The notes beneath the pieces are model-generated. The model worked only from the letters and a program-made list of their open reading frames with translations. It searched no databases and was not told where the DNA came from. A program made the translations under genes and the position numbers. A stretch of 64,000 nt of DNA from an uncultured bacterium (GTDB lineage Bacteria > Bdellovibrionota > JACOXK01 > 2-02-FULL-40-11). Positions 1 to 64,000 of this stretch are shown here, piece after piece. How positions within the stretch are numbered: the first letter of the stretch is position 1; the number at the start of each line of letters is the position of its first letter. Location of the stretch: assembly GCA_964392415.1 (NCBI GenBank), contig CAYMPL010000001.1, forward strand, positions 6,200 to 70,199, written 5' to 3'.

Positions 1-299
1 CTTCTGCCCCCTTCATAATGGTTTGAAGATCTTTTATCCCGCTTGTAACGGCAGAAATGGCGATAAATTCGCTTCCGGTCTGTTTTGAGAAGAGATGCGC
101 CAATGTTGTCTTTCCAACCCCGGGAGGGCCCCAAAGAATCATCGAACAGGGATGTCCTCCTTCAAGAATATTTCTCATAACTTTGTCTTTTTCGGTAAGA
201 TGGTTTTGTCCAACAAAGTCATCCAGGGTTTTTGGGCGTATCCGTTCGGCAAGAGGAGCAAGTTGTTTTGCGCCACTTTTAAACAATTCCATCATCGCC
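1..299 (-). CDS. rarA: Replication-associated recombination protein A (RarA/MgsA), N-terminal fragment; the gene continues beyond the window start
   Basis: Reverse translation reads MMELFKSGAKQLAPLAERIRPKTLDDFVGQNHL...MILWGPPGVGKTTLAHL, which matches the RarA N-terminus and Walker A; the start codon is at 297-299 (complement). Confidence 0.75.
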
Positions 300-356
300 T
301 TCTAACAGAACTATCTTTTGTTGTAAATCAATTGGGGAAGTGGTATTTCCGATGCC

Positions 357-1280
357 ATGTCCACCGGTTCATTTAAAAAAATTGGTTTAATGGCAAAAGA
401 GGGGAATAAAAAGGCGGCTGAAACCGCAAAAAAAATTATCCCCTGGCTCCAGAGAAAAAAATGTGAAGTATTGCTTCCGAAGGAAATATTTTCAACCATA
501 GGATGGGAAAAAACACGTTTCGCAGGCTTTGGAAAACTTGTTCCCTTAGCTTCTTTATCGAAAGAGGTCGATTTGATCCTTTCTTTGGGGGGGGATGGGA
601 CTTTTTTAAAGTCCGTCAGACTTCTTCATGGGCGCAAATGCCCCGTTGTTGGAGTTAAGCTGGGAGGGGTGGGTTTTCTGACAGATATTTTACCCGCAGA
701 GGTTGAAAAAGGGCTTGAACTCATTTTTAATAAAAAGGCTGTGATAGAGGAACGTGTTAAGCTCAAAGCGAAAATTTTGCGATTGGAAAAGGGGGTGGAA
801 GAGGGTGCGAAAAAAGAGGTCGCTTCTTTTGAAGCATTAAATGATGCGGTATTACATACCTCTGGTATTGCAAGAATTTCGAGCTACCATATCTCTATTG
901 GGGCTGACCATTTCACAACACTTAATGCTGACGGAGTGCTTGTGGCAACCCCTACAGGCTCAACTGCCTATTCTTTTGCGGCCGGGGGGCCGGTCACACA
1001 TCCAGAGGCCAAAGTGCTCATTGTAACTCCGATCTGTCCCCAAAATCTGGCGAATCGCCCCCTGATTGTCGCTGACGAAACTAAAATTGCTATAGAGCTT
1101 GTCTCACACAACAGTGAGGTTTTGCTTACGATGGATGGTCAGGAGACATATATAATGAAGGAAGGAGATACCGTTTGGATATCCAAATCCGATCATTCTG
1201 CCTATTTTTTGGGACACTCTCAGAAAAAATACCTCGAGTCGCTCAGAAATAAACTTTTTTTGGAGCCAGACTTTTCTTGA
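357..1280 (+). CDS. nadK: NAD(+) kinase
   Basis: GGDGTFL motif and NADGVLVATPTGSTAYSFAAGGP motif; the alternative ATG at 390 may be the true start because the divergent rarA gene begins at 299. Confidence 0.9.
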   Translation: MSTGSFKKIGLMAKEGNKKAAETAKKIIPWLQRKKCEVLLPKEIFSTIGWEKTRFAGFGKLVPLASLSKEVDLILSLGGDGTFLKSVRLLHGRKCPVVGVKLGGVGFLTDILPAEVEKGLELIFNKKAVIEERVKLKAKILRLEKGVEEGAKKEVASFEALNDAVLHTSGIARISSYHISIGADHFTTLNADGVLVATPTGSTAYSFAAGGPVTHPEAKVLIVTPICPQNLANRPLIVADETKIAIELVSHNSEVLLTMDGQETYIMKEGDTVWISKSDHSAYFLGHSQKKYLESLRNKLFLEPDFS

Positions 1281-1349
1281 CACCGATTTTCATTTTATCC
1301 TATACTTTCTAATGTACGTGGCATTGCATTATATTGCCATATATCTCTT

Positions 1350-2057
1350 ATGAAGCTACGATCTTTCGCTCTTTCTGATATCGGACGTAAACGAGAAAGC
1401 AATCAGGATCGTTATATTTGTAACGATGGGTTCAAACTTTATGCAGTAACAGATGGCATGGGGGGGCATGTGGGGGGGGGAGTCGCATCTCAGATGGCTG
1501 CGGAGGCACTGGGCGAGATTTTTTCAAAACGCCAGTCGATGCAGTCGATGGATCCTGCCGCATACCTCACAAAGGCTTTTCAAGAGGTAAATCGGAAGAT
1601 TTTTAACACCTCTTCTCAGACAACTTCTTTAAAAGGGATGGGGACGACGCTTACAGCGCTCTTTTTTTCTGATGATACCGCCTATGTTGCTCATGTGGGT
1701 GACAGTCGTGTCTATTTCATGAAAGACGAAATGATCTGGCAACTCTCTATCGATCATTCACTGGTGTCACAGCAGATGGTTGCTGGGATGAGAACCCCGC
1801 TGAGAAACATCATTACACGCTCCATAGGGTTTGATCCGGAAGTGCAAGTGGATCTCTATACAAAGAAAGTTGCCGCGGGGGATAGCTACCTCCTCTGCTC
1901 AGATGGCCTGTACAATGCGATGGAAGACAGTGAAATCGTATCAATTATTTCAAGAAATTCTGTGGAAGATTCTGTTAAAGAGCTTGTTGGTTTTGCAAAT
2001 CAACGGGGGGGGGATGACAATATTACGGCTGTGGTTGTCAAAGTCGAGCGACTTTAA
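1350..2057 (+). CDS. PP2C-family Ser/Thr protein phosphatase
   Basis: DRY...TDGMGGH...GDSR...DGL...GGDDNIT motifs typical of the PPM/PP2C family. Confidence 0.85.
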   Translation: MKLRSFALSDIGRKRESNQDRYICNDGFKLYAVTDGMGGHVGGGVASQMAAEALGEIFSKRQSMQSMDPAAYLTKAFQEVNRKIFNTSSQTTSLKGMGTTLTALFFSDDTAYVAHVGDSRVYFMKDEMIWQLSIDHSLVSQQMVAGMRTPLRNIITRSIGFDPEVQVDLYTKKVAAGDSYLLCSDGLYNAMEDSEIVSIISRNSVEDSVKELVGFANQRGGDDNITAVVVKVERL

Positions 2058-2095
2058 ATTGACTGAAGCCTTTTATTTATGCTAAAGGGGGACAA

Positions 2096-2947
2096 ATGAG
2101 AGAGAAGATGAAGCATTTTTTTCAAATAATAAAATTTGAATATTTTGTCTGGATTCTCTCGATTGTGTCTGTCTTTGCTCTGGCATACGACAATATCCGT
2201 CTCCATCTGGAACTTCTCGAATTTAAAGAGTCGCATCGGGGCTCCATTCAGATGGCATCTGAAATAAGAGAGCTCAAGTCCTCGGTGGCTGAAATCGATT
2301 CGGTTCTCAACAGACTCAATAAATTTTCATCTAAACTCAAAGTGCTTTCGCATATCAAAGATCAGTTTGAGGAGAGAGAGGCGATCAGGCAGGCGGCAAA
2401 AAGTACGCGCCGATCGACACGCGAGGCGGATCTCGATCGTGAAGAAGAACGCGACCTTCAAAAAATCCGGTTGCGGCTTCCTGATTTGCGATCTGAGTCC
2501 GATTTTCATGACAGAGTGCTCTTGGAATTGGTCGATTTTTATTCTCAAAGGCCGAATCTCGTGGCCGCGATTCCGGCCTTATTGCCTGCCCCGGGGCGTA
2601 TTACCTCGCCATTCGGTTTCCGGAAATTGCCGGCAGGGGGATGGCAGATCCATGAGGGGATTGATATTGCAGCCAATTTTGGAACAGAGGTCGTAGCCCC
2701 CGCGGATGGAATCGTTGAGGAAAGTCATTATTCACCCGGCTACGGGCGGTATGTTATTCTCAACCATGGCTACGGGCTAAAAACCAGATTTGCCCATGCT
2801 TCAAAGGTTCTTGTTAAAGCGGGGGAATGGATCAAGCGGGGGACACAGATTGCGCTGGTCGGCGGCTCTGGCCGCACTCGCGGCGTGCATCTTCACTATG
2901 AAATCAGCCTAAACGGCGTGCCGGTAGATCCTAGGGATTATATGTAG
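2096..2947 (+). CDS. M23 family metallopeptidase with N-terminal TM and coiled-coil region
   Basis: C-terminal HxxxD and HLHYEI motifs of the M23/LytM fold; RBS AAGGGGGA lies upstream of the ATG. Confidence 0.85.
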
Positions 2948-2992
2948 TCGCAAGCCATTTTCCCCTTCTTCGAAATGGTTCGGCGACCTTAT

Positions 2993-3751
2993 TTATCTCC
3001 TCTTCCCAAAGATTCCTTCCCCGACTCTTACTTGCGTCGCCCCCTCTTCAATCGCAATTTTAAAATCATGTGTCATTCCCATTGAAAGCTCCCTCAGCGA
3101 AAGATTTGGGAATGCTTTCTGAGTTTCCAATAATAATTCCCTCATCTTCCTAAAATAAGGGCGTGATTTTTCGGGGTCTTTAAAATAGGGGGGGATGGCC
3201 ATGAGCCCCTGGATATCCAAATAGGTCATTCTGGGCGGAGATTGTTCGAGAATGTCATTCTGAGGCTGAGGCTTGAAAATGTCATTCTGAGGCTCGAAGA
3301 GCCGAAGAATCTCATTTAAAAATGGAATAAGATTTTTAGGAAAAAGCCCTGATTTTGTTGTTTCTTCGCCAATATTGATTTGAATCAGAACTGGCAGACG
3401 GCGATTTTTCTTTTGCAGCTCCTGTTGAAGCTTTGTGGATAACTTTAGGCTATCAAGCGTTTGAATTTCTGAAATGGTATCCGTCAAATATTTGACTTTG
3501 TTCGTCTGAAGGTGGCCAATAAAAATCCATTTTGCGGCATTTCCCAGAATTTCCCATTTTTTGAGGAATTCCTGGACATGGTTTTCACCGAGATAGCTGA
3601 TTCCCGCATCCATCGCCAATTTGATCTTTTCGATCGGTTGTAATTTGGAAACAGCAATCAGCCGGATATCTTGAGGATTTTTTCCGATTTTTTTCGCGGT
3701 TTCAGAGATAATTTGTCGGACAGAGGCGATATTTTCTTTTATATCATTCAC
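2993..3751 (-). CDS. yggS: YggS-family pyridoxal-phosphate homeostasis protein (alanine racemase-fold); carries an in-frame insertion of the dispersed repeat element
   Basis: N-terminus [10 protein letters not shown]...GENHVQE matches YggS/PLPHP; the internal [17 protein letters not shown] stretch is encoded by repeat copies at 3254-3314. Confidence 0.85.
3254..3314. repeat. Dispersed repeat family copy (double head + hairpin core + tail), in frame inside yggS
   Basis: GTCATTCTGAGGCTGAGGCTTGAAAATGTCATTCTGAGGCTCGAAGAGCCGAAGAATCTCA. Confidence 0.8.
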
Positions 3752-3855
3752 AAGCAGGTAACAAACTATATTGCATTACCATTTGAAATAGCACGCGAAA
3801 ACTGTTTGACATTTCCTTGCGTTTTCCTGTAGCAGGAAAACTTGGACGGGACAAT

Positions 3856-3928
3856 GCCCCGGTAGCTCAGTCGGTAGAGCAGCGCCCTGAAAAGGCGCGT
3901 GTCGGCAGTTCGATTCTGCCCTGGGGCA
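3856..3928 (+). tRNA. tRNA-Phe (anticodon GAA)
   Basis: Cloverleaf read by eye: acceptor GCCCCGG/CTGGGGC, D arm TAGCTCAGTCGGTAGAGCA, anticodon stem GCGCC / loop CTGAAAA / GGCGC, T arm GGCAGTTCGATTCTGCC, discriminator A; no encoded CCA. Confidence 0.9.
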
Positions 3929-3936
3929 TTCCACCA

Positions 3937-5175
3937 TTAAAATTGACAGCTGATATCATAATTCAAATTATCAAATGCTATTCCATCACCAGAAGAATTT
4001 GTAATTTCAATCTTGCGAACAGAATTTAGAGTGTTTTGAATATTTGTATTTTGTCCCGATCCATTCTGTGGGGCGATATTTATTTCTTCAAGTAAGCTAT
4101 TGTTTTTGTCGTAAAGACGCACAATGGCGTTGCTCTCTACATCGATGAGAGAAAACCTGACATTAGAAGCATCAGCTAAAAAATTTATAATTAAAGGGTC
4201 GTCTTGATTTATACCCTGATTATTTGCCCCAAGAGCAAATGGTTGAGAAACAGGTTTTGCATCGCCTGATTGGCCTGGCCATTGTTCATTGATTAGCAAA
4301 GGATCTCCACGAGGGGATGAAAAAACAACGCCCTGTTTTTCATACTTCATCGTAATTTTCTGCCCTAGGATATTTTCGGTATCATCAAAAAATATGTTTT
4401 GGCGACAGAGAGCGGACTGATATTCTTCTTCTGGTACCTCTGGTGCAGGAGGTAATGTACCAGCACGTTGCTGCTCCAAAAGAAGAACCACTCTTTCTAA
4501 TTTTGAGACGATTTTTTCAAGTTTATGAATGATTCGCTCTGATGCATTCTTTTCTGCTCTCCAGAGCCCCTTTTTCTTTCCCCTGGCCTCTTCTTGTAAA
4601 GCTAAAAATCGATCCCGATATTTTACATTGGGAGGAATTGTCATAATGGAGCCATACCCCTCTTCTAAAATTTTGGCGTTCACAAATGTGCCGTCTTCCA
4701 GGAAAACATATGCAAGCAATCTTCCATAGCGATCTCTTTGATCAACATCAAATTCAAGACGGACTCTTTTGCCTTCGAGAAGATTTTTTGTAAATTCATA
4801 TGCTTCTTGCCCCAGCTCTTGAATTATCCTGATATCTTGTCCAGTTCTTCTGGCATCTTCATATAATTTGGAACTCTGAGATATTTCAGGGGTATCAATA
4901 CCAATAAATCTTACCTTTTCTCCGTTGGAGAGAACTATGGTGTCACCATCAATGACTCTTTCAACCATAAAAAATCCTGTTTCTGAAGGCGAAAGAGATT
5001 GCGTTTCAGGAGATGGTGGCGTCTGAATTTGTGGTTTATGGCAATGTCTTTCGCCTGTTCGGCTATCCCTGTGACAGCCGTCTTTGTCCGTTCGGCCTGA
5101 ATGGCAAATGGCCTCATTATTCAGAAAAAAAATAAAAATAAAAGCTCCCATGATTTTCCCAATGATCGATTTCAT
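3937..5175 (-). CDS. Secreted protein with central thermonuclease (SNase/micrococcal-nuclease-like) domain, His/Cys-rich N-region and uncharacterized C-terminal domain
   Basis: Signal peptide MKSIIGKIMGAFIFIFFL; SNase motifs VIDGDTIVL...VRFIGIDTPE...YGRLLAYVF. Confidence 0.65.
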   Translation of the reverse strand: MKSIIGKIMGAFIFIFFLNNEAICHSGRTDKDGCHRDSRTGERHCHKPQIQTPPSPETQSLSPSETGFFMVERVIDGDTIVLSNGEKVRFIGIDTPEISQSSKLYEDARRTGQDIRIIQELGQEAYEFTKNLLEGKRVRLEFDVDQRDRYGRLLAYVFLEDGTFVNAKILEEGYGSIMTIPPNVKYRDRFLALQEEARGKKKGLWRAEKNASERIIHKLEKIVSKLERVVLLLEQQRAGTLPPAPEVPEEEYQSALCRQNIFFDDTENILGQKITMKYEKQGVVFSSPRGDPLLINEQWPGQSGDAKPVSQPFALGANNQGINQDDPLIINFLADASNVRFSLIDVESNAIVRLYDKNNSLLEEINIAPQNGSGQNTNIQNTLNSVRKIEITNSSGDGIAFDNLNYDISCQF

Positions 5176-5543
5176 CTTTTTTCCCTCACTTCATTTAAAA
5201 TTAAAAGTTTACTCTCGAGTTGCTCCAATCTTTCTTCAAGCGCTGACAATCTCTCTTCGATCGTAAGATTTTGATAGCCAGTATCTATATCCTCTTCGGT
5301 TGATATCGAAGTCCCAGCTTTTTCAAGCTTGAATATTTTTTCTTCGAAATTGGTCACAAGGGGTTCAAATTGAGATGTAATGATGCTCTCAAGTTCTGCC
5401 TCACTGGTCGCTGGAGTAGGCTGAAAACTTTCTGGCGCAGTCTTTGAGGGGGCATCCCCTCCACATGAGAGAATCATTAAAATGGCGAAGAGGCTCATAC
5501 CTATTTGCCATAATTGTTTATTTATATAAAAAAAGATGTTCAT
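5172..5543 (-). CDS. Hypothetical lipoprotein with C-terminal coiled coil
   Basis: Signal peptide with LSCGG lipobox-like sequence; heptad-rich tail LEERLEQLESKLL; 4-nt overlap with the downstream nuclease gene. Confidence 0.4.
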   Translation of the reverse strand: MNIFFYINKQLWQIGMSLFAILMILSCGGDAPSKTAPESFQPTPATSEAELESIITSQFEPLVTNFEEKIFKLEKAGTSISTEEDIDTGYQNLTIEERLSALEERLEQLESKLLILNEVREKR

Positions 5544-5710
5544 TCTCCACCAACGTTCAGCTGATCCAAATAATGTTAATTATATGTCGAATTTTAATTT
5601 AGGTCAAACACACATTTAGAGATTATTTTTCCATTTTCAAAATAAATATAAGTGAACCCAAAACGACTGTCTCACTCTAGATTGGCACAGAGGGGGCTAT
5701 CAAACGATAT

Positions 5711-6052
5711 TTATTTACTCAAATTTTTTAATAACTTTTTTTCTTCAGCGGTAGGGAGTCCATACGCATCAAAGATACAAAGAAGATGAAGAATTATCCC
5801 TGGAATAATAAACAAAAAATAACCACCAATTACAAAGAAGAACCACAAAACACACCGAATAAATTTTCCACAATAAAGATGGCCAAAGCCAGGGAAAAAC
5901 ACACTTATTAATGCAGCTATTCCACCACTAGGTTTTACAGTTGCAAGTATAGTTTTAGATTTTTCATCTTTCAGGGGATGGCCACATGAAGGACATGACG
6001 TTGCCTTATCAGAAATTTCCTTGTTACATTCAGGACACTTTATTAGAGGCAT
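5711..6052 (-). CDS. Zinc-ribbon domain membrane protein (hypothetical)
   Basis: CPECN...CPSCGH zinc ribbon followed by two hydrophobic helices. Confidence 0.45.
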   Translation of the reverse strand: MPLIKCPECNKEISDKATSCPSCGHPLKDEKSKTILATVKPSGGIAALISVFFPGFGHLYCGKFIRCVLWFFFVIGGYFLFIIPGIILHLLCIFDAYGLPTAEEKKLLKNLSK

Positions 6053-6070
6053 TTTTTTAAAAATCCTTTT

Positions 6071-6463
6071 TTATTCATAAACAATGGCTGAGCCCGTGAG
6101 TTTTGTATGCCAGGAATTTTTAGATTGGATTTGAATGTCAATCACTGCATCGGCACCAGCTTTTCTTCCTTCTTCTTTGAGAAGCGGTACAACATCTTCA
6201 TAATCAACAGTCAAAAAAGCCATAGGAACAAATAAAAGAGCCCAAGACCAAAGCCAATTTCCTCCATTATCTTTCTGAGCGGTAATAACGCCCAGTTCTT
6301 TATATTTTACCTCATGGGGTGCAGTTCTATAAATTTCTACTTCTTGTCCTGGATTTTTTCTGGGATGCGGTCTTCCTGATGGCATAAATTTCGAAGAAGT
6401 AGCGCAAGAGAAAAGAAATAGAAGTATAGCACCTAAAATAATAAGTTTTCTTGGTTTCATCAT
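6071..6463 (-). CDS. Hypothetical lipoprotein (start trimmed to the MMKPRKLIILGAILLFLFSC signal peptide)
   Basis: RBS AGGAGGCT immediately upstream of the ATGATG at 6458-6463 (complement); lipobox LFSC; the longer ORF call to 6643 overlaps the HTH gene. Confidence 0.5.
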   Translation of the reverse strand: MMKPRKLIILGAILLFLFSCATSSKFMPSGRPHPRKNPGQEVEIYRTAPHEVKYKELGVITAQKDNGGNWLWSWALLFVPMAFLTVDYEDVVPLLKEEGRKAGADAVIDIQIQSKNSWHTKLTGSAIVYE

Positions 6464-6556
6464 AGCCTCCTTTATTCTGTTATATGGCTTATCGGTAAGT
6501 AAACACGAATCTTTAGAGACGTTATATTTATAGATTCGTGTCTTTATAATTGCAGT

Positions 6557-6769
6557 ATGGCTTTCGATATCTACCTTCGAAAGGTTGCAAATAATATACA
6601 AAGGGCAAGAAAAAAAGCAGGATTCACTCAAGAAAAGATGCAAGATTTTGGTTTTAATTATCGCTATTATCAGAAAATCGAAGGTGGCCAGGTAAATCTT
6701 ACATTGAAAACACTTTGGTTAATCGCCAAGGCTTTAAAATCATCTATAACCAATCTGACTCGTATTTAA
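6557..6769 (+). CDS. XRE-family helix-turn-helix transcriptional regulator
   Basis: 70 aa; QEKMQDFGFNYRYYQKIEGG matches the Cro/C1-type HTH pattern. Confidence 0.6.
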   Translation: MAFDIYLRKVANNIQRARKKAGFTQEKMQDFGFNYRYYQKIEGGQVNLTLKTLWLIAKALKSSITNLTRI

Positions 6770-6786
6770 TTTTGTGCTTGTTCGAT

Positions 6787-6830
6787 CTGAAAAGGCGCGT
6801 GTCGGCAGTTCGATTCTGCCCTGGGGCATT
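6787..6830 (+). repeat. Partial duplicate of the tRNA-Phe 3' half (attR-like direct repeat)
   Basis: Exact 44-nt match to 3887-3930. Confidence 0.85.
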
Positions 6831-6881
6831 CTGATTTCAGGCACTTAGCCGCAGACAAGAGCTAAAAACCATTTTCTCATC

Positions 6882-7139
6882 TTATCTGTACACCTCCCTC
6901 CTATGGCCTATTTTCACAATCAGAACGAGCAGAATCTTGTCAAGTATCTGGTAGATGACACGGTAATCTCCTATGCGAACGCGATAGAGATTTTCTTCCC
7001 CGGAAAGTTTCTCAACGCCATGGGGCCGTGGATTTTGGGCCAGATCGTCTATCTTCCTCTCGATTCTGTTTTGGACAGGGATCGGAAGACTATTAAGTTG
7101 TTTCCGGGCTTTTTTATCGATCTTTATTGTGTAAATCAT
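6882..7139 (-). CDS. RelE/ParE-family toxin
   Basis: 85 aa, ...LYRVRIGDYRVIY...HRREVYR RelE/ParE signature; lies immediately downstream of the antitoxin gene. Confidence 0.85.
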   Translation of the reverse strand: MIYTIKIDKKARKQLNSLPIPVQNRIERKIDDLAQNPRPHGVEKLSGEENLYRVRIGDYRVIYQILDKILLVLIVKIGHRREVYR

Positions 7140-7148
7140 CGGATCCGA

Positions 7149-7394
7149 TCACCTGCGCCTCTCTTTTTTGACAGTCTCCCAGGGAATGAATTCGTTCCTT
7201 TTCAAGGCTTCTCTGGCATCCTCAAGGTCTATTCTGTTCTCGATCTCCTCCAGAAGCTCCAGGTCCTCTATGGGGACAATAGCCACGACATTTTTCCCCT
7301 TTCTGGTGATAACGATCCTCTCCTTGGCGTAGACTGTCCTATTGACGATCTCCGCGAATTCCTTTCTTGCCTCCACAGATGTATATTTAGCCAT
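7149..7394 (-). CDS. Phd/YefM-family antitoxin
   Basis: 81 aa, EARKEFAEIVNRTVYAKERIVITRKGKNVVAIVPIEDLE matches the Phd/YefM fold; 9-nt spacing to the toxin gene. Confidence 0.85.
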   Translation of the reverse strand: MAKYTSVEARKEFAEIVNRTVYAKERIVITRKGKNVVAIVPIEDLELLEEIENRIDLEDAREALKRNEFIPWETVKKERRR

Positions 7395-7501
7395 ATATTT
7401 ACCTCCTATATATAATATACATAATAGTCATTATTATGTCAATAGACATAAATATGCGATGAAGCATGTTAATGCGCTATTTCGAAGAAATGGCGCGTCG
7501 C

Positions 7502-8947
7502 CTAATGCCTGACCACACTCTCATACCGGTTTAATTTATTATAAAGGGTTTTAATGGTGATACCAAGGGCGGTGGCGGTTTTGGTTTTGTTTCCTTCGTA
7601 AAAAAAAAGGGTTCTTAGAATATGCGTTTTTTCTATTTCTTCCAAAGCGAGAATTGGCCCATGCGTCTCAGTTTCCATTTTTGTCGGCGATGTAAATTTA
7701 ATATGGTTTCTGATATCTTCAGTTGTTATCTCATCTCCTTCAGAGAGAATTTTTAACCGTTCCACGGTATTTTGTAATTCACGGATATTTCCAGGCCAGT
7801 CATATTGTTTGAGAAGTTCAATGGCATCCGGATGAATCTTTTTACCTTTGATCCTGCTCCAGGGATCAGGCTCCAGGAAATAATGAAGCAGTGGCTCAAT
7901 GTCTTCGATGCGTTTCCGAAGAGGGGGGACACGGAGCGTGATGGTATTGAGTCTGAAAAAAAGATCTTCCCGAAATTGTCCTTCTTTGACCTCTTTTTCC
8001 AGATCCTTGTTGGTTGCTGATATAATTCTCACATCGACTTTAAGAGGGGTTTTTCCACCCACGCGGTAAAATTCCCCATCCTGCAAAAAACGTAAGAGTT
8101 TTGCCTGAATCCCCTTTCCGGTCTCAGCAATTTCATCCATAAAAAGGGTTCCCCCATGTGCCGTTTCAACCAATCCTTTTTTGAGCATGTGTGCCCCCGT
8201 GAACGCCCCTTTTTCATGTCCGAAAAGCTCACTTTTTAAAAGATGTTCATTCAGTGTTCCACAGTTAATAGCAACGTAAGGCCCCTTTGCCCTTGAACTT
8301 TTTTCATGCAGACGCCTGGCAATAAGTTCTTTTCCGGTTCCACTTTCCCCTTGAATGAGAATGGTGACATGGGTCGGCGCGATTCGATCAATCATATTAA
8401 GCAATTGTTTGAGGGATTTGCTTTGCCCGATGATTTTGGTGGAGGGGATTTTTTTTCCGATGAGCGATTTTAGATTTTTATTCTCTTCTTCGAGATAGAC
8501 ATGCCGGTGTGTCAAAATGGCGATAGCGCACATATCGGCAATGGTTTCGAGAACCATTCGATCACCTTCGTCAAACGCAGCGGGACGGTCGCTTTCAACA
8601 TGGATAACGCCCAAAATCTTCCCCTGACACGCAATTTGCGCGGAGAGCTGTGATTGGGGTTCCGAGGGGGCTTTACCGACCTTTGCTTTTAAGATAGCCT
8701 CTTTTCTATCGTCATCGCGGATCCAGAGGGAGAGATGATAAAAATTGAATTCTTTCTGAACGAGGTTAATAATTTCATGATAGAGTTCATCGATGTTGGG
8801 CGCGGATAAAATTTTGCGGCTGACTTCATTCACCATTGAGAGATGCGAGGCAAAAAGATTTTTTTGGCTCAATCGCTTATCCTTGGTTCGTTTGAGATTC
8901 AGCAGGGGATTATCGAAGTGAAAAACAAATTGCAAGAAATTTTTCAT
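7502..8947 (-). CDS. Sigma-54-dependent transcriptional activator (GAF sensor + AAA+ sigma-54 interaction + Fis-type HTH)
   Basis: GESGTGKE Walker A, GAFTGA sigma-54 contact motif, C-terminal HTH; N-terminal GAF-like domain. Confidence 0.9.
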   Translation of the reverse strand: MKNFLQFVFHFDNPLLNLKRTKDKRLSQKNLFASHLSMVNEVSRKILSAPNIDELYHEIINLVQKEFNFYHLSLWIRDDDRKEAILKAKVGKAPSEPQSQLSAQIACQGKILGVIHVESDRPAAFDEGDRMVLETIADMCAIAILTHRHVYLEEENKNLKSLIGKKIPSTKIIGQSKSLKQLLNMIDRIAPTHVTILIQGESGTGKELIARRLHEKSSRAKGPYVAINCGTLNEHLLKSELFGHEKGAFTGAHMLKKGLVETAHGGTLFMDEIAETGKGIQAKLLRFLQDGEFYRVGGKTPLKVDVRIISATNKDLEKEVKEGQFREDLFFRLNTITLRVPPLRKRIEDIEPLLHYFLEPDPWSRIKGKKIHPDAIELLKQYDWPGNIRELQNTVERLKILSEGDEITTEDIRNHIKFTSPTKMETETHGPILALEEIEKTHILRTLFFYEGNKTKTATALGITIKTLYNKLNRYESVVRH

Positions 8948-9583
8948 TGGATTTTTATCGCGCTGATTCCGCCGTTGTTGTTTGGGATCTTATATCTCTA
9001 TCGATCGACGTGGCGGCTGACGGTTTTGGATGAGAATTTAAAACCTATGAGACGGAATCGATTTAAAAATGTTCTCTACGCGCATTGGCATGAAGATATT
9101 CCTGTTTTAAGCCTTAAATACGGGAGTTATGCAAACGTCTGTACGATGGCAAGCCAAAGTCGGGATGGGGAGGTGATCGCCCGCGTCTTAAAGTGGTTTG
9201 GGTATGAAGTTTCCAGAGGTTCCTCTCATCGCGGGGGGGGGGCGGCCCTTCTTCAGATGCAGAAGGCGTATCAGCGCGGCAAAAACCTTGCGCTGGCTGT
9301 CGATGGGCCCCGGGGGCCGCGCCATGAAGTGAAAGCGGGTATTGTGGCTCTTGTTGAAAAAGGGGGGATGCCAGTTGTCATTGGGGTTGCCAATTCAAAA
9401 TATAAATTTGTTTTCCGAAAAAGCTGGGATCGAATGTGGTTTCCATTCCCCTTTTCACCTGTGGTTGCGATTTTTTCGGATCCGATTCGGTTTGAAACCG
9501 ATCCTTCATTTGAAGAGCGGTGTTTGCGCATTGAGCGGCGCCTGCGCGATCTTAAAGAGAAGACTATAACTTACTATTCTTAA
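8930..9583 (+). CDS. DUF374-like / lysophospholipid-acyltransferase-like membrane protein (start uncertain; the track ORF begins at 8843, TTG at 8930 proposed)
   Basis: TM helix IFIALIPPLLFGILYLY then a conserved block; contains a (G)10 tract at 9233-9242; the longer call would overlap the divergent activator gene by about 100 nt. Confidence 0.45.
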   Translation: MQEIFHWIFIALIPPLLFGILYLYRSTWRLTVLDENLKPMRRNRFKNVLYAHWHEDIPVLSLKYGSYANVCTMASQSRDGEVIARVLKWFGYEVSRGSSHRGGGAALLQMQKAYQRGKNLALAVDGPRGPRHEVKAGIVALVEKGGMPVVIGVANSKYKFVFRKSWDRMWFPFPFSPVVAIFSDPIRFETDPSFEERCLRIERRLRDLKEKTITYYS

Positions 9584-9627
9584 ATAAGCCGATTAAAGAT
9601 TTCCCACAAACTTTCGAAAAGAGAGAT

Positions 9628-11409
9628 GTGGGGAGAGTCACTCAAATCAAAGCGGCGATTCATTTAGCTATTTTTTCACTTCTGGGGGGATCCTTCGTCG
9701 CTTCGCTCCTCTGGATGACACCCTTGCTCCTCTGGATGACACCATTTGATGCGGCGGCTGACCCAAAATTTCCTTTTTTTCAACAGGCTTCTTTTTCACT
9801 CACCAGAGTCGAGCGGGACAAAACTGAAAACAGACTTTCGCGTATGACGCCTGAAGAAAAAATCGGTCAGCTTCTTATGGTAGGGATCAGAGGGAAGCGA
9901 CTCACCCCTGGAACCGAGCGGCTTATTAAAAAATTAAAACTGGGGGGTGTTATTTTTTACGCTCATAATATTGATGATCCGGTTCAGCTTCGCCAGTTTA
10001 CTTCCGCGATTCAGCATGTGGCATCCTTGGATCACAGGATTCCACTTTTTATATCGGTCGACCAGGAAGGGGGATCGGTTGCGCGGATTCGGAAAGGGGT
10101 TTACTCTTTTCCTCCGCCAATGGCGATTGGAGCCACAGGTTCGCTCCAGCTTTCGTATATGGTCGGCAAAATGATGGCGCTCGACCTCTCTGCGATGGGG
10201 ATTAACATGAATTTGGCCCCTGTTCTCGACGTCAATACGGAACAAGAAAATCAGCTGATCGGAATCCGGTCATTCGGGGGGGATCCTGAACTCGTGGCTC
10301 AAATGGGAATGTGGTACATTGAAGGACTTCAATCGCGGGGAGTTGTTGCAACTGCGAAACACTTTCCGGGGCATGGAAATACCGCGGTCGATTCTCATTA
10401 TGCGATTCCCGCTATTCAGACCGGGCTTTCTGATCTTGAAAAATTTCACCTTCTCCCTTTTAAAAAAGCGATGGAAAATGGTCTCGATGCCCTTATGACA
10501 GCCCATCTTTCGGTGCCAGCGATCGACCCTTCAGGTTTGCCAGCAACATTTTCCTACAATCTTCTGACCGAAGTGGTTCGTAAAAAAATGAACTATCAGG
10601 GGCTCATCGTGACAGATGATCTCGAGATGAAGTCGATTCGTAACAGATATGGAGTGGGGGAAGCGGCGCTCAAAGCCATTTTGGCAGGATCAGATGTCGT
10701 GATGGTTAGTTGGACGGATGAGAAAAAAACAGAGGTTTTTAACGCACTTCTAACTGCCTATCGGGAAGGGAAGCTGACAGAAGAGAGGCTGAACGAATCG
10801 GTTCGACGGATTCTTAAATTGAAATATCAGCGGGGTTTTTTTGATGCTGTTCGGGAGCCTGCATCCCTAAATCCAAAATGGCTGACCCATTCCGCGCACC
10901 AAAAGCTTCTTAGCCAAATTGCTGCGAAGGCGATAACGATGGTTTTCAACAAAGGGGTGCTCCCGTTAAAGGAAGAGGATCCTCGAAAGGTGCTTTTGGC
11001 GACCCCATTCAATCTTTTTTACGAGGAGCTTAAATTTTATCATGAGGATCTGAGTTCTTTAAAAATTCCAAATCGTCCTACCATTTCAGAAATTGAGACA
11101 ATTGTTTCAAACATTACTGAACTGAAAAATGAAATCGATCTGCTCATGATAGGCCTGACACACAGGTCACAACTTCCACTGGTTCAAAGGCTTTCCCAAA
11201 ATATAAAAAAACCGATTGTAGTTATTTCTTTTGAGTCCCCCTACCTCATTCATGAGATAAAGAAAATTTCAGAGATTTCTGCCTTCCTCTGCAGCTATGG
11301 CACCCAGCCGGAGCTTGTCCGCGCAACTGCTGAGTCCCTGGTCGGAATCATTCATCCCACAGGGAAAAGTCCCGTCTTGAGCATGGAAACGGCATCGATT
11401 AACAAATAA
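9628..11409 (+). CDS. nagZ: Beta-N-acetylhexosaminidase, glycoside hydrolase family 3 (NagZ-like) with signal peptide
   Basis: KIGQLLMVGI, ISVDQEGG, KHFPGHG, LIVTDDLEM GH3 motifs. Confidence 0.85.
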   Translation: MGRVTQIKAAIHLAIFSLLGGSFVASLLWMTPLLLWMTPFDAAADPKFPFFQQASFSLTRVERDKTENRLSRMTPEEKIGQLLMVGIRGKRLTPGTERLIKKLKLGGVIFYAHNIDDPVQLRQFTSAIQHVASLDHRIPLFISVDQEGGSVARIRKGVYSFPPPMAIGATGSLQLSYMVGKMMALDLSAMGINMNLAPVLDVNTEQENQLIGIRSFGGDPELVAQMGMWYIEGLQSRGVVATAKHFPGHGNTAVDSHYAIPAIQTGLSDLEKFHLLPFKKAMENGLDALMTAHLSVPAIDPSGLPATFSYNLLTEVVRKKMNYQGLIVTDDLEMKSIRNRYGVGEAALKAILAGSDVVMVSWTDEKKTEVFNALLTAYREGKLTEERLNESVRRILKLKYQRGFFDAVREPASLNPKWLTHSAHQKLLSQIAAKAITMVFNKGVLPLKEEDPRKVLLATPFNLFYEELKFYHEDLSSLKIPNRPTISEIETIVSNITELKNEIDLLMIGLTHRSQLPLVQRLSQNIKKPIVVISFESPYLIHEIKKISEISAFLCSYGTQPELVRATAESLVGIIHPTGKSPVLSMETASINK

Positions 11410-11511
11410 ACAATTTTATCAGGTCAATGTTTAATATAAGTATTTGAAATTACTTATTTTTTATATAAATGCCTGTTGGCAGTTAATTTGCATGGATCTG
11501 CCAAAAGTCTT

Positions 11512-12201
11512 ATGAAAAAAAGGGGCATCATTATAATAGCCATCATTTCTCTGTTCGTTTCTATCTCCAAGGCGGCTCCTCAAGAGACTCAGGAAGAATT
11601 AACACAGGCCCATCTCGGTGAAACCGCCTTTTTACTGCGGAAAAAAGAACTTCTTTTAGGGCTTAGGCAAACAGCGTACGGAATTTTTGACTGGTTTTCA
11701 CTGGAGACGATTCCGCTTTATGATCTATTTGGATCGTGGAATATTTTTGGAAAATTAAAATTAGTTGCGATCGACCCTGTCAGTTTAGCGGCCCGTGCCG
11801 GTATTTTTTATCTGACGCTGGAAGAGCTTCCTGAAGCTCAGCCATCTTCAATGTACCGCGTCTATTTTGGCGGCACTTTATCAGCAAAAGTGGATGATTT
11901 CATCCATTATCATTTGAATATCAATAACACGAGCTTACATGGCAATATCATTTTTGGAAATGACATGATACACATTAAAAAACTTCTTAATATTGAAAAC
12001 GACCTTGAATATAAATTTAATGACCGGCGTTCCGTAGTGGGCGCCGCTGGTTATAATGTTTCAACCAAAAAGGTTTCATTAGGGGGGAGTCATGTGTGGA
12101 GATGGTCAACTTTTCATCTAAAGCTTGGACTCACCTTTAGAACAGGGATTTCCCGGGGGCTTACAATGCTCCCCTTCTTCGATCTTGGTATTCGGTTTTA
12201 A
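11512..12201 (+). CDS. Hypothetical secreted protein (possible outer-membrane beta-barrel)
   Basis: Signal peptide MKKRGIIIIAIISLFVSISKA; start trimmed from 11476 because a sigma-54-like motif occupies 11477-11492. Confidence 0.4.
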   Translation: MKKRGIIIIAIISLFVSISKAAPQETQEELTQAHLGETAFLLRKKELLLGLRQTAYGIFDWFSLETIPLYDLFGSWNIFGKLKLVAIDPVSLAARAGIFYLTLEELPEAQPSSMYRVYFGGTLSAKVDDFIHYHLNINNTSLHGNIIFGNDMIHIKKLLNIENDLEYKFNDRRSVVGAAGYNVSTKKVSLGGSHVWRWSTFHLKLGLTFRTGISRGLTMLPFFDLGIRF

Positions 12202-12202
12202 T

Positions 12203-13129
12203 GTGAAACCCTGCAGCTTCACAGGCGTAGGCTCTCTCCCCCATCGTTCTCCAAAAAGCGCCGTTTCCCACGTTTTTAAGCATTATGAAATCCCATTCCT
12301 CCCACAGCTGCCAAATGGGGGAATGGAGAAAGGGATGAGATATGCCGATTTTTCATGCCATGGAAAAAAGACTAATCTGGATCTTCAAAGAAAGGTGGAT
12401 GATTTTTTTTCTTACGCATCCTTGGATGATTTTCTAAATGAATATGATCGACAAAAGGTATTGAAAATTCAGATGATAGGCCCTTATACGGTGGGAAGGT
12501 TACTTCTTTGTAGAGACAGATTGACCGTCATTGACCACAAGGACATCCATCCACATTTTCTTCAAATTTATATTAAAAAAGCGGTGGAATTTCTGAGCTT
12601 GTTCGAAGCTAAGAATAAAATGTGGATTATTTTTGATGAACCGTTTTTGAATGAGCTTTCGGCGGGGGAGATTTTTTCTGGTTTGGATCGCATCATTCTC
12701 AAAATTGAGAAAAAAGTCGATGGTTCAAAATTTCTTTTTGGTCTTCATTCCTGCAATCGATGGACTCCGTCGCTTTTTTCTCAATTTTACGACACAAGGC
12801 TGCGGCTGATGAGCTTCGATGTGGAACTCGGCGGGAATGCGATTTTTGAGAATCGCCAAAAACTTTTCGAATATCTTAAAAAAGGATTTTTGCTGTGGGG
12901 GATTGTTCCGACGCAGAAGATTTACCGGACAATGAAAGGTGATTATTTTTTGCGCTATTTGCAAACGAAAAATTTGCAAAAGAAAGAGGTTCTGAATATA
13001 CTGAGTCGTTCTCATTTTACGCCCGCCTGTGGAACAGCCACGCTGCGGCTTAAAGATGAACAAACGATAGCTCGACGGCTACGGGAAATTTCGGTTGAAA
13101 CGAGACGCTATTACGAAAGGGGATCTTAA
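12203..13129 (+). CDS. Divergent MetE/UroD-superfamily paralog (resembles the MetE C-terminal catalytic domain); GTG start proposed
   Basis: VGSLP, IGPYTVG, IFDEPF, GLHSCNRW and FTPACGT blocks parallel GSFP, TGPYT, VDEPA, HxCY and DPDCG of the downstream core-MetE. Confidence 0.45.
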   Translation: MKPCSFTGVGSLPHRSPKSAVSHVFKHYEIPFLPQLPNGGMEKGMRYADFSCHGKKTNLDLQRKVDDFFSYASLDDFLNEYDRQKVLKIQMIGPYTVGRLLLCRDRLTVIDHKDIHPHFLQIYIKKAVEFLSLFEAKNKMWIIFDEPFLNELSAGEIFSGLDRIILKIEKKVDGSKFLFGLHSCNRWTPSLFSQFYDTRLRLMSFDVELGGNAIFENRQKLFEYLKKGFLLWGIVPTQKIYRTMKGDYFLRYLQTKNLQKKEVLNILSRSHFTPACGTATLRLKDEQTIARRLREISVETRRYYERGS

Positions 13130-13131
13130 AA

Positions 13132-14136
13132 ATGGATGTCGTTATTTCAAATCATAGTCATTATCCGCGAGTTGGGGATCTGAAAGATCAACTCAAATTA
13201 AGGAAGGCATATCATCAATACGATCATAAAAAGATCGATCTCGAAAAATTAAAAAAGGTCGAAGAAGAGACGATTCGGGATATCATTAAAGAGCAGCAAA
13301 CCGCAAAGCTCGATATTGTGACCGATGGTCTTATCAGATGGAATGACCCTGTTTCTTATTTCATGAAGCGCCTTGAGGGGGTTGAAATTGGGGGGCTTCT
13401 CAGATTCTTTGATACCAATTTTTATTTTAGACAGCCGCAAATTATGGGAAAGCTCTCTCTTAAAGAGCCTTGTTTTAAAAAAGATCTTCTCTTTTTGAGA
13501 GCTGGGACAGATGCCGATATAAAGCTTGTGCTGACAGGGCCCTATACGCTGGCGCTCCTCTCAAACATAGCCACGCCGCATTATCAATCGGTTGAGGAAG
13601 TTTCCGAAGCGCTGACAGAGCTGCTCGTCGAAGAGTTCAAATCGATTAAAGAGATGGGGATCCCCTATATTCAAATTGAGGAGCCCGGCTATCTTTTAAC
13701 TCCGCCAGACTGGAAGTGGGCATCCTCGTTGATTAAGAAGTTGGCGGCCCATCAGGGGAATTCAAAGCTGATCCTTGCCACTTATTTTGGTGACGCCGCT
13801 CCTTATTATTCAAAGCTTGAGAATCTTCCCGTCGATATTTTGGGATTCGATACAACCTATTCGCCGGGACTTCTAGAAAGTCTTCGAAAGGAAGGGAGCC
13901 GAAAGGAAATTCAACTTGGGCTTCTGGATGGCCGGAATACGAAACTTGAAAGTCCGGATGAAGTTGTCGGAGTCCTTCATTCTCTTGAAAAAACTTGGAG
14001 GCGGCTGATTCTTACCACCTCTTGCGGGCTTGAGTATCTTTCGAGAGACAGGGCTTTTGACAAGCTCAATCTCTTACAGGAAATTAAATATGCGTACCAG
14101 GGTAAAAACCAAACATCTAAAATCAAAAAGGGATAG
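13132..14136 (+). CDS. Stand-alone homolog of the N-terminal domain of cobalamin-independent methionine synthase MetE
   Basis: Aligns by eye with E. coli MetE residues 1-340: HYPRVG/FPRVG, FDTNFYF/FNTNYHY, LTGPYT/LGPVT, IQIEEP/VQIDEP, LATYFGD/LTTYFEG, TTSCGL/ASSCSL. Confidence 0.75.
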   Translation: MDVVISNHSHYPRVGDLKDQLKLRKAYHQYDHKKIDLEKLKKVEEETIRDIIKEQQTAKLDIVTDGLIRWNDPVSYFMKRLEGVEIGGLLRFFDTNFYFRQPQIMGKLSLKEPCFKKDLLFLRAGTDADIKLVLTGPYTLALLSNIATPHYQSVEEVSEALTELLVEEFKSIKEMGIPYIQIEEPGYLLTPPDWKWASSLIKKLAAHQGNSKLILATYFGDAAPYYSKLENLPVDILGFDTTYSPGLLESLRKEGSRKEIQLGLLDGRNTKLESPDEVVGVLHSLEKTWRRLILTTSCGLEYLSRDRAFDKLNLLQEIKYAYQGKNQTSKIKKG

Positions 14137-14140
14137 AGGT

Positions 14141-15148
14141 ATGAGAACAGAAGAAAACAAATTAAAAAATTTAGGGATTCAATTACCCATTTTTCCATTG
14201 ACTTCGGTCGGGAGTTTCCCAAAATTCGACTATATCAAGAAAGGACGGAGCTGCTTTGAAAAAGGGGAGATTGGCGCAAATGATCTCCTGACTCTTGAAA
14301 AAAAGGCGACAGAGGAGTGGATTCAATTTCAGGAAGAAATTGGAATCGATATTCTGGTCGATGGTGAAATGTATCGGGGGGATATGGTTGCCTATTTTGC
14401 TGAAAAACTCCCAGGCTTTAAAGAAGGGGGTTTTGTTCGATCGTATGGAAATCGATTTTACAAAAAGCCGGTCATTTCAGAGGCTGTCGGATGGGAGAAG
14501 CCGCTCACAGTAGATTGGTGGAAATTTGCGCAATCTTTGACTCGCAAACCGGTAAAGGGGATGCTCACCGGTCCCTATACCATTATGGATTGGTCCTTTA
14601 ATGAACATTATAAGGACCGTGAAGCAGCAGCGCTTGCATTGGCTAAGGTGATCCGAAAGGAAGTGGAGGCATTGATTGATGCCGGGGCAAAGATTATTCA
14701 GGTCGATGAGCCTGCCTGTTCTGTGCGCCCCAAAGAACTTCCGTTGGTCGTGAGGACGATGGATATTGTGACAAGAGATCTCCCGGCCTATTTTGTAACA
14801 CACATCTGTTATGGCGATTTTGAGAAAATATATCCGGAGATGAATGAAATTCCAGTCGACAACTATGATCTTGAAATGTCGAACAGTGAAAACGATCTGC
14901 TTAATTGTTTCAGAAAGGTTCATATGCCAAAGGATCTCTCGGCAGGGATTGTAGATGTTCACACGCATCAAATTGAAGAGCATGCTCTTTTAATGAAGCG
15001 TTTGCGTGATATCTTGGAAGTGGTTTCCCCCTCTCAGCTCTGGGTCGATCCCGATTGTGGGCTTAAGACGCGGACGGTCGACGAGGCGAAAGAGAAATTG
15101 AAAGCAGTGGTAAAAGCAGTGAAGGCGTTGAGGGCCCAGTCATCCTGA
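14141..15148 (+). CDS. metE: Core methionine synthase (MetE C-terminal catalytic domain only, with zinc/homocysteine-binding motifs)
   Basis: VGSFPK, KPVKGMLTGPYTI (identical block to E. coli MetE), IQVDEPA, THICYGDF (His/Cys ligands), VDPDCGLKTR; RBS GAGGT before the ATG at 14141. Confidence 0.85.
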   Translation: MRTEENKLKNLGIQLPIFPLTSVGSFPKFDYIKKGRSCFEKGEIGANDLLTLEKKATEEWIQFQEEIGIDILVDGEMYRGDMVAYFAEKLPGFKEGGFVRSYGNRFYKKPVISEAVGWEKPLTVDWWKFAQSLTRKPVKGMLTGPYTIMDWSFNEHYKDREAAALALAKVIRKEVEALIDAGAKIIQVDEPACSVRPKELPLVVRTMDIVTRDLPAYFVTHICYGDFEKIYPEMNEIPVDNYDLEMSNSENDLLNCFRKVHMPKDLSAGIVDVHTHQIEEHALLMKRLRDILEVVSPSQLWVDPDCGLKTRTVDEAKEKLKAVVKAVKALRAQSS

Positions 15149-15170
15149 GGGCGAAGCCCGAAGGATCCCA
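15139..15170. repeat. Dispersed repeat family copy; its TGA is the stop codon of core-metE
   Basis: GTCATCCTGAGGGCGAAGCCCGAAGGATCCCA. Confidence 0.85.
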
Positions 15171-15217
15171 TCATACATTGACTTTTCCCATCAGATTTCC
15201 TATTCTTGAGTAAAGTT

Positions 15218-16606
15218 ATGTCCCCCTCTCTCAAGCGGCGTAGAGTCTACCTTATATTGTTCGCTGTCATTTTTATCTCCGTTGGATTCATATTGGGAAA
15301 TTTGTTTGTTGGCAGGGTTTCAGCATCTAAAACGGGGACTCAGTATGAAAAGATCGGGATTCTTCTCAAAGTCTTAAATTATGTTGAAAATAATTATGTC
15401 GAAGAGGTAAAAATTCAGGATCTTACCTACGGCGCTATCAACGGCATGCTTGCAACGCTCGATCCCCATACAAACTTTTTAACGCCTGAGTTGTTCAAGG
15501 AGATGAAAATTGATACGACAGGGCAGTTTGGCGGGATTGGAATTGAAATTACGGTCAAAGACGATATTCTGACCATCATCGCGCCGATCGAAGATACGCC
15601 GGCCTTTCAGGCAGGGCTCAAACCCAACGATAAAATTGTTAAAATTGAGGAAGATTTTACGGATAAAATGACGCTCATTGAGGCGGTCAGCAAAATGCGC
15701 GGAAAAAAAGGGGTGCCGGTCAACATCTATATCATGAGGGAGGGATTTAAGGAGCCTCAGAAATTCACCATTGTTCGCGATATTATCAAAGTCCGGTCTA
15801 TCAAGTCACAGCTTCTCGATTCAGACTATGGGTATATTAAGATCGTCAATTTTCAGGAGCGGACAGCGGATGATCTGAGGGGCGCCTTTAACAGACTGGA
15901 CGCGGACGCGAGAAAAAAGCAGGTGAAAGGAAAAAAAGAGGGGCTTAAAGGGCTTATTCTTGATTTAAGAAACAATCCGGGGGGGCTTTTGGATCAGGCG
16001 GTTCGTGTGTCGGATCTTTTTTTGGAAAAAGGGGTGATTGTATCTACGGCCGGACGTCACAAAGAGAATAAAGACATTCAATATGCCCATCAGGCGGGGA
16101 CGTTGAAAAATATGCCGATGATCGCTTTGGTGAATGGGAGTTCTGCCTCTGCGTCGGAAATTGTTGCGGGGGCGCTTCAGGATCATAGACGGGCTGTTGT
16201 GGTCGGGACAAAATCATTTGGGAAGGGATCGGTCCAGCAGGTCATTGAGTTGAATGATCAATCGGGTTTGAAATTAACCGTTGCCAAGTATTACACGCCG
16301 CAGGGTCGTTCGATTCAGGGATCTGGCATTGAACCGGATGTGGTCGTTGAGCAGATTGAGCCAGATGTTCTCAAGGCTGAGGAGAAAAAAAGAACCGATA
16401 AAAAACCATTCTGGCGGGAACAGGATTTGCCGAGGCATTTAAAAGAAGAAAAAGAAAAAGATGAAAAAGGCATTGAAGAATTTAAAGAGGCGCTAAAAGA
16501 TGAAGGTTTGAGATACGATTACCAGCTTCAGCAGGCCTATGGATATTTAAAATCGTACACCATTCTTGAGAATATCTACTCCGGGAAGAAAAAAGGGGCG
16601 CTTTGA
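15218..16606 (+). CDS. ctpA: Carboxyl-terminal processing protease, S41 family (CtpA/Prc-like) with PDZ domain
   Basis: GGIGIEI PDZ region, GLILDLRNNPGG, SASASEIVAGAL catalytic Ser block; TM/signal anchor at the N-terminus. Confidence 0.85.
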   Translation: MSPSLKRRRVYLILFAVIFISVGFILGNLFVGRVSASKTGTQYEKIGILLKVLNYVENNYVEEVKIQDLTYGAINGMLATLDPHTNFLTPELFKEMKIDTTGQFGGIGIEITVKDDILTIIAPIEDTPAFQAGLKPNDKIVKIEEDFTDKMTLIEAVSKMRGKKGVPVNIYIMREGFKEPQKFTIVRDIIKVRSIKSQLLDSDYGYIKIVNFQERTADDLRGAFNRLDADARKKQVKGKKEGLKGLILDLRNNPGGLLDQAVRVSDLFLEKGVIVSTAGRHKENKDIQYAHQAGTLKNMPMIALVNGSSASASEIVAGALQDHRRAVVVGTKSFGKGSVQQVIELNDQSGLKLTVAKYYTPQGRSIQGSGIEPDVVVEQIEPDVLKAEEKKRTDKKPFWREQDLPRHLKEEKEKDEKGIEEFKEALKDEGLRYDYQLQQAYGYLKSYTILENIYSGKKKGAL

Positions 16607-16607
16607 T

Positions 16608-16692
16608 GTCATCCTGAGGGCGAATGCCCGAAGGATCTCATTCGTAAGTGACGAGATTCTTCGCTCAGAATGACCGCTGCTCAGAATGACAA
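16608..16692. repeat. Dispersed repeat copy followed by inverted partial copies (composite palindrome) after ctpA
   Basis: GTCATCCTGAGGGCGAATGCCCGAAGGATCTCA ... GAGATTCTTCGCTCAGAATGAC ... GCTCAGAATGAC. Confidence 0.8.
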
Positions 16693-16693
16693 T

Positions 16694-17434
16694 TCATTCT
16701 TTTTTCAGGAAATGTTGATAGTACAGCAACGATGCCCCGACGACACCGCCGGGCAAAACAGAGAGATTGAGAATCGGTATTGCGAGCATGAGAGAGATCC
16801 CTGCTCCAAATCCCAGGCACGCGAATGGATGAGAGAGCATCACCTTCTTGAGTTCTTCAAAGCGGAGGTGTTCGACACCAAACGGGAAGTCTAGAAACTG
16901 GAATGAGAGTAAAAAAAGTGTGAGACATCCGCTAATAACAACTCCAATGACTGGAATAAGAAGAAAGAGAAGCGCAATCGCTTCAAGAAAAAGGATCAAG
17001 GCTATTTTTTTGAGCTGTGTTGAAAGAATTCTTTTGGCTTCGGAAACAACCTGACTGAATGAAAAGGGTTCTCTTTCAGACGCTCCGTAAAGGAGCTTTT
17101 TTGTTTTTTCTGCCATCCATTCATGAAAGGGGGCGGCAAGGAGGTTTCCCACGAGACAGACAAAAAAGGTGGTAAGAATGAGCATAACAATCAGGAACAA
17201 AGTTGCAAAAAGATAGTAGGGGATCAGCCAATACCAGGCATCCGGTTTAATAATCATAAGCGCCAAAAGATCATCAAAAGTGTAATAGAGCGTTGTCAGC
17301 GCTGAGATGAAAAGAACGATATTGATCATCCAGGGGACCAAAGCGAGGCGAAGAAGAGAGGCATGCATAAAAAGAAAGCGCAGACCGTAAAAGGGATACG
17401 AAAAGCCGGCTTGGAAATCACGAATCATTTTCAC
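16694..17434 (-). CDS. Polytopic membrane protein, EI24/CysZ-like (DUF540-like)
   Basis: Four to six predicted TM helices; loose resemblance to CysZ/EI24 only. Confidence 0.35.
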   Translation of the reverse strand: MKMIRDFQAGFSYPFYGLRFLFMHASLLRLALVPWMINIVLFISALTTLYYTFDDLLALMIIKPDAWYWLIPYYLFATLFLIVMLILTTFFVCLVGNLLAAPFHEWMAEKTKKLLYGASEREPFSFSQVVSEAKRILSTQLKKIALILFLEAIALLFLLIPVIGVVISGCLTLFLLSFQFLDFPFGVEHLRFEELKKVMLSHPFACLGFGAGISLMLAIPILNLSVLPGGVVGASLLYYQHFLKKE

Positions 17435-17462
17435 AAGTGACTACCAAAATGGAGAGTTGCGT

Positions 17463-18581
17463 TCATTGAAAAAGGTGTTGGTTAATAGTATCTAGCCCCT
17501 TTATATCGTAGATGTCTTGGGCAAAAAAAGGGATTTCGTAAACTGGTACACCTGCGGTGGGCGCTGCTGTGGAGAGAGATTTTTTAAATTGTTCTGTTTC
17601 CATTCTTTCTCTTTTGGCAAGCTCTTCCCACTGCTCGAAGATTTCAAGTTTCACCCGCTCGTTCTTTGACATTTTTGGTTTCATGTTTTCCAGCGTTTTT
17701 CTTTGGGACGAATAGGCATCCGCTGTCAAGGGAATGTCAGCTAAAATCCGGTTGATGATGATCCCTCCAAACGGAAGTTTCATTCCAGTAAGCCTTTCAT
17801 AAAAACGAAAGGCTTCTTCAAGCATTCTCCTTTCAGGGACAGTTGCAAGTAAAAAAGCGGTTTCATGACTCCCCAAAATTTCTCTGGCTTTTAGTGTTCG
17901 TTCCCGAAAACCGGTATAGAGCGTTTGTAAATTGATAAAAAATTCTGACAATTCATAAAAGAGCTGAAGGCCTGTGAATCGCTCGATGATTTTAAAAACA
18001 AAATAAGAGCCTGCCGACAAAAACTGAATGCTCAATTTTCCTGCTAGAAAATAGGGTTTGAGAAACCATTTTAGAATATTTTCATCGAGAAAATTGGAAA
18101 GTCTTTCCGGGGCTTCCAGAAAATTGAGCGCGTGTTTTGCTGGAGGGGTGTCGATGACGATGAAGTCATAATGGTTTTCCTTCCAAAGCTCGTAGAGTTT
18201 TTCAAGGGCCATATAGTCCCGTGTTCCCGCAAGCATCGTTGAGAGATACTGATAGATCCGGTTTCCCAGAATTTTATCAATAATTTCCTGGGACGGCGCG
18301 TACTGGCGTATCAGTTGATCCAGTGTCTCTTTGGTATCGAGCATCATCGCCCAAAGTTTCACATCCTTACTGAGAGGAATTGCCTTTGGGCGATGGTCGA
18401 ACTGATCAAACCCGAGGGTTTGCGCGAGCCTTTTTGCTGGATCGATCGTCAAGACGAGTGTTTTTTTCCCGGACTTTGCCGCATGTACGGCAATAGCGGC
18501 GGAAAGGGTCGTTTTTCCCACCCCTCCGCTCCCCGAAACGATAACCACTTTTTTGGTTTTTAGAATATCAGCTAAGCCCAT
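17463..18581 (-). CDS. ArsA/GET3-family P-loop ATPase (second of a tandem pair)
   Basis: SGSGGVGKTT deviant Walker A, DTPP switch region. Confidence 0.8.
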   Translation of the reverse strand: MGLADILKTKKVVIVSGSGGVGKTTLSAAIAVHAAKSGKKTLVLTIDPAKRLAQTLGFDQFDHRPKAIPLSKDVKLWAMMLDTKETLDQLIRQYAPSQEIIDKILGNRIYQYLSTMLAGTRDYMALEKLYELWKENHYDFIVIDTPPAKHALNFLEAPERLSNFLDENILKWFLKPYFLAGKLSIQFLSAGSYFVFKIIERFTGLQLFYELSEFFINLQTLYTGFRERTLKAREILGSHETAFLLATVPERRMLEEAFRFYERLTGMKLPFGGIIINRILADIPLTADAYSSQRKTLENMKPKMSKNERVKLEIFEQWEELAKRERMETEQFKKSLSTAAPTAGVPVYEIPFFAQDIYDIKGLDTINQHLFQ

Positions 18582-19501
18582 TGTTTTTCGATTTCCTTGC
18601 CGAGTTTTTTAAGAGCGGAGAGATCAGGCGCTTCCTTTAAAATCCAGGGGATCTTAAAGCTTTTTTTTGACAACTCTTTCTCAAGGCGGTCTTCATACGA
18701 TTGCTGGATCTTTTGTCTTGTTTGATAATGAAGGAGGGTCTGTTCTATCTTTTTAAGGAGTGAGCCCATGTCATTCTGAGAGCCCCAAAGTCCAATAGTT
18801 CGAAGAATCCCATTATTTTCAAAAGCCTCCAGTTTTTTATTTAAAAACAGTTCTCCCATCGGAAGTCTTAGTTTTTTGATTTCATTAAAAAGCTCGAGGG
18901 TTTCCTGAACAGGGAGTTCTTCAGGAATAGTAACCAGATGAATCGCTGTCTCTTTTTTTTCGGTGAGCATCGAATAGATTTTTTGGGATTGCTCCGCCAG
19001 GGGGCCTTTTTGAGTCAAATCGATAAAGACCTTTGGAATTTTAAAAAGATAAAGAGCGTGGCCTGTTGCGGGGGCGTCAACAATCAAAATATCCCAGCGG
19101 GGTTTCTTTCCGGAACGCTCATCGCTCAGGTAATACATTTTTCCGATCAACGCCATTTCTTCCACCCCTGGGGCCGCTTTCACAAAAAAATGGAAAATCT
19201 TATTTTCAAAGATGAGATCATATATTTTTTCGATCTTTATCTGACGGATAATAAATTCTCTAAGAGAGGACAAAGGATCGATCAAAACCCCATCAATGTT
19301 TGGGGCAAGCGGTTTGGGGGTCATCGTCCCTTTTTCAGTGTTAAAAAGGCACGATACTGGGCTTTCAGGATCGAGATCGATCAGAAGTACTTTTTTCCCC
19401 CGGCTTGCTGCGATGAGAGCGAAAAGAGACGCAATCGTGGTTTTCCCGACCCCCCCCTTTCCGGTGAAAAAATGAAGTCTCTGCTGAAATAGCGATGTCA
19501 T
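18572..19501 (-). CDS. ArsA/GET3-family P-loop ATPase (first of a tandem pair)
   Basis: TGKGGVGKTT, DAPATGHAL; 10-nt overlap with the downstream paralog. Confidence 0.8.
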   Translation of the reverse strand: MTSLFQQRLHFFTGKGGVGKTTIASLFALIAASRGKKVLLIDLDPESPVSCLFNTEKGTMTPKPLAPNIDGVLIDPLSSLREFIIRQIKIEKIYDLIFENKIFHFFVKAAPGVEEMALIGKMYYLSDERSGKKPRWDILIVDAPATGHALYLFKIPKVFIDLTQKGPLAEQSQKIYSMLTEKKETAIHLVTIPEELPVQETLELFNEIKKLRLPMGELFLNKKLEAFENNGILRTIGLWGSQNDMGSLLKKIEQTLLHYQTRQKIQQSYEDRLEKELSKKSFKIPWILKEAPDLSALKKLGKEIEKQWA

Positions 19502-20334
19502 GAAGCGTCGGATCTCAAAGTGAGGCGTGCTATGAGTGATCTTGATGTCCTGGGCTTTTGTCCATGTTCGATGAGTATGGGATATCTTCGCCCGTCATCC
19601 AGGATCGTTGCGATTTTGTAGAAGACCTCTTTTGAAAAAAGGAGCCCGGCATGCCCGGCAAAGGGTACCTCGATGTTTTGAATATGGGAATCTGTTTTGC
19701 TGTCGTCTTTGATTTGAGCGTATCTTGAGGGCCAGACCATCATGTCAAAGGGGGACCAGAAGGAGATAAAAGAGACCGATTTGGGGAGGGGTTTGGAATT
19801 TAGTTTTTTAATCACCCCTGATGTTGGCCGGAGCTCTTTGATACTTTTTCCAATACCCATCTTCGAAATGAACGTTCCCTGATGGGGGGTTCCAAGGGTA
19901 ATGCAATGTTTGACCTTTTGATGCCCCGTTAACATCTGAATGGTGTAGCGTGCGATGATTCCACCGAGGCTATGGGCAATGATGTCGACTTTATCCGCCT
20001 TTGTCTGCTCAAGAATCGCGTCGATCTTTTTTTCCGTTAAAATAGCCAGATCTTCAATTCCTTGGCTGTAAGTGGAGAGATTTATTGTATAAATTTTATC
20101 CCATCCATGACGCAGGAGCTCGCGTTTTATTTTAAAAAAGGCTGAATGGTTATGAAAAATTCCGTGAATGAGGAGAATAGGTCTTTTATGGTTTTGATAG
20201 GACAAGAGAGAGGGATCGTTCTCTTTTTTAAGTCCAAAGGGGTAGAGATTGCAGACCATGAGCATCGAGAAGAATTCAAACGCCATTCCCCCCATCCCAT
20301 TAACGAGCCGAACAATGCTCAGTTTTTTGTTCAT
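19498..20334 (-). CDS. Alpha/beta-hydrolase, lipase/esterase-like
   Basis: AHSLGG nucleophile elbow, Asp/His downstream; translationally coupled (4-nt overlap) to the ArsA pair. Confidence 0.7.
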   Translation of the reverse strand: MNKKLSIVRLVNGMGGMAFEFFSMLMVCNLYPFGLKKENDPSLLSYQNHKRPILLIHGIFHNHSAFFKIKRELLRHGWDKIYTINLSTYSQGIEDLAILTEKKIDAILEQTKADKVDIIAHSLGGIIARYTIQMLTGHQKVKHCITLGTPHQGTFISKMGIGKSIKELRPTSGVIKKLNSKPLPKSVSFISFWSPFDMMVWPSRYAQIKDDSKTDSHIQNIEVPFAGHAGLLFSKEVFYKIATILDDGRRYPILIEHGQKPRTSRSLIARLTLRSDAS

Positions 20335-20336
20335 AT

Positions 20337-20388
20337 GTCACCCTGAAGCCCACTATGTCATCCTGAAGCCCGCAGGGCTGAAGGATCT
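20337..20388. repeat. Dispersed repeat copy (partial head + full unit) abutting the hydrolase gene start, in the divergent intergenic region
   Basis: GTCACCCTGAAGCCCACTAT GTCATCCTGAAGCCCGCAGGGCTGAAGGATCT. Confidence 0.8.
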
Positions 20389-20462
20389 AATTATCAATAA
20401 TCTAGCTGCTTGGGTCAATAAAATATTGCATCCGTGGGAAGCAGTTTGCTACTATTATAAGC

Positions 20463-21395
20463 ATGAGGGATATCAAACTCCTTTCAGGAAGCAGTCATCC
20501 CGCCCTTGCCAAAGAAATTGCGCAGAAAATGAAGCTGAAGCTGACGCCGGTCTCCCTGATGCGTTTCCCGAATGACAATCTTTTTTGCAGGATCGAAGAA
20601 TCGATACGTGAAGATGATGTCTTCATCATTCAATCATCCGCCCCCCCTGTAAATGATTCGCTTGTCGAGCTTTTAATTATGATCGATGCGGCCAAATATG
20701 CGTCAGCTGGACGGATTACAGCGGTTCTCCCCTATTTCCCTTACTCACGTTCGGATAAAAAAGACCAGCCGCGGGTTCCGGTGACAGCCCGTCTTGTGGC
20801 CGATATGCTTTTGACCGCGGGGGCCAACCGTGTGATGACGCTCGATCTCCATGCGTTGCAGATTTTGAGCTTTTTTCATATGCCTGCGGACCAGCTCTTA
20901 AGCATTCCTGTGCTTGTCGATTATCTGAAAAAGAAGGATCTCAGCGACGCTGTCATTGTAGCCCCCGATGTCGGCGGCGTTCAACGTGCCCGCTTTTATG
21001 CAAAGAAACTCCATCTCCCGCTTGCGATCATGGATAAAAAGCGGGATGTCCGAAATCAAAAGGTTTCCATGGGAGTTATTATCGGCCATGTCAAAGGGAA
21101 AAAGGCTTTCATTGTTGATGACGAAATTGTGACGGCGGTGACACTTCTCGAAACAGTCGCAGCTTTAAAAAGGCATGGGGCAAAAGAGATTTATGCGGTA
21201 GCGGTACATCCGATTTTTTCTGAGGGAGCTGAAAAAAGAATTAACTCATCGGTTCTTAAAGAGGTTATTGTAACGAACACCTTCCCTTTTAAACCTCGGA
21301 TTAAAAAGATCAAGGTTTTATCGATTGCCTCTATCCTTGCGCAGGGGATCGAATGTGTTCATAAAGGAAAATCTGTAAGCAGGCTTTTTATCTAA
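20463..21395 (+). CDS. prs: Ribose-phosphate pyrophosphokinase (PRPP synthetase)
   Basis: Typical Prs N-terminus (IKLLSGSSHPALAKEIA) and PRPP-binding loop DDEIVTAVTLLE. Confidence 0.9.
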   Translation: MRDIKLLSGSSHPALAKEIAQKMKLKLTPVSLMRFPNDNLFCRIEESIREDDVFIIQSSAPPVNDSLVELLIMIDAAKYASAGRITAVLPYFPYSRSDKKDQPRVPVTARLVADMLLTAGANRVMTLDLHALQILSFFHMPADQLLSIPVLVDYLKKKDLSDAVIVAPDVGGVQRARFYAKKLHLPLAIMDKKRDVRNQKVSMGVIIGHVKGKKAFIVDDEIVTAVTLLETVAALKRHGAKEIYAVAVHPIFSEGAEKRINSSVLKEVIVTNTFPFKPRIKKIKVLSIASILAQGIECVHKGKSVSRLFI

Positions 21396-21485
21396 TCCCT
21401 GCGTAGTTACATTAAGTTTAATTTTTCGTCCGCATATCCGATAAGCCAATTGAAAAGGCGGATAGTCGCTTTTTAAGGTGGTTTT

Positions 21486-22823
21486 ATGATGAAACGGTAC
21501 GTTTGCGGACTCTTCATCCCTTTATTTTTTTGTTCCCCTCCACTCTTTTCTCAGATGGTTGAGGGTACCGATGTTTCAATTTCTGAGATGCTTTCGGCTC
21601 CCTATGTGGAGGGTGAGCTTCTCATTCGATATCTGAGTGATTTTAAAGCAGACGATCGTGAGATGGTTCACTCCATGACGGGGGTGATGACTCTGGAGAC
21701 CGATTTTATAGTCCCCAATTTGGAATTGATACGCTTGCCTTATGGCGCTCAAATGGCGCAGGCGATCGATTATTTTCAAAAATTGCCGGGGGTTCTTTAC
21801 GTGACGCCCAATTATATTGTTGAAATACAGGCAGGGATTTTTTGGAAACGCCCCCCTTCGCCGAAGCCCGACCCCCAGTTTGGCGCTCCTTATTTTTATC
21901 TCAGCTATGGGGTGGATAAAGTTCAGGCGCCGAAAGTTTGGGAAAAATTTACGGTCGGAAGTTTAGATGTTGTTGTGGGTGTTATTGATACCGGGATAGA
22001 TTACAGACACGAAGATTTGGCTGGGAATGTGTGGAAAAATCCAAAGGAAATTCCAAACAATGGATTGGATGATGATCAGAATGGCTATATTGATGATATC
22101 CATGGGTGGAATTTTTATAACAATACGAATGATCCCTTTGATGATAATCAGCATGGGACGCATATTTCAGGCATCATTGGCGCTATGGCGGGAAACCGCA
22201 TTGGAACGATCGGCATGAGTCCCAAAGTATCTTTGATGGCCTGCAAATTTTTGGGGAGTGATGGCCGCGGCACAACCTCCACTGCTATTCGTGCGATCGA
22301 ATATGCGCTCAAGAACGGAGCAAAAATCTTAAATAATAGCTGGGGGGGACCCAGATTTTCTCAGCCGCTTCTCGATACGATCAAATCGGCTGAACGAATG
22401 GGGGTTCTTTTTGTCGCAGCTGCCGGCAATTACGATCGGGATAGTGATGAAGAGCCCCTTTATCCTGCAAGCTATGATGCCGGAAATATTATTTCTGTCG
22501 CCTCGTCAGATTCGAGAGACCACAAGTCAGAGTTTTCAAACTACGGAAGAATATCGGTAGATCTTGCCGCCCCGGGATCCGCAATTTACAGCACGCTGCC
22601 AAACGGCAGTTATGGGAATCTCGATGGAACATCCATGGCGACTCCCCATGTATCGGGCGCTGCCGCCCTTATCTGGGCATACCGTCAGGATTTAAGTCTT
22701 TATGATTTGAAAGATCTGATTTTAAAGAGTGTCGATCCGATCGATTCGATGAAAGAGTTTACCGTTACGGGTGGACGGCTCAATGTGTATAATGCGCTGG
22801 CGCTTGCATTATTAATGTTCTGA
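21486..22823 (+). CDS. Secreted subtilisin-like serine peptidase (S8 family)
   Basis: Catalytic triad blocks VIDTGID, HGTHISGIIGA and GTSMATPHVSGAAAL. Confidence 0.9.
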   Translation: MMKRYVCGLFIPLFFCSPPLFSQMVEGTDVSISEMLSAPYVEGELLIRYLSDFKADDREMVHSMTGVMTLETDFIVPNLELIRLPYGAQMAQAIDYFQKLPGVLYVTPNYIVEIQAGIFWKRPPSPKPDPQFGAPYFYLSYGVDKVQAPKVWEKFTVGSLDVVVGVIDTGIDYRHEDLAGNVWKNPKEIPNNGLDDDQNGYIDDIHGWNFYNNTNDPFDDNQHGTHISGIIGAMAGNRIGTIGMSPKVSLMACKFLGSDGRGTTSTAIRAIEYALKNGAKILNNSWGGPRFSQPLLDTIKSAERMGVLFVAAAGNYDRDSDEEPLYPASYDAGNIISVASSDSRDHKSEFSNYGRISVDLAAPGSAIYSTLPNGSYGNLDGTSMATPHVSGAAALIWAYRQDLSLYDLKDLILKSVDPIDSMKEFTVTGGRLNVYNALALALLMF

Positions 22824-22899
22824 TTTTCCGATGACACTTTCAAATCGCTTCTGTTCAAGCAATCTGGAAAACCTGCCGATACAGAATTGAAGAAAGAAA

Positions 22900-22999
22900 T
22901 GGCGGAAGTGTATGGGAATCGAACCCACCACAGACATAGAGACTATGTCTGTCACTGGATTTGAAGTCCAGGAAGTACACCAGAAACTTAAACACTTCC
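22900..22999 (-). tRNA. selC: tRNA-Sec (selenocysteine tRNA, anticodon UCA), 100 nt including encoded CCA
   Basis: Reverse complement reads GGAAGTGT (8-bp acceptor stem pairing with ACACTTCC), anticodon stem-loop CTGGA-CTTCAAA-TCCAG (UCA), long variable arm TGACAGACATAGTCTCTATGTCTG, T arm GGGTTCGATTCCC, discriminator G, CCA. Confidence 0.85.
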
Positions 23000-23025
23000 A
23001 CCGCACTCTTTAAGGGATCTCAAAA

Positions 23026-24882
23026 TTGTTGTCAAATCGATGCATACAATTCATTCGGAGACATAAGGCCAAATTCGGGTTTCTTCTCACCCTGTTTTTT
23101 GTCTACGGCGCGCTCGTCCATTACGAACTGGTTTTGAAAATAGGACCTCCTTCGTTTGCCACCCAAAAACCGTTGCCTGCCCTGAATGACGAGGGGACTT
23201 TGATTGTGAAGCCCCGCGCGAAATTCGGTCCGCCAAAAGAAGATGTCAATGATGCGAAGGCGCTCTATCATTTCTCTCTGGGAACGATTGCAAGTTATGA
23301 AAATCAGTATCATGAAGCTATTTCACAGTTTAAAAAGGCGCTCGAGTATGATCCCAAATCCGCCTATATTCATCTGCGCGTCGCCGAGGAATATTTAAAG
23401 CTTTCTGAATTTGAATCGGCAAAATCTCATGTGAATACCGCGCTCAAGCTCGACCCTAAATTTGCGGATGCGCATCTCCTGAAGGGGGGATTGGATGCCG
23501 CTGAAAAAAAATATGAAGAAGCAGCCGCCCATTATCAGAAAGTTATTGAGCTCGACCCATCGCGGGAACAGGCTTATATCTTTCTTGCTACCATTTATGC
23601 CGAACAGGGGAAATACATGGAAGGGATTAAACTTCTCAATAAACTTCTCCATATTGAACCTCAGTCTTATTGGGCTTATTACTATTTGGGACGAATTTAT
23701 ATTGAGCAGGGGAAACCGAATGAAGCCGTTCGCGCTTACAAACAATCGCTCAAAATAAATCCTTCCTTTCATCTGGCGGCCCTTGCCCTGGGCATTCATT
23801 ATGAACTGAGGGATCAGGTGGAGAGGGCCATCCATGTCTATTTGGAGGCGATTGACCGCGGCGATACGAGCCCAAGGCTGCTTAAGCGGACCGTCCAGCT
23901 CCTATTGGCAAAACAGGATTATGTGCGGGTTCTCAAGCTTCTCGAAGAACTTAAATCCCAGGATCCGGGGGATTTAAACAATCGTGTCCGGATCGGCCTT
24001 ATTTATTATGAAATGAAAGATTATGAGCGGGCGCAGCATGAATTTAAAGATCTCATTAAAGAGTATCCGGAATCAGACAGGCTTCAATATTATCTTTCGT
24101 CTGTATACGAAAAATTGGGCAAATATGACGAAGCTATTCAGATTTTTGGAAAAATAAAATATGGGTCCGAATTTTATATTGATGCGCTCAATCGACATGC
24201 GTTTCTTCTCGTCGAAAGAAATCAGTTCGAAAAAGCAATTTCTCTTGTTGAAAAAGCGATTGAACAAAAACCGGGGAGCGGCCAGCTTTATGAAGTGCTC
24301 GCCTCCATTTATGAAAAGAAAGAAAAATTTGATGAAGCTCTTAACGTTTTGAATAAAGCAAAAGAAAAATTTCCCCCGCTGAAAAAAGATGAACGCCTCA
24401 TCTACTATACAGGGACGATTTACGACAAGATGGGCAATTTCGAAAAATCGATTGCAGTGATGCAGGAGATTTTAAAGCTCAACCCAAACCATGCGGATGC
24501 CTTGAATTTTGTCGGCTACAGCTATTCGATTAAAGGGATACGTCTCGATGAGGCGGAGGCGATGATTAAGAAAGCGCTCTCTTTAAAACCAGGCGAAGGG
24601 TATATCGAAGATAGTCTGGGGTGGATCTATTTCATCAAAGGGGATTATAAACGGGCAAAAAAATATCTTGAAAAAGCAGTTATTCTAAAAGCGGATGAGC
24701 CTGTCATTTTGGACCATCTTGCCGACCTTTATATAAAATTGGATGATATTAAAAAAGCGCAAAGCCTCTACCAAAAAGCTTTGGAACTCAAACCTGACAA
24801 AAAAACAACCGAGCAGATCCAAAGAAAACTGAACGTCATCAACGAAAAAGAAAAAAGCAAACGCCTTCCTGCCGCCCATTAA
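23026..24882 (+). CDS. Tetratricopeptide-repeat protein
   Basis: More than 12 TPR units (AxxYxxxGxxY...A pattern) along the whole protein. Confidence 0.8.
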   Translation: MLSNRCIQFIRRHKAKFGFLLTLFFVYGALVHYELVLKIGPPSFATQKPLPALNDEGTLIVKPRAKFGPPKEDVNDAKALYHFSLGTIASYENQYHEAISQFKKALEYDPKSAYIHLRVAEEYLKLSEFESAKSHVNTALKLDPKFADAHLLKGGLDAAEKKYEEAAAHYQKVIELDPSREQAYIFLATIYAEQGKYMEGIKLLNKLLHIEPQSYWAYYYLGRIYIEQGKPNEAVRAYKQSLKINPSFHLAALALGIHYELRDQVERAIHVYLEAIDRGDTSPRLLKRTVQLLLAKQDYVRVLKLLEELKSQDPGDLNNRVRIGLIYYEMKDYERAQHEFKDLIKEYPESDRLQYYLSSVYEKLGKYDEAIQIFGKIKYGSEFYIDALNRHAFLLVERNQFEKAISLVEKAIEQKPGSGQLYEVLASIYEKKEKFDEALNVLNKAKEKFPPLKKDERLIYYTGTIYDKMGNFEKSIAVMQEILKLNPNHADALNFVGYSYSIKGIRLDEAEAMIKKALSLKPGEGYIEDSLGWIYFIKGDYKRAKKYLEKAVILKADEPVILDHLADLYIKLDDIKKAQSLYQKALELKPDKKTTEQIQRKLNVINEKEKSKRLPAAH

Positions 24883-24885
24883 TGA

Positions 24886-26067
24886 TCATTTCTTCTTCAA
24901 AAAGGCTTCAATATTTTCTTGGGTGACGATCACAGGTGGAAGCGCCTTGGGAAAGACTTCTTTAAATTCTTCATATGCCTGAAAATGCCTTTGTTGTGGA
25001 GCATTCCAGCTTACTTGATAAGGGACAATCTGGTTATCTTTTAAGACAATGAAATCGATTTCTCCTTTTCCGCGCCAGTAATAAACGTGTCGATATTCTT
25101 TTCTGAGATGATGAAAAACGACTGTCTCCAATTCTTTTCCTTTGTCTTTCCCCGTTTTGGTGATAATCGCCTTTCTCAATCCCAAATCGATGGGGTAATA
25201 TTTTTTATTTCTAGCAGCGCTTTGCTTTTCAGAAAATGTAAAATAGGGACATGGCAGGAGAAGATAAGCGGCAATCGCAGCATCGAGATATGATTTCACC
25301 GTATCAGGTGTAACATCGATAATTTTAGCTAAACTTCTTTGGCTGACCTCCGACCCTGTTGCCTCAAAAACAGCTTTGATAAGCTGAGTGAGCGTCAAAG
25401 TTGATCTGACCGATATGTGCCGTCTGACATCTTTTTCAATAATATCGGTAAAATATTCCCTCAATAGTTCTTGCGGTTTTTCAAACACTAAGGGCCTGGG
25501 AAAACCGCCTTCATCGAGATAAGATTCAAAAGAAGTTTCTCCTTTAAGCGACTTAAATTCGTGATAGTCAAATGGGAACAATTCAAGCGTGATATGGCGC
25601 CCTGTGAGCGCTGTTGATAATTCACCCGAAAGAAGCGAAGCGTTAGAGCCAGTGATCACATAGATTTCATTGGATGGGCGTTCCACCTTTCTGTGAAGCC
25701 ATTTTTCCCACCCTTTCACATTTTGAATTTCGTCCAGAAAAAAATAATAGACATCATGTTCTGATATTTTTTTGGATAGAGAAACGATTTGATCGACCAG
25801 GTCGGGATTGAGATCCGCACTCAGTCTCGGATCTTCAAAATTTACAAAGGTACAGGAAGGCCGGGGAAGTTTTTTGTGGGCCATGATTTGAGCCAAAAGA
25901 GTCGACTTTCCGCATCTTCGAACCCCTTGAATAACGAGGACAATGTCGGGATTGAGCGGAATGTCGCCTGACAAAATTTTACGTGGAATGGATGGAGGTG
26001 GCTCTTTGTCCCAATAACTCCACTCTCTAATGATCTGTTTGAGTTTAGAATTATCAAGCATAATCAA
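24886..26067 (-). CDS. AAA+ ATPase of the AAA_14/DUF4143 family
   Basis: VIQGVRRCGKSTLL Walker A, DEIQ Walker B, C-terminal DUF4143-like region. Confidence 0.8.
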   Translation of the reverse strand: MIMLDNSKLKQIIREWSYWDKEPPPSIPRKILSGDIPLNPDIVLVIQGVRRCGKSTLLAQIMAHKKLPRPSCTFVNFEDPRLSADLNPDLVDQIVSLSKKISEHDVYYFFLDEIQNVKGWEKWLHRKVERPSNEIYVITGSNASLLSGELSTALTGRHITLELFPFDYHEFKSLKGETSFESYLDEGGFPRPLVFEKPQELLREYFTDIIEKDVRRHISVRSTLTLTQLIKAVFEATGSEVSQRSLAKIIDVTPDTVKSYLDAAIAAYLLLPCPYFTFSEKQSAARNKKYYPIDLGLRKAIITKTGKDKGKELETVVFHHLRKEYRHVYYWRGKGEIDFIVLKDNQIVPYQVSWNAPQQRHFQAYEEFKEVFPKALPPVIVTQENIEAFLKKK

Positions 26068-26197
26068 GATGTTACCAGATTACATATAAAGTGTCGAGTT
26101 TTATCGACACTTTTAAAGCCCTGCACAGAGGGGGTACCCTTGACAATTTTCGTCATTTCAAAGTAAAGAACCAAAGCAATTAACATGGACAGAAGGA

Positions 26198-27253
26198 ATG
26201 TTAAGCAATATGAAATATAAACCTTTGATTTTTTTGACACTATTTTTATCTCTGAGCATGAATGAGACTTGGGCGGATGACCGCTATTTGAGTCCAGACA
26301 AGAAGATGGAGCTGATTCATGGGGGGATAGTTTATCTCGCAAAAAACCAAAAAATGGATGGAAGGTGGGAGCATCCGCAATATCCTACGGCTGTGACAGC
26401 ACTCTCTGCACTATCGATTTTGGGGATGGGGCACACACCGCACCGCGGGCCTTATCAAGAGACACTGACAAAGGCCGTAGATCTTTTACTTTCCGCTCAA
26501 AGAGAAAAGGATGGTTTGATTGCGATTCCGGGAGAGCAACGGTCGATGTATGGACATGGGTTTTCAACCCTCTTTTTAAGCCAGGTCTTTGGAATGAGTG
26601 GGGGGATGACGCCAAATTCTCGAATTAAAAATGCGCTCCAAAATGCTGTCGATCTTATTGTAAAGAGTCAGAATGATAAAGGGGGCTGGTATTACGAGCC
26701 CTTTTCATTCGACGATGAAGGGACGATCACGATTGTTCAAATTCAGGCGCTTCGGGGGTGCAGAGATGTGGGCATAGTTGTTCCCAAAGAGACGATTGAA
26801 AAGGCTTTGGATTATGTCAAAAAATCTCAATATGAGAACGGCGGAATCGCTTATGGCGTGGGACCGTCAGGAAATGCTACGCCGGCGTTGACCTCAGCAG
26901 GGATGGCGGTTTTATTTAATGCGGGGGAATATGATGTTACGGAGGTTCATGCCAAAGGTTTCCGGTATTTAGATGAGCAATTTAAAGAATTCTTAACAGG
27001 GTCAGAAAAAAAAGAGGTGGGAGGTGGTCACTTTCTTTACACTCATTTTTACGCGTCACAAGTTTATAAATTGCGCGGGGGATTTTATAGGGAAGATTAT
27101 TTTCGGGTTATTGAGAAGGTCTTAGAAGAACAAATGAAAGGCACAGGTGGAGAGAGATTTTGGGATATTGAAGAAGGCCCCTTTTATTCAACCGCAATGG
27201 CGCTTTTAATTTTGGAGATGGAACTTGAATACCTTCCGATATTTACGGATTAA
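26198..27253 (+). CDS. Secreted prenyltransferase/squalene-oxidase-repeat (PFTB, terpenoid-cyclase fold) protein
   Basis: Signal peptide; four QxxxGGW-type repeats (QKMDGRWEH, QREKDGL, QNDKGGWYY, QYENGGIAY). Confidence 0.7.
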   Translation: MLSNMKYKPLIFLTLFLSLSMNETWADDRYLSPDKKMELIHGGIVYLAKNQKMDGRWEHPQYPTAVTALSALSILGMGHTPHRGPYQETLTKAVDLLLSAQREKDGLIAIPGEQRSMYGHGFSTLFLSQVFGMSGGMTPNSRIKNALQNAVDLIVKSQNDKGGWYYEPFSFDDEGTITIVQIQALRGCRDVGIVVPKETIEKALDYVKKSQYENGGIAYGVGPSGNATPALTSAGMAVLFNAGEYDVTEVHAKGFRYLDEQFKEFLTGSEKKEVGGGHFLYTHFYASQVYKLRGGFYREDYFRVIEKVLEEQMKGTGGERFWDIEEGPFYSTAMALLILEMELEYLPIFTD

Positions 27254-27255
27254 CC

Positions 27256-27342
27256 GTCATTCCGAGGGACAAAGTCCCGAGGAATCTCTGTCATTGCGAG
27301 CGGGGCGTGTGTCATTCCGAGCACGGAGTGCGAGGAATCTCA
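27256..27342. repeat. Three tandem repeat-family units between the PFTB protein gene and the FGE-domain gene
   Basis: GTCATTCCGAGGGACAAAGTCCCGAGGAATCTC / TGTCATTGCGAGCGGGGCGTGT / GTCATTCCGAGCACGGAGTGCGAGGAATCTCA. Confidence 0.85.
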
Positions 27343-29102
27343 TTTCCCTGATCTCAATTTTTCTTTTTTCATCTTCTGTAGTGTCACACGCAGAAGATAA
27401 AGTGATTTACCAAAATGATCACCGTGCTGTAAGAAAAGCGAAGGGAAAAGATATTTCCATTTACGTCGATGCGCAGTTTAAGAGGGCGAGAGAAGCAAAG
27501 ACATATAATGAGGCGTGGGATACGTATGTTGTCATTCAAAAAGAGATCCCGGAAGAACTCATTTTAATAGAGGGGACAGATGTCATTCCGAGCGCGAAGC
27601 ACGAGGAATCTGCTCGCCTGATGTCATGGAAAGAGATGAGAGCGCTCTTACTCGAAGCAAAGCAAAATGAAAGCTCGAAAGCAGCGTCTCAATTTTTAGA
27701 CTCTCCATTAGGAGCGGAACCTTCTGAAGAGCCGTTTCAAAAAGCTTGGAATGAGGCCACAGAAGATCTTGATTTTAGCCCCCACGATGGATTTCAATTC
27801 GCATGGCTTTTAGCGCCTTATCTTCCCACACAAACAGGAGGTCTCTGGGCTGAAAAGATGGGAGATGCGTATGTTGAAGAGGGGAATTACCTTCGGGCGT
27901 ATGCTCAATATAAGGCAATTAAAGATCATTCAATCGCTCATAATGAACGAATCGAGAAAAAATTAAATTACGTTATAAATGGTTTGGGAAAACGCCTCCA
28001 TAGAATTAAAAAAGCAAGCGCACTTAAGGGATTAAAGCTCAGCGATGGGACGGTCTATCGGCTGGTGGTAGAAGAATTGGGGATGCACAAGGAAAAGACC
28101 CTCTTTTTGGAGATTGCGTATCAAAAAGGAAAAGTCATTCAAAAGAGAATAGATGATGCTGAGTTGACACATCTCAATTCAAAAAAATATGGTCATTTTC
28201 TTATAAGGGATGGGGACAAGATTTTGCTCATGCCACCGCCCTGGAACAGATATCTCATATTTGACTTAAATGGGATGCTTTTAGAAAAAGTTTTCACCAA
28301 AGAAGAGATAGCTTCCCGATACGGAATTAAAAACATAAATGAACTTTTGTTTTCAAGGCATGGTTTTAGACTTATTTCCAGAGGAATCTTTAACATGGGG
28401 AGCCCACCTGATGAAGAGGGAAGAGGTGGTGATGAAACCTTACATTCTGTTACAATTACGAAAGATTTTTATCTGCAAAAGACGGAAGTGACCCAGCTTC
28501 AGTGGTATCTTGTTATGGGTGAAACGCCTTCGTGTTTTCGAGGAGAATGGTATTGCAAAGAAGAGTGGGATGAAGAGTTAAAGATTTGTCCAAATCATCC
28601 TGTGGAGCAAGTATCGTGGGATAATATTCAGATCTTTATTCAAAAGCTAAACGAGATGCAGAGTAAATATGTTTATAGACTTCCGACAGAAGCGGAGTGG
28701 GAGTATGCGGCACGCGGGGGGACGACAACACCATTTTATTTTGGAGAGACGATATTTTCTGACCAAGCCAATTACAATGGAGATGGCACTTATAAAGACG
28801 GTCATAAAGGAATTTATAGAGTGAAAACGATTCCGGTTTGCAGTCTAGGTCAGCCGAACGCATGGGGCTTATTTGATATGCATGGAAATGTGTGGGAGTG
28901 GGTTTCTGATTGGTATGGAGGATATCCCGCTGGAAGCGTGGTTGATCCGGAGGGGCCTCCCTCAGGCTCGCTCCGCGTTTTCCGCGGGGGCAGTTGGCGC
29001 AACTACCCGCATTATTACTTGCGGTCCGCGAGTCGTTACTCCAATTCGCCGGACTACAGCTACGATGGCGTCGGTTTCCGACTCGCGAGGACAAAGAAGT
29101 AA
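27309..29102 (+). CDS. Secreted protein with C-terminal formylglycine-generating-enzyme (FGE-sulfatase/SUMF1) domain; GTG start inside a repeat element proposed
   Basis: C-terminus has EQVSWDNIQ, RLPTEAEWEYAARGG, HGNVWEWVSDWY, RGGSW, GFRLAR FGE-sulfatase motifs; the signal peptide RARSARNLISLISIFLFSSSVVSHA begins within repeat copy 27311-27342. Confidence 0.75.
   Translation: MSFRARSARNLISLISIFLFSSSVVSHAEDKVIYQNDHRAVRKAKGKDISIYVDAQFKRAREAKTYNEAWDTYVVIQKEIPEELILIEGTDVIPSAKHEESARLMSWKEMRALLLEAKQNESSKAASQFLDSPLGAEPSEEPFQKAWNEATEDLDFSPHDGFQFAWLLAPYLPTQTGGLWAEKMGDAYVEEGNYLRAYAQYKAIKDHSIAHNERIEKKLNYVINGLGKRLHRIKKASALKGLKLSDGTVYRLVVEELGMHKEKTLFLEIAYQKGKVIQKRIDDAELTHLNSKKYGHFLIRDGDKILLMPPPWNRYLIFDLNGMLLEKVFTKEEIASRYGIKNINELLFSRHGFRLISRGIFNMGSPPDEEGRGGDETLHSVTITKDFYLQKTEVTQLQWYLVMGETPSCFRGEWYCKEEWDEELKICPNHPVEQVSWDNIQIFIQKLNEMQSKYVYRLPTEAEWEYAARGGTTTPFYFGETIFSDQANYNGDGTYKDGHKGIYRVKTIPVCSLGQPNAWGLFDMHGNVWEWVSDWYGGYPAGSVVDPEGPPSGSLRVFRGGSWRNYPHYYLRSASRYSNSPDYSYDGVGFRLARTKK
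27582..27612. repeat. Repeat-family unit in frame inside the FGE-domain protein gene
   Basis: GTCATTCCGAGCGCGAAGCACGAGGAATCTG, encoding VIPSAKHEES. Confidence 0.75.
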
Positions 29103-29203
29103 TTCTCGGCACTTTTACGATTTTATACTTGGTGCGCCTTAGCAGATAGCGCCAATAAACCATCCTTGTTTTATCGATTTGGGATGCGTTATAGTGAAGC
29201 ATT

Positions 29204-29887
29204 ATGCGGGTTTTTTTATTGTTTTTTTTGATTTTTTTGCCCCATTGCGCTCCCGCGCTTCATAATATCATTTCCAATGCTGAAGTTTTAGCCAAGCTCA
29301 ATCACAATGGTGAAAAGATTTCATCTTTCCGCGGCATGGGGCGTGTTTCTTTTAGGCTCAGTCAAAAAGAGGGGGCCGTTGAAGTCCTCATTGTTGCAGA
29401 TAAAAAGGGGAACCTAAGGCTTGAAACCGGAAATTTTTTTGGGGTGCCTTTGTCAGCAATGACGATCCAAAATCAGAAGCTTGCCTACTATGTCATCTCA
29501 GAAGAAAAGTTTTACATTGGGGAACCATCTGAGAAAATTGTTTCTTCTGTGCTCCCTCTTCAAATTGAAGAGAGGGATTTGCGAGGGCTTATCTTTTTTT
29601 CGAAAGAGACAGTGGAGGGATTTAAAAAGAAAAAATCTTTTAAGTTGGATATTTTTAAGTGCCGCTATGAGGAAAAACAGAATCTTTTTTATCCGATCGG
29701 TTTTCGATTGACGGATGAAAAAACGGGGGAATATCTGCAAATAAACTGGGAAGAATATGATTTAAATCCGTCCCCCTTTCCGGCTAAGATCTTTCGGTTG
29801 GAAAGACCCCCGCAGGCGAGGTTGATGGTGTGGGGGACGACTGAAAAGCATTCGCCGCTTCTCAAAGGGTATGATGAAATTGAGTAA
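29204..29887 (+). CDS. Hypothetical secreted protein or lipoprotein (LolA/LolB-like size and profile)
   Basis: N-terminal signal peptide with Cys at position 15; no clear motif. Confidence 0.35.
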   Translation: MRVFLLFFLIFLPHCAPALHNIISNAEVLAKLNHNGEKISSFRGMGRVSFRLSQKEGAVEVLIVADKKGNLRLETGNFFGVPLSAMTIQNQKLAYYVISEEKFYIGEPSEKIVSSVLPLQIEERDLRGLIFFSKETVEGFKKKKSFKLDIFKCRYEEKQNLFYPIGFRLTDEKTGEYLQINWEEYDLNPSPFPAKIFRLERPPQARLMVWGTTEKHSPLLKGYDEIE

Positions 29888-29950
29888 GCCTTTTTAAACA
29901 ACCTACCAAAATCCCTTGCGTTTAAAGAAGGGGTTCGGTATTCGGTCAAT

Positions 29951-30937
29951 ATGAGTGAGTCTCTTGAGATTAAGAATCTGAAAACCTCTTTTTTCCTTGA
30001 ACAAGGGGAACTGAAAGCGGTTAACAATGTCAGTTTCAAACTCTCGAAAGGGGAGACACTCGGGATTGTTGGCGAAAGCGGCTGCGGCAAAAGTGTCACG
30101 GCGCTTTCTGTGATGCGGCTTATCCAGGAACCGCCTGGAAAAATTGTCGGGGGGGAAATTTTCTATCAGGGGAAAGATCTTCTAAAGCTTCCGATTGCCG
30201 AGATGCGCCACATTCGCGGGAATAAGGTTTCGATGATTTTTCAGGAACCGATGACGTCGCTTAATCCTGTTTTTACGATTGGCAATCAGATTGAAGAGGC
30301 GATAGAGCTTCATCAGGATTTATCGGCGAAAGAGGTAAAGAATAAAGCGGTTGAAATGCTCAAACTGGTTGGAATTTCCTCGCCGGAAAGGAGAATCAAA
30401 GATTATCCGCATCAGTTAAGCGGCGGGATGCGACAGCGTGTCATGATTGCGATGGCCCTTTCCTGTGAACCTGAGATCTTAATTGCCGATGAGCCGACGA
30501 CAGCTCTCGATGTGACGATTCAGGCGCAGATTTTGGATCTTTTAAGAAAACTTCAGGATGAATTTGGAATGGCCATTATGCTGATTACCCATGATCTCGG
30601 TATTGTCGCTGAAATTGCGGATCGTGTCATTGTCATGTATACGGGAAAGATCGTTGAAGAGGCGGGTGTCGAAGAAATTTTTGAATTGCCCTTGCATCCC
30701 TATACCATCGGTCTTTTAAAATCGATCCCCTCTCTTCAAATGGCGCACCGCGGCAGAGAGGAGCGCCTGCAAACAATCCCCGGTATGGTTCCCAATATTT
30801 TGGAGATTGGAAAAGGGTGTCCTTTTGAAGATCGCTGTTTTTTACGTGTGCCGCATTGTAAAGAGGAAGAGCCGGAACTTCGCGAAATTAAGCCCGGGCA
30901 TTGGGTGAGCTGCTTTGAGGCAAAATTACCATCATGA
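29951..30937 (+). CDS. ABC transporter ATP-binding protein, OppD/DppD family
   Basis: GESGCGKS Walker A, LSGGMRQR signature, C-terminal oligopeptide-ABC extension with Cys motif. Confidence 0.85.
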
Positions 30938-31908
30938 ACGAACGGCTGATAGAAATTCGGGATCTCGTGAAACACTTTCCGCTGAAAAAGGGATTCCTTT
31001 CGACCAAAACCGAAGCGGTTAAGGCGGTCAATGGGGTTCATCTCGATATTTACAAAGGGGAAACGTTAGGACTTGTCGGTGAGAGCGGTTGTGGAAAATC
31101 GACGCTGGGGCGCCTGATTTTAAGATTGATTGAACCAACAAAAGGGGAGGTCAGGTTTAGCGGGGTGAATATTTATTCACTGAGTTCGAAGGAACTTCGC
31201 AAACAGCGACGTCAGATGCAGATTATTTTTCAGGATCCGTATGCGTCTTTGAATCCCCGAATGACGATCGGGGGGATCGTTGGAGAGCCGCTTGCGATTC
31301 ATCATCTTGTCAAAACCAAAAAAGAAAAAATGGAAAGGGTGGTTGATCTCCTGAAAGAGGTGGGGCTCCGTCCGGATATGGTGAATCGATATCCACATGA
31401 ATTTAGCGGGGGGCAGCGCCAAAGGATTGGCATTGCGAGGGCCGTTGCGTTAAAGCCTGAGTTTATTGTGTGTGACGAACCTGTTTCAGCCCTTGATGTT
31501 TCGATTCAGGCGCAGATTATTAATCTTCTTTCTGATTTACAGAAAAAATTTCGACTTACCTATCTTTTTATTGCGCATGATTTAAAAGTGGTTGAATACA
31601 TCAGCGACCGGGTGGCGGTCATGTATCTTGGGGAGATTGTTGAACTTGCAAAAAGTGAAGATATTTACCGCGATCCCAAGCACCCTTATACGCAGGCGCT
31701 TCTTTCGGCAATCCCTGTGCCGAATCCCAAAGCAAAGAGTTCCAGAATTATCTTAAAGGGGGATGTCCCAAGCTCGATTTCTCCACCGCCTGGCTGTCCA
31801 TTTCATACGAGATGTCATTATCAGATTGTCGGGGAGTGCAAGACCGTTCATCCCGAGCTCCGCGAGCTGGCCCCCGGCCATTGGGTGTCGTGTCATTTGG
31901 CGAAATAA
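30934..31908 (+). CDS. ABC transporter ATP-binding protein, OppF/DppF family
   Basis: GESGCGKST Walker A, FSGGQRQR signature; 4-nt overlap with the upstream ATPase gene. Confidence 0.85.
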
Positions 31909-31910
31909 GG

Positions 31911-31960
31911 GTCATCCTGAGCCAAGGCGAGAGTCATCCTGAGCGAAGCGAAGGATCTCA
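31911..31960. repeat. Repeat-family copy (double head) between the convergent oppF-like and response-regulator genes
   Basis: GTCATCCTGAGCCAAGGCGAGAGTCATCCTGAGCGAAGCGAAGGATCTCA. Confidence 0.85.
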
Positions 31961-32467
31961 CCGTATCTGCAAATGCATAATCGTCCGAACGGTCTCTGTG
32001 ATTTCATGGATATTGAAAGGCTTCGTAATGTAGTCGTGGGCGCCGAGCTGGAAGGCAAGTTTTTTATCCATTTCGCTTTTTCGGCCTGAAATAAAGACGA
32101 CCGGCACATTTTTGAGATCGTCATGCTCTTTGAGAAGTTTACAGAGTTCAAAACCGTCGACCCAGGGGAGGTTAATATCAAGAAGAATCAATTCAATTGA
32201 TTGAGATTCAAGGAGTTGAACGAGATCTGTGGCATCTTGCGCGAGATATACCTCGTAGCCCTCTTTTTCAAAGAGTCTCTTTAAGACACTGCGCGTTGAG
32301 GGGTCATCATCTACGACCAAAAGGTGCTGCGGGGCGCTTTTTCGTTTGATACTTCGATATTCATCCAGGGAAACAACCTTTTCCCCGACGATTTTTCTCT
32401 TTTTAATCCGCTCGATTTCTGAAGCAAGTTTTTTTGTGGAGACCGCTTTTGGGTCAAGTTTTGACAT
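31958..32467 (-). CDS. Single-domain response regulator (CheY-like receiver) with short N-terminal extension
   Basis: LLVVDDD...LLDINLPWVDG...VVFISG...K receiver motifs. Confidence 0.8.
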   Translation of the reverse strand: MSKLDPKAVSTKKLASEIERIKKRKIVGEKVVSLDEYRSIKRKSAPQHLLVVDDDPSTRSVLKRLFEKEGYEVYLAQDATDLVQLLESQSIELILLDINLPWVDGFELCKLLKEHDDLKNVPVVFISGRKSEMDKKLAFQLGAHDYITKPFNIHEITETVRTIMHLQIR

Positions 32468-32608
32468 CCCTAACCCCCTTTGCTTTCATTTTGTGGAAAA
32501 TACTGAATATGAAATGCTTAAATACCGCTTTTAGTATAAGACAAAATTGATCTCCCTATCAATAGGAAAAGTCGCTTGTGTTGACATCGCTTCGTGACAT
32601 AGCCGATA

Positions 32609-33415
32609 ATGTCTCCTATGTACCCGATTCTTCTTAAAATTCCACTCGGTCCTGTTACGATTCCGATTCCCGGCTATGGGGTGATGCTGGCGATTGCCTT
32701 TAGCGTTGGGCTCTATTTGACGATCCGACGGGCGAAAGTCGAGCGGCTTGATCCTGAAAATTTTTTGAATGTGTCAACGTATGTCATTTTGGCAGCCCTC
32801 ATCGGTTCCCGTTTCTTTCATGTGTTGATTGAGCACCCCTCCTACTATTTTTCCAATCCTCTTGAAATTCCGAAGATCTGGAAAGGGGGGTATACTTTTT
32901 ACGGCGGGATGATCCCGGCAGCGCTTGTCTTCTGGTGGTATGTAAAGAAGCATCGCATGCCGGTTTTACAGTCGATGGATATCTCTGCAACGTATCTCAT
33001 CCTTGGGATGGCCATTGGGAGACTCGGCTGTTTTCTTGCCGGTTGCTGCCATGGAAAAGTCTGCAGTTTTCTTTTTTTTCCGATTAGTTATGTGACAACA
33101 CATCCGGATAGCTTTTCAAGACCTTTGGGAATTCCGCTTTACGCGACACAGATCTGGGAAGCAGCTGGGAATTTTGTCCTCTTTTTGTTCATTTTGTGGC
33201 TTAGAAAAAGAAAGAACTTTCATGGACAACTGGTAGCGGCGCTTTTTATTGGCTATCCCATTGTCCGGATTTTTGTCGAGATTTTCCGTGGAGACGATAT
33301 TCGCGGATTTTTGATTCCCGATCTTGTTTCGACCTCTCAGTTTATTGGTCTGATCATGATGATCATCGGTTTCATCGTCTGGCATTGGGCACGTAAGCAT
33401 CCTATTCCCAGATAA
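32609..33415 (+). CDS. lgt: Prolipoprotein diacylglyceryl transferase
   Basis: GYGVMLAIAF, ...GGYTFYGG, GRLGCFLAGCCHG Lgt signature blocks. Confidence 0.85.
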   Translation: MSPMYPILLKIPLGPVTIPIPGYGVMLAIAFSVGLYLTIRRAKVERLDPENFLNVSTYVILAALIGSRFFHVLIEHPSYYFSNPLEIPKIWKGGYTFYGGMIPAALVFWWYVKKHRMPVLQSMDISATYLILGMAIGRLGCFLAGCCHGKVCSFLFFPISYVTTHPDSFSRPLGIPLYATQIWEAAGNFVLFLFILWLRKRKNFHGQLVAALFIGYPIVRIFVEIFRGDDIRGFLIPDLVSTSQFIGLIMMIIGFIVWHWARKHPIPR

Positions 33416-33448
33416 TAAAGTTAATCGGACCGATTTCCGACCCCCGTC

Positions 33449-33486
33449 CGCACGTTTTTAAGCTTACCTAAGCTTAAAAACGTGCG
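33449..33486. promoter_or_regulatory. Perfect 17-bp inverted repeat (CGCACGTTTTTAAGCTT-ACCT-AAGCTTAAAAACGTGCG) between lgt and the ComM-like gene
   Basis: Read directly from the sequence; no trailing T-run, so it is a terminator or a protein-binding palindrome. Confidence 0.5.
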
Positions 33487-33527
33487 AATTTCTTGGCATT
33501 TATTTTGCACTGCTGGAGAAGGGGCAT

Positions 33528-35042
33528 ATGTACGCAATCCTTCAAAGTGGCTGTCTGAACGGTTTAGAGATTTCGCTGGTGCAGGTGGAAGTCGATCTGC
33601 AGAGGGGATTGCCATTATTTTGTATCGTCGGTCTTCCCGATCCAGCTGTGCGTGAAAGCAGAGATCGCGTGAGATCGGCCCTTAAAAACGCGCCGTTTGA
33701 GTTTCCGATGAAGCGAATTACGGTAAATCTTGCGCCAGCCCATCTTAAAAAAGAGGGGTCATCCTTTGAACTGGCAATAGCGCTTGGATTGATCATGGCG
33801 GAACAAGAGTGGGAGTCGGCCCCATTTAAACATTTTCTTTTTTTGGGGGAACTTTCCCTCAAGGGAGAATTGCAGCCGGTCAAGGGGGTTTTGCCTCTCG
33901 TTCTAGAAGCCAAGAGGAGAGGATTTACGACAGTTTGTCTCCCTTCTCAGAATGCTTTGGAAGCATCGGCTGTTTCTGGCATGACGGTTTATGCCATTCG
34001 CTCTCTTTCTGAAATCGTTCAATTTTTAAAAAAGGAGATCGATTTAAAGCCGACCCTTTTTGAAATGAAAGAGGAGAAGTCAGAGCATGAGCTTTTGGAT
34101 TTTTCTGATGTGAGAGGACAGAAGTGGGCTAAAAAGGCATTTGAGATTGCGGCGGCAGGGGGGCATCATATTTTAACGGTCGGTCCTCCTGGCTGCGGTA
34201 AATCGATGCTTGCGAAAAGGCTGCCTACGATCCTTCCCTCTCTCGGCTTTGAAGAGTCGCTTGAGATTACAAGAATCTACTCCGTGGCAGGTCATCTAAA
34301 AAATGGGGGACTTATTCGACAACGCCCCTTTCGGAGTCCGCATCATACGATTTCTTACAGCGCGATGGCGGGAGGGGGGCATCGGATGCTGGTTCCGGGG
34401 GAAGTCAGCCTGTCACACCACGGAATTCTTTTTTTAGATGAGCTTGGGGAATTTCGTAAAGAGGTGCTTGAAGTGCTTCGCGAGCCGCTCGAAGAGAGAA
34501 AAATTTCAATTTCCCGGGTGACCGGCAGAACTATTTATCCTGCGAATTTTCTTTTGGTCGCGGCGATGAATCCCTGTCCCTGCGGCTACTATAAAGATTT
34601 GAAAAAAGAGTGTCACTGCTCAGAGGTAGATATCAGACGATACCGTTTTAAAATTTCAGGCCCTCTTTTGGATAGGATTGATATCCATGTTTCGCTCTCT
34701 CAGCTTTTGGTGAAGGATCTTTCGGCGGCAAAAGACGAAGAGACATCCACAGAGATTTTAGAGAGGGTCGTGACAGCGAGAAAAATAGAGAAAGAAAGAT
34801 ATCAAAATACCCCCTTTCAAATGAACTCAGATCTCTCTTTAAAAGCGATTGAAGCATTTTGCCATCTCCGTCCGGAGGCGGAAAAGATTTTAAATCAGGC
34901 AATGGAACGATTTGGCTTAAGCCTTCGGTCTCGTCATCGGATTTTAAAAATTTCAAGAACGATTGCTGACTTGTCTGGGGAAAAAGAGATCTGCTCATCC
35001 GACATCGCCCAGGCGTTGCAGTTAAGGTTTTTGGACAGGTAG
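33528..35042 (+). CDS. YifB/ComM-family Mg-chelatase-like AAA+ ATPase
   Basis: N-terminal Lon-like domain, GPPGCGKS Walker A, zinc-finger CPCGYY block. Confidence 0.85.
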   Translation: MYAILQSGCLNGLEISLVQVEVDLQRGLPLFCIVGLPDPAVRESRDRVRSALKNAPFEFPMKRITVNLAPAHLKKEGSSFELAIALGLIMAEQEWESAPFKHFLFLGELSLKGELQPVKGVLPLVLEAKRRGFTTVCLPSQNALEASAVSGMTVYAIRSLSEIVQFLKKEIDLKPTLFEMKEEKSEHELLDFSDVRGQKWAKKAFEIAAAGGHHILTVGPPGCGKSMLAKRLPTILPSLGFEESLEITRIYSVAGHLKNGGLIRQRPFRSPHHTISYSAMAGGGHRMLVPGEVSLSHHGILFLDELGEFRKEVLEVLREPLEERKISISRVTGRTIYPANFLLVAAMNPCPCGYYKDLKKECHCSEVDIRRYRFKISGPLLDRIDIHVSLSQLLVKDLSAAKDEETSTEILERVVTARKIEKERYQNTPFQMNSDLSLKAIEAFCHLRPEAEKILNQAMERFGLSLRSRHRILKISRTIADLSGEKEICSSDIAQALQLRFLDR

Positions 35043-35063
35043 CCTCAATTAAAAATCGGGCGG

Positions 35064-36191
35064 CTATCGCTCAGCGATCGGAATATACGATAAATTCTTT
35101 GGCCCGGTATAGTCGCAATCGGGGCGAATAATGCGGTTGTCTACCATCTGCTCAATCACATGGGCGCACCAGCCGGCGATCCGGGAGATCGCAAAGACCG
35201 GCGTAAAGAGAATTTCAGGGATTTCCATTAATTTATAGAGAGCGCCTGAAAAGAAATCGACATTGGGCCAGAGGTATTTCCCCTTTTTTGTGATTTCACG
35301 CTGAACGATCTCTTCGATTTTTTTAAGAAGTTCATAATATTTAGTATTATTTTTCTTTTTTGAGAGGGTGGCGAGCATCTCTTCAAGCACATAAGATCTG
35401 GGGTCTTTCACCTGATAAACCCGGTGCCCCATTCCCATAATTTTTTCTTTCCGGGAGAGTTTTTCCTGGATCCACGGTTCCACCTGATCCGGGCTTTTGA
35501 TTTCAGATATCATTTTTAAAACTTTTTCATTGGCCCCTCCATGCAGCGGACCATACAGGGCGCCAACGGCTGCCGATATAGATGCGTGAAGCGATGGCAG
35601 AGACGACGCAACAACGCGGGCTGTGAAGGTAGAGACGTTAAAACTGTGTTCCGCGTGAAGCACGAGACAGGTATCAAACATCTGTGCCTCCAGAGGATCC
35701 GGGACATTCCCCGTGATCATGTATAAGAAGTTTGCGCTGTGATCGAGCTTCGGATGCGGGGAGATAATTTTTTGTTTCTGCTTTGAACGCCAGCAGGCTG
35801 CGACAATCGTTGGGAATTGCGCAATAAGTTCGATGGAGCGCTCTTCAATTTTTTCAATCTTTTTGGGATCCATCGTTTCATGCGTTCCCATGGCGGACGT
35901 AATTGTCTGAAGCAGCTCCATCGGATGGGCAGCCGTTGGTAAAATGCGGATGATTTTTAAAATCTCACGCGGAAGCTTTCTCTTTTTTTTTACGGTATCG
36001 GCGAATGTTTTAAGCTCTTGCCGGTTTGGAAGCGATCCAAAGAGGAGAAGATGCGATGTTTCCAGATAGTTTGAATTTTTTGCAAGGACATCAATCGGGT
36101 ATCCCCGGTACATGAGAACCCCATTGGTACCATCTACAAAGCCGATTTTTGACTCGCCAGCGACGACTCCCTGCAGGCCCTGATTTACCAT
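35064..36191 (-). CDS. gltA: Citrate synthase (short type)
   Basis: LQGVVAGESKIGFVDG...GVLMYRGY N-terminus and GHRVY catalytic-His block; start trimmed to the Met that has a GGTGA RBS (the track ORF extends to 36275). Confidence 0.85.
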   Translation of the reverse strand: MVNQGLQGVVAGESKIGFVDGTNGVLMYRGYPIDVLAKNSNYLETSHLLLFGSLPNRQELKTFADTVKKKRKLPREILKIIRILPTAAHPMELLQTITSAMGTHETMDPKKIEKIEERSIELIAQFPTIVAACWRSKQKQKIISPHPKLDHSANFLYMITGNVPDPLEAQMFDTCLVLHAEHSFNVSTFTARVVASSLPSLHASISAAVGALYGPLHGGANEKVLKMISEIKSPDQVEPWIQEKLSRKEKIMGMGHRVYQVKDPRSYVLEEMLATLSKKKNNTKYYELLKKIEEIVQREITKKGKYLWPNVDFFSGALYKLMEIPEILFTPVFAISRIAGWCAHVIEQMVDNRIIRPDCDYTGPKNLSYIPIAER

Positions 36192-36318
36192 AGATTCACC
36201 ATAGCGCCTCAAACCGTACCACAGGCCGATGTCAAATTTCAACATATTCTGGCTCATATTATTCTGGCTAAACAATATATTTGCTAAAATCGCCGTCTGA
36301 TATAAATTGGGAAATTCG

Positions 36319-37224
36319 ATGGAAAACTACAGGATTCCATATCTCAGGGAGCTCGAGTCCGAGAGTATTTATATTATTCGCGAGGCTCAAGCTGAATTTA
36401 AGAATCCGGTCATGCTCTATTCGATCGGCAAAGATTCGTCTGTGATGCTTCATCTGGCAAGAAAGGCCTTTGCGCCTGGCAAGATTCCTTTTCCTCTCCT
36501 GCATATCGATACGGGTTACAAATTCAGAGAGATGATTGAGTTTCGGGATTATTATACGAAAAAAATAGGGATTCGGCTGCTCGTTGAACGAAATGAAGAA
36601 ATGATCGCCAAGGGGATGCACCCTTCTCTCTATGGAACCGATCGATGCTGTGGTTTTTTAAAAACAAAGGCGCTGCTTTCCGCCCTTTCAAAACACAGAT
36701 TTGATGCAGCCTTTGGGGGGGCCAGGCGTGAAGAAGAAAAATCGAGGGCGAAAGAGAGAATATTTTCCGTTCGAAATGAATTTGGCGTCTGGGATCCCAA
36801 AAATCAGAGGCCGGAGCTTTGGCATCTCTACAACTGCAAGTTAAGGGGGGAAGAGACGATGCGTGTTTTCCCCCTCTCAAACTGGACGGAGGGGGATGTC
36901 TGGGACTACATCAAATTGGAAAATATCGAAGTGGTCCCTTTGTATTTCGCCAAAGAGCGTCCAATCGTCAGGCGAAGGGGGATGGTTATTCCGGTAGATG
37001 AGTCAACGCATTTAAAAACAGATGAAAAAATAGAGAAAAAAATGATTCGTTTCCGGTCGCTTGGCTGTTCCCCCTGCACAGGGGCGATCGAATCAAAAGC
37101 GGCAACGATTGATGAGATTTTGATGGAAGTGCTGGAAACGAAAAAATCGGAGAGAGAAAATCGGGTGATCGATTTTGGATCTGATAGTTCAATGGAAGAG
37201 AAAAAGAGAGAGGGATATTTTTAA
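36319..37224 (+). CDS. cysD: Sulfate adenylyltransferase subunit 2
   Basis: [28 protein letters not shown]-reductase-fold motifs; the alternative upstream ATG at 36307 is possible. Confidence 0.85.
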
Positions 37225-37226
37225 GG

Positions 37227-38518
37227 ATGGGATTTCCAATATCGGATCGGGAATTATTAAGGCTTACCACCGCGGGGAGCGTCGATGATGGAAAATCGAC
37301 CCTGATGGGGCGGCTCCTTCATGACTGCAGCAAAGTTTATGAAGATCAGCTGGAGGCGGCCCGTCAGACAAGCCTGCGAAAAGGGAATTCGGAGGTCGAT
37401 CTTTCGCTTCTGATGGATGGGCTCTCTTCCGAGCGTGAGCAGGGGATTACCATAGATGTTGCCTATCGTTATTTTACGACGCCGAAACGGAGATTCATTA
37501 TTGCCGATGTCCCTGGACACGAACAATATACAAGGAATATGGTGACCGGCGCTTCGAACGCCCATCTTGCGGTCATTCTTATCGATATAACGAAAGGGTT
37601 TCTCTTTCAGGCCAAACGGCATCTGGTCATTGCAACGCTTCTTCAGACGCCGCATCTTCTGATTGCGATGAATAAAATGGATCTCATCGGCTATGACGAA
37701 GGTGTTTATGAAAAAATAAAAGGCGAGATTTCGCAGTTTGTTTCGAAATTGGGCGTGAGGGATCTTCAGTTTATTCCCATGTCTTCTCTTAAGGGGGACA
37801 TGGTTGTGAAACGGCACGATCAGATGGATTGGTATGGGGGGTATACGCTGCTTCATTATTTGGAGAACCTTCACATATCGAGTGACCGGAATCTCATCGA
37901 TTTCAGATTTCCTGTTCAGCTTGTCATCCGCCCGGATGCTTCTTTTAGAGGTTATGCGGGGAGAATCGAAGGGGGGGTGATTCATCTGGGGGATGACATT
38001 GTCTCTCTCCCTTCCGGGAAAAAATCGAAAATCAGATCTATTTTAACCCCTGAAGGGGAAAAAACATACGCTTTTACCCCCCAGTCTGTGACACTTGTGT
38101 TGGAAGATGAAATTGATGCGAGTCGCGGGGATATGTTTGTGAGGCCAGAGAATATTCCGGATATTTCTCATGAATTTCAGGCGGCTGTTTTTTGGATGTC
38201 TGAGAGTCCTTTTGTCGAAAAAAAGAGCTATCTCATCAAACAGGGGACAAAAATAACCCGCGGTTATGCCAGTGAGCTGAGGTACCGGATTGACATCGGC
38301 GATCTCCATCGAAAAGAAGCAAAAGAACTGGCCTGTAACGAGGTGGGAAGGACGTTTATAAAAACCCATGAGCCGCTGATGTTTGATCCCTATGCGAAAA
38401 ACAGAAACACGGGCTGCTTTATTTTTATCGATGAACTGACTTATGAGACCGCAGGCGTCGGCATCATCTGGCACCGCTTTGCAAAATCGGATCACCTACA
38501 GTATCAGGAATTTAAGTC

Positions 38519-38522
<4 letters not shown>
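37227..38522 (+). CDS. cysN: Sulfate adenylyltransferase subunit 1 (GTPase)
   Basis: GSVDDGKST G1 motif, DVPGHEQY, NKMD. Confidence 0.85.
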
Positions 38523-40528
<2,006 letters not shown>

Positions 40529-40532
40529 TTCA

Positions 40533-42254
40533 ATGGGAAGGACATGGTGGGTTAAGGTTGCTTTTGTTCTTTTGCTGATTGTTCTGAGTGTTGTCTATGT
40601 CGTTCCCTCTTTCTGGCCTTCAGCGGTAACAGATCAAAAAATTCCGTCCTGGGGCCGTTTTTTCATTCCAAAAAATCGTGTTCATATGGGCCTCGATCTT
40701 CAAGGGGGGCTTCATATTGTGATGGGGATCGATCCCAAAAAAGTCCTTACAGAATATGCTGATTTTAGCCTTGAGGAGATGAAAGAGGATCTCAGCAAAA
40801 GCATTTCTCCCGCAATCGATGTTTCCCGCGAACCGAACAGCACGAATATTCTAGTGAAATACAGTCCTTCCGACGATGTGAAAAAGATCCGGAAAGAGGT
40901 TCGGAAGTACGCTTTTTTCGAAATTATCGACCAGGGGGAGAATCAATTGACTCTCGGTTTTTCAAGACAAGAGGCAAATTTTCTGCTCAAACGGGCTGTC
41001 GACCAGTCGATTGAGGCGATCCGGAATCGCATTGACGAATTTGGGGTATCAGAGCCATCTATTCAATCTGAAGGGACCGACCGGCTCATCGTACAGCTCC
41101 CCGGTGTGCAGGATCCTGAGCGCGCCAAAGAACTCATTGGGCGGACGGCGAAATTGGAATTCAAAGTGGTTGACGATTCCAAAAGTCCGCTTGAGGTTTC
41201 TTCCATCGTTGCCAAAGTCGAAGACCAGAAAAAGATCAAGTTTATCTCCGGGAAAGGAAAGTTTTCAGATTATACTTTGGCCATCAATCAGGGGGCTTTG
41301 GGGCAGATTCCCGTCGATTCGGAGATCGCGTTTGAAAAAAAGGTTGAACCTCAAACACAAAATGTCTCCTGGTTCCCTTATCTTTTAAAGAAAAAAGTCG
41401 ATGTGACGGGCGATTTTGTGCGCGATGCGCGTGTAAATCAGGATCCGCAGACCAATGAATATATTGTGGAGCTTACCTTTAGCGCGCAGGGGGGGAGGCG
41501 CTTTGCGGAGCTGACCGAGAAAAATGTGAAAAAACAACTTGCGATTGTTCTTGATGGCATTGTCCATTCCGCCCCTGTCATTAATGAAAAGATTCCCTCT
41601 GGAAGAGCGCGTATTACCTTTGGCCGCTCAGATGATCCGGCCGCACTTTTGAAAGAAGCGCAAGATACAGCTCTTGTTCTTCGCGCCGGGGCGCTCCCGA
41701 CAACGATTGAACTTCTTGAAGAAAGAACGGTGGGGCCGTCGCTCGGCGCTGATTCGATTGCAAAAGGGAAAAAGGCGAGCGTCATCGGCCTCATTTTGGT
41801 TATTGTGTTTATGGTTGCTTATTATCGCCTTTCAGGTGTTGTCGCCAATACGGCGCTTCTTTTAAACATCTTATTTATGATGGCGGTTCTTGCCATTTTC
41901 GATGCGACACTGACCCTTCCTGGAATTGCGGGAATTGCTCTGACGATCGGGATGGCGGTCGATGCGAATGTCTTGATCTTTGAGAGGATCCGGGAAGAGT
42001 TGCGGCTCAATAAATCGTCGCGAGCTGCTATTGAAGCCGGCTTTTCAAAGGCATGGGGGACGATCTTTGACTCGAATCTCACAACACTGATAGCTGCCTT
42101 GGCGCTTCTTTCGGAAGGGACGGGCCCTGTGAAAGGTTTTGCGGTAACGCTTTCTATTGGGATCTGTTGCAGTATGTTTACCGCTGTTTTTGTGGCGCGC
42201 ATCATTTTTGAATTTCTATTGGCAAAAGTAAATCCGGCAAGGGTGAGTATTTGA
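40533..42254 (+). CDS. secD: Protein translocase subunit SecD
   Basis: Periplasmic domain plus C-terminal six-TM block with the typical SecD/RND signature. Confidence 0.9.
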   Translation: MGRTWWVKVAFVLLLIVLSVVYVVPSFWPSAVTDQKIPSWGRFFIPKNRVHMGLDLQGGLHIVMGIDPKKVLTEYADFSLEEMKEDLSKSISPAIDVSREPNSTNILVKYSPSDDVKKIRKEVRKYAFFEIIDQGENQLTLGFSRQEANFLLKRAVDQSIEAIRNRIDEFGVSEPSIQSEGTDRLIVQLPGVQDPERAKELIGRTAKLEFKVVDDSKSPLEVSSIVAKVEDQKKIKFISGKGKFSDYTLAINQGALGQIPVDSEIAFEKKVEPQTQNVSWFPYLLKKKVDVTGDFVRDARVNQDPQTNEYIVELTFSAQGGRRFAELTEKNVKKQLAIVLDGIVHSAPVINEKIPSGRARITFGRSDDPAALLKEAQDTALVLRAGALPTTIELLEERTVGPSLGADSIAKGKKASVIGLILVIVFMVAYYRLSGVVANTALLLNILFMMAVLAIFDATLTLPGIAGIALTIGMAVDANVLIFERIREELRLNKSSRAAIEAGFSKAWGTIFDSNLTTLIAALALLSEGTGPVKGFAVTLSIGICCSMFTAVFVARIIFEFLLAKVNPARVSI

Positions 42255-42255
42255 T

Positions 42256-43164
42256 ATGGAGTTTTTAAAGAAAGAAACGCACTTTGATTTTATGGGAAAA
42301 AGGAATCTTTTTATTGGAATTTCTCTTGCCTTCATTGTTTTTAGCGCTCTTGTTTTTGTTACCAGAGGGCTTAAATTCGGGATCGATTTTGCGGGAGGCA
42401 CAGAGATTCAGGTGAAATTTTTAAAGCCGCTTGATTCTCTTCAAATCCGAAAATTGCTGACGGAGGCGGGATATCTCGATTCATCGGTGCAGCATTTCGG
42501 CAAAGAAGAATCCGGAGAATATCTGGTTCGTTTGGAGGAGAGCGGCAGTGGTTTTCAGTCAGTGGCGCAAAAACTTCTCCCTCTTTTTACGAGGGTGGTA
42601 GGAGAAGGGAACGCACAGATTGAAAAAGTTGAGATTGTGGGACCCCGGGTGGGTGGGGATTTAAAGAAACGAGGAGCTTGGGCGCTCTTCTATTCTCTTC
42701 TTGGAATTCTCATCTATGTGGCGATTCGGTTTGATTATCGTTTTTCACCGGGGGGCGTTGTCGCCTTGATTCATGATGTGATTATTTCTCTGGGTGTCTT
42801 TGCCTTTTTTGGCAAGCGTTTCGATCTTACGATTTTGGCCGCGGTTCTTACGATTATCGGATATTCTATTAATGATACGATTGTTATTTTCGACAGGATT
42901 CGGGAAAATATCAAAAAACACCAGGGGCTCGATATTGCCGCGATTGTCAATCGAAGCGTGAACGAGACATTGAGCCGGACGATTTTAACAGGTCTTACGA
43001 CGTTTTTTATGCTTCTCGCCCTTTTCTTCTTCGGAGGGGAAGTGATTCACGATTTTGCATTCATCATGCTTGTGGGGATGGTGGTCGGCACCTATTCCTC
43101 CATATTTATTGCAAGCCCTGTTTTCCTTTATCTCCATCGAAGAACTGAAAAAAAGCTGTCGTGA
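42256..43164 (+). CDS. secF: Protein translocase subunit SecF
   Basis: GIDFAGGT, six TM helices, SINDTIVIFDRIRE. Confidence 0.9.
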   Translation: MEFLKKETHFDFMGKRNLFIGISLAFIVFSALVFVTRGLKFGIDFAGGTEIQVKFLKPLDSLQIRKLLTEAGYLDSSVQHFGKEESGEYLVRLEESGSGFQSVAQKLLPLFTRVVGEGNAQIEKVEIVGPRVGGDLKKRGAWALFYSLLGILIYVAIRFDYRFSPGGVVALIHDVIISLGVFAFFGKRFDLTILAAVLTIIGYSINDTIVIFDRIRENIKKHQGLDIAAIVNRSVNETLSRTILTGLTTFFMLLALFFFGGEVIHDFAFIMLVGMVVGTYSSIFIASPVFLYLHRRTEKKLS

Positions 43165-44864
43165 AAAAAAAGTGGGTCGTTCTTGAACCAAACCCAGATC
43201 TTGTTGATCATCTTTCAAAAGAACTCAATCTTTCCCCTGTGGTAAGCCAACTCCTTGTCAACCGTGGTATAGATGACATTTCAGAGGCTCGCCTTTTTTT
43301 GAATGGTGAACTGAAGGATCTCCCTTCCCCTTATCTCCTTAAAGATATGAAAAAAGCGGTATTGCGATTGGTTCGCGCCATTCAAAACCGCGAATCGATC
43401 TATGTCTACGGCGATTATGACGTCGATGGTGTAACGGCAACCGCAAGCCTCCTCAATTTTTTTGAAGAGATCGGCGTTCGGGCAAATTTTCACATCCCCC
43501 ATCGTGTAAAAGAGGGGTATGGTCTGCATCGAAAAGCGCTCGAAGAAATCAGGGAAAAAGGGGGAAATGTTGTCATTACCGCCGATTGTGGCATTTCAAA
43601 TGTGGAAGAAGCCTATGCTGCCTCACAGCTTGGAATCGATCTTATTATTACCGATCATCATATTATTCCACCGAAGCTCCCCGAAGCGCATGCTGTTTTA
43701 AATCCGCTTCGATCTGACAGTGATTATCCCGATACCCGGCTTTCAGGGGTGGGGGTTGTGTTTCAACTTTTGGTTGCGCTTCGGGCTGAATTGCGAAGCA
43801 TCGGTTATTTTCAGGGAAGAAGAGAGCCCCTCCTTAAAAATTATCTCGATCTGGTCGCATTGGGGACCATCGCTGATCTCGTGCCGCTTACCGGGGTCAA
43901 TCACATTCTGGTCCGTGAAGGTTTAAAAGTACTTTCATCCAGGAAGCGCGCGGGAATTAAATCTCTGGCGGAGGTGTCAGGAATTACCAAAGAGTCGATA
44001 GGAACGTATGAAGTTGGATTTCAGCTCGCGCCCAGACTCAATGCGGGGGGGAGGCTTGCTTCTGCGGAGCTGGGTGTGCGATTACTGACCAGTCACGACA
44101 CTTCAAAGACCCAATCTTTGGCGCGTGATCTCGATTCTGAAAACAGCAAACGCCGTTTTATTCAGGAAGAAATTCTCTACCAGGCAGTCTCTCAAGTCGA
44201 AAAATCGAGGATGATGCATCAAAAAACAATTGTTCTTTCTTCTCCTTCCTGGCATCCGGGGGTGATTGGCATTGTCGCTTCAAAACTGGTTGAAAAATAT
44301 TATCGGCCGACATTTCTTATTGCAGAAGGTGAAGAGATAGGGAAAGGGTCTGGACGAAGCATTGAGGCGCTCCATCTTCTGGATGCGATGAGAAAGATCT
44401 CAGATCTTTTTCAAACATTTGGGGGGCATAAAGCGGCTGCCGGTTTTTCGATTCAGGTCGGAAAAATTGAGGAACTGAAAAATCGATTTGAAGAGGTGGT
44501 CTCAGGGCTTTTGTCTGATGAGGATTTAATGCCCAAAGTCAGAATCGATGCAAAGATCGGTCTCAGTGAGGTGACGAAAGATCTCATCGAAGAGATTGAA
44601 AAACTGGGTCCTTTTGGAATGGGGAATCGGGAACCTGTTTTTTTAAATGATTCCTTCAGAATCGCCCGCTCTTCTCTCATCAGCCAAAAACATTTGAAAC
44701 TTTTCATTGGAGAGAAGAGCGAACGGCTTGAAGCCATTGGATTTAATATGCCTGAATATTACCAGGATTCTTCAAAAATCCGCGCCATTCTTTTTACCCC
44801 GACCATTCATCAATGGAATAATGAGGTATCGGTTCAATTAAAGTTAAAGGGAGTCGATTTTTAG
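43161..44864 (+). CDS. recJ: Single-stranded-DNA-specific exonuclease RecJ
   Basis: DHH motifs (GDYDVDG, ITDHH) and DHHA1 GGH block. Confidence 0.85.
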   Translation: MKKKWVVLEPNPDLVDHLSKELNLSPVVSQLLVNRGIDDISEARLFLNGELKDLPSPYLLKDMKKAVLRLVRAIQNRESIYVYGDYDVDGVTATASLLNFFEEIGVRANFHIPHRVKEGYGLHRKALEEIREKGGNVVITADCGISNVEEAYAASQLGIDLIITDHHIIPPKLPEAHAVLNPLRSDSDYPDTRLSGVGVVFQLLVALRAELRSIGYFQGRREPLLKNYLDLVALGTIADLVPLTGVNHILVREGLKVLSSRKRAGIKSLAEVSGITKESIGTYEVGFQLAPRLNAGGRLASAELGVRLLTSHDTSKTQSLARDLDSENSKRRFIQEEILYQAVSQVEKSRMMHQKTIVLSSPSWHPGVIGIVASKLVEKYYRPTFLIAEGEEIGKGSGRSIEALHLLDAMRKISDLFQTFGGHKAAAGFSIQVGKIEELKNRFEEVVSGLLSDEDLMPKVRIDAKIGLSEVTKDLIEEIEKLGPFGMGNREPVFLNDSFRIARSSLISQKHLKLFIGEKSERLEAIGFNMPEYYQDSSKIRAILFTPTIHQWNNEVSVQLKLKGVDF

Positions 44865-44968
44865 TCGATACTGCGCGCTTGCTACTTAGAGCTTGACTTT
44901 ATGACGCGCCGTGTCTAGGTTTTGGTGATCTGTTTAATTGTGAACAGATGAAAAAAGGAGTAACAAAC

Positions 44969-45307
44969 ATGTCCAGGTTGGAAGTGGATGTAAAATCGAT
45001 TCAAAAAATTATTCGTGACCGCGCGTTGAGGGCCCAAAAGATACTTTCGAATTTTGAGGCTCAAGCTGAAAAGACGCTGAAGAACCTCAAAAAGATGCCT
45101 TTGTATCAAACAGCTTTTAAGGCCGCTCTTCATACCAAAGATGAACTCGAAAAACGGGCTTCAGAGGCGAAGGTTCGGGTCTTGGATCTGCTGAATGTTC
45201 CGACAAAAGAGGATCTTAAGCGACTCAACAAAAAGGTAGATGTGCTTGTAAAAAAACTAAAGACCGAGAGCCAGAAAGTGCGTCGGGTGGCTGATACAAC
45301 TGATTGA
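44969..45307 (+). CDS. Phasin-like small coiled-coil protein (putative PHA-granule-associated)
   Basis: RBS AAAAAGGAG before the ATG at 44969; all-helical, Lys/Glu-rich, about 112 aa. Confidence 0.4.
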   Translation: MSRLEVDVKSIQKIIRDRALRAQKILSNFEAQAEKTLKNLKKMPLYQTAFKAALHTKDELEKRASEAKVRVLDLLNVPTKEDLKRLNKKVDVLVKKLKTESQKVRRVADTTD

Positions 45308-45340
45308 AAAAACAATCTCTCAATGTTATAAGCGCTCCTT

Positions 45341-45709
45341 ATGTACGAAATCATTGTAAAGGAGCATTTTTCAGCGGCCCACCAACTGCGTGATATTTCC
45401 GGAATGTGTGAAAATTTACACGGGCATAATTGGCGCGTGGATATTTCCGTTTCTTCTGAGATATTAAATGACATAGGAATTGTGGTTGATTTTAAGGTGG
45501 TCGAAGATACTTCTAAGGAAATCATAGATCGTCTGGATCATCAGATTTTAAACGAGCTTCCGATTTTTCAGGATCTCAATCCCTCCGCGGAAAATATTGC
45601 GCGTTACATTTGTGAAGAATTGAAACGAAAACTGAACTCTGATTCGTTTCGTGTTCGTAAGGTCACCGTTTGGGAAACCGATACTTACGGGGCAAGCTAT
45701 TCATGTTAA
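45341..45709 (+). CDS. queD: 6-carboxy-5,6,7,8-tetrahydropterin synthase
   Basis: CENLHGHNW zinc/catalytic motif of the PTPS/QueD family, about 120 aa. Confidence 0.8.
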   Translation: MYEIIVKEHFSAAHQLRDISGMCENLHGHNWRVDISVSSEILNDIGIVVDFKVVEDTSKEIIDRLDHQILNELPIFQDLNPSAENIARYICEELKRKLNSDSFRVRKVTVWETDTYGASYSC

Positions 45710-46485
45710 ATGATGTTCAAAATAGCCCAGACCACCGGGGAGTCCCTCTCCAGCAGGTAGGGGTCAAAGGGGTGCGCTATCCCATTAAAGTGAAAGATCG
45801 TCTGAATGGCTCTCAATTAACGATTGGGACATTTAATATGTATGTCGATTTGACTGACAAATATAAGGGGACTCACATGAGCCGGTTTATTGAGATCCTC
45901 AATCGCTATCATGACGCGATTGATGTTGAAAATTTCAATCCCATTTTAAAAGAGATGAGAAACCGGCTCGAGGCGGATATTTCCGTGCTCGAAGTTTCTT
46001 TCCCCTATTTTATCAAGAAAGCGGCGCCGGTCTCTCGGGCGGAGAGCCTCATGGAGTATTCGTGCCGTCTCTGGGGGAGGCAAGATTCGGAAAAGACTGA
46101 TTTTCTGATATCAGCTGAGGTTCCTGTGACAACCTTGTGCCCCTGTTCAAAAGAAATCAGTGAAAGAGGGGCGCATAATCAGCGGTCACATGTCATCTTG
46201 TCTATTCGTTCGAATGCCTTTGTCTGGCTTGAGGATTTAATTCGCGTTGCTGAAGACAGCGCAAGCGCAGAACTCTATCCGCTTTTAAAGCGCGTCGATG
46301 AGAAGGCGGTAACGGAAAGGGCTTATGATCATCCACGATTTGCTGAAGATGTGGTTCGTGAAGTTACACTCAGGCTCGACGATTGGTCTCAAATTCAGTG
46401 GTATTCGGTCGAGTGCGAGAATTTTGAATCGATCCATGGTCACAACGCGTACGCTTTTTTGAAAAAGGATAAATCATGTCATTAA
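45703..46485 (+). CDS. folE2: GTP cyclohydrolase FolE2-like (T-fold, DUF198)
   Basis: LPDVQN...VGVKGVRYPI N-terminal signature; ATGTTAA overlap with the queD stop. Confidence 0.65.
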   Translation: MLNDVQNSPDHRGVPLQQVGVKGVRYPIKVKDRLNGSQLTIGTFNMYVDLTDKYKGTHMSRFIEILNRYHDAIDVENFNPILKEMRNRLEADISVLEVSFPYFIKKAAPVSRAESLMEYSCRLWGRQDSEKTDFLISAEVPVTTLCPCSKEISERGAHNQRSHVILSIRSNAFVWLEDLIRVAEDSASAELYPLLKRVDEKAVTERAYDHPRFAEDVVREVTLRLDDWSQIQWYSVECENFESIHGHNAYAFLKKDKSCH

Positions 46486-47156
46486 GAAGCGTTGTTCTTC
46501 TTTCTTCTGGGCTCGACTCAACGGTTAATTTTTGCAAGGCGTTGAGGGAGACAGAGGTTGTTCTTTCACTGACATTTGATTATGGACAAAGGTCAGCCGT
46601 TTCAGAAATCTCTGCCGCGGCAAAAATTTCTGAAAAATATGGAATAAATCATCGTATCATTCGATTGGATTGGCTGAAGGAGATGACGCTGACATCCCTT
46701 GTGAATCGCTCTTTGGATATTCCTAAACTTTCTCCAGCTCATCTGGATAATCGTGAAATAACTTTAAAAAGCGCGGCCGAAGTTTGGGTTCCAAATCGAA
46801 ACGGCGTGTTTATTCATATCGCCGCAGCCATCGCGGAAGTGATGAGGGTAGAGTTCATTGTTGTCGGTTTTAATGCGGAAGAGGCAAAAACATTTCCAGA
46901 CAATAGTCAGGAATTTATCGACCGGGTTAACCAGAGCCTCGAGTTTTCAACGCTCACAAAACCGAAAGTGATCTGCTACACAGCTTCTTTTAACAAAAAA
47001 GAGATTGTTCAGCTCGGCCGCGAACTCAACGCCCCCTTTGAACTGATGTGGAGCTGTTATGAGGCGGGGGAGAAAATGTGCGGAAAATGTGAATCGTGTT
47101 TAAGATTTATGAGGGCGATTTCCGATGAAAATCGTGCAAACAAAATTTATAAATAA
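46476..47156 (+). CDS. queC: 7-cyano-7-deazaguanine synthase
   Basis: VVLLSSGLDSTV PP-loop, C-terminal CGKCESCLRFMRA zinc motif. Confidence 0.85.
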   Translation: MSLRSVVLLSSGLDSTVNFCKALRETEVVLSLTFDYGQRSAVSEISAAAKISEKYGINHRIIRLDWLKEMTLTSLVNRSLDIPKLSPAHLDNREITLKSAAEVWVPNRNGVFIHIAAAIAEVMRVEFIVVGFNAEEAKTFPDNSQEFIDRVNQSLEFSTLTKPKVICYTASFNKKEIVQLGRELNAPFELMWSCYEAGEKMCGKCESCLRFMRAISDENRANKIYK

Positions 47157-47685
47157 ACGAATTATCTATGATGGTACCCAGCTTGCCCCTCATTGGATCT
47201 ATAAAAACTTCGATATCTTAGGCGATGCCATCGTCGGCTTTATAGGACCTGCGGATGTCCCGCTCAAAAATATGGTCGATCTCGAGGATGTAAAATCCCA
47301 AAGCCCGATCTATTCCGAACTGATGCTTCATTTTATCGCTGAGTTTTTTGACACCGATCTCGAAAAAGCGATTTATCGCCAGCGGCTTCTCATGGTAATT
47401 ATGAAAGAATGTTTAGAAAAAAGGATTGGAAAAAGTCTTCAAAGACGAGGCGACGATCTTTTTGATGGAAAGAGAAAGCTCACCGTATCGATCGCAACAG
47501 CGTCGCCGGTTTCAGCGCTGATCCATGCGGGGATCAATATTAAGTCAAAAAACACCCCTGTCTTAACAGCGGGTTTGATTGATTATCAGCTTTCGGCAAA
47601 GTCTTTAGCTCTTGAAATTGTCTCTCTTTTCAAAAGAGAATGTGATTCGATTTGGAAAGCAAGATGCAAGGTTCAGGCAAGATAG
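47125..47685 (+). CDS. Conserved hypothetical protein embedded in the queuosine gene cluster
   Basis: 186 aa, overlaps the queC end; no recognisable radical-SAM (QueE) or QueF motif. Confidence 0.4.
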   Translation: MKIVQTKFINKRIIYDGTQLAPHWIYKNFDILGDAIVGFIGPADVPLKNMVDLEDVKSQSPIYSELMLHFIAEFFDTDLEKAIYRQRLLMVIMKECLEKRIGKSLQRRGDDLFDGKRKLTVSIATASPVSALIHAGINIKSKNTPVLTAGLIDYQLSAKSLALEIVSLFKRECDSIWKARCKVQAR

Positions 47686-47690
47686 CCATT

Positions 47691-47721
47691 GTCATCCTGA
47701 GGGCGAAGCCCGAAGGATCTC
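47691..47721. repeat. Repeat-family copy between the convergent queuosine-cluster gene and the lipoprotein gene
   Basis: GTCATCCTGAGGGCGAAGCCCGAAGGATCTC. Confidence 0.85.
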
Positions 47722-47738
47722 TGAGGAAGATTTTAAAA

Positions 47739-48689
47739 TCACAAATCTTCCTCGATCTCATAATACTGGGTCACAAAGCTTGTCAGAAGATCTACGATCA
47801 ACTCCCGTATGACCGCCCTTTTTAAAGTCTTTTTGACTTTAAAATTCCCCTTTCCCTTTTCATTTTTTTCTATCTCTATATTTACGAGGTCATTTAGAAG
47901 CGGTTCATAATCGACTGGTATAATGGTATTGTCAACATTAACTCTAAAGATTGCCTTATCAAAACCACTCTCTTTCGGTTGGAGAATGGTCTTCCCATTT
48001 TCCTTAACCTCTTCCCAAACGCTCTTTAAGTGATAATGTTTTCCAAAAAAATGATAAAAATTTACGTAAATATCATCCAGAAGTTCTTTTATACCTGAAA
48101 CATCTTTTTCTTTGACCAGGAGATCGGCGGCATGATGAAAATCCTTCAATTTTTGAGCGTCGAGAATCGGTTCTGAAGTAAAGTAGCGAATCGTTTCCAT
48201 GAGAAGATCTTCATTTTGAATGATTTCAATCAAGGCATTTCTGGCTTCATGCCTGTTGTATTTAAGTGTTAAAATCTCAAGTAATTTCCCAATGGTATCT
48301 TCTTTTCCTCCTTTCAAATACGACTTTGTTTCTTTAGAATCTGTTTTCCAATCGTAGGCCATGCGGAGCGCGGTTGCGAATGAAGAAAGAGTCATGGTGC
48401 GATCATTTGCCAGGTTCGAGAATTTCAAGTGATCAATAATTCGGGTTAATCCGTATTTATTAAGACCTAATTTGGCAAGAGAAAAATCCTCTGCCAGGGG
48501 AGAGAAGTTTGCGACGTTATTCAAATCAGATTTAACTTTAGGATTATTTGGAGGATTATTTGAATGATTATCCCCCGCCTGATTGTTTAGATTGTTTGAT
48601 TGGAGGGGGGGCTCAGATGGAGAACAGCCTAACATCAAAAGACATAAAAATATAATATAATTTTTCCCCATTGTTAGTTTCACCATCAT
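47739..48689 (-). CDS. Hypothetical lipoprotein (partner of the Met-zincin)
   Basis: Lipobox LLMLGCS; ATGA overlap with the upstream metalloprotease gene. Confidence 0.4.
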   Translation of the reverse strand: MMVKLTMGKNYIIFLCLLMLGCSPSEPPLQSNNLNNQAGDNHSNNPPNNPKVKSDLNNVANFSPLAEDFSLAKLGLNKYGLTRIIDHLKFSNLANDRTMTLSSFATALRMAYDWKTDSKETKSYLKGGKEDTIGKLLEILTLKYNRHEARNALIEIIQNEDLLMETIRYFTSEPILDAQKLKDFHHAADLLVKEKDVSGIKELLDDIYVNFYHFFGKHYHLKSVWEEVKENGKTILQPKESGFDKAIFRVNVDNTIIPVDYEPLLNDLVNIEIEKNEKGKGNFKVKKTLKRAVIRELIVDLLTSFVTQYYEIEEDL

Positions 48690-51600
48690 TAGTCCAATGA
48701 AATAGATTTGTTATTATAAAGATAATGTATCATCTCAATCCTCTGCCGATAGGCGTTCAAAGATCTTTTTACAATATTTAATCTTGAAATAATATTGCTC
48801 TCTGGATTTTCTGGATCCAATTCCTTTTCTTTCTCTTTCAGCTTCTCCATGAGTTTTTCTTTATTATCGTAAAGAGAAATTCCAGGCAATACTGTATTTA
48901 ATTCATTGAGATATTCTCTAAGACTGCTGAGTATACCTTTGGCAGGGAGTTCTTTATTTGCTTTTTCGATGATTGAATTAAGTTTTGCTATCATATTAGC
49001 TTTTTCATCTTCATCAAGCAGGAGAATTACCCGTGTAGGGCTGCTTTCTTTTGTAATCATGATCACCGCAGGATGAATAAGGGGGTTTAGCGCCATAATA
49101 TGCTCCTCCGTGATATTGGATAAATCTTCTGCCAGATTCTGGATCAGGGAAATAGCTTTCTTAACCTCTTTTAAAGAGAGGGAGGTCAATTTCTGAAAAA
49201 TTTTATTATATGCCTCGATGAGCGTATAGGTCGGTGTTGTCGGATATGCCAAAACCGCCTCTTTTTTAGCTGAAAAAATTTTTCCTTTTTCATGGTCTAT
49301 GAGAAATGTGTGTGGTTCATCTGCATTTAAAAGTGAAAGTCTTTGCAACTCTTCATCATTCAGCTCCAATTCATTGATGTTAAAGAATTCCGCTGCGTCT
49401 TCGGAAGGGCTTGCAAAGGCTGTTACCACTGAATCGCCTGAAGGGACCTTATTCATAAATCTTTGAATAGCCGTAAAGACAATGTCATTGGGAGTGGAGA
49501 TATCGGTAGCAACCGTGTAAAAGAATTCAAATAGTTTATCTTGGTAAAGAGGGAAGTCAAAATAGGTTGTCCTTAAGGCCGACCAGGGGTCGACGCCTAA
49601 ATTGCGAGTGCTAAGCGCATCTGCCGCAAGCAGTTTATCAATCCATGTTCCCCGGGCGAGAAGTTCATCTTCGCCTAGGAATTTGGGATGAATGATATCT
49701 TTATAGACCCGATCTTTATCGAGAATGATTTGGGTAAAGAAGTCAAAGCCGATGGCAGCCGCTTTTTCCAGGTCTTCCAGGAGTATTTTCCATTCATCTT
49801 CTTTGAGCGGTTCGTCTGTTAATGTTGTGCTCTTTGTTCCAACATGAATCTGGTAGTCTAAGAATTCTCTTAAAGGGAGGAAATAATAGTTGATCAGATT
49901 TTTACTATATTCTCTTTCAGCTTCCGGAGTATTTTTAAAATGGATTTTTTTATTTCTAAAGTTTCTGTGCGCATATCCATCATGATATTTTTTTACAAGA
50001 TATTCTGCGATTTTTTCAGCGCTCTCTCCGCGGTCCCAGTGATTGCAAAGAGGATCTATAGGGACGCTCTGATCGGAACAGAAGAGATAGTTTTCATGGA
50101 AGTCAAAATCGCCGCTAAATGCGTAGGCCAATGCCGCTTTGTCGTAAGGGCCTGGCGTTCCTTCCTCGCTGTCTTCGATTGCAAGGTAGTCCATTGCGGA
50201 TGATGTTTGAATCTTTTCAGAGATGTAATGTTTTTTATCGAGCGAGCCTTTGAAATTGTGAGCCAGACCCAAATTATGCCCCATTTCATGAACCAGTGTG
50301 TTGAGAATGATTTCCTGAAAGAGTTCTTCTTCTGTTTTTTTAAGAAACCACGGCTCCGCAGGAGCGCCCCCCGCAGGGGTTTCTTCCAGGGCAGGATAGT
50401 AACAGCGGTCAGAAAGGTTTTTATAATGATACAGGGCGCTCTCCAGCGTCTCGGGTTTTTTTATCTCTTCAAATATTTTTTTAAAGGAGGGGGCATACGA
50501 GCCCTCATGAATTAATTCAGAAATCGATTTTGTTGTATCAGGATTATTTGCATCAGGCTTCATTTGGGATTGCATGAAGTTCATCCTCTCTCTTTTTTCC
50601 AGGATATGAAGAACGGTCTGTTTGATATTTCCGGCGAATATATAGGTATCAGCATTTATAATTTCCCCGGTCAGTCCGTCGGCATAACTTGGGCCTAGTC
50701 CCAGAGGGCCCTTAAAAATCGGGTCTTCAATCCAGACGATAAAATTATGTTTAAGATCGCCCAGTTCTTCACCCGAGATTCCAGGGTGGTTTTCCTGGAG
50801 TTCAATCAGGGGGTTCCCTGCGATTTTCATATCTTTTAAAACCTCATTCCACCGGGCAATCACTTTTTTCACGAGAAATTTATATTTCTTAGGGAAATTC
50901 CGGGATAAAGTATATTTAATTTTTTTATTCGGATCCCAATGCAGCGCATATCTCTTTTCTTCCGCTTCATTGTATTTGTCGTACGATTTTATTTTTGTTG
51001 AAAAGATACCCACATGTTCTCTTAATCGTTCTGTATACAAGGTGGATTTAAAATTTTTATTTTCTTTTCTCTTTAAGAAGCTTGCTTTCAATTTTAAAGT
51101 GAATGTTTTCCCCGTTGATTCTTCACTGTCTGGCGCCTCTTTCCTGAATGTTTTTTGAACGACAAGATTTAAGGATTCTTCATCCTGATTTAAATCAAGT
51201 AGATCTGAACTTACTTCGGTAATATGGTTGAGATTTTCGTAAATTTTAAATTGAATAAAATCGACGGGGATTAATTTCAAGCGTGCAAAATTAATTTTTG
51301 CGTATTTTCTTTCATTCCAGGGGCGTTCCCTTTCTGTTTCAATTTCCTTGTGGGTTATTTCGTCATCGCCATTTTTTTCTCTTTCGACATCGACATGTTT
51401 TTCCAATGGAAAAACAAGGACCGGTTCCGCAAGGGAATGATCGTCTTTGTATCGGGGATCGATGGCATAAAGAGTCAGGTTATTTTCGCTGAATTCAAAT
51501 TTTGCGGATGCCGATGTTCCTGATGAATCCCCGAGATGGGTAATTCCGGTATCTGCCGAGGCTCCAACGACGGTTACTTTATAATAAAATTCTCCGTCTG

Positions 51601-51751
51601 TAAAAAAATTTTTTTCAAGTCTCTGAACTTCAGGCAGAATCTCTTTGACCGGCCGCTTTTTGGCGCATGATGGACCGACGAGAAAAATAAAACCAAGGCC
51701 AACAATTTGAAGAATGTGAGAATATTTTTTTATTTTCATATTAAAATCCAT
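48689..51751 (-). CDS. Large secreted zinc metalloprotease of the Met-zincin type (DUF4953-like), 1020 aa
   Basis: Signal peptide; TLVHEMGHNLGLAHNF HExxHxxGxxH zinc-binding motif. Confidence 0.7.
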   Translation of the reverse strand: MDFNMKIKKYSHILQIVGLGFIFLVGPSCAKKRPVKEILPEVQRLEKNFFTDGEFYYKVTVVGASADTGITHLGDSSGTSASAKFEFSENNLTLYAIDPRYKDDHSLAEPVLVFPLEKHVDVEREKNGDDEITHKEIETERERPWNERKYAKINFARLKLIPVDFIQFKIYENLNHITEVSSDLLDLNQDEESLNLVVQKTFRKEAPDSEESTGKTFTLKLKASFLKRKENKNFKSTLYTERLREHVGIFSTKIKSYDKYNEAEEKRYALHWDPNKKIKYTLSRNFPKKYKFLVKKVIARWNEVLKDMKIAGNPLIELQENHPGISGEELGDLKHNFIVWIEDPIFKGPLGLGPSYADGLTGEIINADTYIFAGNIKQTVLHILEKRERMNFMQSQMKPDANNPDTTKSISELIHEGSYAPSFKKIFEEIKKPETLESALYHYKNLSDRCYYPALEETPAGGAPAEPWFLKKTEEELFQEIILNTLVHEMGHNLGLAHNFKGSLDKKHYISEKIQTSSAMDYLAIEDSEEGTPGPYDKAALAYAFSGDFDFHENYLFCSDQSVPIDPLCNHWDRGESAEKIAEYLVKKYHDGYAHRNFRNKKIHFKNTPEAEREYSKNLINYYFLPLREFLDYQIHVGTKSTTLTDEPLKEDEWKILLEDLEKAAAIGFDFFTQIILDKDRVYKDIIHPKFLGEDELLARGTWIDKLLAADALSTRNLGVDPWSALRTTYFDFPLYQDKLFEFFYTVATDISTPNDIVFTAIQRFMNKVPSGDSVVTAFASPSEDAAEFFNINELELNDEELQRLSLLNADEPHTFLIDHEKGKIFSAKKEAVLAYPTTPTYTLIEAYNKIFQKLTSLSLKEVKKAISLIQNLAEDLSNITEEHIMALNPLIHPAVIMITKESSPTRVILLLDEDEKANMIAKLNSIIEKANKELPAKGILSSLREYLNELNTVLPGISLYDNKEKLMEKLKEKEKELDPENPESNIISRLNIVKRSLNAYRQRIEMIHYLYNNKSISLD

Positions 51752-52529
51752 AGTTCAATCCGAGGAAGAGTTCGCTTCCTTCCACATCAAAAAGTTCAAT
51801 GTTTAATTCCTGACCATTGTTTTTATATTGCCGCCCCCCTGCGGAATGTCCGAGAGAAAGACCGAGGGCATCGGTTGCCTGATAATCCAATGATTGAACA
51901 AATGAGTAAGTTGCTTTTGGCGATTTATTATAAGTTGCGAAATTGAGGAGACTCCAGGCTGTGTTTAGCGCGAGTATGTCCGTAAAAGCGAAACCGATAA
52001 GCAGGGTATTTGTCATTCCATAATGTTTGTTAGATGTCCCATTTTTGGCTGTTCGGAAACGATTGGCAAAGTAGGTTCCCGAAAGATCGTACCCAAAATG
52101 AAATTGTGAAAGATCTTTCGAAAGCCCCAGCCCTGTTGTCAAAGCAAAGATTTGGCTTCGTTTCTGGCTCTCTTGAGAAAGAGGCAAAAAGAGTTTTCCG
52201 TAGCCATTAAGCGTAATCTCTGTCTCCGGATGGGTATAAATATCTGAAACAGAGGTTCCAACGACAGCATCTTTTAAGAAAGCTTTTTTCTCCTGGGTGA
52301 ACGATTTTACAAAACCGAGATCGAGTGTGCTTCGAATATGTTCAGCCCACTCGTATATGCCAATGACTGAAAAGTCATTATAGACATTTTTATGATTACG
52401 ATTGATGCCAGTCACAAGAGAGTTGGAAATGTTTGCAGAGAGCATACCGCTCTCATCTTGAGCCTTCACCGGTTGCCCAAACAGACACAACAACCCTATA
52501 AGACCCAATAGCCCAACGAATACCTTCAT
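51741..52529 (-). CDS. Outer-membrane beta-barrel protein (putative)
   Basis: Signal peptide with VKA-QDE cleavage, alternating amphipathic strands, C-terminal aromatic (LNYGF). Confidence 0.5.
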   Translation of the reverse strand: MKVFVGLLGLIGLLCLFGQPVKAQDESGMLSANISNSLVTGINRNHKNVYNDFSVIGIYEWAEHIRSTLDLGFVKSFTQEKKAFLKDAVVGTSVSDIYTHPETEITLNGYGKLFLPLSQESQKRSQIFALTTGLGLSKDLSQFHFGYDLSGTYFANRFRTAKNGTSNKHYGMTNTLLIGFAFTDILALNTAWSLLNFATYNKSPKATYSFVQSLDYQATDALGLSLGHSAGGRQYKNNGQELNIELFDVEGSELFLGLNYGF

Positions 52530-52835
52530 ACCCCTATAAATTGCAAGGGGTATGCCAAGGGATCAGGTGACAAAAATGGTCAGTTTTAAGCTTGAAGAGC
52601 CGACAAATCTACAGAGTTGTCCGAAGGAATCGACCTTGAGGGACGAAAATTGTCACCGGCTTTTGGCACTTTCTATGACAAAGAATATTTAGATATTTCA
52701 ATAGGTTATAAAAAAACTGAAACATAGCATGAATAATTTTTACGCATCTAATCGAGGACACTTTCCAATGAGCTTTAGAAGGCTAAAAAACGTAACCTAT
52801 GAAAATGACAGATTAAATTGAGTTTGTCTTTTCTT

Positions 52836-52851
52836 TGGTACATCGGTTGCA
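52836..52851 (+). promoter_or_regulatory. Sigma-54 (-24/-12) promoter candidate TGGTAC-N5-TTGCA upstream of the lipoprotein gene at 52919
   Basis: TGGTACATCGGTTGCA lies 68 nt upstream of the ATG, followed by RBS AAGGAGG at 52905-52911. Confidence 0.45.
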
Positions 52852-52918
52852 CACCATCCCCTTAGCTTCAGACAATCATGTTTGAAGCAACATAAGTACG
52901 TTTAAGGAGGTAACTACT

Positions 52919-53992
52919 ATGAAACGCACATTAACGATATTGGCTATCGCTGCGGCTATGATTACTTTTGTAGCTTGCGGTAAGAGAAGCCATGATGATC
53001 AAGGTGCATCACCTGAATCTACAGTTGTTCTTCCTACCGGGGATTATTCCGGTAAGCAAGAGATCGGTATTTTTAAGGTGGCTGCGACAACCGACGAACA
53101 CAAAAAGATCCTTTCTGATCTGAAAAAAGAGAGGATGGATCTTGAAGTGAGCATGAACAAGTGGTTCGACGATAATGAGGTCGATCCGGTCCTTCTTTAT
53201 CAAGGAAAGACAGTAACAATGCTCGATAAAGCGGTTACGGCTCGTCTTGAGGCGAACCAGTCAGCGATCTCTCGTCTGGATACTACCATTGCTGAAATCG
53301 AAAAAGAGTTGATCGATTTTAAGATCAATTTTATCGATTTCAAAGTTTCCAAAACGTTGGATGGAAACTATAAAGTATCGGGACTGAAGATCTTTACTGA
53401 CAAAGATAATCCCGCTTATGCCCGTGATGAAAATGGAAACATCATTCATTACAAGGGCAAGCCGATTATCTACGGTGAAGACTATCCCGGACATGGGAAA
53501 CATCAATTCATCCCCAAAGGATTTGTTTTTGGGTTGTCTGAATTGATGAATGAGGGCTCGATGAACTACCATGCTAAAAGCGGTTCACTTTCGTTTTCAG
53601 TTCTCAATAAAGGGGTGACATATGCCTTTATAGGAGAAGTGAAGACGGATGAAAAAGGCGAATCGGTCATTTCTGGAAATATGGTAGTGAGCGAAGAATC
53701 GGGAAAAGAGCTCCAGAGCGAACCTTGGAAAGTATCGCTTGTTTCTCTCCCAAAACCGCTCGGCGCCAAAGAGGATTTGGTGGTAACAGAACCTAAATCC
53801 GAAGGTATGGCTGCAGATGCAGGGGTTGCTAAGGTTGAGACATCTGGGTCTAAACCGCTCAGCGCCAAAGAGGATTTGGTGATAAAACAATCACAACCTC
53901 AATCCGAAGGCATCGCTGCAGATGCAAAGGCTTCTGATGAGCCTAAGGCATCTGGAAAAATGTCTATTAGGGAAGAAGAAAAGACAGAATAA
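52919..53992 (+). CDS. Lipoprotein with C-terminal tandem repeat (hypothetical)
   Basis: Lipobox ITFVACG; two roughly 33-aa repeats KPL(G/S)AKEDLV...SEG(M/I)AADA. Confidence 0.5.
   Translation: MKRTLTILAIAAAMITFVACGKRSHDDQGASPESTVVLPTGDYSGKQEIGIFKVAATTDEHKKILSDLKKERMDLEVSMNKWFDDNEVDPVLLYQGKTVTMLDKAVTARLEANQSAISRLDTTIAEIEKELIDFKINFIDFKVSKTLDGNYKVSGLKIFTDKDNPAYARDENGNIIHYKGKPIIYGEDYPGHGKHQFIPKGFVFGLSELMNEGSMNYHAKSGSLSFSVLNKGVTYAFIGEVKTDEKGESVISGNMVVSEESGKELQSEPWKVSLVSLPKPLGAKEDLVVTEPKSEGMAADAGVAKVETSGSKPLSAKEDLVIKQSQPQSEGIAADAKASDEPKASGKMSIREEEKTE
53753..53945 (+). repeat. Tandem roughly 99-nt coding repeat (2 units) in the lipoprotein gene
   Basis: AAACCGCTC(G/A)GCGCCAAAGAGGATTTGGTG... is repeated at 53753 and 53852. 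Confidence 0.7.
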
Positions 53993-54034
53993 AGAAAATT
54001 AACCTTTATTAATTTTCTTTTCTAAATTCTTCTT

Positions 54035-54090
54035 GCATGAATGATAGAGCCAGGTTCTTAACAAAAGAGCTTGGCTCTATTTTTTTTTGT
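54035..54090 (+). terminator. Rho-independent terminator after the lipoprotein gene
   Basis: GATAGAGCCAG...CTTGGCTCTAT stem followed by T9. Confidence 0.6.
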
Positions 54091-54112
54091 ATGTTATAGT
54101 CAAAAAAGCTTT

Positions 54113-55465
54113 GTGAAAAAGATCTTTGTTCTCGATACAAATGTCTTGCTTTTCGACGCACAAGCCCTCTTTAAATTTCAGGATAACGATGTTGTCATTT
54201 GCATCACTGTTCTTGAAGAAATCGATAAATTCAAACGCGAGATGACAGAGACGGGGCGAAATGCCCGTCAATTTTCCCGTTATTTGGATGATCTCCGGAA
54301 AAAAGGGAGGCTTGCGCAAGGGGTTTCTCTAGGTAAGAATTTTGGGAATTTAAGGATTGATCTCGCCGAAGAGGAGCGAAGTCGAGGGGCTCGTTCTCCA
54401 ATGATTGTTGGCAATGTGACGGATCATATTCTTTTGGAAATGGCGCTTCGTCTTTCGCGAAAAAGCAAATATCCGGTTGTCTTTGTTTCAAAAGATACCA
54501 ATCTGCGGGTTCGCGCAGACACATTGGGTCTTCATACCGAAGATTATGAGACGACGCCGGTTGATATTGAGGAGCTCTATTCCGGTGTATCTGATATCCA
54601 AGTCTCCCGGAAATTTATTGATAAATTTTTCCAGGATCGAAAAATAGAGGTTAACGGGCGTTTTAAATTAAATCCAAATCAGTTTGTGATTTTAAAAGAT
54701 GAAACGAATGAGTCTCATACGGCTCTCGCCCGTTATGATGTCAGTCAGCAGTCGCTCTTTCCCATTCGAAAACGACAAGAGGGGGTATGGGGGATTTTTC
54801 CCAAAAATGTTGAACAGAGTTTTGCGTTCGATTTGCTGCTGGATGATAGAGTGAAGCTGGTCACCCTTGTCGGAAAAGCGGGAACAGGTAAAACGCTTCT
54901 GGCGCTTGCAGCAGGTCTTTATAAGACGATTGATGAGGGATACTATCACCGGCTTCTCGTTTCCCGCCCCATTTTTCCGATGGGGAAAGATATTGGATAT
55001 CTTCCTGGCGATATTGAAGAAAAATTGAACCCCTGGATGCAGCCTGTTTTTGACAACGTTGAGTTTTTGCTTGGAAATCCATCAATCAGCGCAAAAGAAC
55101 GGGATCTTCAGCCAAGTCGAAAGGCAACGAATCGCTGCGCGGAACTGATGAATCAGGGAATGTTAAATATCGAACCGCTGACTTACATTCGGGGTCGTTC
55201 GATTCCAAATCAATATATGATTGTAGATGAAGCGCAAAACTTAACGCCCCATGAAATCAAAACCATTATTACGCGTGTCGGAGAGAATACGAAGGTTATC
55301 CTAACGGGCGATTGTTATCAGATAGACAATCCATTTATCGACGGTTCAAACAATGGACTTACCTATGTGATTGAACGTTTTAAACATGAATCGATAGCCG
55401 GGCATGTGACGCTTACCAAAGGCGAGCGATCAGAACTTGCCGAGCTGGCTACGAATCTATTATGA
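54113..55465 (+). CDS. PhoH-like ATPase with N-terminal PIN domain (PhoH2/YlaK-type)
   Basis: PIN block IFVLDTNVLL...D; GKAGTGKT Walker A, MIVDEAQN Walker B; GTG start at 54113 proposed because the longer ORF runs into the upstream terminator. Confidence 0.8.
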   Translation: MKKIFVLDTNVLLFDAQALFKFQDNDVVICITVLEEIDKFKREMTETGRNARQFSRYLDDLRKKGRLAQGVSLGKNFGNLRIDLAEEERSRGARSPMIVGNVTDHILLEMALRLSRKSKYPVVFVSKDTNLRVRADTLGLHTEDYETTPVDIEELYSGVSDIQVSRKFIDKFFQDRKIEVNGRFKLNPNQFVILKDETNESHTALARYDVSQQSLFPIRKRQEGVWGIFPKNVEQSFAFDLLLDDRVKLVTLVGKAGTGKTLLALAAGLYKTIDEGYYHRLLVSRPIFPMGKDIGYLPGDIEEKLNPWMQPVFDNVEFLLGNPSISAKERDLQPSRKATNRCAELMNQGMLNIEPLTYIRGRSIPNQYMIVDEAQNLTPHEIKTIITRVGENTKVILTGDCYQIDNPFIDGSNNGLTYVIERFKHESIAGHVTLTKGERSELAELATNLL

Positions 55466-55750
55466 TGACTTTTCTATTTTGAAAACAGCCAGAGGCCCTT
55501 CTTCCTGATGGCGTTCCGCAAGCTCGGTCAATTCCCGAGTGAGCGCGCGCATCGAGATGACATCCATGAGATCCTCACCCCAAAGCGCAATTTCAATTGA
55601 AAAGGGATCTTTTTTTACAGCTTCGTAATAGTCAATGAGCTGTGAAAGAAGATCTGTTTTTGAAAGATAAAACAGTTTTTCCTTCGGCATCATTATATTC
55701 TTATGTATTTTGTACTCTTTTAACGAAATGACATTATTTTTTTCGTCCAT
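55460..55750 (-). CDS. Hypothetical protein
   Basis: 96-aa ORF only, no motif. Confidence 0.3.
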   Translation of the reverse strand: MDEKNNVISLKEYKIHKNIMMPKEKLFYLSKTDLLSQLIDYYEAVKKDPFSIEIALWGEDLMDVISMRALTRELTELAERHQEEGPLAVFKIEKSS

Positions 55751-56083
55751 ATCCCCCAGTGTCCCCCTTGCTGTCTATTGGGAGGTGTGCAGATGGATAT
55801 TTGCAGCAACTTCTGTGCCATGAGGGAATCAGGGTGTTTCATTATGTAACTGATTGATATAATTAAAAATTTAATATGATGGTTTTTGTCATGCTTTGTA
55901 AAAAGTTGCTAAAGCCTCTGGCAGTGTAAGGTTCTTAAACAAAAAACTATTGAAATGGAAATTAGCGCATGTTACTGTCCAAACTAGATTTGTTTTGTCT
56001 TCAAGAAGTGGGATTGCGGAAGTATAAATCGGCAGTATTCGTAAAAGGAGACTGCGCTGATTACGCAAATCAGTACGAATGTA

Positions 56084-56413
56084 TTGAAGTATACGCAAAA
56101 CCCAAAAGACGCAAAGGAGGTTGTTCTCTCCGCTGCGTTTAATGATTTTGATGAATTCCTCATGTCCTATTCGACGGACATACAGGGTGGAGGTCTGTTT
56201 ATTGAAGCAGATAAATTGCTCCCCTTAGGGAGTAAAGTTCGTCTCTACTTTACATTAGCATCGAGTCGGATTCCGATTCTCGAAGGATATGGTGAGGTAG
56301 TTTCAATTCAACGGGAAGACCAGGAAAATGTAGGAGGAATGGCGATTAAATTTTTTGATCTGAGTGAAAAGAGCAGACAACTTCTTTCCCGTCTGGTAAA
56401 GAATTTTCTTTGA
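56084..56413 (+). CDS. PilZ-domain-like small protein (possible c-di-GMP receptor)
   Basis: Roughly 100 aa with DIQGGGLFI (DxSxGG-like) block; the RxxxR motif is not obvious. Confidence 0.45.
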   Translation: MKYTQNPKDAKEVVLSAAFNDFDEFLMSYSTDIQGGGLFIEADKLLPLGSKVRLYFTLASSRIPILEGYGEVVSIQREDQENVGGMAIKFFDLSEKSRQLLSRLVKNFL

Positions 56414-56528
56414 AATGGCAACCATTTTTCTTGAAAATGTCCTTTCATTTCGATAAGCTCCTTCCAATTTGTCAGTAGAGCTTTTTAAACAGGTCTTGCT
56501 TTGTGTTTATTTCTTGGGAGGTTAAGTT

Positions 56529-59320
<2,792 letters not shown>

Positions 59321-59334
59321 AGGTGTAAAAAAAT

Positions 59335-59401
59335 GTCATCCTGAGCCCGAAGGGCGAAGGATCTCCATCGGAGATTCCTCACGCTTTGCGTTCGGAATGA
59401 C
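59335..59401. repeat. Inverted pair of repeat-family units forming a long palindrome just after the eno stop codon
   Basis: GTCATCCTGAGCCCGAAGGGCGAAGGATCTCC atcg GAGATTCCTCACGCTTTGCGTTCGGAATGAC. Confidence 0.85.
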
Positions 59402-59644
59402 ATTTTTTTACCCCATTCCTGACAACTGCTTAGACATGACTAGAAACTCTTTTGACAAAGTAAAATTTATGAATTATTTCATGCATTTATACCATTTCAC
59501 CCCGAATGTGCTTAGAAATATACTGCCACCAGAAGGTCAGAGCAGCCATTGCTTAAAGTGTAATCAGTTTCTATGTTATATATAACCTATTGAAATAACT
59601 TATAAAATTATTAAACCCGTGCAATTCTCCCCCTTTTTTATCTT

Positions 59645-59659
59645 TGGCATGAAGATTGC
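59645..59659 (+). promoter_or_regulatory. Sigma-54 promoter candidate TGGCAT-N5-TTGC upstream of the OMP gene at 59710
   Basis: TGGCATGAAGATTGC lies 50 nt upstream of the ATG; RBS AAGGAGG at 59697-59703. Confidence 0.4.
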
Positions 59660-59709
59660 CATGAAGCCCCCAGTACCTTAAAATTCATTTTAATCAAGGA
59701 GGAAAAAGT

Positions 59710-60576
59710 ATGAAAAAACTAGGTATAGTAACTCTGTTGGTTGTTTCTGCTGCTTTTATAGGGCATTCTTATGCCGAGCACCCAACAACTGAACAGCAAA
59801 CGGTTGTCACTGCACCCGAGGTCAAAAGTCCATGGTCTGTGAAAGGTTTTTTGAGAACCACTAGAACGGCGACTGGCAAACTTCAGGATGGCATTTCGAA
59901 CGAAATGTTTTTGGACGTTCGAAGAAGCGTTCTAGAAGGGGTCGTGAGTGGTCTTAGAGCCGGTGTCCGTGTGGCTGGTTCGAATAGGTTCAGAACAGAT
60001 CTTACAAGATCTGGCTGGGAAAAATATTACACCGTATTCGATCCTGCAGTGATCGTTGGTAAACCGCTTTTTGACATTGCGGGATTTGGTGGGGTAGGTG
60101 AGCTCAGATATTATGTTCCTGTGTCACCTGATAACCGTTTGTCTGATCGTAATCCGAGCAACGGTTCTGTGAGAACCATCGTTGCTGTCGAGAAAAATAT
60201 CGGAAAATGGACAGTAGGAACCTATAACTTTGTTCAACGTTATGCGTTCAAAAGCGAAGACAATGCCTTGAAAGAGTCATCTAACGCGAAATATCGACTC
60301 GCCAATGAATTGTCTCTTGCTTATCATGTTACCGATAAAGTTGCTTTGGTAACAGGCGCGGGTGTTGAGAAGTTCTGGATGCATAAGCCAAGCGATAATG
60401 CTGGTGAACTTGAATGGAGCACGGGCGTTGAACTGCAACCGGTTTCTGGTCTTACGGCTGGAGCGAGCGTTTTTCTCTCTGCACCGAACCAAGCGATTGC
60501 GAAATATCTTGAAACTAAAGAATCGAGACTTCAAAATACGGGGGCTCGATTGGATTTAGCTTATAGTTTTTTATAA
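59710..60576 (+). CDS. Outer-membrane porin-like beta-barrel protein (putative)
   Basis: Signal peptide with AFIGHSYA-EH cleavage, alternating beta-strand pattern, C-terminal AYSFL. Confidence 0.5.
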   Translation: MKKLGIVTLLVVSAAFIGHSYAEHPTTEQQTVVTAPEVKSPWSVKGFLRTTRTATGKLQDGISNEMFLDVRRSVLEGVVSGLRAGVRVAGSNRFRTDLTRSGWEKYYTVFDPAVIVGKPLFDIAGFGGVGELRYYVPVSPDNRLSDRNPSNGSVRTIVAVEKNIGKWTVGTYNFVQRYAFKSEDNALKESSNAKYRLANELSLAYHVTDKVALVTGAGVEKFWMHKPSDNAGELEWSTGVELQPVSGLTAGASVFLSAPNQAIAKYLETKESRLQNTGARLDLAYSFL

Positions 60577-60592
60577 GACGCACTAAATAAAG

Positions 60593-60648
60593 AAAAAAAA
60601 GCCGTGCCTGATTCATTTTGAATCATGTACGGCTTTTTTATTGCCTAA
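60593..60648. terminator. Bidirectional rho-independent terminator
   Basis: A8-GCCGTGC...GTACGGC-T6 hairpin flanked by an A-run and a T-run. Confidence 0.6.
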
Positions 60649-60676
60649 AGAGTTTCATTTTAGCTAAAGTAATTTC

Positions 60677-61090
60677 ATGTTTATTCTTGAAAAGATCGAT
60701 CACATAGGCATCGCCGTTAGAAATCTAGCTGAATCCATCAAAACATACTCATTGATGGGCTTAAAGATCGGCAAAATCGAAGAGGTTCCTGCAATGGGAG
60801 TCAAAGTGGCATTTATTCCTGTCGGTGAGACCCGCCTCGAGCTTTTAGAGCCAACCTCCAAAGAATCTGTTGTTCAGAAATTTATTGAAAAACGGGGTGA
60901 GGGGATTCATCACATTTGTTTTTTAGTCAAAGATATTCATGCGGTTATAAAATGTTTAAAAGAGAATAATTTCCGGCTAATCTTCGATCAGCCGAAGCCC
61001 GGTTCCGAAAACTCACTTGTAACCTTTGTTCATCCACAATCAACCCACGGCATATTATTGGAATTTAAACAAAAAGCTATTGTTGGCTAA
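60677..61090 (+). CDS. VOC-family enzyme, methylmalonyl-CoA epimerase-like
   Basis: IDHIGIAV...H...E...GIHHICF...H...E metal-ligand pattern of methylmalonyl-CoA epimerase. Confidence 0.7.
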   Translation: MFILEKIDHIGIAVRNLAESIKTYSLMGLKIGKIEEVPAMGVKVAFIPVGETRLELLEPTSKESVVQKFIEKRGEGIHHICFLVKDIHAVIKCLKENNFRLIFDQPKPGSENSLVTFVHPQSTHGILLEFKQKAIVG

Positions 61091-61424
61091 TATATTTTGA
61101 AATTAATTTTCTATCTTGCGCGGATAAAGCTATAAATTTAACGCCAGAACCTGAAGGGCGAGACTCAGTTGAAATATGTGTAAAGGCAACTACTCCGTTT
61201 ACCGTAATTAATCGTGAGGATTTGGGGAGGGTGAATTTAAGAACAGAGCAGGTTTTGTCATTTGGCTTTGCGATTTTACGTTCAAGAAAAACCCCGCCTT
61301 CACTGATATCTCCCGCTTTGTAAAGAAAATAGTAGTCCCCATACTCTTCCCTTACCCACATATTAACTGAAGTCCTTCGATATGCGCGCCGTTCAGGCTG
61401 TTTCGAATTTTTTTTCTTCAGCAC
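61077..61424 (-). CDS. PilZ-domain protein (c-di-GMP binding)
   Basis: RRAYRRTSV (RxxxR) and DISEGGVFL (DxSxGG) motifs. Confidence 0.65.
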   Translation of the reverse strand: MLKKKNSKQPERRAYRRTSVNMWVREEYGDYYFLYKAGDISEGGVFLERKIAKPNDKTCSVLKFTLPKSSRLITVNGVVAFTHISTESRPSGSGVKFIALSAQDRKLISKYISQQ

Positions 61425-61583
61425 GATTCAACATCCTAACAATATCAACCTTATAGAAAAATACTCTAAGAAAACCGCATTTTTTTGTCAAGCATTTATC
61501 CAGGAGACGAAGTTTGAAGGATCATTTTCATTTCTTACACACTTGTAAAACTCTTAAACTCATGTAAATATTTTCATGCATGT

Positions 61584-62264
61584 ATGTATCGGAATAATAT
61601 TCAATGGACGCTCTCAGGGCGCATGACCCCGTTGGTCAAAGCGCTGATCTTGCTCAATAGTTTTGTTTTTATCATCCAGATGATCTTTCATAAGTGGATT
61701 GGCATTGATCTAACGACGATGTTTGGCCTGTCGCCTCTCGACATTCTTTCCAAAGGCTATCTTTGGCAATGTGTGACTTATCTTTTTCTGCATGGGCATT
61801 TGATGCACCTTGTTTTCAATATGTTGGTTCTATGGATGCTGGGGGGAGAAATTGAAGAGCGTGTTTTTAAAGCTGTGGGATTTTTAAAATATTATTTCAT
61901 TTGCGGCATTGGGGCTGCCGTATTTAATGTGATCATTTCTTATCAGTCAGATATTCCGATTATTGGATCGTCGGGAGCGATATATGGAATTTTAGCCGCG
62001 TATGCGATTTTTTTTGGAAACAGACGGCTGATTTTATTTCCATTCCCTGTTCTGATCCCTGCGAAATATTTGATAATAATGATTGGCATCATTGAACTTG
62101 TGAGCTCTATTTTTTACACGAAAGATGGGATCGCGCATGTAGCTCATTTGGGAGGAATGGTGGCAGGTTTTTTGTATATTCGTTATAAAATCAAGGGACC
62201 ACCCGCTTGGTTTCGCCGTAAGAAAAAATTTGTCGTGATTCAGAGCAAAGATTATTTTACTTGA
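61584..62264 (+). CDS. Rhomboid-family intramembrane serine protease
   Basis: HLxxNM, GSSGAIYG catalytic Ser block, AHxxG His in the last TM. Confidence 0.85.
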   Translation: MYRNNIQWTLSGRMTPLVKALILLNSFVFIIQMIFHKWIGIDLTTMFGLSPLDILSKGYLWQCVTYLFLHGHLMHLVFNMLVLWMLGGEIEERVFKAVGFLKYYFICGIGAAVFNVIISYQSDIPIIGSSGAIYGILAAYAIFFGNRRLILFPFPVLIPAKYLIIMIGIIELVSSIFYTKDGIAHVAHLGGMVAGFLYIRYKIKGPPAWFRRKKKFVVIQSKDYFT

Positions 62265-62524
62265 TTTTTAAAATGTCGGCCCGGCCTGAACTTTGGCAGC
62301 TTTTTCTTGGGAATGGTGATTTCTTTTCCTGTCTGAGGATTAACCCCTCGCCTTTCCCGCCGCTTTCCAACACAAAATGTTCCAAAATCTATAAGACGAA
62401 CTGTCTGCCCCTTTTTAACCGTATTTACAATGGTATCCAAAATTCTATTCAAAATGCCTTCTGTCATCATTCTGGTGTGCTTTGTTTCCCGGGCCACTCG
62501 ATCTATGAGTTCCGCTTTATTCAT
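62252..62524 (-). CDS. hup: DNA-binding protein HU/IHF family
   Basis: 90 aa, MNKAELIDRVA...RNPQTGKEI...FKPG signature. Confidence 0.9.
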   Translation of the reverse strand: MNKAELIDRVARETKHTRMMTEGILNRILDTIVNTVKKGQTVRLIDFGTFCVGKRRERRGVNPQTGKEITIPKKKLPKFRPGRHFKNQVK

Positions 62525-62723
62525 TGGATTCTTACTCCTTTCTGTGGATTAAACTTAAGAGACCTCACAACATCAACGATGTTGTGATCGTAAAATCTGC
62601 GTATGGATAAGTCAAGAAAAAAACATTTTTTACGTCGGGAGTTGGAAAAAAAAGTATTTGCGAAAAACAGAGATTCCGTGTTATTAGAAGAAAAACTGCT
62701 TTTGGAAGACGGGGGTTTAAATA

Positions 62724-62903
62724 ATGATTAAACAGGATGCCCGGCTTGTGGATAAACGGGTTATCAAAAGACATATCGCACATAATCTTCTTACAGAGAA
62801 GGAATTCAAGTCTTATCTTGCTTCGCTGAAGGATTCTTCTTCCTCAGCCGAAGAGATTGATATTAACGAAGATGATGCACGTAAGATTTTAGATAAATCT
62901 TAG
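62724..62903 (+). CDS. Small hypothetical protein (59 aa), not in the ORF track because it is under 60 aa
   Basis: RBS GGGGG 7 nt before the ATG; MIKQDARLVDKRVIKRH...; overlaps the selD 3' end by 15 nt. Confidence 0.25.
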   Translation: MIKQDARLVDKRVIKRHIAHNLLTEKEFKSYLASLKDSSSSAEEIDINEDDARKILDKS

Positions 62904-63935
62904 AATAGCCCGATCACTTCTAAAGACCGAACCAATCCGTCGGGATTCCTTTAAACCGGCCGCGTGAAATTTTTTAAGGATCGGGAGGGCTTCCTCCTCC
63001 GGCAAGCTGATGAAAAGCCCCCCTGATGTCTGGGGATCAAAGAAGAGCGTCTCCCATTCTTTTGAAAACGTTCTTTCAAACCAGATGGCATCCTTCACAT
63101 AGAGTCTATTCGTCCGGTCCGCGCGTGTAAGCACCCCTTTTTTTGCAAAATAGAGCGCTTCTTCATAGTACGGCAGGCAATCACTTTCGATCAAGAGCCC
63201 TTTGCTGCTTGCCTGAGCCAACTGAAAGGCATGTCCTGTCAGACCAAAACCGGTGATGTCGGTACAGGCATGGATGGTAAATCCCGCCATGATTTCGGCT
63301 GCTATTTTATTCAATTGGGTCATCCAATGGCAGACATATTCGATCGATTCTTTTGACGCCTTTTTCTTTTTGATCGCTGTGGTAAGAATTCCTGTTCCGA
63401 GCGGTTTTGTGAGAATCAGCGCGTCTCCCTCCTGGGCTCCTTTATTCGTATAAATTTTTTTTGGATGAATCAGCCCTGTCACAGCCATCCCATATTTGAG
63501 CTCAGGATCGGAAACGGTGTGTCCCCCCAGTACCACGACGCCTGCTTCCCAGGCTTTATCCTGCCCCCCAGAGAGAATTTTCTGAAATACTTCGATGGGG
63601 AGGCTGGAAGGAAAGGCGGCAACATTGAGCGCGGTTAAAGGATGTCCCCCCATCGCGTAGACATCGCTCAGCGCATTTGCCGCGGCAATTTGTCCATAAA
63701 TGTAGGGATCATCCACAATGGGCGTAAAAAAATCGACCGTCTGCACGAGGGCTATTTCATCCGAAATTTTATAAACGCCGGCATCGTCGGCCGTCTCCGC
63801 CCCAACCAGAAGGTTTGGATCCGAAGGTGTTTTTAGATGAGCAATAATCTGCCGCAACTCCGTTGGGCTGAATTTAGAGGCTCAACCGGCGCATTTCACT
63901 TTTTCAGTGAGGCGCCAAATATCTTCTTTCGTCAT
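62889..63935 (-). CDS. selD: Selenide, water dikinase (selenophosphate synthetase) with an in-frame UGA selenocysteine codon at complement(63882..63884); N-terminus extended relative to the ORF track
   Basis: Reverse translation MTKEDIWRLTEKVKCAG-[TGA]-ASKFSPTELRQIIAHL...DPNLLVG aligns with E. coli SelD SIRLTQYSHGAGC(17)GCKISPKVLETIL...DPNLLVG, placing TGA at the catalytic Cys17 position. Confidence 0.85.
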
Positions 63936-64000
63936 ATATGAATTTACGCTGCCGCCGGCTGCCGGCTGATTTCGAGTTTTCGCAGATCTCCCTTAATTTC

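Follow-up and report, generated by a model that had tools for sequence, protein, structure and literature searches.

Repeats of the GTAG REP/REPIN type are tagged hairpins of high copy number that also occur as inverted doublets and whose action presumably takes place on single-stranded DNA (ssDNA); GTAG REPs flank the gene of the Y1 transposase RAYT (TnpA-REP). RPE-1, the element of Ogata et al. (2000), is said to be palindromic selfish DNA found in frame in many unrelated genes, at positions compatible with the fold and function of the protein. MITEs such as the Correia elements of Neisseria extend or interrupt ORFs. The same holds for the QMITEs of Coxiella (PMC5896051). The closest described relatives of the repeat considered here are the CGTC/TGTC-tagged REPs, a superfamily that includes RPE-4 and RPE-6 of Rickettsia conorii, dRS3 of Neisseria and CGTC-1 of Coxiella, and whose tag is CGTC, 'changed to TGTC', and also CCTC (PMC3733652). 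Di Nocera, De Gregorio & Rocco (2013) describe palindromes of 20–40 nt with an unpaired (C/T)GTC at one end, a stem that starts with complementary A-T and T-A pairs (ATTCC.../...GGAAT) and a short unpaired tail; copies hug ORF 3' ends, form dimers, lie in some cases inside genes where they are read in several frames, and have no associated transposase (PMC3733652).

The window analysed here, a 64-kb stretch of DNA from the MAG of a groundwater bacterium, contains a repeat that shares the palindromic form, the tag, the start of the stem, the placement at ORF ends, the dimers and the in-gene copies of this description. Its consensus is a palindrome of about 30 nt, TGTC-ATYCY-GA-[stem-GNA loop-stem]-GA-RGRAT-CTC, in which an unpaired (T/C)GTC tag leads into an outer stem of 5 bp (ATYCY/RGRAT), followed by an internal loop of tandem G.A/A.G and an inner stem that varies from 2 to 5 bp; a GNA triloop (predominantly GAA, GCA or GTA) closes the inner stem, and an unpaired CTC tail forms the far end. 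Repeats were counted by pattern matching with regular expressions and shuffles: TCATYCYGA-N8-26-GARGRATC gives 13 full copies in the window against 0.01 by chance, and the 11-nt head GTCATYCYGAR gives 16 matches against 0.35 expected. Every copy has AT YCY ... RGR AT at its stem ends. Other genomes yielded 122 distinct copies; in 118–120 of them the arm positions free to vary, two in number, are Watson-Crick paired (Fisher p about 1e-28 to 1e-31), and two or more nested pairs form the inner stem in 81% of copies as against 13% of shuffles. Conservation ends at T(-1) and at the tail (142 copies); of the 142, 114 have T and 20 have C just 5' of GTC, which was itself set by the search pattern. 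The tail is CT(C/G/A), with C at +1 weakly preferred (62/142). Tags in the window are mostly TGTC, with CGTC at cysC and at 27255.

As general background, sheared G.A pairs and GNA loops are specially stable; for the present element, nearest-neighbour DNA folding energies of the tagged and the complementary strand were indistinguishable. In Rfam only tRNA-Phe and tRNA-Sec reached the gathering score, and no family was found at any copy at E <= 5; a hammerhead-like reading of CUGAG...CGAAG was dropped, since neither a CUGAUGA box nor A14 is present and no model matched. Full-text literature queries with DNA 11-mers of the element and with its encoded peptides returned unrelated primers or nothing.

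The likeness to the CGTC/TGTC REPs extends to the encoded peptides: the published VIPAKAGI, SFPRKRES and CHSRESGNP compare with VIPSAKHEES, SFRARSARNL and RHSD..EES here, and DSRFRGND and ..GMT with ..PQNDI and ..LWMT (PMC3733652). By its text descriptions, however, CGTC-1 to -4 have a continuous 8–9 bp stem, a 4–5 nt loop and a CCA tail, whereas the present element has the 5-bp outer stem, tandem G.A, 2–5 bp inner stem, mostly GNA triloop and CTC tail given above; because its stem is interrupted and its loop a triloop, it is none of these four, although it has the superfamily-level features (PMC3733652). The published host range is five phyla, mostly Alphaproteobacteria, and head-to-tail dimers are called rare (PMC3733652); here the record titles of the MAGs that the search pattern matched span over 15 phyla or candidate divisions, and tandem duplications of the half unit (head) are prominent. 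The other systems are more distant. The element resembles GTAG REPs and REPINs in its short tagged hairpins, inverted doublets and high copy number, but its tag is (T/C)GTC and no RAYT lies near any copy in the window or at 120 loci. Like RPE-1 it is palindromic and in frame in unrelated protein genes, but RPE-1 measures 100–150 bp and is confined to Rickettsia, as opposed to a unit of about 30 nt that makes inserts of 15–22 residues in a groundwater MAG labelled Deltaproteobacteria. As a non-autonomous repeat able to add peptides or start and stop codons it recalls the MITEs, but these are 100–400 bp long, end in inverted repeats and duplicate their target sites; the present element does neither, and its conservation ends at the 30-nt unit.

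The original prediction was that this repeat is inserted in frame in two conserved genes, yggS and cysC. The features concerned are:

2993..3751, minus strand: yggS (PLP homeostasis protein), intact ORF of 252 aa, Pfam Ala_racemase_N
3225..3253, plus strand: unit 1 of the yggS array, degenerate, GTCATTCTGGGCGGAGATTGTTCGAGAAT, recognised from its arms ATTCT...AGAAT and by comparison with the empty allele; encodes 10 residues
3254..3280, plus strand: unit 2 in yggS, truncated or degenerate, GTCATTCTGAGGCTGAGGCTTGAAAAT
3281..3313, plus strand: unit 3 in yggS, canonical and full, GTCATTCTGAG-GCTC-GAA-GAGC-CGAAGAATCTC; antisense reading, 12 residues
YggS residues 146–172 (approximate): the insertion; the alignment to PDB 1W8G breaks at residues 137/173
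38519..39109, plus strand: cysC (APS kinase, Pfam APS_kinase), 196 aa, ATGA-coupled to cysN
38533..38577, plus strand: 45-nt insertion block in cysC, encoding residues 5–19; filled/empty relative to the related loci L005, L006 and L007
38537–38576, plus strand: element proper in cysC, CGTCATTCCGACCCAGAGCGCAGCGAAGGGGAGGAATCTC, CGTC tag, inner stem degenerate; residues 6–19

Both gene identities are right, as Pfam and PDB alignments show. What had been taken for a double repeat in yggS (ATGTCATTCTGAGGCT..ATGTCATTCTGAGGCTCGAAGAGCCGAAGAATCTC, 3252–3313 on the plus strand) is indeed crossed by the minus-strand ORF without a stop, but the array really consists of three abutting units, which add 66 nt (22 aa). 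The loop is 22 aa shorter in the closest YggS orthologs, P0002 and P0003 (90–91% identical), and also in P0004 and P0005; the KSG..GLM spacing is 22 residues, as in the closest YggS, in 57 of 66 anchored orthologs, and at this place E. coli YggS has 11 residues to the 35 of the window protein. The AF2 model of the window protein has a pLDDT of 88, falling below 50 at residues 155–173, and places the insert between a predicted helix (138–150) and strand (178–184) of an otherwise confident barrel; on this model the insert is a disordered loop joining helix to strand. In CysC, the element occupies residues 6–19 as foreseen, ahead of VLWFTG, the strand that comes next, and of the P-loop GLSGAGKT (both within residues 24–36). 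The five closest orthologs read MTKN(E/K)SG.VLWF, to which the window protein adds 45 nt (15 aa), and PDB APS kinases align to it only from residue 18–21 onwards; to judge from these alignments, the insert position is a variable N-terminal tail. Since both stretches are missing from the closest orthologs, about 90% identical, they are true insertions. Both inserts, the only ones sized against empty sites, are multiples of 3, while the free elements (28–34 nt) show no preference for such lengths, which indicates that frame-preserving composites survive and bears out the proposed filter. Intact ORFs and the predicted fold suggest that the decorated proteins still function. The further claim that the sequence is maintained at the nucleotide level stands for the family, whose arms and stems covary, but not for every copy. 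Unit 3 of yggS folds as DNA at -8.1 kcal/mol (z = -3.1); in cysC the inner stem is lost and the fold equals that of shuffles (z = +0.2), and the copy in an ArsA-family gene is likewise eroded.

That copy is one of several others that overlap genes:

9687..9741, minus strand: full element plus extra half unit in the GH3 glycosidase ORF 9628..11409; reads GGSFVASLLWMT PLLLWMT
15138..15169, plus strand: full element over the end of the MetE-like ORF 14030..15148; the CTGA of the element is the stop codon
18769..18811, plus strand: copy in a gene for an ArsA-family ATPase (minus strand, 18572..19501); reads GILRTIGLWGSQNDM, in a variable linker
27255..27341, plus strand: full element, GTCATTGCGAG head variant and second full element at the start of the gene of an FGE-sulfatase-domain protein
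27581..27612, plus strand: full element inside the FGE-sulfatase-domain ORF; DVIPSAKHEES, third forward frame

The GH3 copy lies in the hydrophobic core of the N-terminal signal-peptide region. Its ortholog in the related locus L211 keeps the frame through indels of -3 and -6 nt and lacks the extra half unit, which therefore arose later than the full copy. The ArsA copy has intact arms around 20 inner nt that are not palindromic, and the orthologous copy in the relative L210 is canonical. GTG 27309, within the second full element at 27255..27341, is the likely start of the FGE-sulfatase-domain protein; from this putative start the element encodes MSFRARSARNL, the charged n-region of the signal peptide. 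A metagenome scan for relatives of this protein matched only the C-terminal domain, at <=57% identity. The tolerance of several frames and strands that had been proposed thus reaches further than three: the element is read in five of the six reading frames, the remaining one having a stop. In line with a filter by selection, in-gene loci number only 5–6 of 12 although the window is 87% coding (p = 0.0003–0.002).

The intergenic copies are:

16607..16691, no single strand: inverted doublet and duplicated head, together filling the spacer of the convergent ORFs 15206..16606 (466 aa) and 16694..17434 (246 aa)
20336..20389, plus strand: truncated unit and full element in the spacer that separates prs from a divergent alpha/beta-hydrolase gene; L210 and L211 empty
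31911..31959, plus strand: truncated unit plus short full element, exactly between the stops of the convergent ORFs 30934..31908 and 31958..32467
47690..47721, plus strand: full element in a convergent spacer, missing at the syntenic L005 site
59334..59402, no single strand: inverted doublet with A7 and T7 flanks, one long hairpin of -24.8 kcal/mol (z = -6)

ORFs 15206..16606 and 16694..17434 are syntenic with the S41 peptidase and EI24 genes of L211, where the corresponding spacer measures 14 nt. The ORFs around 31911 have as their L211 counterparts an ABC ATPase and a response regulator; this site is empty in L211 (TAGGGTTA) and filled in L210. Altogether, empty sites were found in orthologs about 85–91% identical for yggS, cysC, 47690, 31911, 16607 and 20336; reciprocally, L211 has a doublet where the window site has none, and 24 kb of one relative genome (L004 and L005) contain zero copies. 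The ORFs flanking each copy are intact and syntenic with those of relatives on both sides. Sites occupied in one genome but vacant in close relatives show recent turnover, and such turnover in at least one lineage argues against regarding CGTC-type REPs as relics 'going toward extinction'.

With the family-membership features, the status of the stretches as insertions, their multiple-of-three lengths, their location in a loop and a tail, and turnover all established, the element is very probably a REP-type repeat of the CGTC/TGTC-tagged superfamily, that is, selfish non-coding DNA whose in-gene copies are tolerated survivors. Such DNA would gain and lose sites within the lineage, and its copies would pile up where they do little harm, a few bases from stop codons in very short spacers or at tolerant positions in genes. 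The survivors in yggS and cysC would be those with a length that is a multiple of three, an open frame and a peptide suited to the site: hydrophilic frames in the surface loop and N-terminal tail, and similarly a hydrophobic frame in the core of one signal peptide and an arginine-rich one in the n-region of another.

It is possible, but rather unlikely, that the element serves mainly as a signal in RNA or DNA, whether by stabilising mRNA 3' ends, terminating transcription or binding a protein, and that selection keeps it at gene ends, the in-gene copies being incidental spill-over. A stop codon lies within about 15 nt of six of the seven intergenic loci, several copies exactly filling convergent spacers, and Di Nocera et al. 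read copies near ORF 3' ends as pointing to transcription and to a function in RNA (PMC3733652). The strong A7/T7-flanked hairpin of the 59334–59402 doublet and the compensatory changes that keep stems paired point the same way. Against this, a simple terminator scan called none of the window elements, which have no T tail, and Rfam offers no match. In-gene copies have no consistent RNA orientation, since cysC and FGE carry the element in sense relative to the mRNA, whereas it is antisense in yggS, ArsA and GH3; and a needed signal is hard to reconcile with sites filled and empty between genomes about 85–90% identical and of the same gene order.

Local spread without transposition, by hairpin-induced replication slippage or template switching combined with exchange among strains and among copies through gene conversion or homologous recombination, is similarly unlikely. 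Tandem duplicates of the tagged half stand beside a full unit at six window loci (yggS, GH3, 16653–16691, 20336, 27290 and 31911), the GH3 half unit being the later arrival; a Dehalococcoidia locus has 29 head units with a period of 25–26 nt, and a Helicobacter NuoG-like protein a run of QND units. The empty yggS site, GTATTTAAT..GATTATTTCT, bears a loose likeness to the ends of the element, and the flank in yggS has a recombinant look: in the 30 nt adjoining the insert, the window is like P0006 and unlike the closer P0002. As three lineages (the window, P0006 and P0010) have differing versions of the element at one nucleotide position of yggS, an old allele spread via recombination may fit as well as repeated insertion. 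Slippage, however, enlarges an existing copy and does not account for first arrivals, such as those at cysC codon 5 or in the 3-nt gap between two stops, and the conservation of 20-nt arms from phylum to phylum calls for a sequence-specific agent or for spread by horizontal transfer.

That the stretches are native, selected protein segments, for instance a YggS regulatory loop, with only secondary nucleotide likeness, is very improbable. The YggS orthologs P0006, P0009 and P0010 do have PQNDI/SQND-like segments in the same loop, but these are the same DNA element with other inner stems; the stretches are absent from the closest orthologs and from all solved structures, and unrelated proteins use five frames of the element, which is mostly intergenic and in YggS forms a loop predicted to be disordered. 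Repeat-induced chimeric joins are a known hazard of MAG assembly and binning, but an artefact is barely credible given an independent 2.5-kb ENA contig identical across yggS and its insert, a CysC protein cluster of six members from three sources, and the intact, syntenic ORFs around every copy.

How the selfish repeat moves is a separate matter. No transposase or recurrent gene stands beside it among the window ORFs scanned, neighbour-gene enrichment at 120 loci of other genomes gave no recurrent family (largest cluster, 10 loci), and thus no element-encoded or neighbouring mobilising enzyme was found in these sets; nor is a target-site duplication or common target motif visible at the filled/empty junctions, so that transposition is only a candidate mechanism. 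IS608 and ISDra2 use the lagging-strand template (PMC6006769). Tentatively, and with rather low confidence, the element may be mobilised in trans as an ssDNA hairpin on that template. The tagged strand is the G-rich strand at nine of ten non-doublet loci whatever the gene orientation (p = 0.02), a bias that comes from a single 64-kb window and is inseparable from co-orientation with the majority of genes. In 8-kb loci of other genomes, GC skew gives a weaker trend, 64:47 with elements masked and 64:48 unmasked, reaching 38:19 where the absolute skew is at least 0.04. It is improbable that the GA-bulged, GNA-looped TGTC hairpin is an active, transposase-orphan element of most bacterial phyla, moved and grown through replication-fork ssDNA by a host enzyme and routinely donating coding material. 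If it were, ssDNA movement would explain both why the tagged strand lies on the template of the lagging strand and why the tagged half forms 'stutter' arrays, the element would be a donor of start codons, signal-peptide n- and h-regions and surface loops, and the filled and empty sites of Hainich groundwater relatives would make movement of a CGTC-type REP directly testable.

Since the superfamily was already known inside genes (PMC3733652), its in-gene habit is not new; the lineage and the filled/empty comparisons are. New here are the filled/empty turnover, the spread over more than 15 phyla or candidate divisions, the G-rich strand preference and the tandem tagged halves. The empty sites supply before-and-after cases at nucleotide resolution in which a tiny palindrome adds peptides to housekeeping enzymes without destroying them, and show the positions and reading frames that selection lets through. 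The host range found here suggests a distribution much wider than the five phyla from which the repeat class had been reported, and polymorphic sites, strand bias and half-unit arrays are leads toward the mobilising activity. For annotation, the element accounts for unusual extensions at the N-terminus, for short ORFs that are spurious and for outliers in length among the otherwise conserved proteins of MAGs; in other phyla, the proteins that carry it include PheT, a sigma-54 regulator, the NuoG-like protein and Fe-ADH.

The repeat in yggS and cysC had been predicted to be an in-frame insertion. On the plus strand, ATGTCATTCTGAGGCT is present twice at 3252-3313, with the second occurrence completed to the palindrome GTCATTCTGAG-GCTC-GAA-GAGC-CGAAGAATCTC, and the yggS insert is an array of three abutting units (3225-3253, 3254-3280 and 3281-3313). 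ORF 2993..3751 (minus strand), whose product is a PLP protein of the YggS family (Pfam Ala_racemase_N; E. coli YggS 1W8G, E = 6e-33), stays open across the repeat and reads it in frame, as predicted. In its closest orthologs, P0002 and P0003 (90-91% identity across the aligned residues) as well as P0004 and P0005, this stretch is 22 residues shorter; the empty site in DNA reads TTTTTAAAAGAAATAATCCCATTAAATACC, the window being 66 nt longer. Likewise, the KSG-GLM motif spacing is 22 residues in 57 of 66 anchorable orthologs versus 46 in the window, and at the same place the window protein has 35 residues versus 11 in E. coli YggS. An AlphaFold2 model of the window protein, built on the ortholog alignment, has a mean pLDDT of 88 with the sole exception of residues 155-173 (<50), between helix 138-150 and strand 178-184, so that the insert region is modelled as a helix-to-strand loop. 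In TIM barrels such loops are on the face opposite the PLP site. Two further orthologs, P0006 (76% identical) and P0010 (56%), carry other half-plus-full versions of the element, and the tail of each borders on (A/C)TTTAAAAA, just as the window tail does; the 30 nt adjoining the window insert match P0006 (CTTATTCCA) and differ from P0002 (CTCACCCCC). Judged from these sequences, recombination may have spread an old yggS allele, or insertion at this site may have happened more than once.

In cysC (38519..39109, plus strand; APS_kinase, E = 1e-58; ATGA overlap with cysN), CGTCATTCCGACCCAGAGCGCAGCGAAGGGGAGGAATCTC at 38537-38576 encodes residues 6-19, shortly before the next strand and the P-loop, in agreement with the original prediction. 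The five closest orthologs (73-88% identical) begin MTKN(E/K)SG.VLWF, and the empty site, ATGACAAAAAACGA followed directly by AAGTGGCCATGTTCTTTGG, was found in three contigs; the window is 45 nt longer. This copy has additional internal bases and folds no better than shuffles (z = +0.2). Since all solved APS kinases align from query residue 18-21 onward and none earlier, the insert is located in the variable N-terminal tail. Alignment thus identifies both stretches as insertions that the closest YggS and CysC orthologs lack, and both measured lengths are divisible by 3. Free units have lengths of 28-34 nt, and multiples of 3 are not favoured among them (30 or 33 nt in 32 of 122). The earlier observation and the core of its interpretation are upheld. 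The analysis shows a tagged REP-type hairpin that is dispensable at any given site and selection-filtered in genes.

The unit folds into an outer stem of 5 bp (ATYCY/RGRAT), an internal loop of 2x2 GA/GA, an inner stem of 2-5 bp and a triloop; no Rfam family matches it. A scan of 185,579 species genomes with GTCATYCYGAG-N7-13-CGARGRATCT gave at least 120 loci, against a chance expectation of about 30 matches over the entire collection. Among the matches listed, 118-120 of 122 distinct sequences have Watson-Crick pairs at the two Y/R positions of the arms (p ~1e-28 to 1e-31), two or more nested inner pairs occur in 81% of distinct copies versus 13% of shuffles, loops are mainly GAA, GCA or GTA, and a frequent variant has a second tandem-GA layer (GAGC-GNA-GCGA). 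Because features left free by the search pattern stay paired, the hairpin is real and constrained, and because conservation stops at T(-1) and the tail, the 30-nt unit is the whole element. By record title, the matches listed include MAGs of Chloroflexota, Acidobacteriota, Omnitrophota, Parcubacteria-type candidate phyla, Firmicutes, Bacteroidota, Gemmatimonadota, Planctomycetota, Armatimonadota and Cyanobacteria-related groups, and all major proteobacterial classes, including Rickettsiales and Helicobacter. Verified intragenic copies come from a Rickettsiales MAG (B5 domain of PheT), a Bacteroidales MAG (linker between lid and HTH in a sigma-54 response regulator), a Helicobacter sp. (a NuoG-like protein in which QND units follow one another) and an alphaproteobacterial MAG (a protein of the Fe-ADH family).

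In the window, TCATYCYGA-N8-26-GARGRATC has 13 matches (0.01 expected) and the 11-nt head, the tag-side part of the element, 16 (0.35 expected), so that the repeat is no chance occurrence; there are twelve element loci. In-gene loci (5-6 of 12) are fewer than expected from the 87% coding share (p = 0.0003-0.002), and intergenic copies are about 15 nt or less from stop codons, some exactly filling convergent spacers.

Copies in or at the ends of other genes
9687-9741, antisense: GH3 glycosidase N-terminus, GGSFVASLLWMT-PLLLWMT, signal-peptide hydrophobic core
15138-15169: end of MetE-like ORF, whose stop codon is the element CTGA
18769-18811, antisense: ArsA-family ATPase, GILRTIGLWGSQNDM in variable linker
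27310-27341: FGE-sulfatase-domain protein, first copy, MSFRARSARNL-LISLISIFLFSSSVVSHA from the putative start GTG 27309
27581-27612: same protein, second copy, translated DVIPSAKHEES

Reading frames of the element
Forward, SFR..: used in window
Forward, VIP..: used in window
Forward, (R/C)HS..: used in window
Reverse, ..QND: used in window
Reverse, ..(W/R)MT: used in window
Reverse, GAA-TGA-C: closed by a stop within the conserved head

With five of six frames in use across the window genes, the proposal that several frames and strands are tolerated holds. Frame chemistry suits location: loops and tails have acidic or polar frames, the signal-peptide core a hydrophobic one and the n-region an arginine-rich one. 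GTG 27309 would be the only plausible start of the FGE protein upstream of the hydrophobic core, and besides this start, the element copy appears to supply the arginine-rich signal-peptide n-region, MSFRARSARNL (27309-27390). In the region of L211, a contig of the relative GCA_964371555.1, orthologous to the GH3 extension, the frame is kept despite -3 and -6 nt indels, and the extension is therefore likely coding; the tag reverse complement, ATGAC, makes in-frame ATGs available in the GH3 leader (9716, 9737). The ArsA orthologs P0248 (73% identical) and P0246 have element-like peptides in other orientations in the same linker (SHSERRGSPRSEES; ISPFARDD a few residues earlier), which would make this linker a repeated landing or tolerance site. 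A lineage-specific 4.3-kb block (24886-29102) comprises ORF 24886..26067 (minus strand), a prenyltransferase/SQHop-cyclase-like ORF (26198..27253) and the FGE-sulfatase-domain ORF, with four element units at its internal gene junction and beyond it. It is flanked by a 618-aa ORF (23026..24882) and a 227-aa ORF (29204..29887), whose presumed counterparts in L211 and in the related Logan contig L210, genes for a TPR protein and for a 227-aa protein, lie side by side.

Turnover was followed by comparison with three syntenic GCA_964371555.1 contigs (L004, L005 and L211; 44 kb; ~85-89% protein identity) and with L210.

Element sites in the window and its relatives
yggS: window filled; GCA_964371555.1 empty
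cysC: window filled; GCA_964371555.1 empty
47690: window filled; GCA_964371555.1 empty
31911: window filled, ~47 nt between two stop codons; GCA_964371555.1 empty (TAGGGTTA); L210 filled
16607 doublet (two inverted units): window filled; GCA_964371555.1 empty, 14-nt spacer
20336: window filled; GCA_964371555.1 and L210 empty
GH3 5' copy: window and GCA_964371555.1 filled
MetE-like gene/peptidase spacer: window one copy; GCA_964371555.1 doublet
ArsA: window filled, degenerate; GCA_964371555.1 no copy detected; L210 filled, canonical
Doublet upstream of GH3: window empty; GCA_964371555.1 filled

Sites have therefore been gained or lost within 10-15% protein divergence. The ArsA copy of L210 has the canonical inner stem GCGC-GAA-GCGC, whereas that of the window has intact arms around a non-palindromic centre of 20 nt, which indicates that in-gene copies drift in 3-nt steps.

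The element may move in the form of ssDNA. On the tagged strand alone, sheared G.A pairs and a GNA triloop can form (cf. d(GCGAAGC)-type minihairpins). At 9 of the 10 window loci that are not doublets, the G-rich top strand carries the tag, regardless of gene strand (p = 0.02); window GC skew is +0.08, and by standard reasoning this strand is presumably the lagging-strand template. Among the matches listed from other genomes the trend is weaker (38:19 at |skew| >= 0.04; 69:43 when the majority coding strand is the reference). The lagging-strand template is used by IS608 and ISDra2 (PMC6006769). A simple transposon model is disfavoured: neither target duplication nor a common target motif was found at the compared filled/empty sites, nor a neighbouring enzyme among the window ORFs scanned and 120 listed loci elsewhere. 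At six window loci a full unit has a tandem duplicate of its tagged half on the tag side, and comparison with L211 places the GH3 half-unit duplication later than the full copy. On Dehalococcoidia chromosome OZ253489.1 (L083:1-1750), a 1.7-kb non-coding stretch holds 29 tandem head half units (CCCCCTCGTTGTCATTCTGGGACAC; period 25-26 nt) and, among them, 7 full elements of identical sequence; all copies point the same way. In an uncultured Helicobacter sp. (CASEHV010000011.1), the NuoG-like protein and a neighbouring ORF have long ..QND../..RND.. runs, each unit being a reverse-read element head, which suggests that half-unit arrays can be translated.

CGTC-tagged REPs were defined by Di Nocera et al. 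2013 (PMC3733652), whose descriptive text gives them a CGTC tag with TGTC as a variant, a stem whose first bases are complementary AT, a short unpaired tail, copies adjoining ORF 3' ends, intragenic copies in known proteins (tRNA synthetases included) and 'no dedicated transposase', and counts R. conorii RPE-4/RPE-6 and Neisseria dRS3 as members. The peptides it lists (VIPAKAGI, SFPRKRES, CHSRESGNP, DSRFRGND and ..GMT) back-translate to TGTCATTCCCGCGAAAGCGGGAATCC, which has the tag and arm ends in common with the window element. Set against its text descriptions of four CGTC families, the window element differs in its interrupted stem, GNA triloop and CTC tail, and the matches to its pattern suggest a much wider host range than the five phyla reported there. 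What the window shows is a further case of a phenomenon already on record, that of intragenic CGTC-type REPs and RPEs. The additions made here (filled and empty sites paired at nucleotide level, the match of frame to location, a host range that seems to be very wide, strand bias and head-stutter arrays) bear on how 'orphan' REPs move.

Elsewhere in the window, the last 45 nt of tRNA-Phe (3855-3929) are exactly repeated 2.9 kb downstream (3887-3931 and 6787-6831), which looks like an att-type duplication by a small integrated element; between the two copies lie genes for a secreted SNase-like protein (3937..5175) and for a zinc-ribbon protein, along with ORFs that have no Pfam hit, and no integrase was found. 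A sub-threshold Rfam match to Rickettsia sRNA47 at 16121-16237 (minus strand; 28.9 bits versus a gathering score of 60, E = 0.0014), within the 466-aa ORF 15206..16606, is probably due to chance. Two to three direct repeats of ~100 nt, 82-90% identical, at 53753-53935 suggest that the product of ORF 52919..53992 is internally repetitive. Finally, a tRNA-Sec gene at 22900-22999 (minus strand; Rfam 71.5 bits, ARAGORN anticodon TCA) would imply selenoprotein synthesis in the host organism.

What the first reader, a model, noticed from the sequence alone, without database searches (positions are those of the whole stretch)
3856..6830. tRNA-Phe with a 44-bp direct repeat of its 3' half bracketing an integrase-less islet
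Exact duplication of the tRNA 3' half (3887-3930 equals 6787-6830) is the classic scar of site-specific integration into a tRNA gene. The 2.9-kb interval carries only minus-strand accessory genes: a secreted thermonuclease, a coiled-coil lipoprotein, a zinc-ribbon membrane protein, a lipoprotein and an XRE regulator. There is no integrase, so it is a decayed island, a satellite mobilised in trans, or part of a larger rearranged element.
Basis: seen in the sequence. Interest (0 to 1): 0.6.

Follow-up and report, generated by a model that had tools for sequence, protein, structure and literature searches.

The report
Integrase-less islet in a tRNA-Phe hotspot
A 2.9-kb piece of foreign DNA carrying a secreted nuclease sits in a tRNA-Phe gene between two exact copies of the tRNA's 3' half and has no integrase of its own. 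It is a clean but ordinary example of a stranded or hitch-hiking genomic islet at an integration hotspot.

Summary
tRNA-Phe lies at 3856-3928. Its 3' half is repeated exactly: 3887-3931 equals 6787-6831, which is 45 nt rather than 44.

The repeat starts at the first base of the anticodon loop and ends 3 nt past the discriminator. That is the standard anticodon-loop attachment site of tyrosine integrases.

A related metagenomic contig (L045) has the same tRNA directly abutting the sigma-54 activator gene. Window 3930-7502 is therefore inserted DNA.

The insert has two parts: the SNase islet (3932-6786) and an older ParE/Phd islet (6832-7486). The older islet ends in a decayed third att remnant (7487-7502).

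The SNase islet has the lowest GC content and the most deviant tetranucleotide usage in the window. I found no recombinase anywhere in the 64 kb.

The SNase/lipoprotein/XRE cassette is rare, with four instances in 5.8 billion proteins. It lies next to tRNA-Phe ends in two or three relatives. In one contig it sits inside an element that carries an integrase and lies next to tRNA-Val.

Islet and flank divergences do not agree, which points to horizontal exchange.

Verdict: a CIME-like integrase-less islet in a tandem array. It is a new member of a known kind and of modest interest.

The parts
2993..3751 (-). YggS-family PLP protein. It marks the conserved chromosomal backbone on the left of the site.
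   Evidence: Pfam Ala_racemase_N. Orthologues lie next to tRNA-Phe in L002, L003, L046, L048, L049 and L050.
3856..3928 (+). Intact tRNA-Phe(GAA). It is the target gene, and its 3' half is the attL copy.
   Evidence: ARAGORN. Rfam RF00005, 68.1 bits. It is 100% identical to the tRNA-Phe of L002, L045 and L050.
3887..3931 (+). attL copy of the 45-nt repeat. It runs from the first base of the anticodon loop (loop CTGAAAA, 3887-3893) to 3 nt past the discriminator A3928.
   Evidence: The position within the tRNA was read from the sequence and from ARAGORN's anticodon position.
3937..5175 (-). Secreted staphylococcal-nuclease-family protein of 412 aa. It has an N-terminal hydrophobic leader, an SNase domain (residues 87-206) and a separate C-terminal domain (residues 247-412).
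   Evidence: Pfam SNase 2.4e-23. The C-terminal domain is 63% identical to the N-terminal domain of an unrelated F5/F8-type-C protein, P0005. Homologues at 81% and 80% identity are in L038 and L044.
5172..5543 (-). Small probable lipoprotein with a helical C-terminus. Its stop overlaps the SNase start by 4 nt, so the two are probably co-translated.
   Evidence: ORF list. Only 4 relatives exist in 5.8 billion proteins, and each lies just upstream of an SNase homologue.
5711..6052 (-). Zinc-ribbon protein with C-terminal membrane segments.
   Evidence: Pfam Zn_Ribbon_1 9e-08 and weak DUF6677.
6071..6463 (-). Small probable lipoprotein of 130 aa. It starts at the ATG at 6463, behind a GGAGG ribosome-binding site.
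   Evidence: No Pfam match. The 3' part of the gene is 90% identical in L044.
6503..6541 (.). Inverted repeat of 13 nt arms with a 13-nt spacer, in the divergent promoter region. It is a candidate operator for the XRE protein.
   Evidence: It is not conserved in L038.
6557..6769 (+). XRE-family HTH regulator of 70 aa, divergent from the four cargo genes.
   Evidence: Pfam HTH_3 9.5e-08. About 90% identical to the XRE of L038. Resembles restriction-modification 'control proteins' in PADLOC.
6787..6831 (+). attR: the displaced tRNA-Phe 3' half, 45/45 identical to attL.
   Evidence: Independently assembled in L033 and L034.
6832..6850 (+). 19-nt 'trailer', TGATTTCAGGCACTTAGCC. In relative L002 it directly follows the intact tRNA-Phe (18/19 identical).
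6882..7394 (-). ParE toxin (6882-7139) and Phd/YefM antitoxin (7149-7394). They are the cargo of an older islet that spans 6832-7486.
   Evidence: Pfam 1.8e-13 and 4.8e-13. Both genes are absent from the empty site in L045. Their GC3 values of 0.50 and 0.62 differ from the SNase islet.
7487..7502 (+). Degenerate third att remnant, GAAATGGCGCGTCGCC, abutting the stop codon of the sigma-54 activator.
   Evidence: The pattern GAAAWGGCGCGT occurs only at attL, attR and here, against 0.03 expected. In a local-alignment null, 1.1% of random segments score as high.
7502..8947 (-). Sigma-54-dependent activator. It marks the conserved backbone on the right of the site.
   Evidence: Pfam. The orthologue in L045 (76% aa) ends 2 nt from tRNA-Phe. 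An orthologue is also present in L003.

Best explanation
The interval 3932-6786 is a small, horizontally acquired genomic islet. A tyrosine-integrase-type site-specific recombination inserted it into the anticodon loop of tRNA-Phe. An attachment site on the incoming DNA carried the 3' 45 nt of the tRNA. This rebuilt the gene as attL (3887-3931) and pushed the original 3' half downstream as attR (6787-6831).

It is the younger of two islets stacked at this site. The older islet carries ParE/Phd (6832-7486) and ends in a decayed att remnant (7487-7502). Together the two fill a gap that is empty in a relative.

The islet encodes no recombinase, so it cannot move on its own. In the terms used for streptococcal elements it is CIME-like: att sites retained, integration genes absent.

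My preferred sub-reading, at about 0.5-0.55 given the above, is that it reached this genome already without an integrase. It would have been carried by an integrase supplied in trans or in cis by an element like the one in L038, or by homologous recombination through the conserved flanks. The alternative is that it lost an integrase module here.

Its cargo is an operon for a secreted staphylococcal-type nuclease and three small envelope proteins, with a divergent XRE regulator. The likely role is degradation of extracellular DNA.

Shown: the repeat and its register in the tRNA, the empty site, the compositional foreignness, the absence of recombinases in 64 kb, the recurrence of the cassette, and the tandem layout. 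Inferred: the integrase mechanism, the order of the two insertions, trans or cis mobilisation, and the cargo function.
For: Repeat register. The repeat runs from the first base of the anticodon loop to 3 nt past the discriminator. This matches the anticodon-centred attP class, which accounts for 2083 of 3919 Islander islands (PMC4383910).

Empty site. L045 has a tRNA-Phe 100% identical to the window's. It is followed after 'TC' by the stop codon of the sigma-54 activator orthologue, then DUF374 and GH3 in the window's order.

Composition. The islet is 37.2% GC, against 43.7 +/- 2.25% for all other 2855-nt windows, whose minimum is 38.5%. GC3 is 0.23-0.36, against 0.45 +/- 0.04 for background genes. 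Its tetranucleotide distance exceeds that of every background window.

No recombinase. phmmer with the L038 integrase, replication and excisionase-like proteins against all six-frame ORFs gave nothing, and a box-II motif scan gave nothing. Pfam scans of 30 ORFs also found none.

Tandem array. A third att remnant lies at 7487-7502. L043 shows the same layout: SNase cassette, 26-nt tRNA-Phe fragment, BrnT/BrnA, then a second longer fragment. The two L043 fragments have different T-stem sequences, so they are not copies of one local tRNA.

Recurrence. The cassette proteins are very rare. The SNase stop lies 7 nt from the att end in the window and about 20 nt from a tRNA-Phe 3' end in L044. In L038 the cassette is 85% identical at the nucleotide level, and the homology ends within 15-18 nt of the window's att copies. 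There it sits in an element with integrase, HTH_17 and DUF3854 genes next to tRNA-Val.

Incongruence. Flanks are 88-91% identical among relatives. The L044 islet is only 78% identical, while the L002 SNase N-terminus is 95.9% identical.

Recency. attR is 45/45 identical although it is not part of a functional gene.
Against: No integrase that recognises this site was found, in the window or in any fetched locus. No excised circle or exact pre-insertion junction (tRNA-TTC-trailer-ParE) was seen.

The empty-site contig L045 is only 3 kb long and stops 12 nt upstream of the tRNA, so its left-hand synteny with YggS is not shown. It is also a more distant relative (sigma-54 activator 76% aa).

L002 does not fit simply. 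There the intact tRNA is followed by the 19-nt trailer and then by an SNase gene with a different C-terminal domain. At least one rearrangement is therefore not explained by simple integration.

In L038 the cassette has no att-like sequence at its ends. Cassette movement can therefore also occur by other kinds of recombination.

That L044 and L048 come from one genome is inferred only from their shared sequencing run. The third att remnant is short, with only 12 contiguous informative bases.
Confidence: 0.72

Rival explanations
1. In-situ decay. A larger L038-like element (tRNA, integrase, excisionase, replication genes, then SNase through XRE, then attR) integrated into this genome's tRNA-Phe. 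It later lost about 5 kb of integrase and replication genes by deletion. What remains is an immobile remnant.
For: L038 shows the cassette in exactly that kind of element, with the integrase next to the tRNA and the cassette distal to it, in the same relative orientation. Decay of integrated elements into att-flanked remnants is the accepted route to CIMEs (PMC5704250).
Against: The deletion would have had to run from the last base of the att identity block to within 5 nt of the SNase stop codon. L044 shows the same arrangement without an integrase and with the SNase gene against the tRNA. Its islet is 78% identical, while the presumed flanks are 91% identical. The loss therefore probably predates arrival in these genomes. 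attR is undecayed. The L038 element uses tRNA-Val and extends beyond the XRE gene, so it is not a direct precursor.
Confidence: 0.3
2. Active integrase-less satellite. The 2.9-kb unit (2855 bp plus one 45-nt att) still excises and integrates today, using an integrase encoded elsewhere in the genome or by a co-resident element.
For: Both att copies are perfect. The cassette recurs at tRNA-Phe in several relatives, with divergence incongruent with the flanks. A cassette-bearing element with an integrase exists in the same kind of samples.
Against: There is no attP junction, no empty-site variant in the three assemblies of the same population and no candidate integrase. The islet shows no recognisable arm-type repeats. 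The conserved 19-nt left-end motif seen on the neighbouring islet and in L002 is missing from this islet's left end.
Confidence: 0.2
3. No site-specific recombination was involved. The 45-nt duplicate arose by local duplication, transposition or mis-assembly, and the genes between are ordinary chromosomal genes.
For: There is no integrase. Short-read contigs of relatives break at the tRNA, so repeats do confuse assembly here.
Against: Both junctions are spanned by independent contigs. The repeat is in register with the anticodon loop. An empty site exists in L045. The islet is a compositional outlier. There are no terminal inverted repeats and no transposase. To my knowledge, 45 nt is far longer than the target-site duplication of any transposon.
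Confidence: 0.03

Closest known systems
CIMEs (cis-mobilizable elements), for example the ICESt1/ICESt3-related CIMEs of Streptococcus thermophilus, as defined in PMC5704250 and PMC6323972
   Same: The islet is flanked by intact attL and attR. It has no integration or transfer genes. It sits in tandem with another small decayed element at the 3' end of a target gene. The accretion model predicts exactly this stacked layout: integration, decay, then a new integration next to the remnant.
   Different: It occurs in an uncultivated groundwater bacterium labelled 'Deltaproteobacteria', not a Firmicute. At 2.9 kb it is very small. No conjugative partner is known. The only relative that carries an integrase (L038) has a DUF3854-type replication gene but no visible conjugation genes. 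Cis-mobilisation is untested.
tDNA genomic islands as catalogued by Islander (PMC4383910)
   Same: There is a regenerated tRNA plus a displaced 3' fragment in direct orientation. The attachment site is centred on the anticodon loop. Tandem arrays at one tDNA are a recognised feature.
   Different: Islander requires an integrase gene inside each island, and this islet has none. It would therefore be filtered out. It is also well below usual island size.
The integrative element in contig L038 (Logan SRR22387804), next to tRNA-Val(TAC)
   Same: It shares the SNase, coiled-coil lipoprotein and XRE cassette at about 85% nucleotide identity, in the same gene order and orientation relative to the tRNA.
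   Different: It has a tyrosine integrase (Int_N plus Phage_integrase), an HTH_17 excisionase-like gene and a DUF3854 replication-type gene. It uses tRNA-Val. The two middle cargo genes are replaced by others. The cassette ends carry no tRNA-Phe fragment.
[quoted passage not shown]
   Same: A small-RNA gene in a groundwater bacterium serves as a recurrent integration site for cargo-bearing islands.
   Different: The target gene, cargo and island size are all different. I did not read the paper beyond its abstract.

Membership tests
CIME (cis-mobilizable element) | Bounded by attL and attR recombination sites | tested here: met
   Exact 45-nt direct repeats at 3887-3931 and 6787-6831, in register with the tRNA anticodon loop.
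CIME (cis-mobilizable element) | Lacks its own integration/excision and transfer genes | tested here: met
   Pfam on all five islet proteins shows no recombinase or relaxase. phmmer and motif scans of all six-frame ORFs found none.
CIME (cis-mobilizable element) | Derived by decay from an ICE or IME | tested here: inconclusive
   A cassette-bearing relative with integrase and replication genes exists (L038). It shows no conjugation or mobilisation genes, and descent from it is not demonstrated.
CIME (cis-mobilizable element) | Can be mobilised in cis after accretion with an incoming element | not testable with these tools
   This needs mating or excision assays, or read-level junction data.
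Islander-type tDNA genomic island | Intact tDNA plus a cognate displaced 3' fragment in the same orientation | tested here: met
Islander-type tDNA genomic island | Crossover at a recognised sublocation (anticodon loop, T loop or T/acceptor junction) | tested here: met
   The repeat starts at the first base of the anticodon loop CTGAAAA. The class definition is from PMC4383910.
Islander-type tDNA genomic island | Integrase gene inside the island | tested here: not met
   None was found elsewhere in the 64-kb window either.
Prophage or phage satellite | Integrase, replication, packaging or capsid-related genes; relatives among viral contigs | tested here: not met
   No such Pfam domains. No relatives of the SNase protein in IMG/VR, and only one distant (27%) integrase match for the L038 integrase.
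Transposon, IS or MITE | Terminal inverted repeats, a short target-site duplication, and a transposase (or derivation from one) | tested here: not met
   No inverted repeats pair the two ends. The duplication is 45 nt of tRNA. No transposase was found.
Anti-phage defence island (PADLOC systems) | Proteins matching a described defence system as a set | tested here: not met
   There is only a generic SNase-domain match to a candidate model (C3a212) and HTH matches to 'control protein' models. No complete system was found.

The most novel reading that the evidence does not exclude
The islet represents a family of minimal (about 2.9 kb) integrative hitch-hikers in uncultivated groundwater bacteria. 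They keep complete anticodon-loop att sites and no genes for their own movement. Integrases of small L038-like integrative replicons move them between tRNA-Phe sites of related species. This would be a non-conjugative counterpart of CIMEs that spreads a secreted-nuclease operon.
Probability: 0.2. Interest if true: 0.5.

Novelty: new member of a known kind. Interest (0 to 1): 0.3.

Why it matters
The locus is a compact, well-delimited example of how tRNA genes accumulate stacks of small integrase-less islets. Pipelines such as Islander discard these islets because they demand an integrase. It also shows this process in a poorly known groundwater lineage.

The comparison set assembled here is unusually complete for metagenomic data. 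It includes an empty site, five close relatives with different contents, a tandem array in a second sample, and a relative of the cassette that carries an integrase. It could seed a read-level test of whether such islets still move.

The finding does not change current understanding. Integrase-less att-flanked remnants and their accretion are already described.

Tried and rejected
- Exact-sequence look-ups of the SNase protein found no record. The cluster look-up gave no names or accessions.
- The full 45-mer has no exact match in JGI metagenome contigs. Shortening it to 40 nt gave the two useful loci, L045 and L046.
- IMG/VR scans with the SNase protein, the L038 integrase and the odd L031 junction gave nothing useful.
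- A search for a second tRNA-Val fragment that would delimit the L038 element found none in the 16.8 kb held.
- PADLOC gave only generic domain matches.
- Rfam found nothing in 3000-8000 apart from the tRNA. The terminator scan found none.
- phmmer with the L038 integrase, replication, excisionase-like and 250-aa ORF proteins against every window ORF gave no hit. I therefore reject the idea that a rearranged integrase module lies elsewhere in the window (Pfam).
- I considered the trailer (6832-6850) as native chromosomal sequence. I now doubt this, because the empty site in L045 lacks it. It may be the conserved left end of the older islet.
- I considered strictly vertical inheritance of the islet. 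I reject it as the sole explanation because islet and flank identities disagree in both directions.
Full report
**1. Observation**

ARAGORN finds tRNA-Phe(GAA) at 3855-3929. Rfam places it at 3856-3928 with 68 bits.

The repeat finder and the DNA search show an exact 45-nt direct repeat, 3887-3931 = 6787-6831. There are no other copies in the window, even with 3 mismatches, and 0.00 are expected by chance. blastn-short with the whole tRNA found no other long fragment.

From the sequence, the anticodon stem is GCGCC (3882-3886) pairing with GGCGC (3894-3898). The loop CTGAAAA is 3887-3893. The repeat therefore starts at the first base of the anticodon loop. It ends 3 nt after the discriminator A3928, and no CCA is encoded. 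The bases just outside the repeat differ: C3886 against T6786, and C3932 against T6832.

Three independent short-read assemblies of Hainich groundwater samples reproduce the structure.
- L001 covers the M23 peptidase gene, YggS, the tRNA and the SNase 3' part.
- L034 and L035 cover the islet genes, and L034 runs through attR into the trailer.
- L033 runs from the XRE 3' end through attR to ParE/Phd.

**2. Content**

- 3937-5175 (-): SNase-domain protein of 412 aa.
- 5172-5543 (-): probable lipoprotein of 123 aa. Its end overlaps the SNase start.
- 5711-6052 (-): zinc-ribbon membrane protein.
- 6071-6463 (-): probable lipoprotein of 130 aa.
- 6557-6769 (+): 70-aa HTH_3 regulator.

To the right of attR lie ParE (6882-7139), Phd/YefM (7149-7394) and a sigma-54 activator (7502-8947). 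To the left lie YggS (2993-3751) and an M23 peptidase gene.

No recombinase is present in the islet or anywhere in the window. phmmer with the L038 integrase, replication and excisionase-like proteins against all six-frame ORFs of at least 80 aa gave no hit at E <= 10. A box-II motif scan gave none. Pfam on 30 ORFs shows only housekeeping or unrelated families.

**3. The DNA is inserted**

Searching JGI metagenome contigs with a 40-nt piece of the tRNA 3' half returned L045 and L046.

In L045 the tRNA-Phe is 100% identical to the window's. After two bases (TC) comes the stop codon of the sigma-54 activator orthologue (76% aa identity). DUF374 and GH3 genes follow in the window's order. blastn aligns window 3855-3929 and 7503-10366 to L045, and nothing in between. 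Window 3930-7502 (3.57 kb) is therefore absent from that relative.

A more distant relative, L003 (YggS 51%), has the order YggS, tRNA-Phe, a porin-like gene and a repeat protein, then the sigma-54 activator.

Composition agrees with a foreign origin.
- The islet is 37.2% GC, against 43.7 +/- 2.25% for all other 2855-nt windows. None is as low, and the minimum is 38.5%.
- GC3 of its genes is 0.23-0.36, against 0.45 +/- 0.04 for 46 background genes.
- Its tetranucleotide distance from the rest of the window exceeds that of every background window.

**4. Two stacked islets**

The ParE/Phd segment has ordinary to high GC (GC3 0.50 and 0.62). It is also missing from L045.

Directly against the sigma-54 stop codon lies GAAATGGCGCGTCGCC (7487-7502). 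This resembles the start of the att block, GAAAAGGCGCGTGTCGGC. The pattern GAAAWGGCGCGT occurs only at attL, attR and here, with 0.03 expected. In a local-alignment null, 1.1% of random segments reach the same score. I read this as the decayed attR of an earlier insertion that brought ParE/Phd. The SNase islet then entered the regenerated tRNA. This order is an inference.

L043, from a different sequencing run, has the same architecture: SNase, cc-lipoprotein, a lipoprotein, an XRE gene, a 26-nt tRNA-Phe 3' fragment, BrnT/BrnA, and a second longer tRNA-Phe fragment at the contig end. The proximal fragment has the window-type T-stem (CTGCC). The distal fragment has GCCAG, which pairs with the CTGGC seen at the tRNA end in L044. 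The two fragments therefore have different origins. This is expected if each incoming element brings its own copy of the tRNA 3' part.

**5. A variable hotspot in close relatives**

Contigs with flanks 88-91% identical to the window carry different DNA after tRNA-Phe.
- L002 has the tRNA, then TTC and the 19-nt trailer that follows the window's attR (18/19 identical). Next come 78 nt and an SNase gene. Its N-terminal part is 95.9% identical to the window's, but its C-terminal domain is different.
- L050 has the tRNA, TTC, and then an unrelated HTH_3 gene.
- L048 and L049 end inside the tRNA near the anticodon region. A repeated 3' half would break short-read assembly at that point.
- L044 comes from the same run as L048. 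It begins with a tRNA-Phe 3' end, and about 20 nt later comes the stop of an SNase gene. It is collinear with the window islet from 3907 to 6264, but at only 78% identity across SNase and the cc-lipoprotein.

The islet is therefore more diverged than the flanks in one comparison and less diverged in another. Purely vertical inheritance does not explain this. It points to exchange of islets between lineages. All att-type copies diverge immediately after GGGGCA(TTC) (alignment).

**6. The cassette and a relative that carries an integrase**

The cc-lipoprotein has only four relatives among 5.8 billion clustered proteins. All four sit upstream of an SNase homologue.

In L038, a 20-kb Logan contig, the cassette is about 85% identical to window 3947-5602 and 6432-6768. 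The two middle genes are replaced by others. There the cassette lies inside an element that also carries:
- an HTH_3 gene;
- a DUF3854 protein of 676 aa, a replication-type gene;
- an HTH_17 excisionase-like protein;
- a tyrosine integrase (Int_N plus Phage_integrase), whose gene ends 15 nt from the 3' end of tRNA-Val(TAC).

No tRNA-Phe fragment flanks the cassette in L038. No second tRNA-Val fragment lies in the 16.8 kb available. Homology with the window stops within 15-18 nt of the window's att copies. The att-bounded unit in the window thus corresponds closely to a module that other elements carry as cargo.

**7. Mechanism and alternatives**

The register of the repeat matches the anticodon-centred class of tDNA attachment sites. 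This class covers 2083 of 3919 Islander islands (PMC4383910). The sublocation idea is also summarised in the preprint 10.1101/2020.11.02.365908.

An att-flanked element without integration genes, stacked with another remnant, fits the published definition of a CIME. It also fits the integration, decay and accretion model (PMC5704250; PMC6323972).

I put about 0.9 on origin by site-specific integration. Given that origin, I favour arrival as an integrase-less unit (about 0.5-0.55) over deletion of an integrase module in this genome (about 0.3-0.35). Three points support this.
- L044 shows the same arrangement, with the SNase gene against the tRNA, at a divergence greater than that of its presumed flanks.
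- attR is undecayed at 45/45.
- An in-situ deletion would have had to end exactly at the att boundary and within 5 nt of a stop codon.

Whether transfer used an integrase in trans or in cis, or homologous recombination through the conserved flanks, cannot be decided here. No helper integrase, circle junction or exact pre-insertion site was seen. I reject an artefactual or non-recombinational origin (section 3).

**8. Cargo**

The SNase protein has a hydrophobic N-terminal leader, a canonical SNase domain (residues 87-206) and a C-terminal domain (residues 247-412). The C-terminal domain is 63% identical to the N-terminal domain of P0005, an otherwise unrelated F5/F8-type-C protein. L002 carries a different C-terminal domain on a nearly identical nuclease. 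The C-terminus therefore looks like an exchangeable targeting or binding module.

PADLOC gives only a generic SNase-domain hit and HTH 'control protein' hits. A sigma-70-like promoter (TTGACC-17-TATAAT, 5607-5579, minus strand) precedes the cc-lipoprotein/SNase pair. A 13-nt inverted repeat (6503-6541) lies between the divergent XRE gene and the cargo genes.

That the product is an extracellular DNase under XRE control is an inference from these features.

**9. Unexplained**

(a) In L002 the trailer lies next to the intact tRNA and is followed by an SNase gene. The same 19 nt begin the ParE/Phd islet in the window, and L044's left end weakly resembles them. They may be a conserved element terminus, but the history linking these arrangements is unclear.

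(b) Contig L031 ends with 26 nt of unrelated sequence joined to only the last 13 nt of the att block plus the trailer. That 26-mer occurs nowhere else in the data I could search. It could be a strain with a different insertion or a chimeric contig end.

**10. Verdict**

This is an integrase-less, CIME-like islet in a tandem array at a tRNA-Phe hotspot. It is a new member of a known kind, and I score its interest at 0.3.

Noticed in passing
window 3227-3308 (inside YggS); also 15140, 16609, 16663, 16679, 31912, 31934, 47692, 59336: A dispersed short repeat, GTCATYCTGAGS...GAAGAATCTC. The core TCATYCTGAGS occurs 10 times, against 0.21 expected. It lies mostly at gene ends. Two tandem copies sit in frame inside YggS, as an insertion of about 80 nt that is absent from all four close relatives (YggS 252 aa against 229-236 aa). 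It looks REP- or MITE-like.
   Followed up: partly
L031 5037-5063 (contig end; corresponds to window about 6819): An alternative junction in the same sample. 26 nt of unknown sequence (ACACATACAATGTAACGCGTGAAATA) are joined to CCCTGGGGCATTC plus the trailer. It could be a coexisting strain with a different insertion using a shorter att, or a chimeric contig end.
   Followed up: partly
window 6832-6850; L002 1240-1258: The 19-nt trailer TGATTTCAGRCACTTAGCC follows attR in the window and the intact tRNA-Phe in L002. It is absent from the empty site in L045. It may be a conserved islet terminus rather than chromosomal sequence.
   Followed up: partly
window 3937-4435 (SNase residues 247-412); L002 94-1161; P0005: The C-terminal domain of the nuclease is a shuffled module. 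It is 63% identical to the N-terminal domain of an F5/F8-type-C protein from a JGI metagenome. In L002 it is replaced by a different domain on a 96%-identical nuclease core.
   Followed up: partly
window 7502-8947: The sigma-54 activator lacks about 42 residues of its N-terminal GAF region relative to the L045 orthologue (gap in the BLASTP alignment).
   Followed up: no
window 6503-6541: An inverted repeat, ACACGAATCTTTA / TATAGATTCGTGT, lies in the divergent promoter region between the XRE gene and the cargo genes. It is not conserved in L038.
   Followed up: partly
L043 141-651: A BrnT/BrnA toxin-antitoxin pair forms its own mini-islet between two tRNA-Phe fragments. This parallels ParE/Phd in the window. 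Toxin-antitoxin pairs seem to be recurrent residents of this hotspot.
   Followed up: partly
window 22900-22999 (-) and 62889-63857 (-): A tRNA-Sec gene is present. An ORF near the window end was not examined. The organism presumably uses selenocysteine.
   Followed up: no
L038 3956-7327: Two transposase genes (DDE_3, and Transposase_29/DDE_Tnp_1) and a large AAA_11/AAA_12 helicase-like gene lie beyond the cassette in the tRNA-Val element. Its far boundary was not found.
   Followed up: no

Follow-up and report, generated by a model that had tools for sequence, protein, structure and literature searches.

An uncultured groundwater bacterium carries three neighbouring genes, here called A, B and C, all of which encode barrels of the MetE superfamily and whose coding sequences lie on the same strand and nearly abut (Table 1). 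Methionine synthesis is the entry to the methyl cycle, and the methyl donor that is used sets the dependence on folate or cobamide. The locus raises the question of how many methionine synthases it encodes and from which methyl donor each would draw.

Table 1. Coordinates of the three genes and of the predicted functional residues of gene A; positions are those of the window, the whole 64-kb stretch of DNA analysed.
Feature	Position	Strand	Description
Gene A	12203..13129	+	308 aa; single (beta/alpha)8 barrel; rare unannotated family, distant MesB relative
A, G10-S11-L12-P13 motif	12230..12241	+	S11 corresponds to Ser433 of E. coli MetE, which binds the homocysteine carboxylate
A, D145-E146-P147	12635..12643	+	D145 corresponds to Asp599 of E. 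coli MetE, ligand of the homocysteine amino group
A, H182-S-C184	12746..12754	+	Predicted zinc ligands 1 and 2; aligned to H215 and C217 of MesB and to the HxC of C
A, D206	12818..12820	+	Predicted third zinc ligand; aligned to D236 of MesB; Asp as in MesB, where MetE has Glu
A, C276 (PACG motif)	13028..13030	+	Predicted fourth zinc ligand; aligned to C312 of MesB
Gene B	13132..14136	+	334 aa; predicted non-catalytic N-barrel subunit of split MetE
Gene C	14141..15148	+	335 aa; predicted catalytic zinc/homocysteine barrel subunit of split MetE

The three open reading frames delimited in an earlier, sequence-only reading of this DNA were all confirmed at their positions on the plus strand. Gene A starts with GTG one base past the stop of the preceding gene, a start that agrees with an identical NCBI protein of 308 aa (P0001) and with the ATG that L002 has at this position. 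Gene B extends from ATG to TAG, while gene C opens with ATG in a frame other than that of B and is preceded by AGAGG five bases 5' of its start. The order A-B-C is repeated in 11 distinct related contigs, along which the identity of A declines from 75% to 34%, and the adjacency of B and C is kept in every locus examined. The dN/dS values of A, B and C (0.05-0.28) show that purifying selection acts on all three. The gene located 5' of A is not kept between sub-clades and therefore lies outside this three-gene unit, which is probably co-transcribed, as suggested by the close spacing of its coding sequences. Promoter and terminator scans gave background levels, and a search of the window and 10 related loci yielded no riboswitches of any kind, including those for cobalamin and SAM.

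Since B and C occupy different frames 4 nt apart, they could have arisen from one ordinary metE by an assembly or sequencing frameshift, an artefact that the sequence-only reading had itself considered. The conservation data refute this explanation and leave it with virtually no probability. The same stop and restart are present in independent NCBI, ENA, JGI and Logan assemblies that span 55-96% protein identity, and the junction differs between them; in more distant B-C pairs the spacing is 1 nt (L009, L017) or becomes a 4-nt overlap (a Nitrospiria contig). In addition, B has a conserved C-terminal tail of its own and resembles the N barrel of fused MetE only remotely, and C has its own start codon and ribosome-binding site. 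The split, conserved in every related contig with differing junctions, is thus real.

Split MetE is a system already described (Price et al., 2021; Price, Deutschbauer and Arkin, PLoS Genet), with PF1268/PF1269 of Pyrococcus furiosus and AKJ63_00345:AKJ63_00350 of MSBL1 as examples, so that the B-C part of the locus is not new; this prior description was missed in the sequence-only reading. In the published survey it was found almost only in archaea, plus one Sulfobacillus, its methyl donor was a prediction, and the evidence cited for a complex consisted only of the co-fractionation of PF1268 and PF1269 (Price et al., 2021). Catalytic components were recognized there by a length of no more than 400 aa and at least 200 bits in a phmmer comparison with PF1269 of P. 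furiosus. As proxies for this rule, gene C (335 aa) matches Meth_synt_2 with 271.7 bits (1.2e-80) and NCBIfam PRK04326 with 380.8 bits, just below the cutoff of 406. Its product aligns to residues 421-762 of the Thermotoga maritima MetE chain, with which it shares an identical KPVKGMLTGP block. It contains the zinc ligands H221, C223, E245 and C306, in the His-Cys-Glu-Cys order of split MetE, together with the homocysteine-binding Ser, Glu and Asp (S25, E76, D189), which bears out its initial description as a complete catalytic barrel. Contacts to the pterin and the glutamate tail are represented by the stacking Trp W151, the DMV loop (residues 81-83) and the basic residues R105 and K108, while for Glu583, a further pterin contact in T. 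maritima MetE, no clear equivalent is seen.

The N component of split MetE was defined by a length of no more than 400 aa, a score above the Meth_synt_1 cutoff and a Meth_synt_1 score higher than that of Meth_synt_2 (Price et al., 2021). The 334-aa product of gene B gave 104.1 bits (1.4e-29, cutoff 27) with the former and 71.9 bits (7.5e-20) with the latter. Among its more than 1800 homolog clusters is AKJ63_00345 (P0081; 42% identity, E 5.6e-77), itself named as split MetE (Price et al., 2021). The proposed alignment of B with the N barrel of MetE stands in part. The HxC and Glu zinc ligands are absent, and the N-barrel-specific features FFDTNFY, Y218-F219, C298, R24 and R91 are present, of which R24, R91 and C298 align with K18, K104 and C309 of T. 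maritima MetE; on the other hand, the profile of the B family fits the catalytic barrel of that enzyme better, with 137.6 bits against 62.5 bits for the N barrel. Judged by this alignment, the predicted folate-contact residues of the N barrel are kept in B. The suggestion that a separately encoded N barrel could restore folate dependence in trans gains support from these contacts, and the same was predicted for split MetE (Price et al., 2021).

This preference of the B profile for catalytic barrels over MetE N barrels, together with the lack of a clear Glu583 counterpart in C, would also suit a B-C pair working without methyl-folate, in which C is a MesA-like core methionine synthase using a corrinoid or other donor and B a scaffold that does not bind folate. 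MesA is about 38% identical to the catalytic subunits of split MetE, and C scores 178 bits against the PRK00957 methionine synthase model. We nevertheless consider such a pair very improbable, given the retention in C of the pterin-stacking Trp, the DMV loop and both basic residues of the glutamate-tail site, the basic residues at both N-barrel folate contacts of B, and the confinement of MesA to methanogens.

The B-C pair is not restricted to this locus. Thousands of pairs without gene A occur in many uncultured bacteria, and the hosts of split MetE seen here comprise Nitrospiria, Rokubacteria, NC10, Acidobacteria and this "Deltaproteobacteria" clade. One bacterial pair is located directly 3' of the genes for SAM synthetase and SAH hydrolase.

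The new element of the locus is gene A, which represents a small, rare and undescribed family: it comprises 8 representative clusters among 1.84 billion proteins and occurs in 5 of 185,579 species genomes. In Pfam, A reached only E = 0.056 and could not be assigned. Neither A nor the MesB group is covered by an NCBIfam model, and the profiles of the A family and the MesB group found no matches in the PDB. The fold of A was predicted with AF2 from 96 sequences (pLDDT 93), an earlier model from a 5-sequence alignment (pLDDT 51) having been discarded. It is a MetE-type barrel that matches MetE, MesD, MtaA and UroD, which substantiates the assignment of A to UroD/MetE-like proteins and removes the concern that the first gene might lack this fold. 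The URO-D profile (PF01208) gave no significant match to A, and UroD/MtaA is not its closest structure. Described as a divergent paralog in the sequence-only reading, A is no recent paralog of B or C and is distantly related to the core methionine synthases of the MesB type.

The residues expected of a homocysteine-activating enzyme are conserved in A. The role of Ser433 in binding the homocysteine carboxylate (Price et al., 2021) and the zinc ligands of MesB (Deobald et al., 2020; Price et al., 2021) have been published. In the 40-sequence alignment A5, G10, S11 and P13 are invariant, and L12 is nearly so in alignments A2 and A6. D145-E146-P147 and the putative zinc ligands H182, C184 and D206 are likewise invariant in the alignments, and hhalign places the DEP of A on that of C and MesB. 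C276 does not vary within the A family and hardly varies when the MesB group is added. Even in A-family members of only 33% identity, S11, D145 and the four predicted zinc ligands are unchanged. The comparison of A with a shallow alignment of C gave an hhalign probability of 3%, though the motifs are in register. Folate-contact elements are absent from A, and its beta1-beta2 excursion is short and variable. The copy in the window has Lys43 and Ala48 where its relatives have nearly invariant Glu and Gln. A compensated frameshift as the cause of the odd residues 38-72 of A was tested and rejected.

The nearest known relatives of A are the MesB core methionine synthases. The profile of the A family aligns with that of the MesB group over 307 columns (hhalign probability 100%, E 3e-49), and BLASTP against the authentic 343-aa MesB, recovered through a published primer and carrying H215, C217, D236 and C312, superimposes H182/C184/D206/C276 on these residues. 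The His-Cys-Asp-Cys ligand set and the equivalents of Ser433 and Asp599 (S11, D145) are thus present. The threshold for membership in MesB is a phmmer score of no less than 130 bits against the characterised enzyme of Dehalococcoides (the Methods of the paper give 173 bits), and A scores 42.4 bits, with 26-60 bits for its family, while all 118 of the 118 MesB-group proteins gave 220-352 bits in the same run. At such a score, function cannot be transferred to A from MesB by homology.

The genomic context of A is also of note in this comparison. The hosts of MesB proper are organisms that have the Wood-Ljungdahl corrinoid protein (AcsC/AcsD), and its distant homologs in genomes that encode a further methionine synthase may serve other functions (Price et al., 2021). 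Corrinoid, Wood-Ljungdahl, metF and metH genes were absent from both the window and the flanks of related loci, so the search for a corrinoid-protein gene elsewhere that the sequence-only reading had proposed came out negative within these 64 kb. The gene for MesX (DUF1852) was absent from the scanned window ORFs of at least 150 aa, a set that excludes four co-directional ORFs and the opposite-strand ORFs overlapping these four, and DUF1852 was absent from the called genes of related loci. Of the four MesB-group proteins whose neighbourhoods were inspected for a conserved partner, one lies in a metV-metF/Hdr/Wood-Ljungdahl-type cluster, and the remaining three were uninformative.

Taken together, gene structure, conservation, fold, motif retention and family relationships lead us to favour, as a reasonably probable reading, a split MetE formed by B and C accompanied by a separate MesB-like, folate-independent homocysteine methyltransferase, A. 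We infer complex formation, the substrates and the methyl donor of A as follows. B and C, made as separate polypeptides, would reassemble face to face, and C would activate homocysteine on its zinc site of His221, Cys223, Glu245 and Cys306. The B-C cleft may bind the methyl-pterin donor, presumably 5-methyl-tetrahydrofolate polyglutamate, through Trp151, Arg105, Lys108 and the DMV loop of C and through Arg24 and Arg91 of B. The complete His-Cys-Asp-Cys site and the retained homocysteine-binding Ser and Asp suggest that A is probably a catalyst in its own right. As a separate single-barrel enzyme, A would act as a second, folate-independent homocysteine (thiol) S-methyltransferase, taking the methyl group from a non-folate donor, by analogy a methyl-corrinoid, and its co-expression with the split MetE would offer an alternative route to methionine.

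The distribution of the A family may, however, indicate a closer bond with its neighbours: in 11 of 11 distinct loci it is located directly 5' of B-C, with coding sequences abutting or overlapping, and MesB proper never adjoins B or C in the loci examined. A would then not act on its own but belong to the split MetE as a third subunit. One possibility is a second catalytic barrel able to replace C on B, with the A-B and C-B pairs serving different donors or acceptors; another is a partner that supports the B-C complex in structure, regulation or zinc handling. The beta1-beta2 excursion, which carries donor-binding elements in MetE, is shortened in A, so that these elements might come in trans. 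The thousands of B-C pairs that do without A, and the full catalytic motif set of A, as expected of an autonomous core enzyme, make such a subunit unlikely. A role of A as a zinc methyltransferase for a non-homocysteine thiol, or as a demethylating enzyme of the MtaA/MtbA/MtsA type, loosely tied to methionine synthesis, appears distinctly unlikely. We attach only slight probability to the conjecture that all three genes encode one three-barrel methionine synthase, where B would pair with C for folate or with A, a fifth core family, for another donor; this would constitute a donor switch on the same scaffold, and the recombinational replacement of the 5' half of A in this genome would represent diversification of the donor-binding side.

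The predicted split MetE is widespread in uncultured bacteria and is thus relevant to tools that search for pathway gaps, such as GapMind. With an intact MesB-style zinc site and a strict link to split MetE, A is a candidate fifth family of core methionine-synthase-like enzymes. If the preferred reading of A as an enzyme active with a non-folate donor is correct, the operon would unite two methyl-donor routes in a compact natural arrangement and would provide a handle on the role of distant MesB-like proteins, a question posed by Price et al. (2021).

Compared with known systems, B and C correspond to the two barrels of canonical fused MetE (TIGR01371; T. maritima 1T7L/1XPG; E. coli MetE) and reproduce its zinc ligands and its homocysteine, pterin and glutamate-tail contacts. 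The canonical enzyme is a single polypeptide of at least 676 aa with both barrels, whereas here two ORFs in different frames encode two polypeptides without the 35-residue linker (TIGR01371: 318 bits for C and 102 bits for B, cutoff 929.95), and the distance of B from the fused N barrel is far greater than that of C from the fused C barrel. MesD (PDB 3RPD), which acts with MesX, is 14% identical to A, has Glu as a zinc ligand, and needs a DUF1852 partner and oxygen. The MesB/core-MetE enzymes (cbdbA481, Deobald et al., 2020; DET0516, Price et al., 2021) resemble A in being single barrels without the N domain, in the zinc pattern with its similar spacing, and in the motifs GS-P, DEP, WGIVPT and P-x-CG. 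They differ in that A is 23% identical and 35 residues shorter, mostly in the beta1-beta2 excursion, lies in a putative operon with another methionine synthase and has no Wood-Ljungdahl or corrinoid genes visible nearby. Finally, the B-C pair agrees with the published split MetE (Price et al., 2021) in consisting of two adjacent genes of about 330 aa, one for a non-catalytic barrel of the Meth_synt_1 type and one for a Meth_synt_2 zinc/homocysteine barrel, but its host is a bacterium and it is preceded by a third barrel gene, an arrangement undescribed for split MetE.

Three genes encoding MetE-superfamily barrels, A, B and C, nearly abut on a common strand, with B and C separated by 4 nt and read in different frames. 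The sequence-only reading took B and C for separate genes, and the distribution of this arrangement bears it out. The order A-B-C, with the same junctions, is present in 11 distinct contigs, drawn from assemblies of NCBI, ENA, JGI and Logan, over which the identity of A falls from 75% to 34% and that of C remains at least 69%. More distantly related B-C pairs are still encoded by two ORFs with different junctions, including a 1-nt spacer in contigs L009 and L017 and a 4-nt overlap in a Nitrospiria contig. The dN/dS ratios (Nei-Gojobori) are 0.15–0.28 for A, 0.07–0.24 for B and 0.05–0.13 for C. Taken together, this recurrence, the varied junctions of distant pairs and the dN/dS values rule out a frameshift artefact.

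Coordinates of the barrel genes and other features of the window
Feature	Position	Strand	Description
Gene upstream of A	11476-12201	+	241 aa, no Pfam match
Gene A	12203-13129	+	ORF, GTG start, 308 aa
Gene B	13132-14136	+	ORF, ATG start, 334 aa
Gene C	14141-15148	+	ORF, ATG start, 335 aa
Selenocysteine tRNA	22904-22999	-	Rfam, 71.5 bits
Sulfate-activation cluster	36307-39109	+	PAPS_reduct-family CysD-like, GTPase CysN-like, APS kinase
folE2, queC, DUF366 cluster	45670-47685	+	folE2: GTP cyclohydrolase IB
AIRS-family gene	62889-63857	-	could be selD

Profile searches agree with the domain assignments first proposed for the pair: in Pfam, B matches Meth_synt_1 (1.4e-29) and also Meth_synt_2 (7.5e-20), and C matches Meth_synt_2 (1.2e-80), as well as NCBIfam PRK04326 “methionine synthase” (381 bits). 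Residues were mapped through HMMER alignments, with verified coordinates, onto the T. maritima MetE structure paper (PMC539065). C, previously read as a catalytic barrel with its zinc ligands, indeed retains all of them (H221, C223, E245, and C306). It also retains S25, E76, and D189, which contact homocysteine; the DMV loop at positions 81-83; W151, which stacks on the pterin (Trp539 in T. maritima); and the glutamate-tail residues R105 and K108 (Arg493 and Arg496). The description of B as a non-catalytic N barrel holds with one qualification. HxC and Glu are lost, and the N-barrel hallmarks Y218-F219 (Tyr232-Tyr233) and C298 (Cys309), the FFDTNFY motif and two basic folate contacts, R24 (Lys18) and R91 (Lys104), are present, but of the two barrels of T. 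maritima MetE it is the catalytic one that the B-family profile (alignment A4) scores higher (137.6 bits, against 62.5 bits for the N barrel). On these scores it may be asked whether the N subunits of split MetE have the same origin as the N barrel of the fused enzyme.

Split MetE was defined by Price et al. (2021; PMC7857596) from Pyrococcus PF1268/PF1269 and conserved adjacent gene pairs, found mostly among Halobacteria and Thermoprotei and in a single Sulfobacillus, with predicted methyl-pterin donors. The homologs of B, which form more than 1800 clusters, include AKJ63_00345 (42% identity), named as split MetE in the same study, and proteins from MAGs of Rokubacteria, NC10, Nitrospiria, Acidobacteria, and Hadarchaeales. 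One Nitrospiria contig carries SAM synthetase and SAH hydrolase genes followed directly by a B-C pair. By homology, the bacterial B-C pair very probably belongs to the split-MetE system. Such a split was known before; its breadth among bacteria adds to what has been published. In the more distant bacterial split MetE of L009 (1149-2156) and L017 (5989-6996), the Glu zinc ligand of the catalytic subunit is replaced by Ala (DLAISHS versus DLEMSNS) and the other zinc ligands are retained.

Gene A, regarded initially as a third divergent paralog, gives only a sub-threshold Meth_synt_1 match in Pfam (E = 0.056) and no match in NCBIfam; an identical sequence from a “Deltaproteobacteria bacterium” MAG is annotated as a hypothetical protein. 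The A family is rare: it comprises 6 clusters among 5.8 billion proteins and 8 representatives among 1.84 billion proteins (E < 1e-30), and is carried by 5 of 185,579 species genomes, each of them a “Deltaproteobacteria” MAG from groundwater. The papers found describe neither this family nor the conserved A-B-C operon. Residues invariant down to 33% identity include G10, S11, P13, D145-E146-P147, H182, C184, D206, and C276 with G277; in the window protein, K43 and A48 replace nearly invariant Glu and Gln. In one sub-lineage (L002 5477-6385, P0005, P0006) the A frame continues for 22 codons after the ERGS where it usually ends, giving a 65-nt overlap with the beginning of B. The homolog on the short MAG contig L016 (2779-3487) aligns as two segments, residues 3-116 and the rest, and may be frameshifted or misassembled.

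Synonymous divergence of the window from its close relatives L001 and L004 is 1.2–1.5 over the 5′ ~55% of A (12203-12700) and 0.23–0.25 over its 3′ part, over B and C, and over the upstream gene, whereas it is uniform between L001 and L004. This contrast points to recombination having exchanged the 5′ half of A, with its variable beta1-beta2 excursion, for a divergent allele.

The upstream gene ends one base before A and encodes a protein that is hydrophobic at its N terminus and ends in Phe, as an outer-membrane protein might. Only the closest relatives share it; the gene at this position varies by sub-clade, and deeper relatives carry an unrelated ~680-aa protein without Pfam match. The syntenic downstream genes (S41 peptidase, EI24/CysZ-like, and ArsA-like) show no obvious functional connection with A, B or C. 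No riboswitch was found. A search for a corrinoid-protein gene, suggested by the sequence-only reading, found none among the scanned window ORFs (nearly all of at least 150 aa), nor metF, metH or Wood-Ljungdahl genes. Elsewhere in the window, the selenocysteine tRNA indicates that the organism uses selenoproteins, a tRNA-guanine transglycosylase gene follows the sulfate-activation cluster, and the folE2/queC/DUF366 cluster bears on pterin and 7-deazaguanine metabolism.

More distant homologs of A are ~343-aa proteins, named “methionine synthase” in NCBI. Authentic MesB, the core methionine synthase of Dehalococcoides, was recovered from a 465-kb metagenome contig that contains the published primer for cloning cbdbA481. 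The 343-aa ORF has the C terminus expected from the reverse primer, KHGTV, and carries H215, C217, D236, and C312, exactly the published zinc ligands (Deobald et al., 2020). In phmmer searches against it, the ~343-aa group scored 220–352 bits (118/118), and by the threshold of Price et al. all of these proteins are MesB. Gene A scored 42.4 bits (A family, 26–60), B 1.1 and C 3.9. With hhalign, the A family matches the MesB group at E 3e-49; the E-value of A against the B family is 3e-7. In Candidatus Oleimmundimicrobium (L010 2736-7062), a MesB-group gene directly follows DUF5981, MTHFR, and Hdr-like genes and lies near a Pterin_bind/CdhD gene, a neighbourhood that fits the proposed link of MesB to one-carbon and corrinoid metabolism.

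Among the functions considered for A, a zinc-dependent homocysteine methyltransferase with a non-folate donor is the likeliest single candidate, at somewhat less than even probability. The MesB-like ligand set favours this assignment; its weak points are the low similarity to MesB, the K43 and A48 substitutions and the lack of corrinoid genes in the ORFs scanned. The main alternatives are that A methylates a thiol other than homocysteine, or that it joins the B-C complex as a third partner; it is always encoded immediately upstream of the pair. Compared with MesB, A shows 23% identity, with the four zinc ligands and a Ser and an Asp aligned, and scores below the threshold for MesB membership; A therefore represents a distinct family with a MesB-like active site. 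Unlike A, MesB proper has neither B nor C nearby at the loci examined.

Follow-up and report, generated by a model that had tools for sequence, protein, structure and literature searches.

Two questions are raised by a short stretch of the minus strand that is covered by an open reading frame (ORF) of 64 codons: does it contain the gene of a selenocysteine tRNA (selC, tRNA-Sec), and does the organism use that tRNA? The window, by which we mean the whole 64-kb stretch of DNA that was analysed, derives from sample ERZ1292639, groundwater from Hainich well H51. We consider it very probable that positions 22900-22999 (-) are the organism's functional selC gene, and the evidence comes from the fold of the tRNA itself, from its conservation in related groundwater bacteria and from a second gene of the same window, selD, which carries an in-frame UGA. 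The two overlapping features are as follows.

22900..22999, minus strand: selC, tRNA-Sec(UCA), 100 nt including the encoded CCA (from ARAGORN, Rfam RF01852, free-energy fold and structural comparison)
22812..23006, minus strand: 64-aa ORF overlying the tRNA, GTG start; in our judgement not a gene (from the ORF list and comparison with relatives)

Detection and fold of the tRNA

ARAGORN in its normal mode called a tRNA-SeC at 22900-22999 (-), with the anticodon tca at position 36, as one of the two tRNAs that it found across the 64-kb window. The Rfam tRNA-Sec model (RF01852, gathering score 47) matched 22904-22999 (-) over its full length, model positions 1-91, with 71.5 bits and an E-value of 1.2e-12. 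Because these two independent detectors agree, the identity and the coordinates of the gene are confirmed. The first-pass annotation had proposed a 100-nt minus-strand tRNA-Sec and had named both kinds of search as ways of checking it; ARAGORN reproduces its ends and its identity exactly, and the covariance model, with a score well over its threshold, concurs.

Folded without constraints, the 100 nt form a cloverleaf of the 8/5 type, which is the Sec form that had been anticipated for them. The fold energy is -36.0 kcal/mol, compared with -23.2 +/- 3.5 kcal/mol for dinucleotide shuffles (z = -3.6), and only 1 of 200 shuffles folded as well. The acceptor stem has 8 bp, all of them Watson-Crick (GGAAGUGU/ACACUUCC), and is followed by the linker UU; together with a T stem of 5 bp (GUGGG/CCCAU, G.U first) it makes up an acceptor/T branch of 13 bp (8+5). 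The anticodon UCA lies in the 7-nt loop CUUCAAA on a 5-bp stem, and a C26:G44 pair is preceded by a bulged U. The extra-arm stem has 10 bp and a 3-nt loop, UCU, after which comes the linker G48, and the 3' end reads ...ACACUUCC-G-CCA, that is, G73 and an encoded CCA. The structural details that had been read from the letters alone therefore all hold: the 8-bp acceptor stem is present in the unconstrained fold, the loop CUUCAAA and its anticodon are matched by ARAGORN and the fold alike, the variable arm counts as 24 nt (10+3+10 plus the linker G), and both the discriminator G and the CCA are found at the 3' end of the gene.

Conservation of the locus in groundwater relatives

The tRNA gene stands between an S8 subtilase (21486-22823, +) and a TPR protein (23026-24882, +), with only 76 nt from the stop codon of the protease to the 3' end of the tRNA. 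These flanking genes agree with the first-pass description of a selC that sits alone and not beside selA or selB, and Pfam scans found no selA or selB domain among the ~59 ORFs of the 64-kb window. A stand-alone selC is normal, and that of E. coli is not adjacent to selAB either.

A scan with the neighbouring PRPP synthetase, one genome per species, yielded a close relative, L002 (CAYJMQ010000027.1), whose PRPP synthetase is 96% identical to that of the window and whose DNA is ~90% identical and collinear with it. It has a tRNA-Sec at the equivalent position with two base differences, and through one of these an A-U pair of the extra arm becomes G.U. A protein search further revealed a clade of groundwater contigs with PRPP synthetases of 67-78% identity; where they are named, NCBI labels them 'Deltaproteobacteria bacterium', GWA2_38_16 being among them, and the MAGs of these relatives may belong to the GTDB phylum UBA10199. 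The clade has a conserved gene order of two ArsA-like ATPases, a hydrolase, the PRPP synthetase, the S8 protease, the TPR protein and ABC transporter genes, from which the hydrolase is missing in L018 and L019. In L002, L018, L020 and L021/L022, whose PRPP synthetases range from 96% down to 70% identity with that of the window, the interval between the S8 protease and the TPR protein contains a tRNA-Sec gene, immediately upstream of the TPR gene. The Rfam scores of the more distant ones are 76.5 bits (L018), 70.1 bits (L020) and 62.7 bits (L021/L022), and their tRNAs are 89-90% identical to that of the window, or up to 98% when L002 is included. In L018, the one distant relative whose flanking DNA was aligned, that DNA gave no alignment to the flanks of the window.

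Neither ARAGORN nor Rfam found a tRNA-Sec at the syntenic site of L019 (GCA_016198185.1, JACQJD010000093.1). Since this relative is without it at the same site, not every member of the group has the trait, and the use of selenocysteine may be patchy within the lineage. The gene order of L019 is kept at 10388-12027, with a 290-aa ORF in the place of the tRNA-Sec. The interval also varies in a PHB_acc_N (PhaR-like) gene, which lies between the tRNA-Sec site and the protease in L018 (5595-6044), L019 (10388-10855), L020 (2750-3190) and L021 (8379-8822) and is missing in the window and in L002.

With respect to expression, a consensus scan for promoter and terminator elements at selC gave no usable element, with no clear -10 and no clear terminator. 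Reading by eye suggests one weak candidate.

23007..23035, minus strand: possible sigma-70-type promoter, weak and inferred (read by eye)

Its -35, TTGACA (23030-23035), is perfect and its -10, TAAAGA (23007-23012), is poor; a spacer of 17 nt separates the two, and the -10 ends 7 nt ahead of the 5' end of the mature tRNA. The candidate is identical in L002 and not alignable in L018.

A 4.3-kb segment of the window (24874-29158) is missing in the ~90% identical relative L002, in which its flanks are contiguous. It encodes an AAA_14/DUF4143 ATPase, a prenyltransferase/squalene-cyclase-like protein and a 625-aa protein with an FGE-sulfatase domain. We considered the tRNA as its integration site and rejected this, as the segment lies beyond the TPR gene on the 5' side of the tRNA. 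Because it is not adjacent to the 3' end of the tRNA, it is probably not a tRNA-targeted island.

Structural conservation and the irregular D-arm

We built a structural alignment by hand from the selC of the window, five other tRNA-Sec genes and E. coli selC. The outgroups were E. coli and L009, the sole locus obtained in a metagenome scan for the motif running from the D-loop to the anticodon arm; its context is unrelated, and it was used as an outgroup only. Acceptor, anticodon and T pairs are standard in every aligned tRNA-Sec. In the extra arm, pairs 1 and 3 change from A-U to G-C among the relatives, and pair 5 occurs as A-U, G.U and G-C, so that these three pairs show compensatory or wobble changes in L018, L021 and L002. 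The alignment contains a single pairing break, a G.G in L018. Compared with the outgroups, compensatory changes are also seen at acceptor pairs 6-8, in the D-stem and at T pairs 2-3. Judged from the aligned sequences, this substitution pattern is the signature of an RNA under selection for its structure.

The D-arm is the one irregular part. Its 17 nt comprise three base pairs at the foot, two inner layers in which there is a single standard pair besides a U.U mismatch and a bulged U, and a UGGU tetraloop that a C-G pair closes; the stem as a whole thus has five standard pairs, the U.U mismatch and the bulged U, as against six clean pairs. A 6-bp D-stem with a 4-nt D-loop is a determinant for SelA in bacterial tRNA-Sec, and the tRNA-Sec of Aquifex aeolicus likewise has a bulge in its D-stem (PMC3711452). 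A model of the Sec type, which includes the C26:G44 pair and closes the UGGU loop by C-G, lies only 0.2 kcal/mol above the minimum-energy fold. In the hand-made alignment, the whole lineage shares a D-stem with a pyrimidine-U mismatch and one bulged base, without covariation. We also tried a D-stem model with U14 bulged, under which a change from U-A to C-G between the window and L018 seemed compensatory, but it was contradicted by L020 and L021.

These features raise the idea that the groundwater lineage has a tRNA-Sec subtype of its own, with an extra arm of 10 bp or longer and a conserved mismatch-plus-bulge D-arm, in which the trait was possibly gained or lost between close relatives. We hold this to be rather unlikely. 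If true, it would imply a co-adapted SelA that recognises the non-canonical D-arm.

The tRNA-Sec of L020 (GCA_023248265.1; 3283-3385, -) has 103 nt and a variable arm of 27 nt. It was missed by ARAGORN and found by Rfam with its 70.1 bits, a case which shows that a single detector may overlook tRNA-Sec genes with long arms.

A selenoprotein gene in the same window

Whether the tRNA is used can be approached through selD, at the far end of the window, a gene that the first-pass annotation leaves unmentioned.

62889..63935, minus strand: selD (selenide, water dikinase), 348 codons, in-frame UGA at 63882-63884 (from TIGR00476, translation and alignment)
63851..63868, minus strand: candidate SECIS hairpin, GCCCAACGGAGUUGCGGC (from folding)

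The ORF at 62889-63857 (-) has AIR-synthase-type domains in a Pfam scan. Read further upstream in frame it continues as MTKEDIWRLTEKVKCAG-TGA-ASKFSPTEL..., with an ATG at 63935, which places the UGA at residue 18 in the motif KVKCAG-U-ASK. The gene scores 356 bits against the NCBIfam equivalog TIGR00476 (cut-off 125), and the protein, with Cys put at the UGA, matches the SelD chain 2yye of A. aeolicus with an E-value of 2e-66. This alignment places the UGA opposite the Cys of SSGCAAK, a motif of that chain, and the conserved Lys follows. In the native enzyme of A. aeolicus we take this residue to be Sec.

An independent assembly, a contig from Hainich groundwater, has the same TGA, and orthologues with 97, 80 and 66% identity keep the UGA, the coding sequence being conserved on both sides; the 66% orthologue is that of 'Deltaproteobacteria bacterium GWA2_38_16' (GCA_001798085.1). 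The public selD call starts at TTG 63857, 27 codons late, and yields a protein of 322 aa that is without its active-site N-terminus. Most of the closest SelD homologues in the database have 322-327 aa and cover ~92% of the query, with calls that likewise begin directly behind the UGA. The selD region breaks off shortly upstream of the called start in both assemblies, at ~65 and 124 nt.

The candidate SECIS begins 13 nt past the UGA and has 18 nt, with 7 bp, one bulged C and a GGA loop. Its pairs are invariant in four orthologues in which neighbouring codons vary, without covariation, and an Rfam search in E-value mode around the UGA matched no SECIS family. It is plausible from its position and fold that this hairpin is the SECIS. 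Two scans of the window for further genes with an in-frame UGA gave nothing convincing besides selD.

Selenocysteine use

That SelD keeps a UGA at its catalytic residue makes sense only if this codon is read as selenocysteine, which in turn requires a tRNA-Sec. It is on account of this conserved in-frame UGA at the catalytic position of selD that we consider the organism to use selenocysteine, and, on the sequence evidence, UGA is decoded with this very tRNA. In the established bacterial system, the transcript would be processed to the 100-nt tRNA-Sec, which seryl-tRNA synthetase would charge with serine by way of the long extra arm and G73; SelA would then turn the serine into selenocysteine, using selenophosphate from SelD, and SelB would bring the tRNA to those in-frame UGA codons that have a SECIS hairpin downstream of them. 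The sequence determinants seen here for handling by SerRS, SelA and SelB are the extra arm, G73, the 13-bp branch and the G.U at 49:65. The UGA of selD would be one target codon, such that the system would support its own selenium donor enzyme.

Recognition of selC removes a spurious ORF from the annotation and flags the genome as one that uses selenocysteine. Genes that appear truncated or split at UGA in such a genome therefore need to be read again, and selD is an example of this, a selenoprotein gene that has been shortened in public gene calls.

Alternative explanations

The gene could be a relic, left in a genome without selA and selB in which the insertion of selenocysteine has been lost. 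Neither selA nor selB was seen in the window, and none was seen beside selD in the relatives, where no sel gene occurs within 10 kb and nadA lies upstream of selD; moreover, the syntenic L019 without the tRNA shows that the trait can be lost in the group. A decaying gene would, however, be hard to reconcile with stems that are all intact and with a tRNA conserved at 89-90%, compensatory changes included, where the PRPP synthetase has fallen to ~70%. The catalytic UGA of selD, which is kept in four orthologues with conserved coding on both sides, also counts against a relic, because it would be lethal to the enzyme without the insertion of selenocysteine. We thus regard a relic as very improbable and a functional selC as the better reading. 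We see as little chance that the functional tRNA is a look-alike, an allo-tRNA or a SelC* tRNA-Cys by which UGA would be read, via EF-Tu, as serine or cysteine. Such tRNAs have a long variable arm, a long D-stem with a tetraloop and sometimes the anticodon UCA, and they are known from uncultured soil and sediment bacteria (PMC5389517). They are defined, however, by a 12-bp branch (8/4 or 9/3) in allo-tRNAs and by U73 in SelC* tRNA-Cys (PMC5389517), and since the tRNA of the window has 13 bp (8/5) and G73 it belongs to neither. Its T stem, furthermore, opens with G.U as does that of E. coli selC, and its score is well above the threshold of the tRNA-Sec model.

Finally, the 64-aa protein might be real and the tRNA-like fold a coincidence. 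A 64-codon ORF that begins with GTG does span the stretch, but an Rfam E-value of 1.2e-12 for tRNA-Sec speaks against chance. Equivalent ORFs have 56 aa in L002 and 57 aa in L018, both of their ends differ from those of the window, and they resemble the 64-aa ORF only over the residues encoded by the tRNA. Four frames are open over the same bases, and the gene calls of public contigs at this site are other short ORFs on the opposite strand. Because the similarity is limited to the tRNA part, the ends vary and other frames are open, the ORF is best read as spurious, as the first-pass annotation had it, and we attach next to no credence to the protein. The gene at this site is, in our reading, selC.

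Other genes in the window

Sulfate activation genes lie in a row at 36307-39109 (cysD, cysN, cysC), and a cysZ-type sulfate transporter is encoded at 16694-17434. The sulfate activation pathway is also able to handle selenate. Queuosine genes are present at 39102-40220 and 45341-47685, namely tgt and, after yajC-secDF-recJ, queD (PTPS), a folE2-type GTP cyclohydrolase, queC and a gene for a DUF366 protein. The two adjacent ArsA/Get3-like ATPases (17463-19501, -), whose best NCBIfam matches, mycobacterial BagB/BagA, are well below the cut-offs, lie beside the PRPP synthetase in all relatives examined. Two consecutive MetE-like ORFs with cobalamin-independent methionine synthase domains (13132-15148, +) overlap by ~100 nt in different frames; in relatives the pair consists of two separate genes of ~330 aa each.

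Comparison with known systems

Neither a stand-alone selC nor a Sec-containing SelD is new biology, both being well known. Bacterial tRNA-Sec is characterised by a UGGU D-loop, a two-base linker after the acceptor stem and a linker G48 after the extra arm (PMC3711452; PMC5330540). That of A. aeolicus has, in addition, a bulged U ahead of its C26:G44 pair (PMC3711452), and it shares with the selC of the window the 8+5 branch, this pair with its bulged U, G48 and the UGGU D-loop. The length of bacterial tRNA-Sec is given as 90-101 nt, with G73 and an encoded CCA as the rule (PMC5330540), and the 100 nt found here are within that range, whereas the extra-arm stem of 10 bp is one above the 6-9 bp that were quoted for tRNA-Sec in 2013 (PMC3711452).

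E. coli selC has an anticodon stem-loop identical to that of the window and, as noted above, the same G.U at the opening of the T stem; its sequence was confirmed through an exact search in a set of 5,426 E. coli genomes, in which it carries the annotation tRNA-Sec. Overall identity between the two genes is 64%, and blastn of the window tRNA against the E. coli genomes gave no match. Both the variable arm and the acceptor stem are long in the selC of the window, as they are in the allo-tRNAs and SelC*, and in all of them the D-arm has a tetraloop and resembles that of tRNA-Sec.

For SelD, the comparison is with the Sec-containing enzyme of A. aeolicus (PDB 2yye/2zod), in which the equivalent catalytic position corresponds to the UGA of the window gene; the latter has a candidate SECIS only, without covariation and without an Rfam family. 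Taken with these known systems, the selC described here is a canonical bacterial tRNA-Sec gene and a member of a thoroughly known family.
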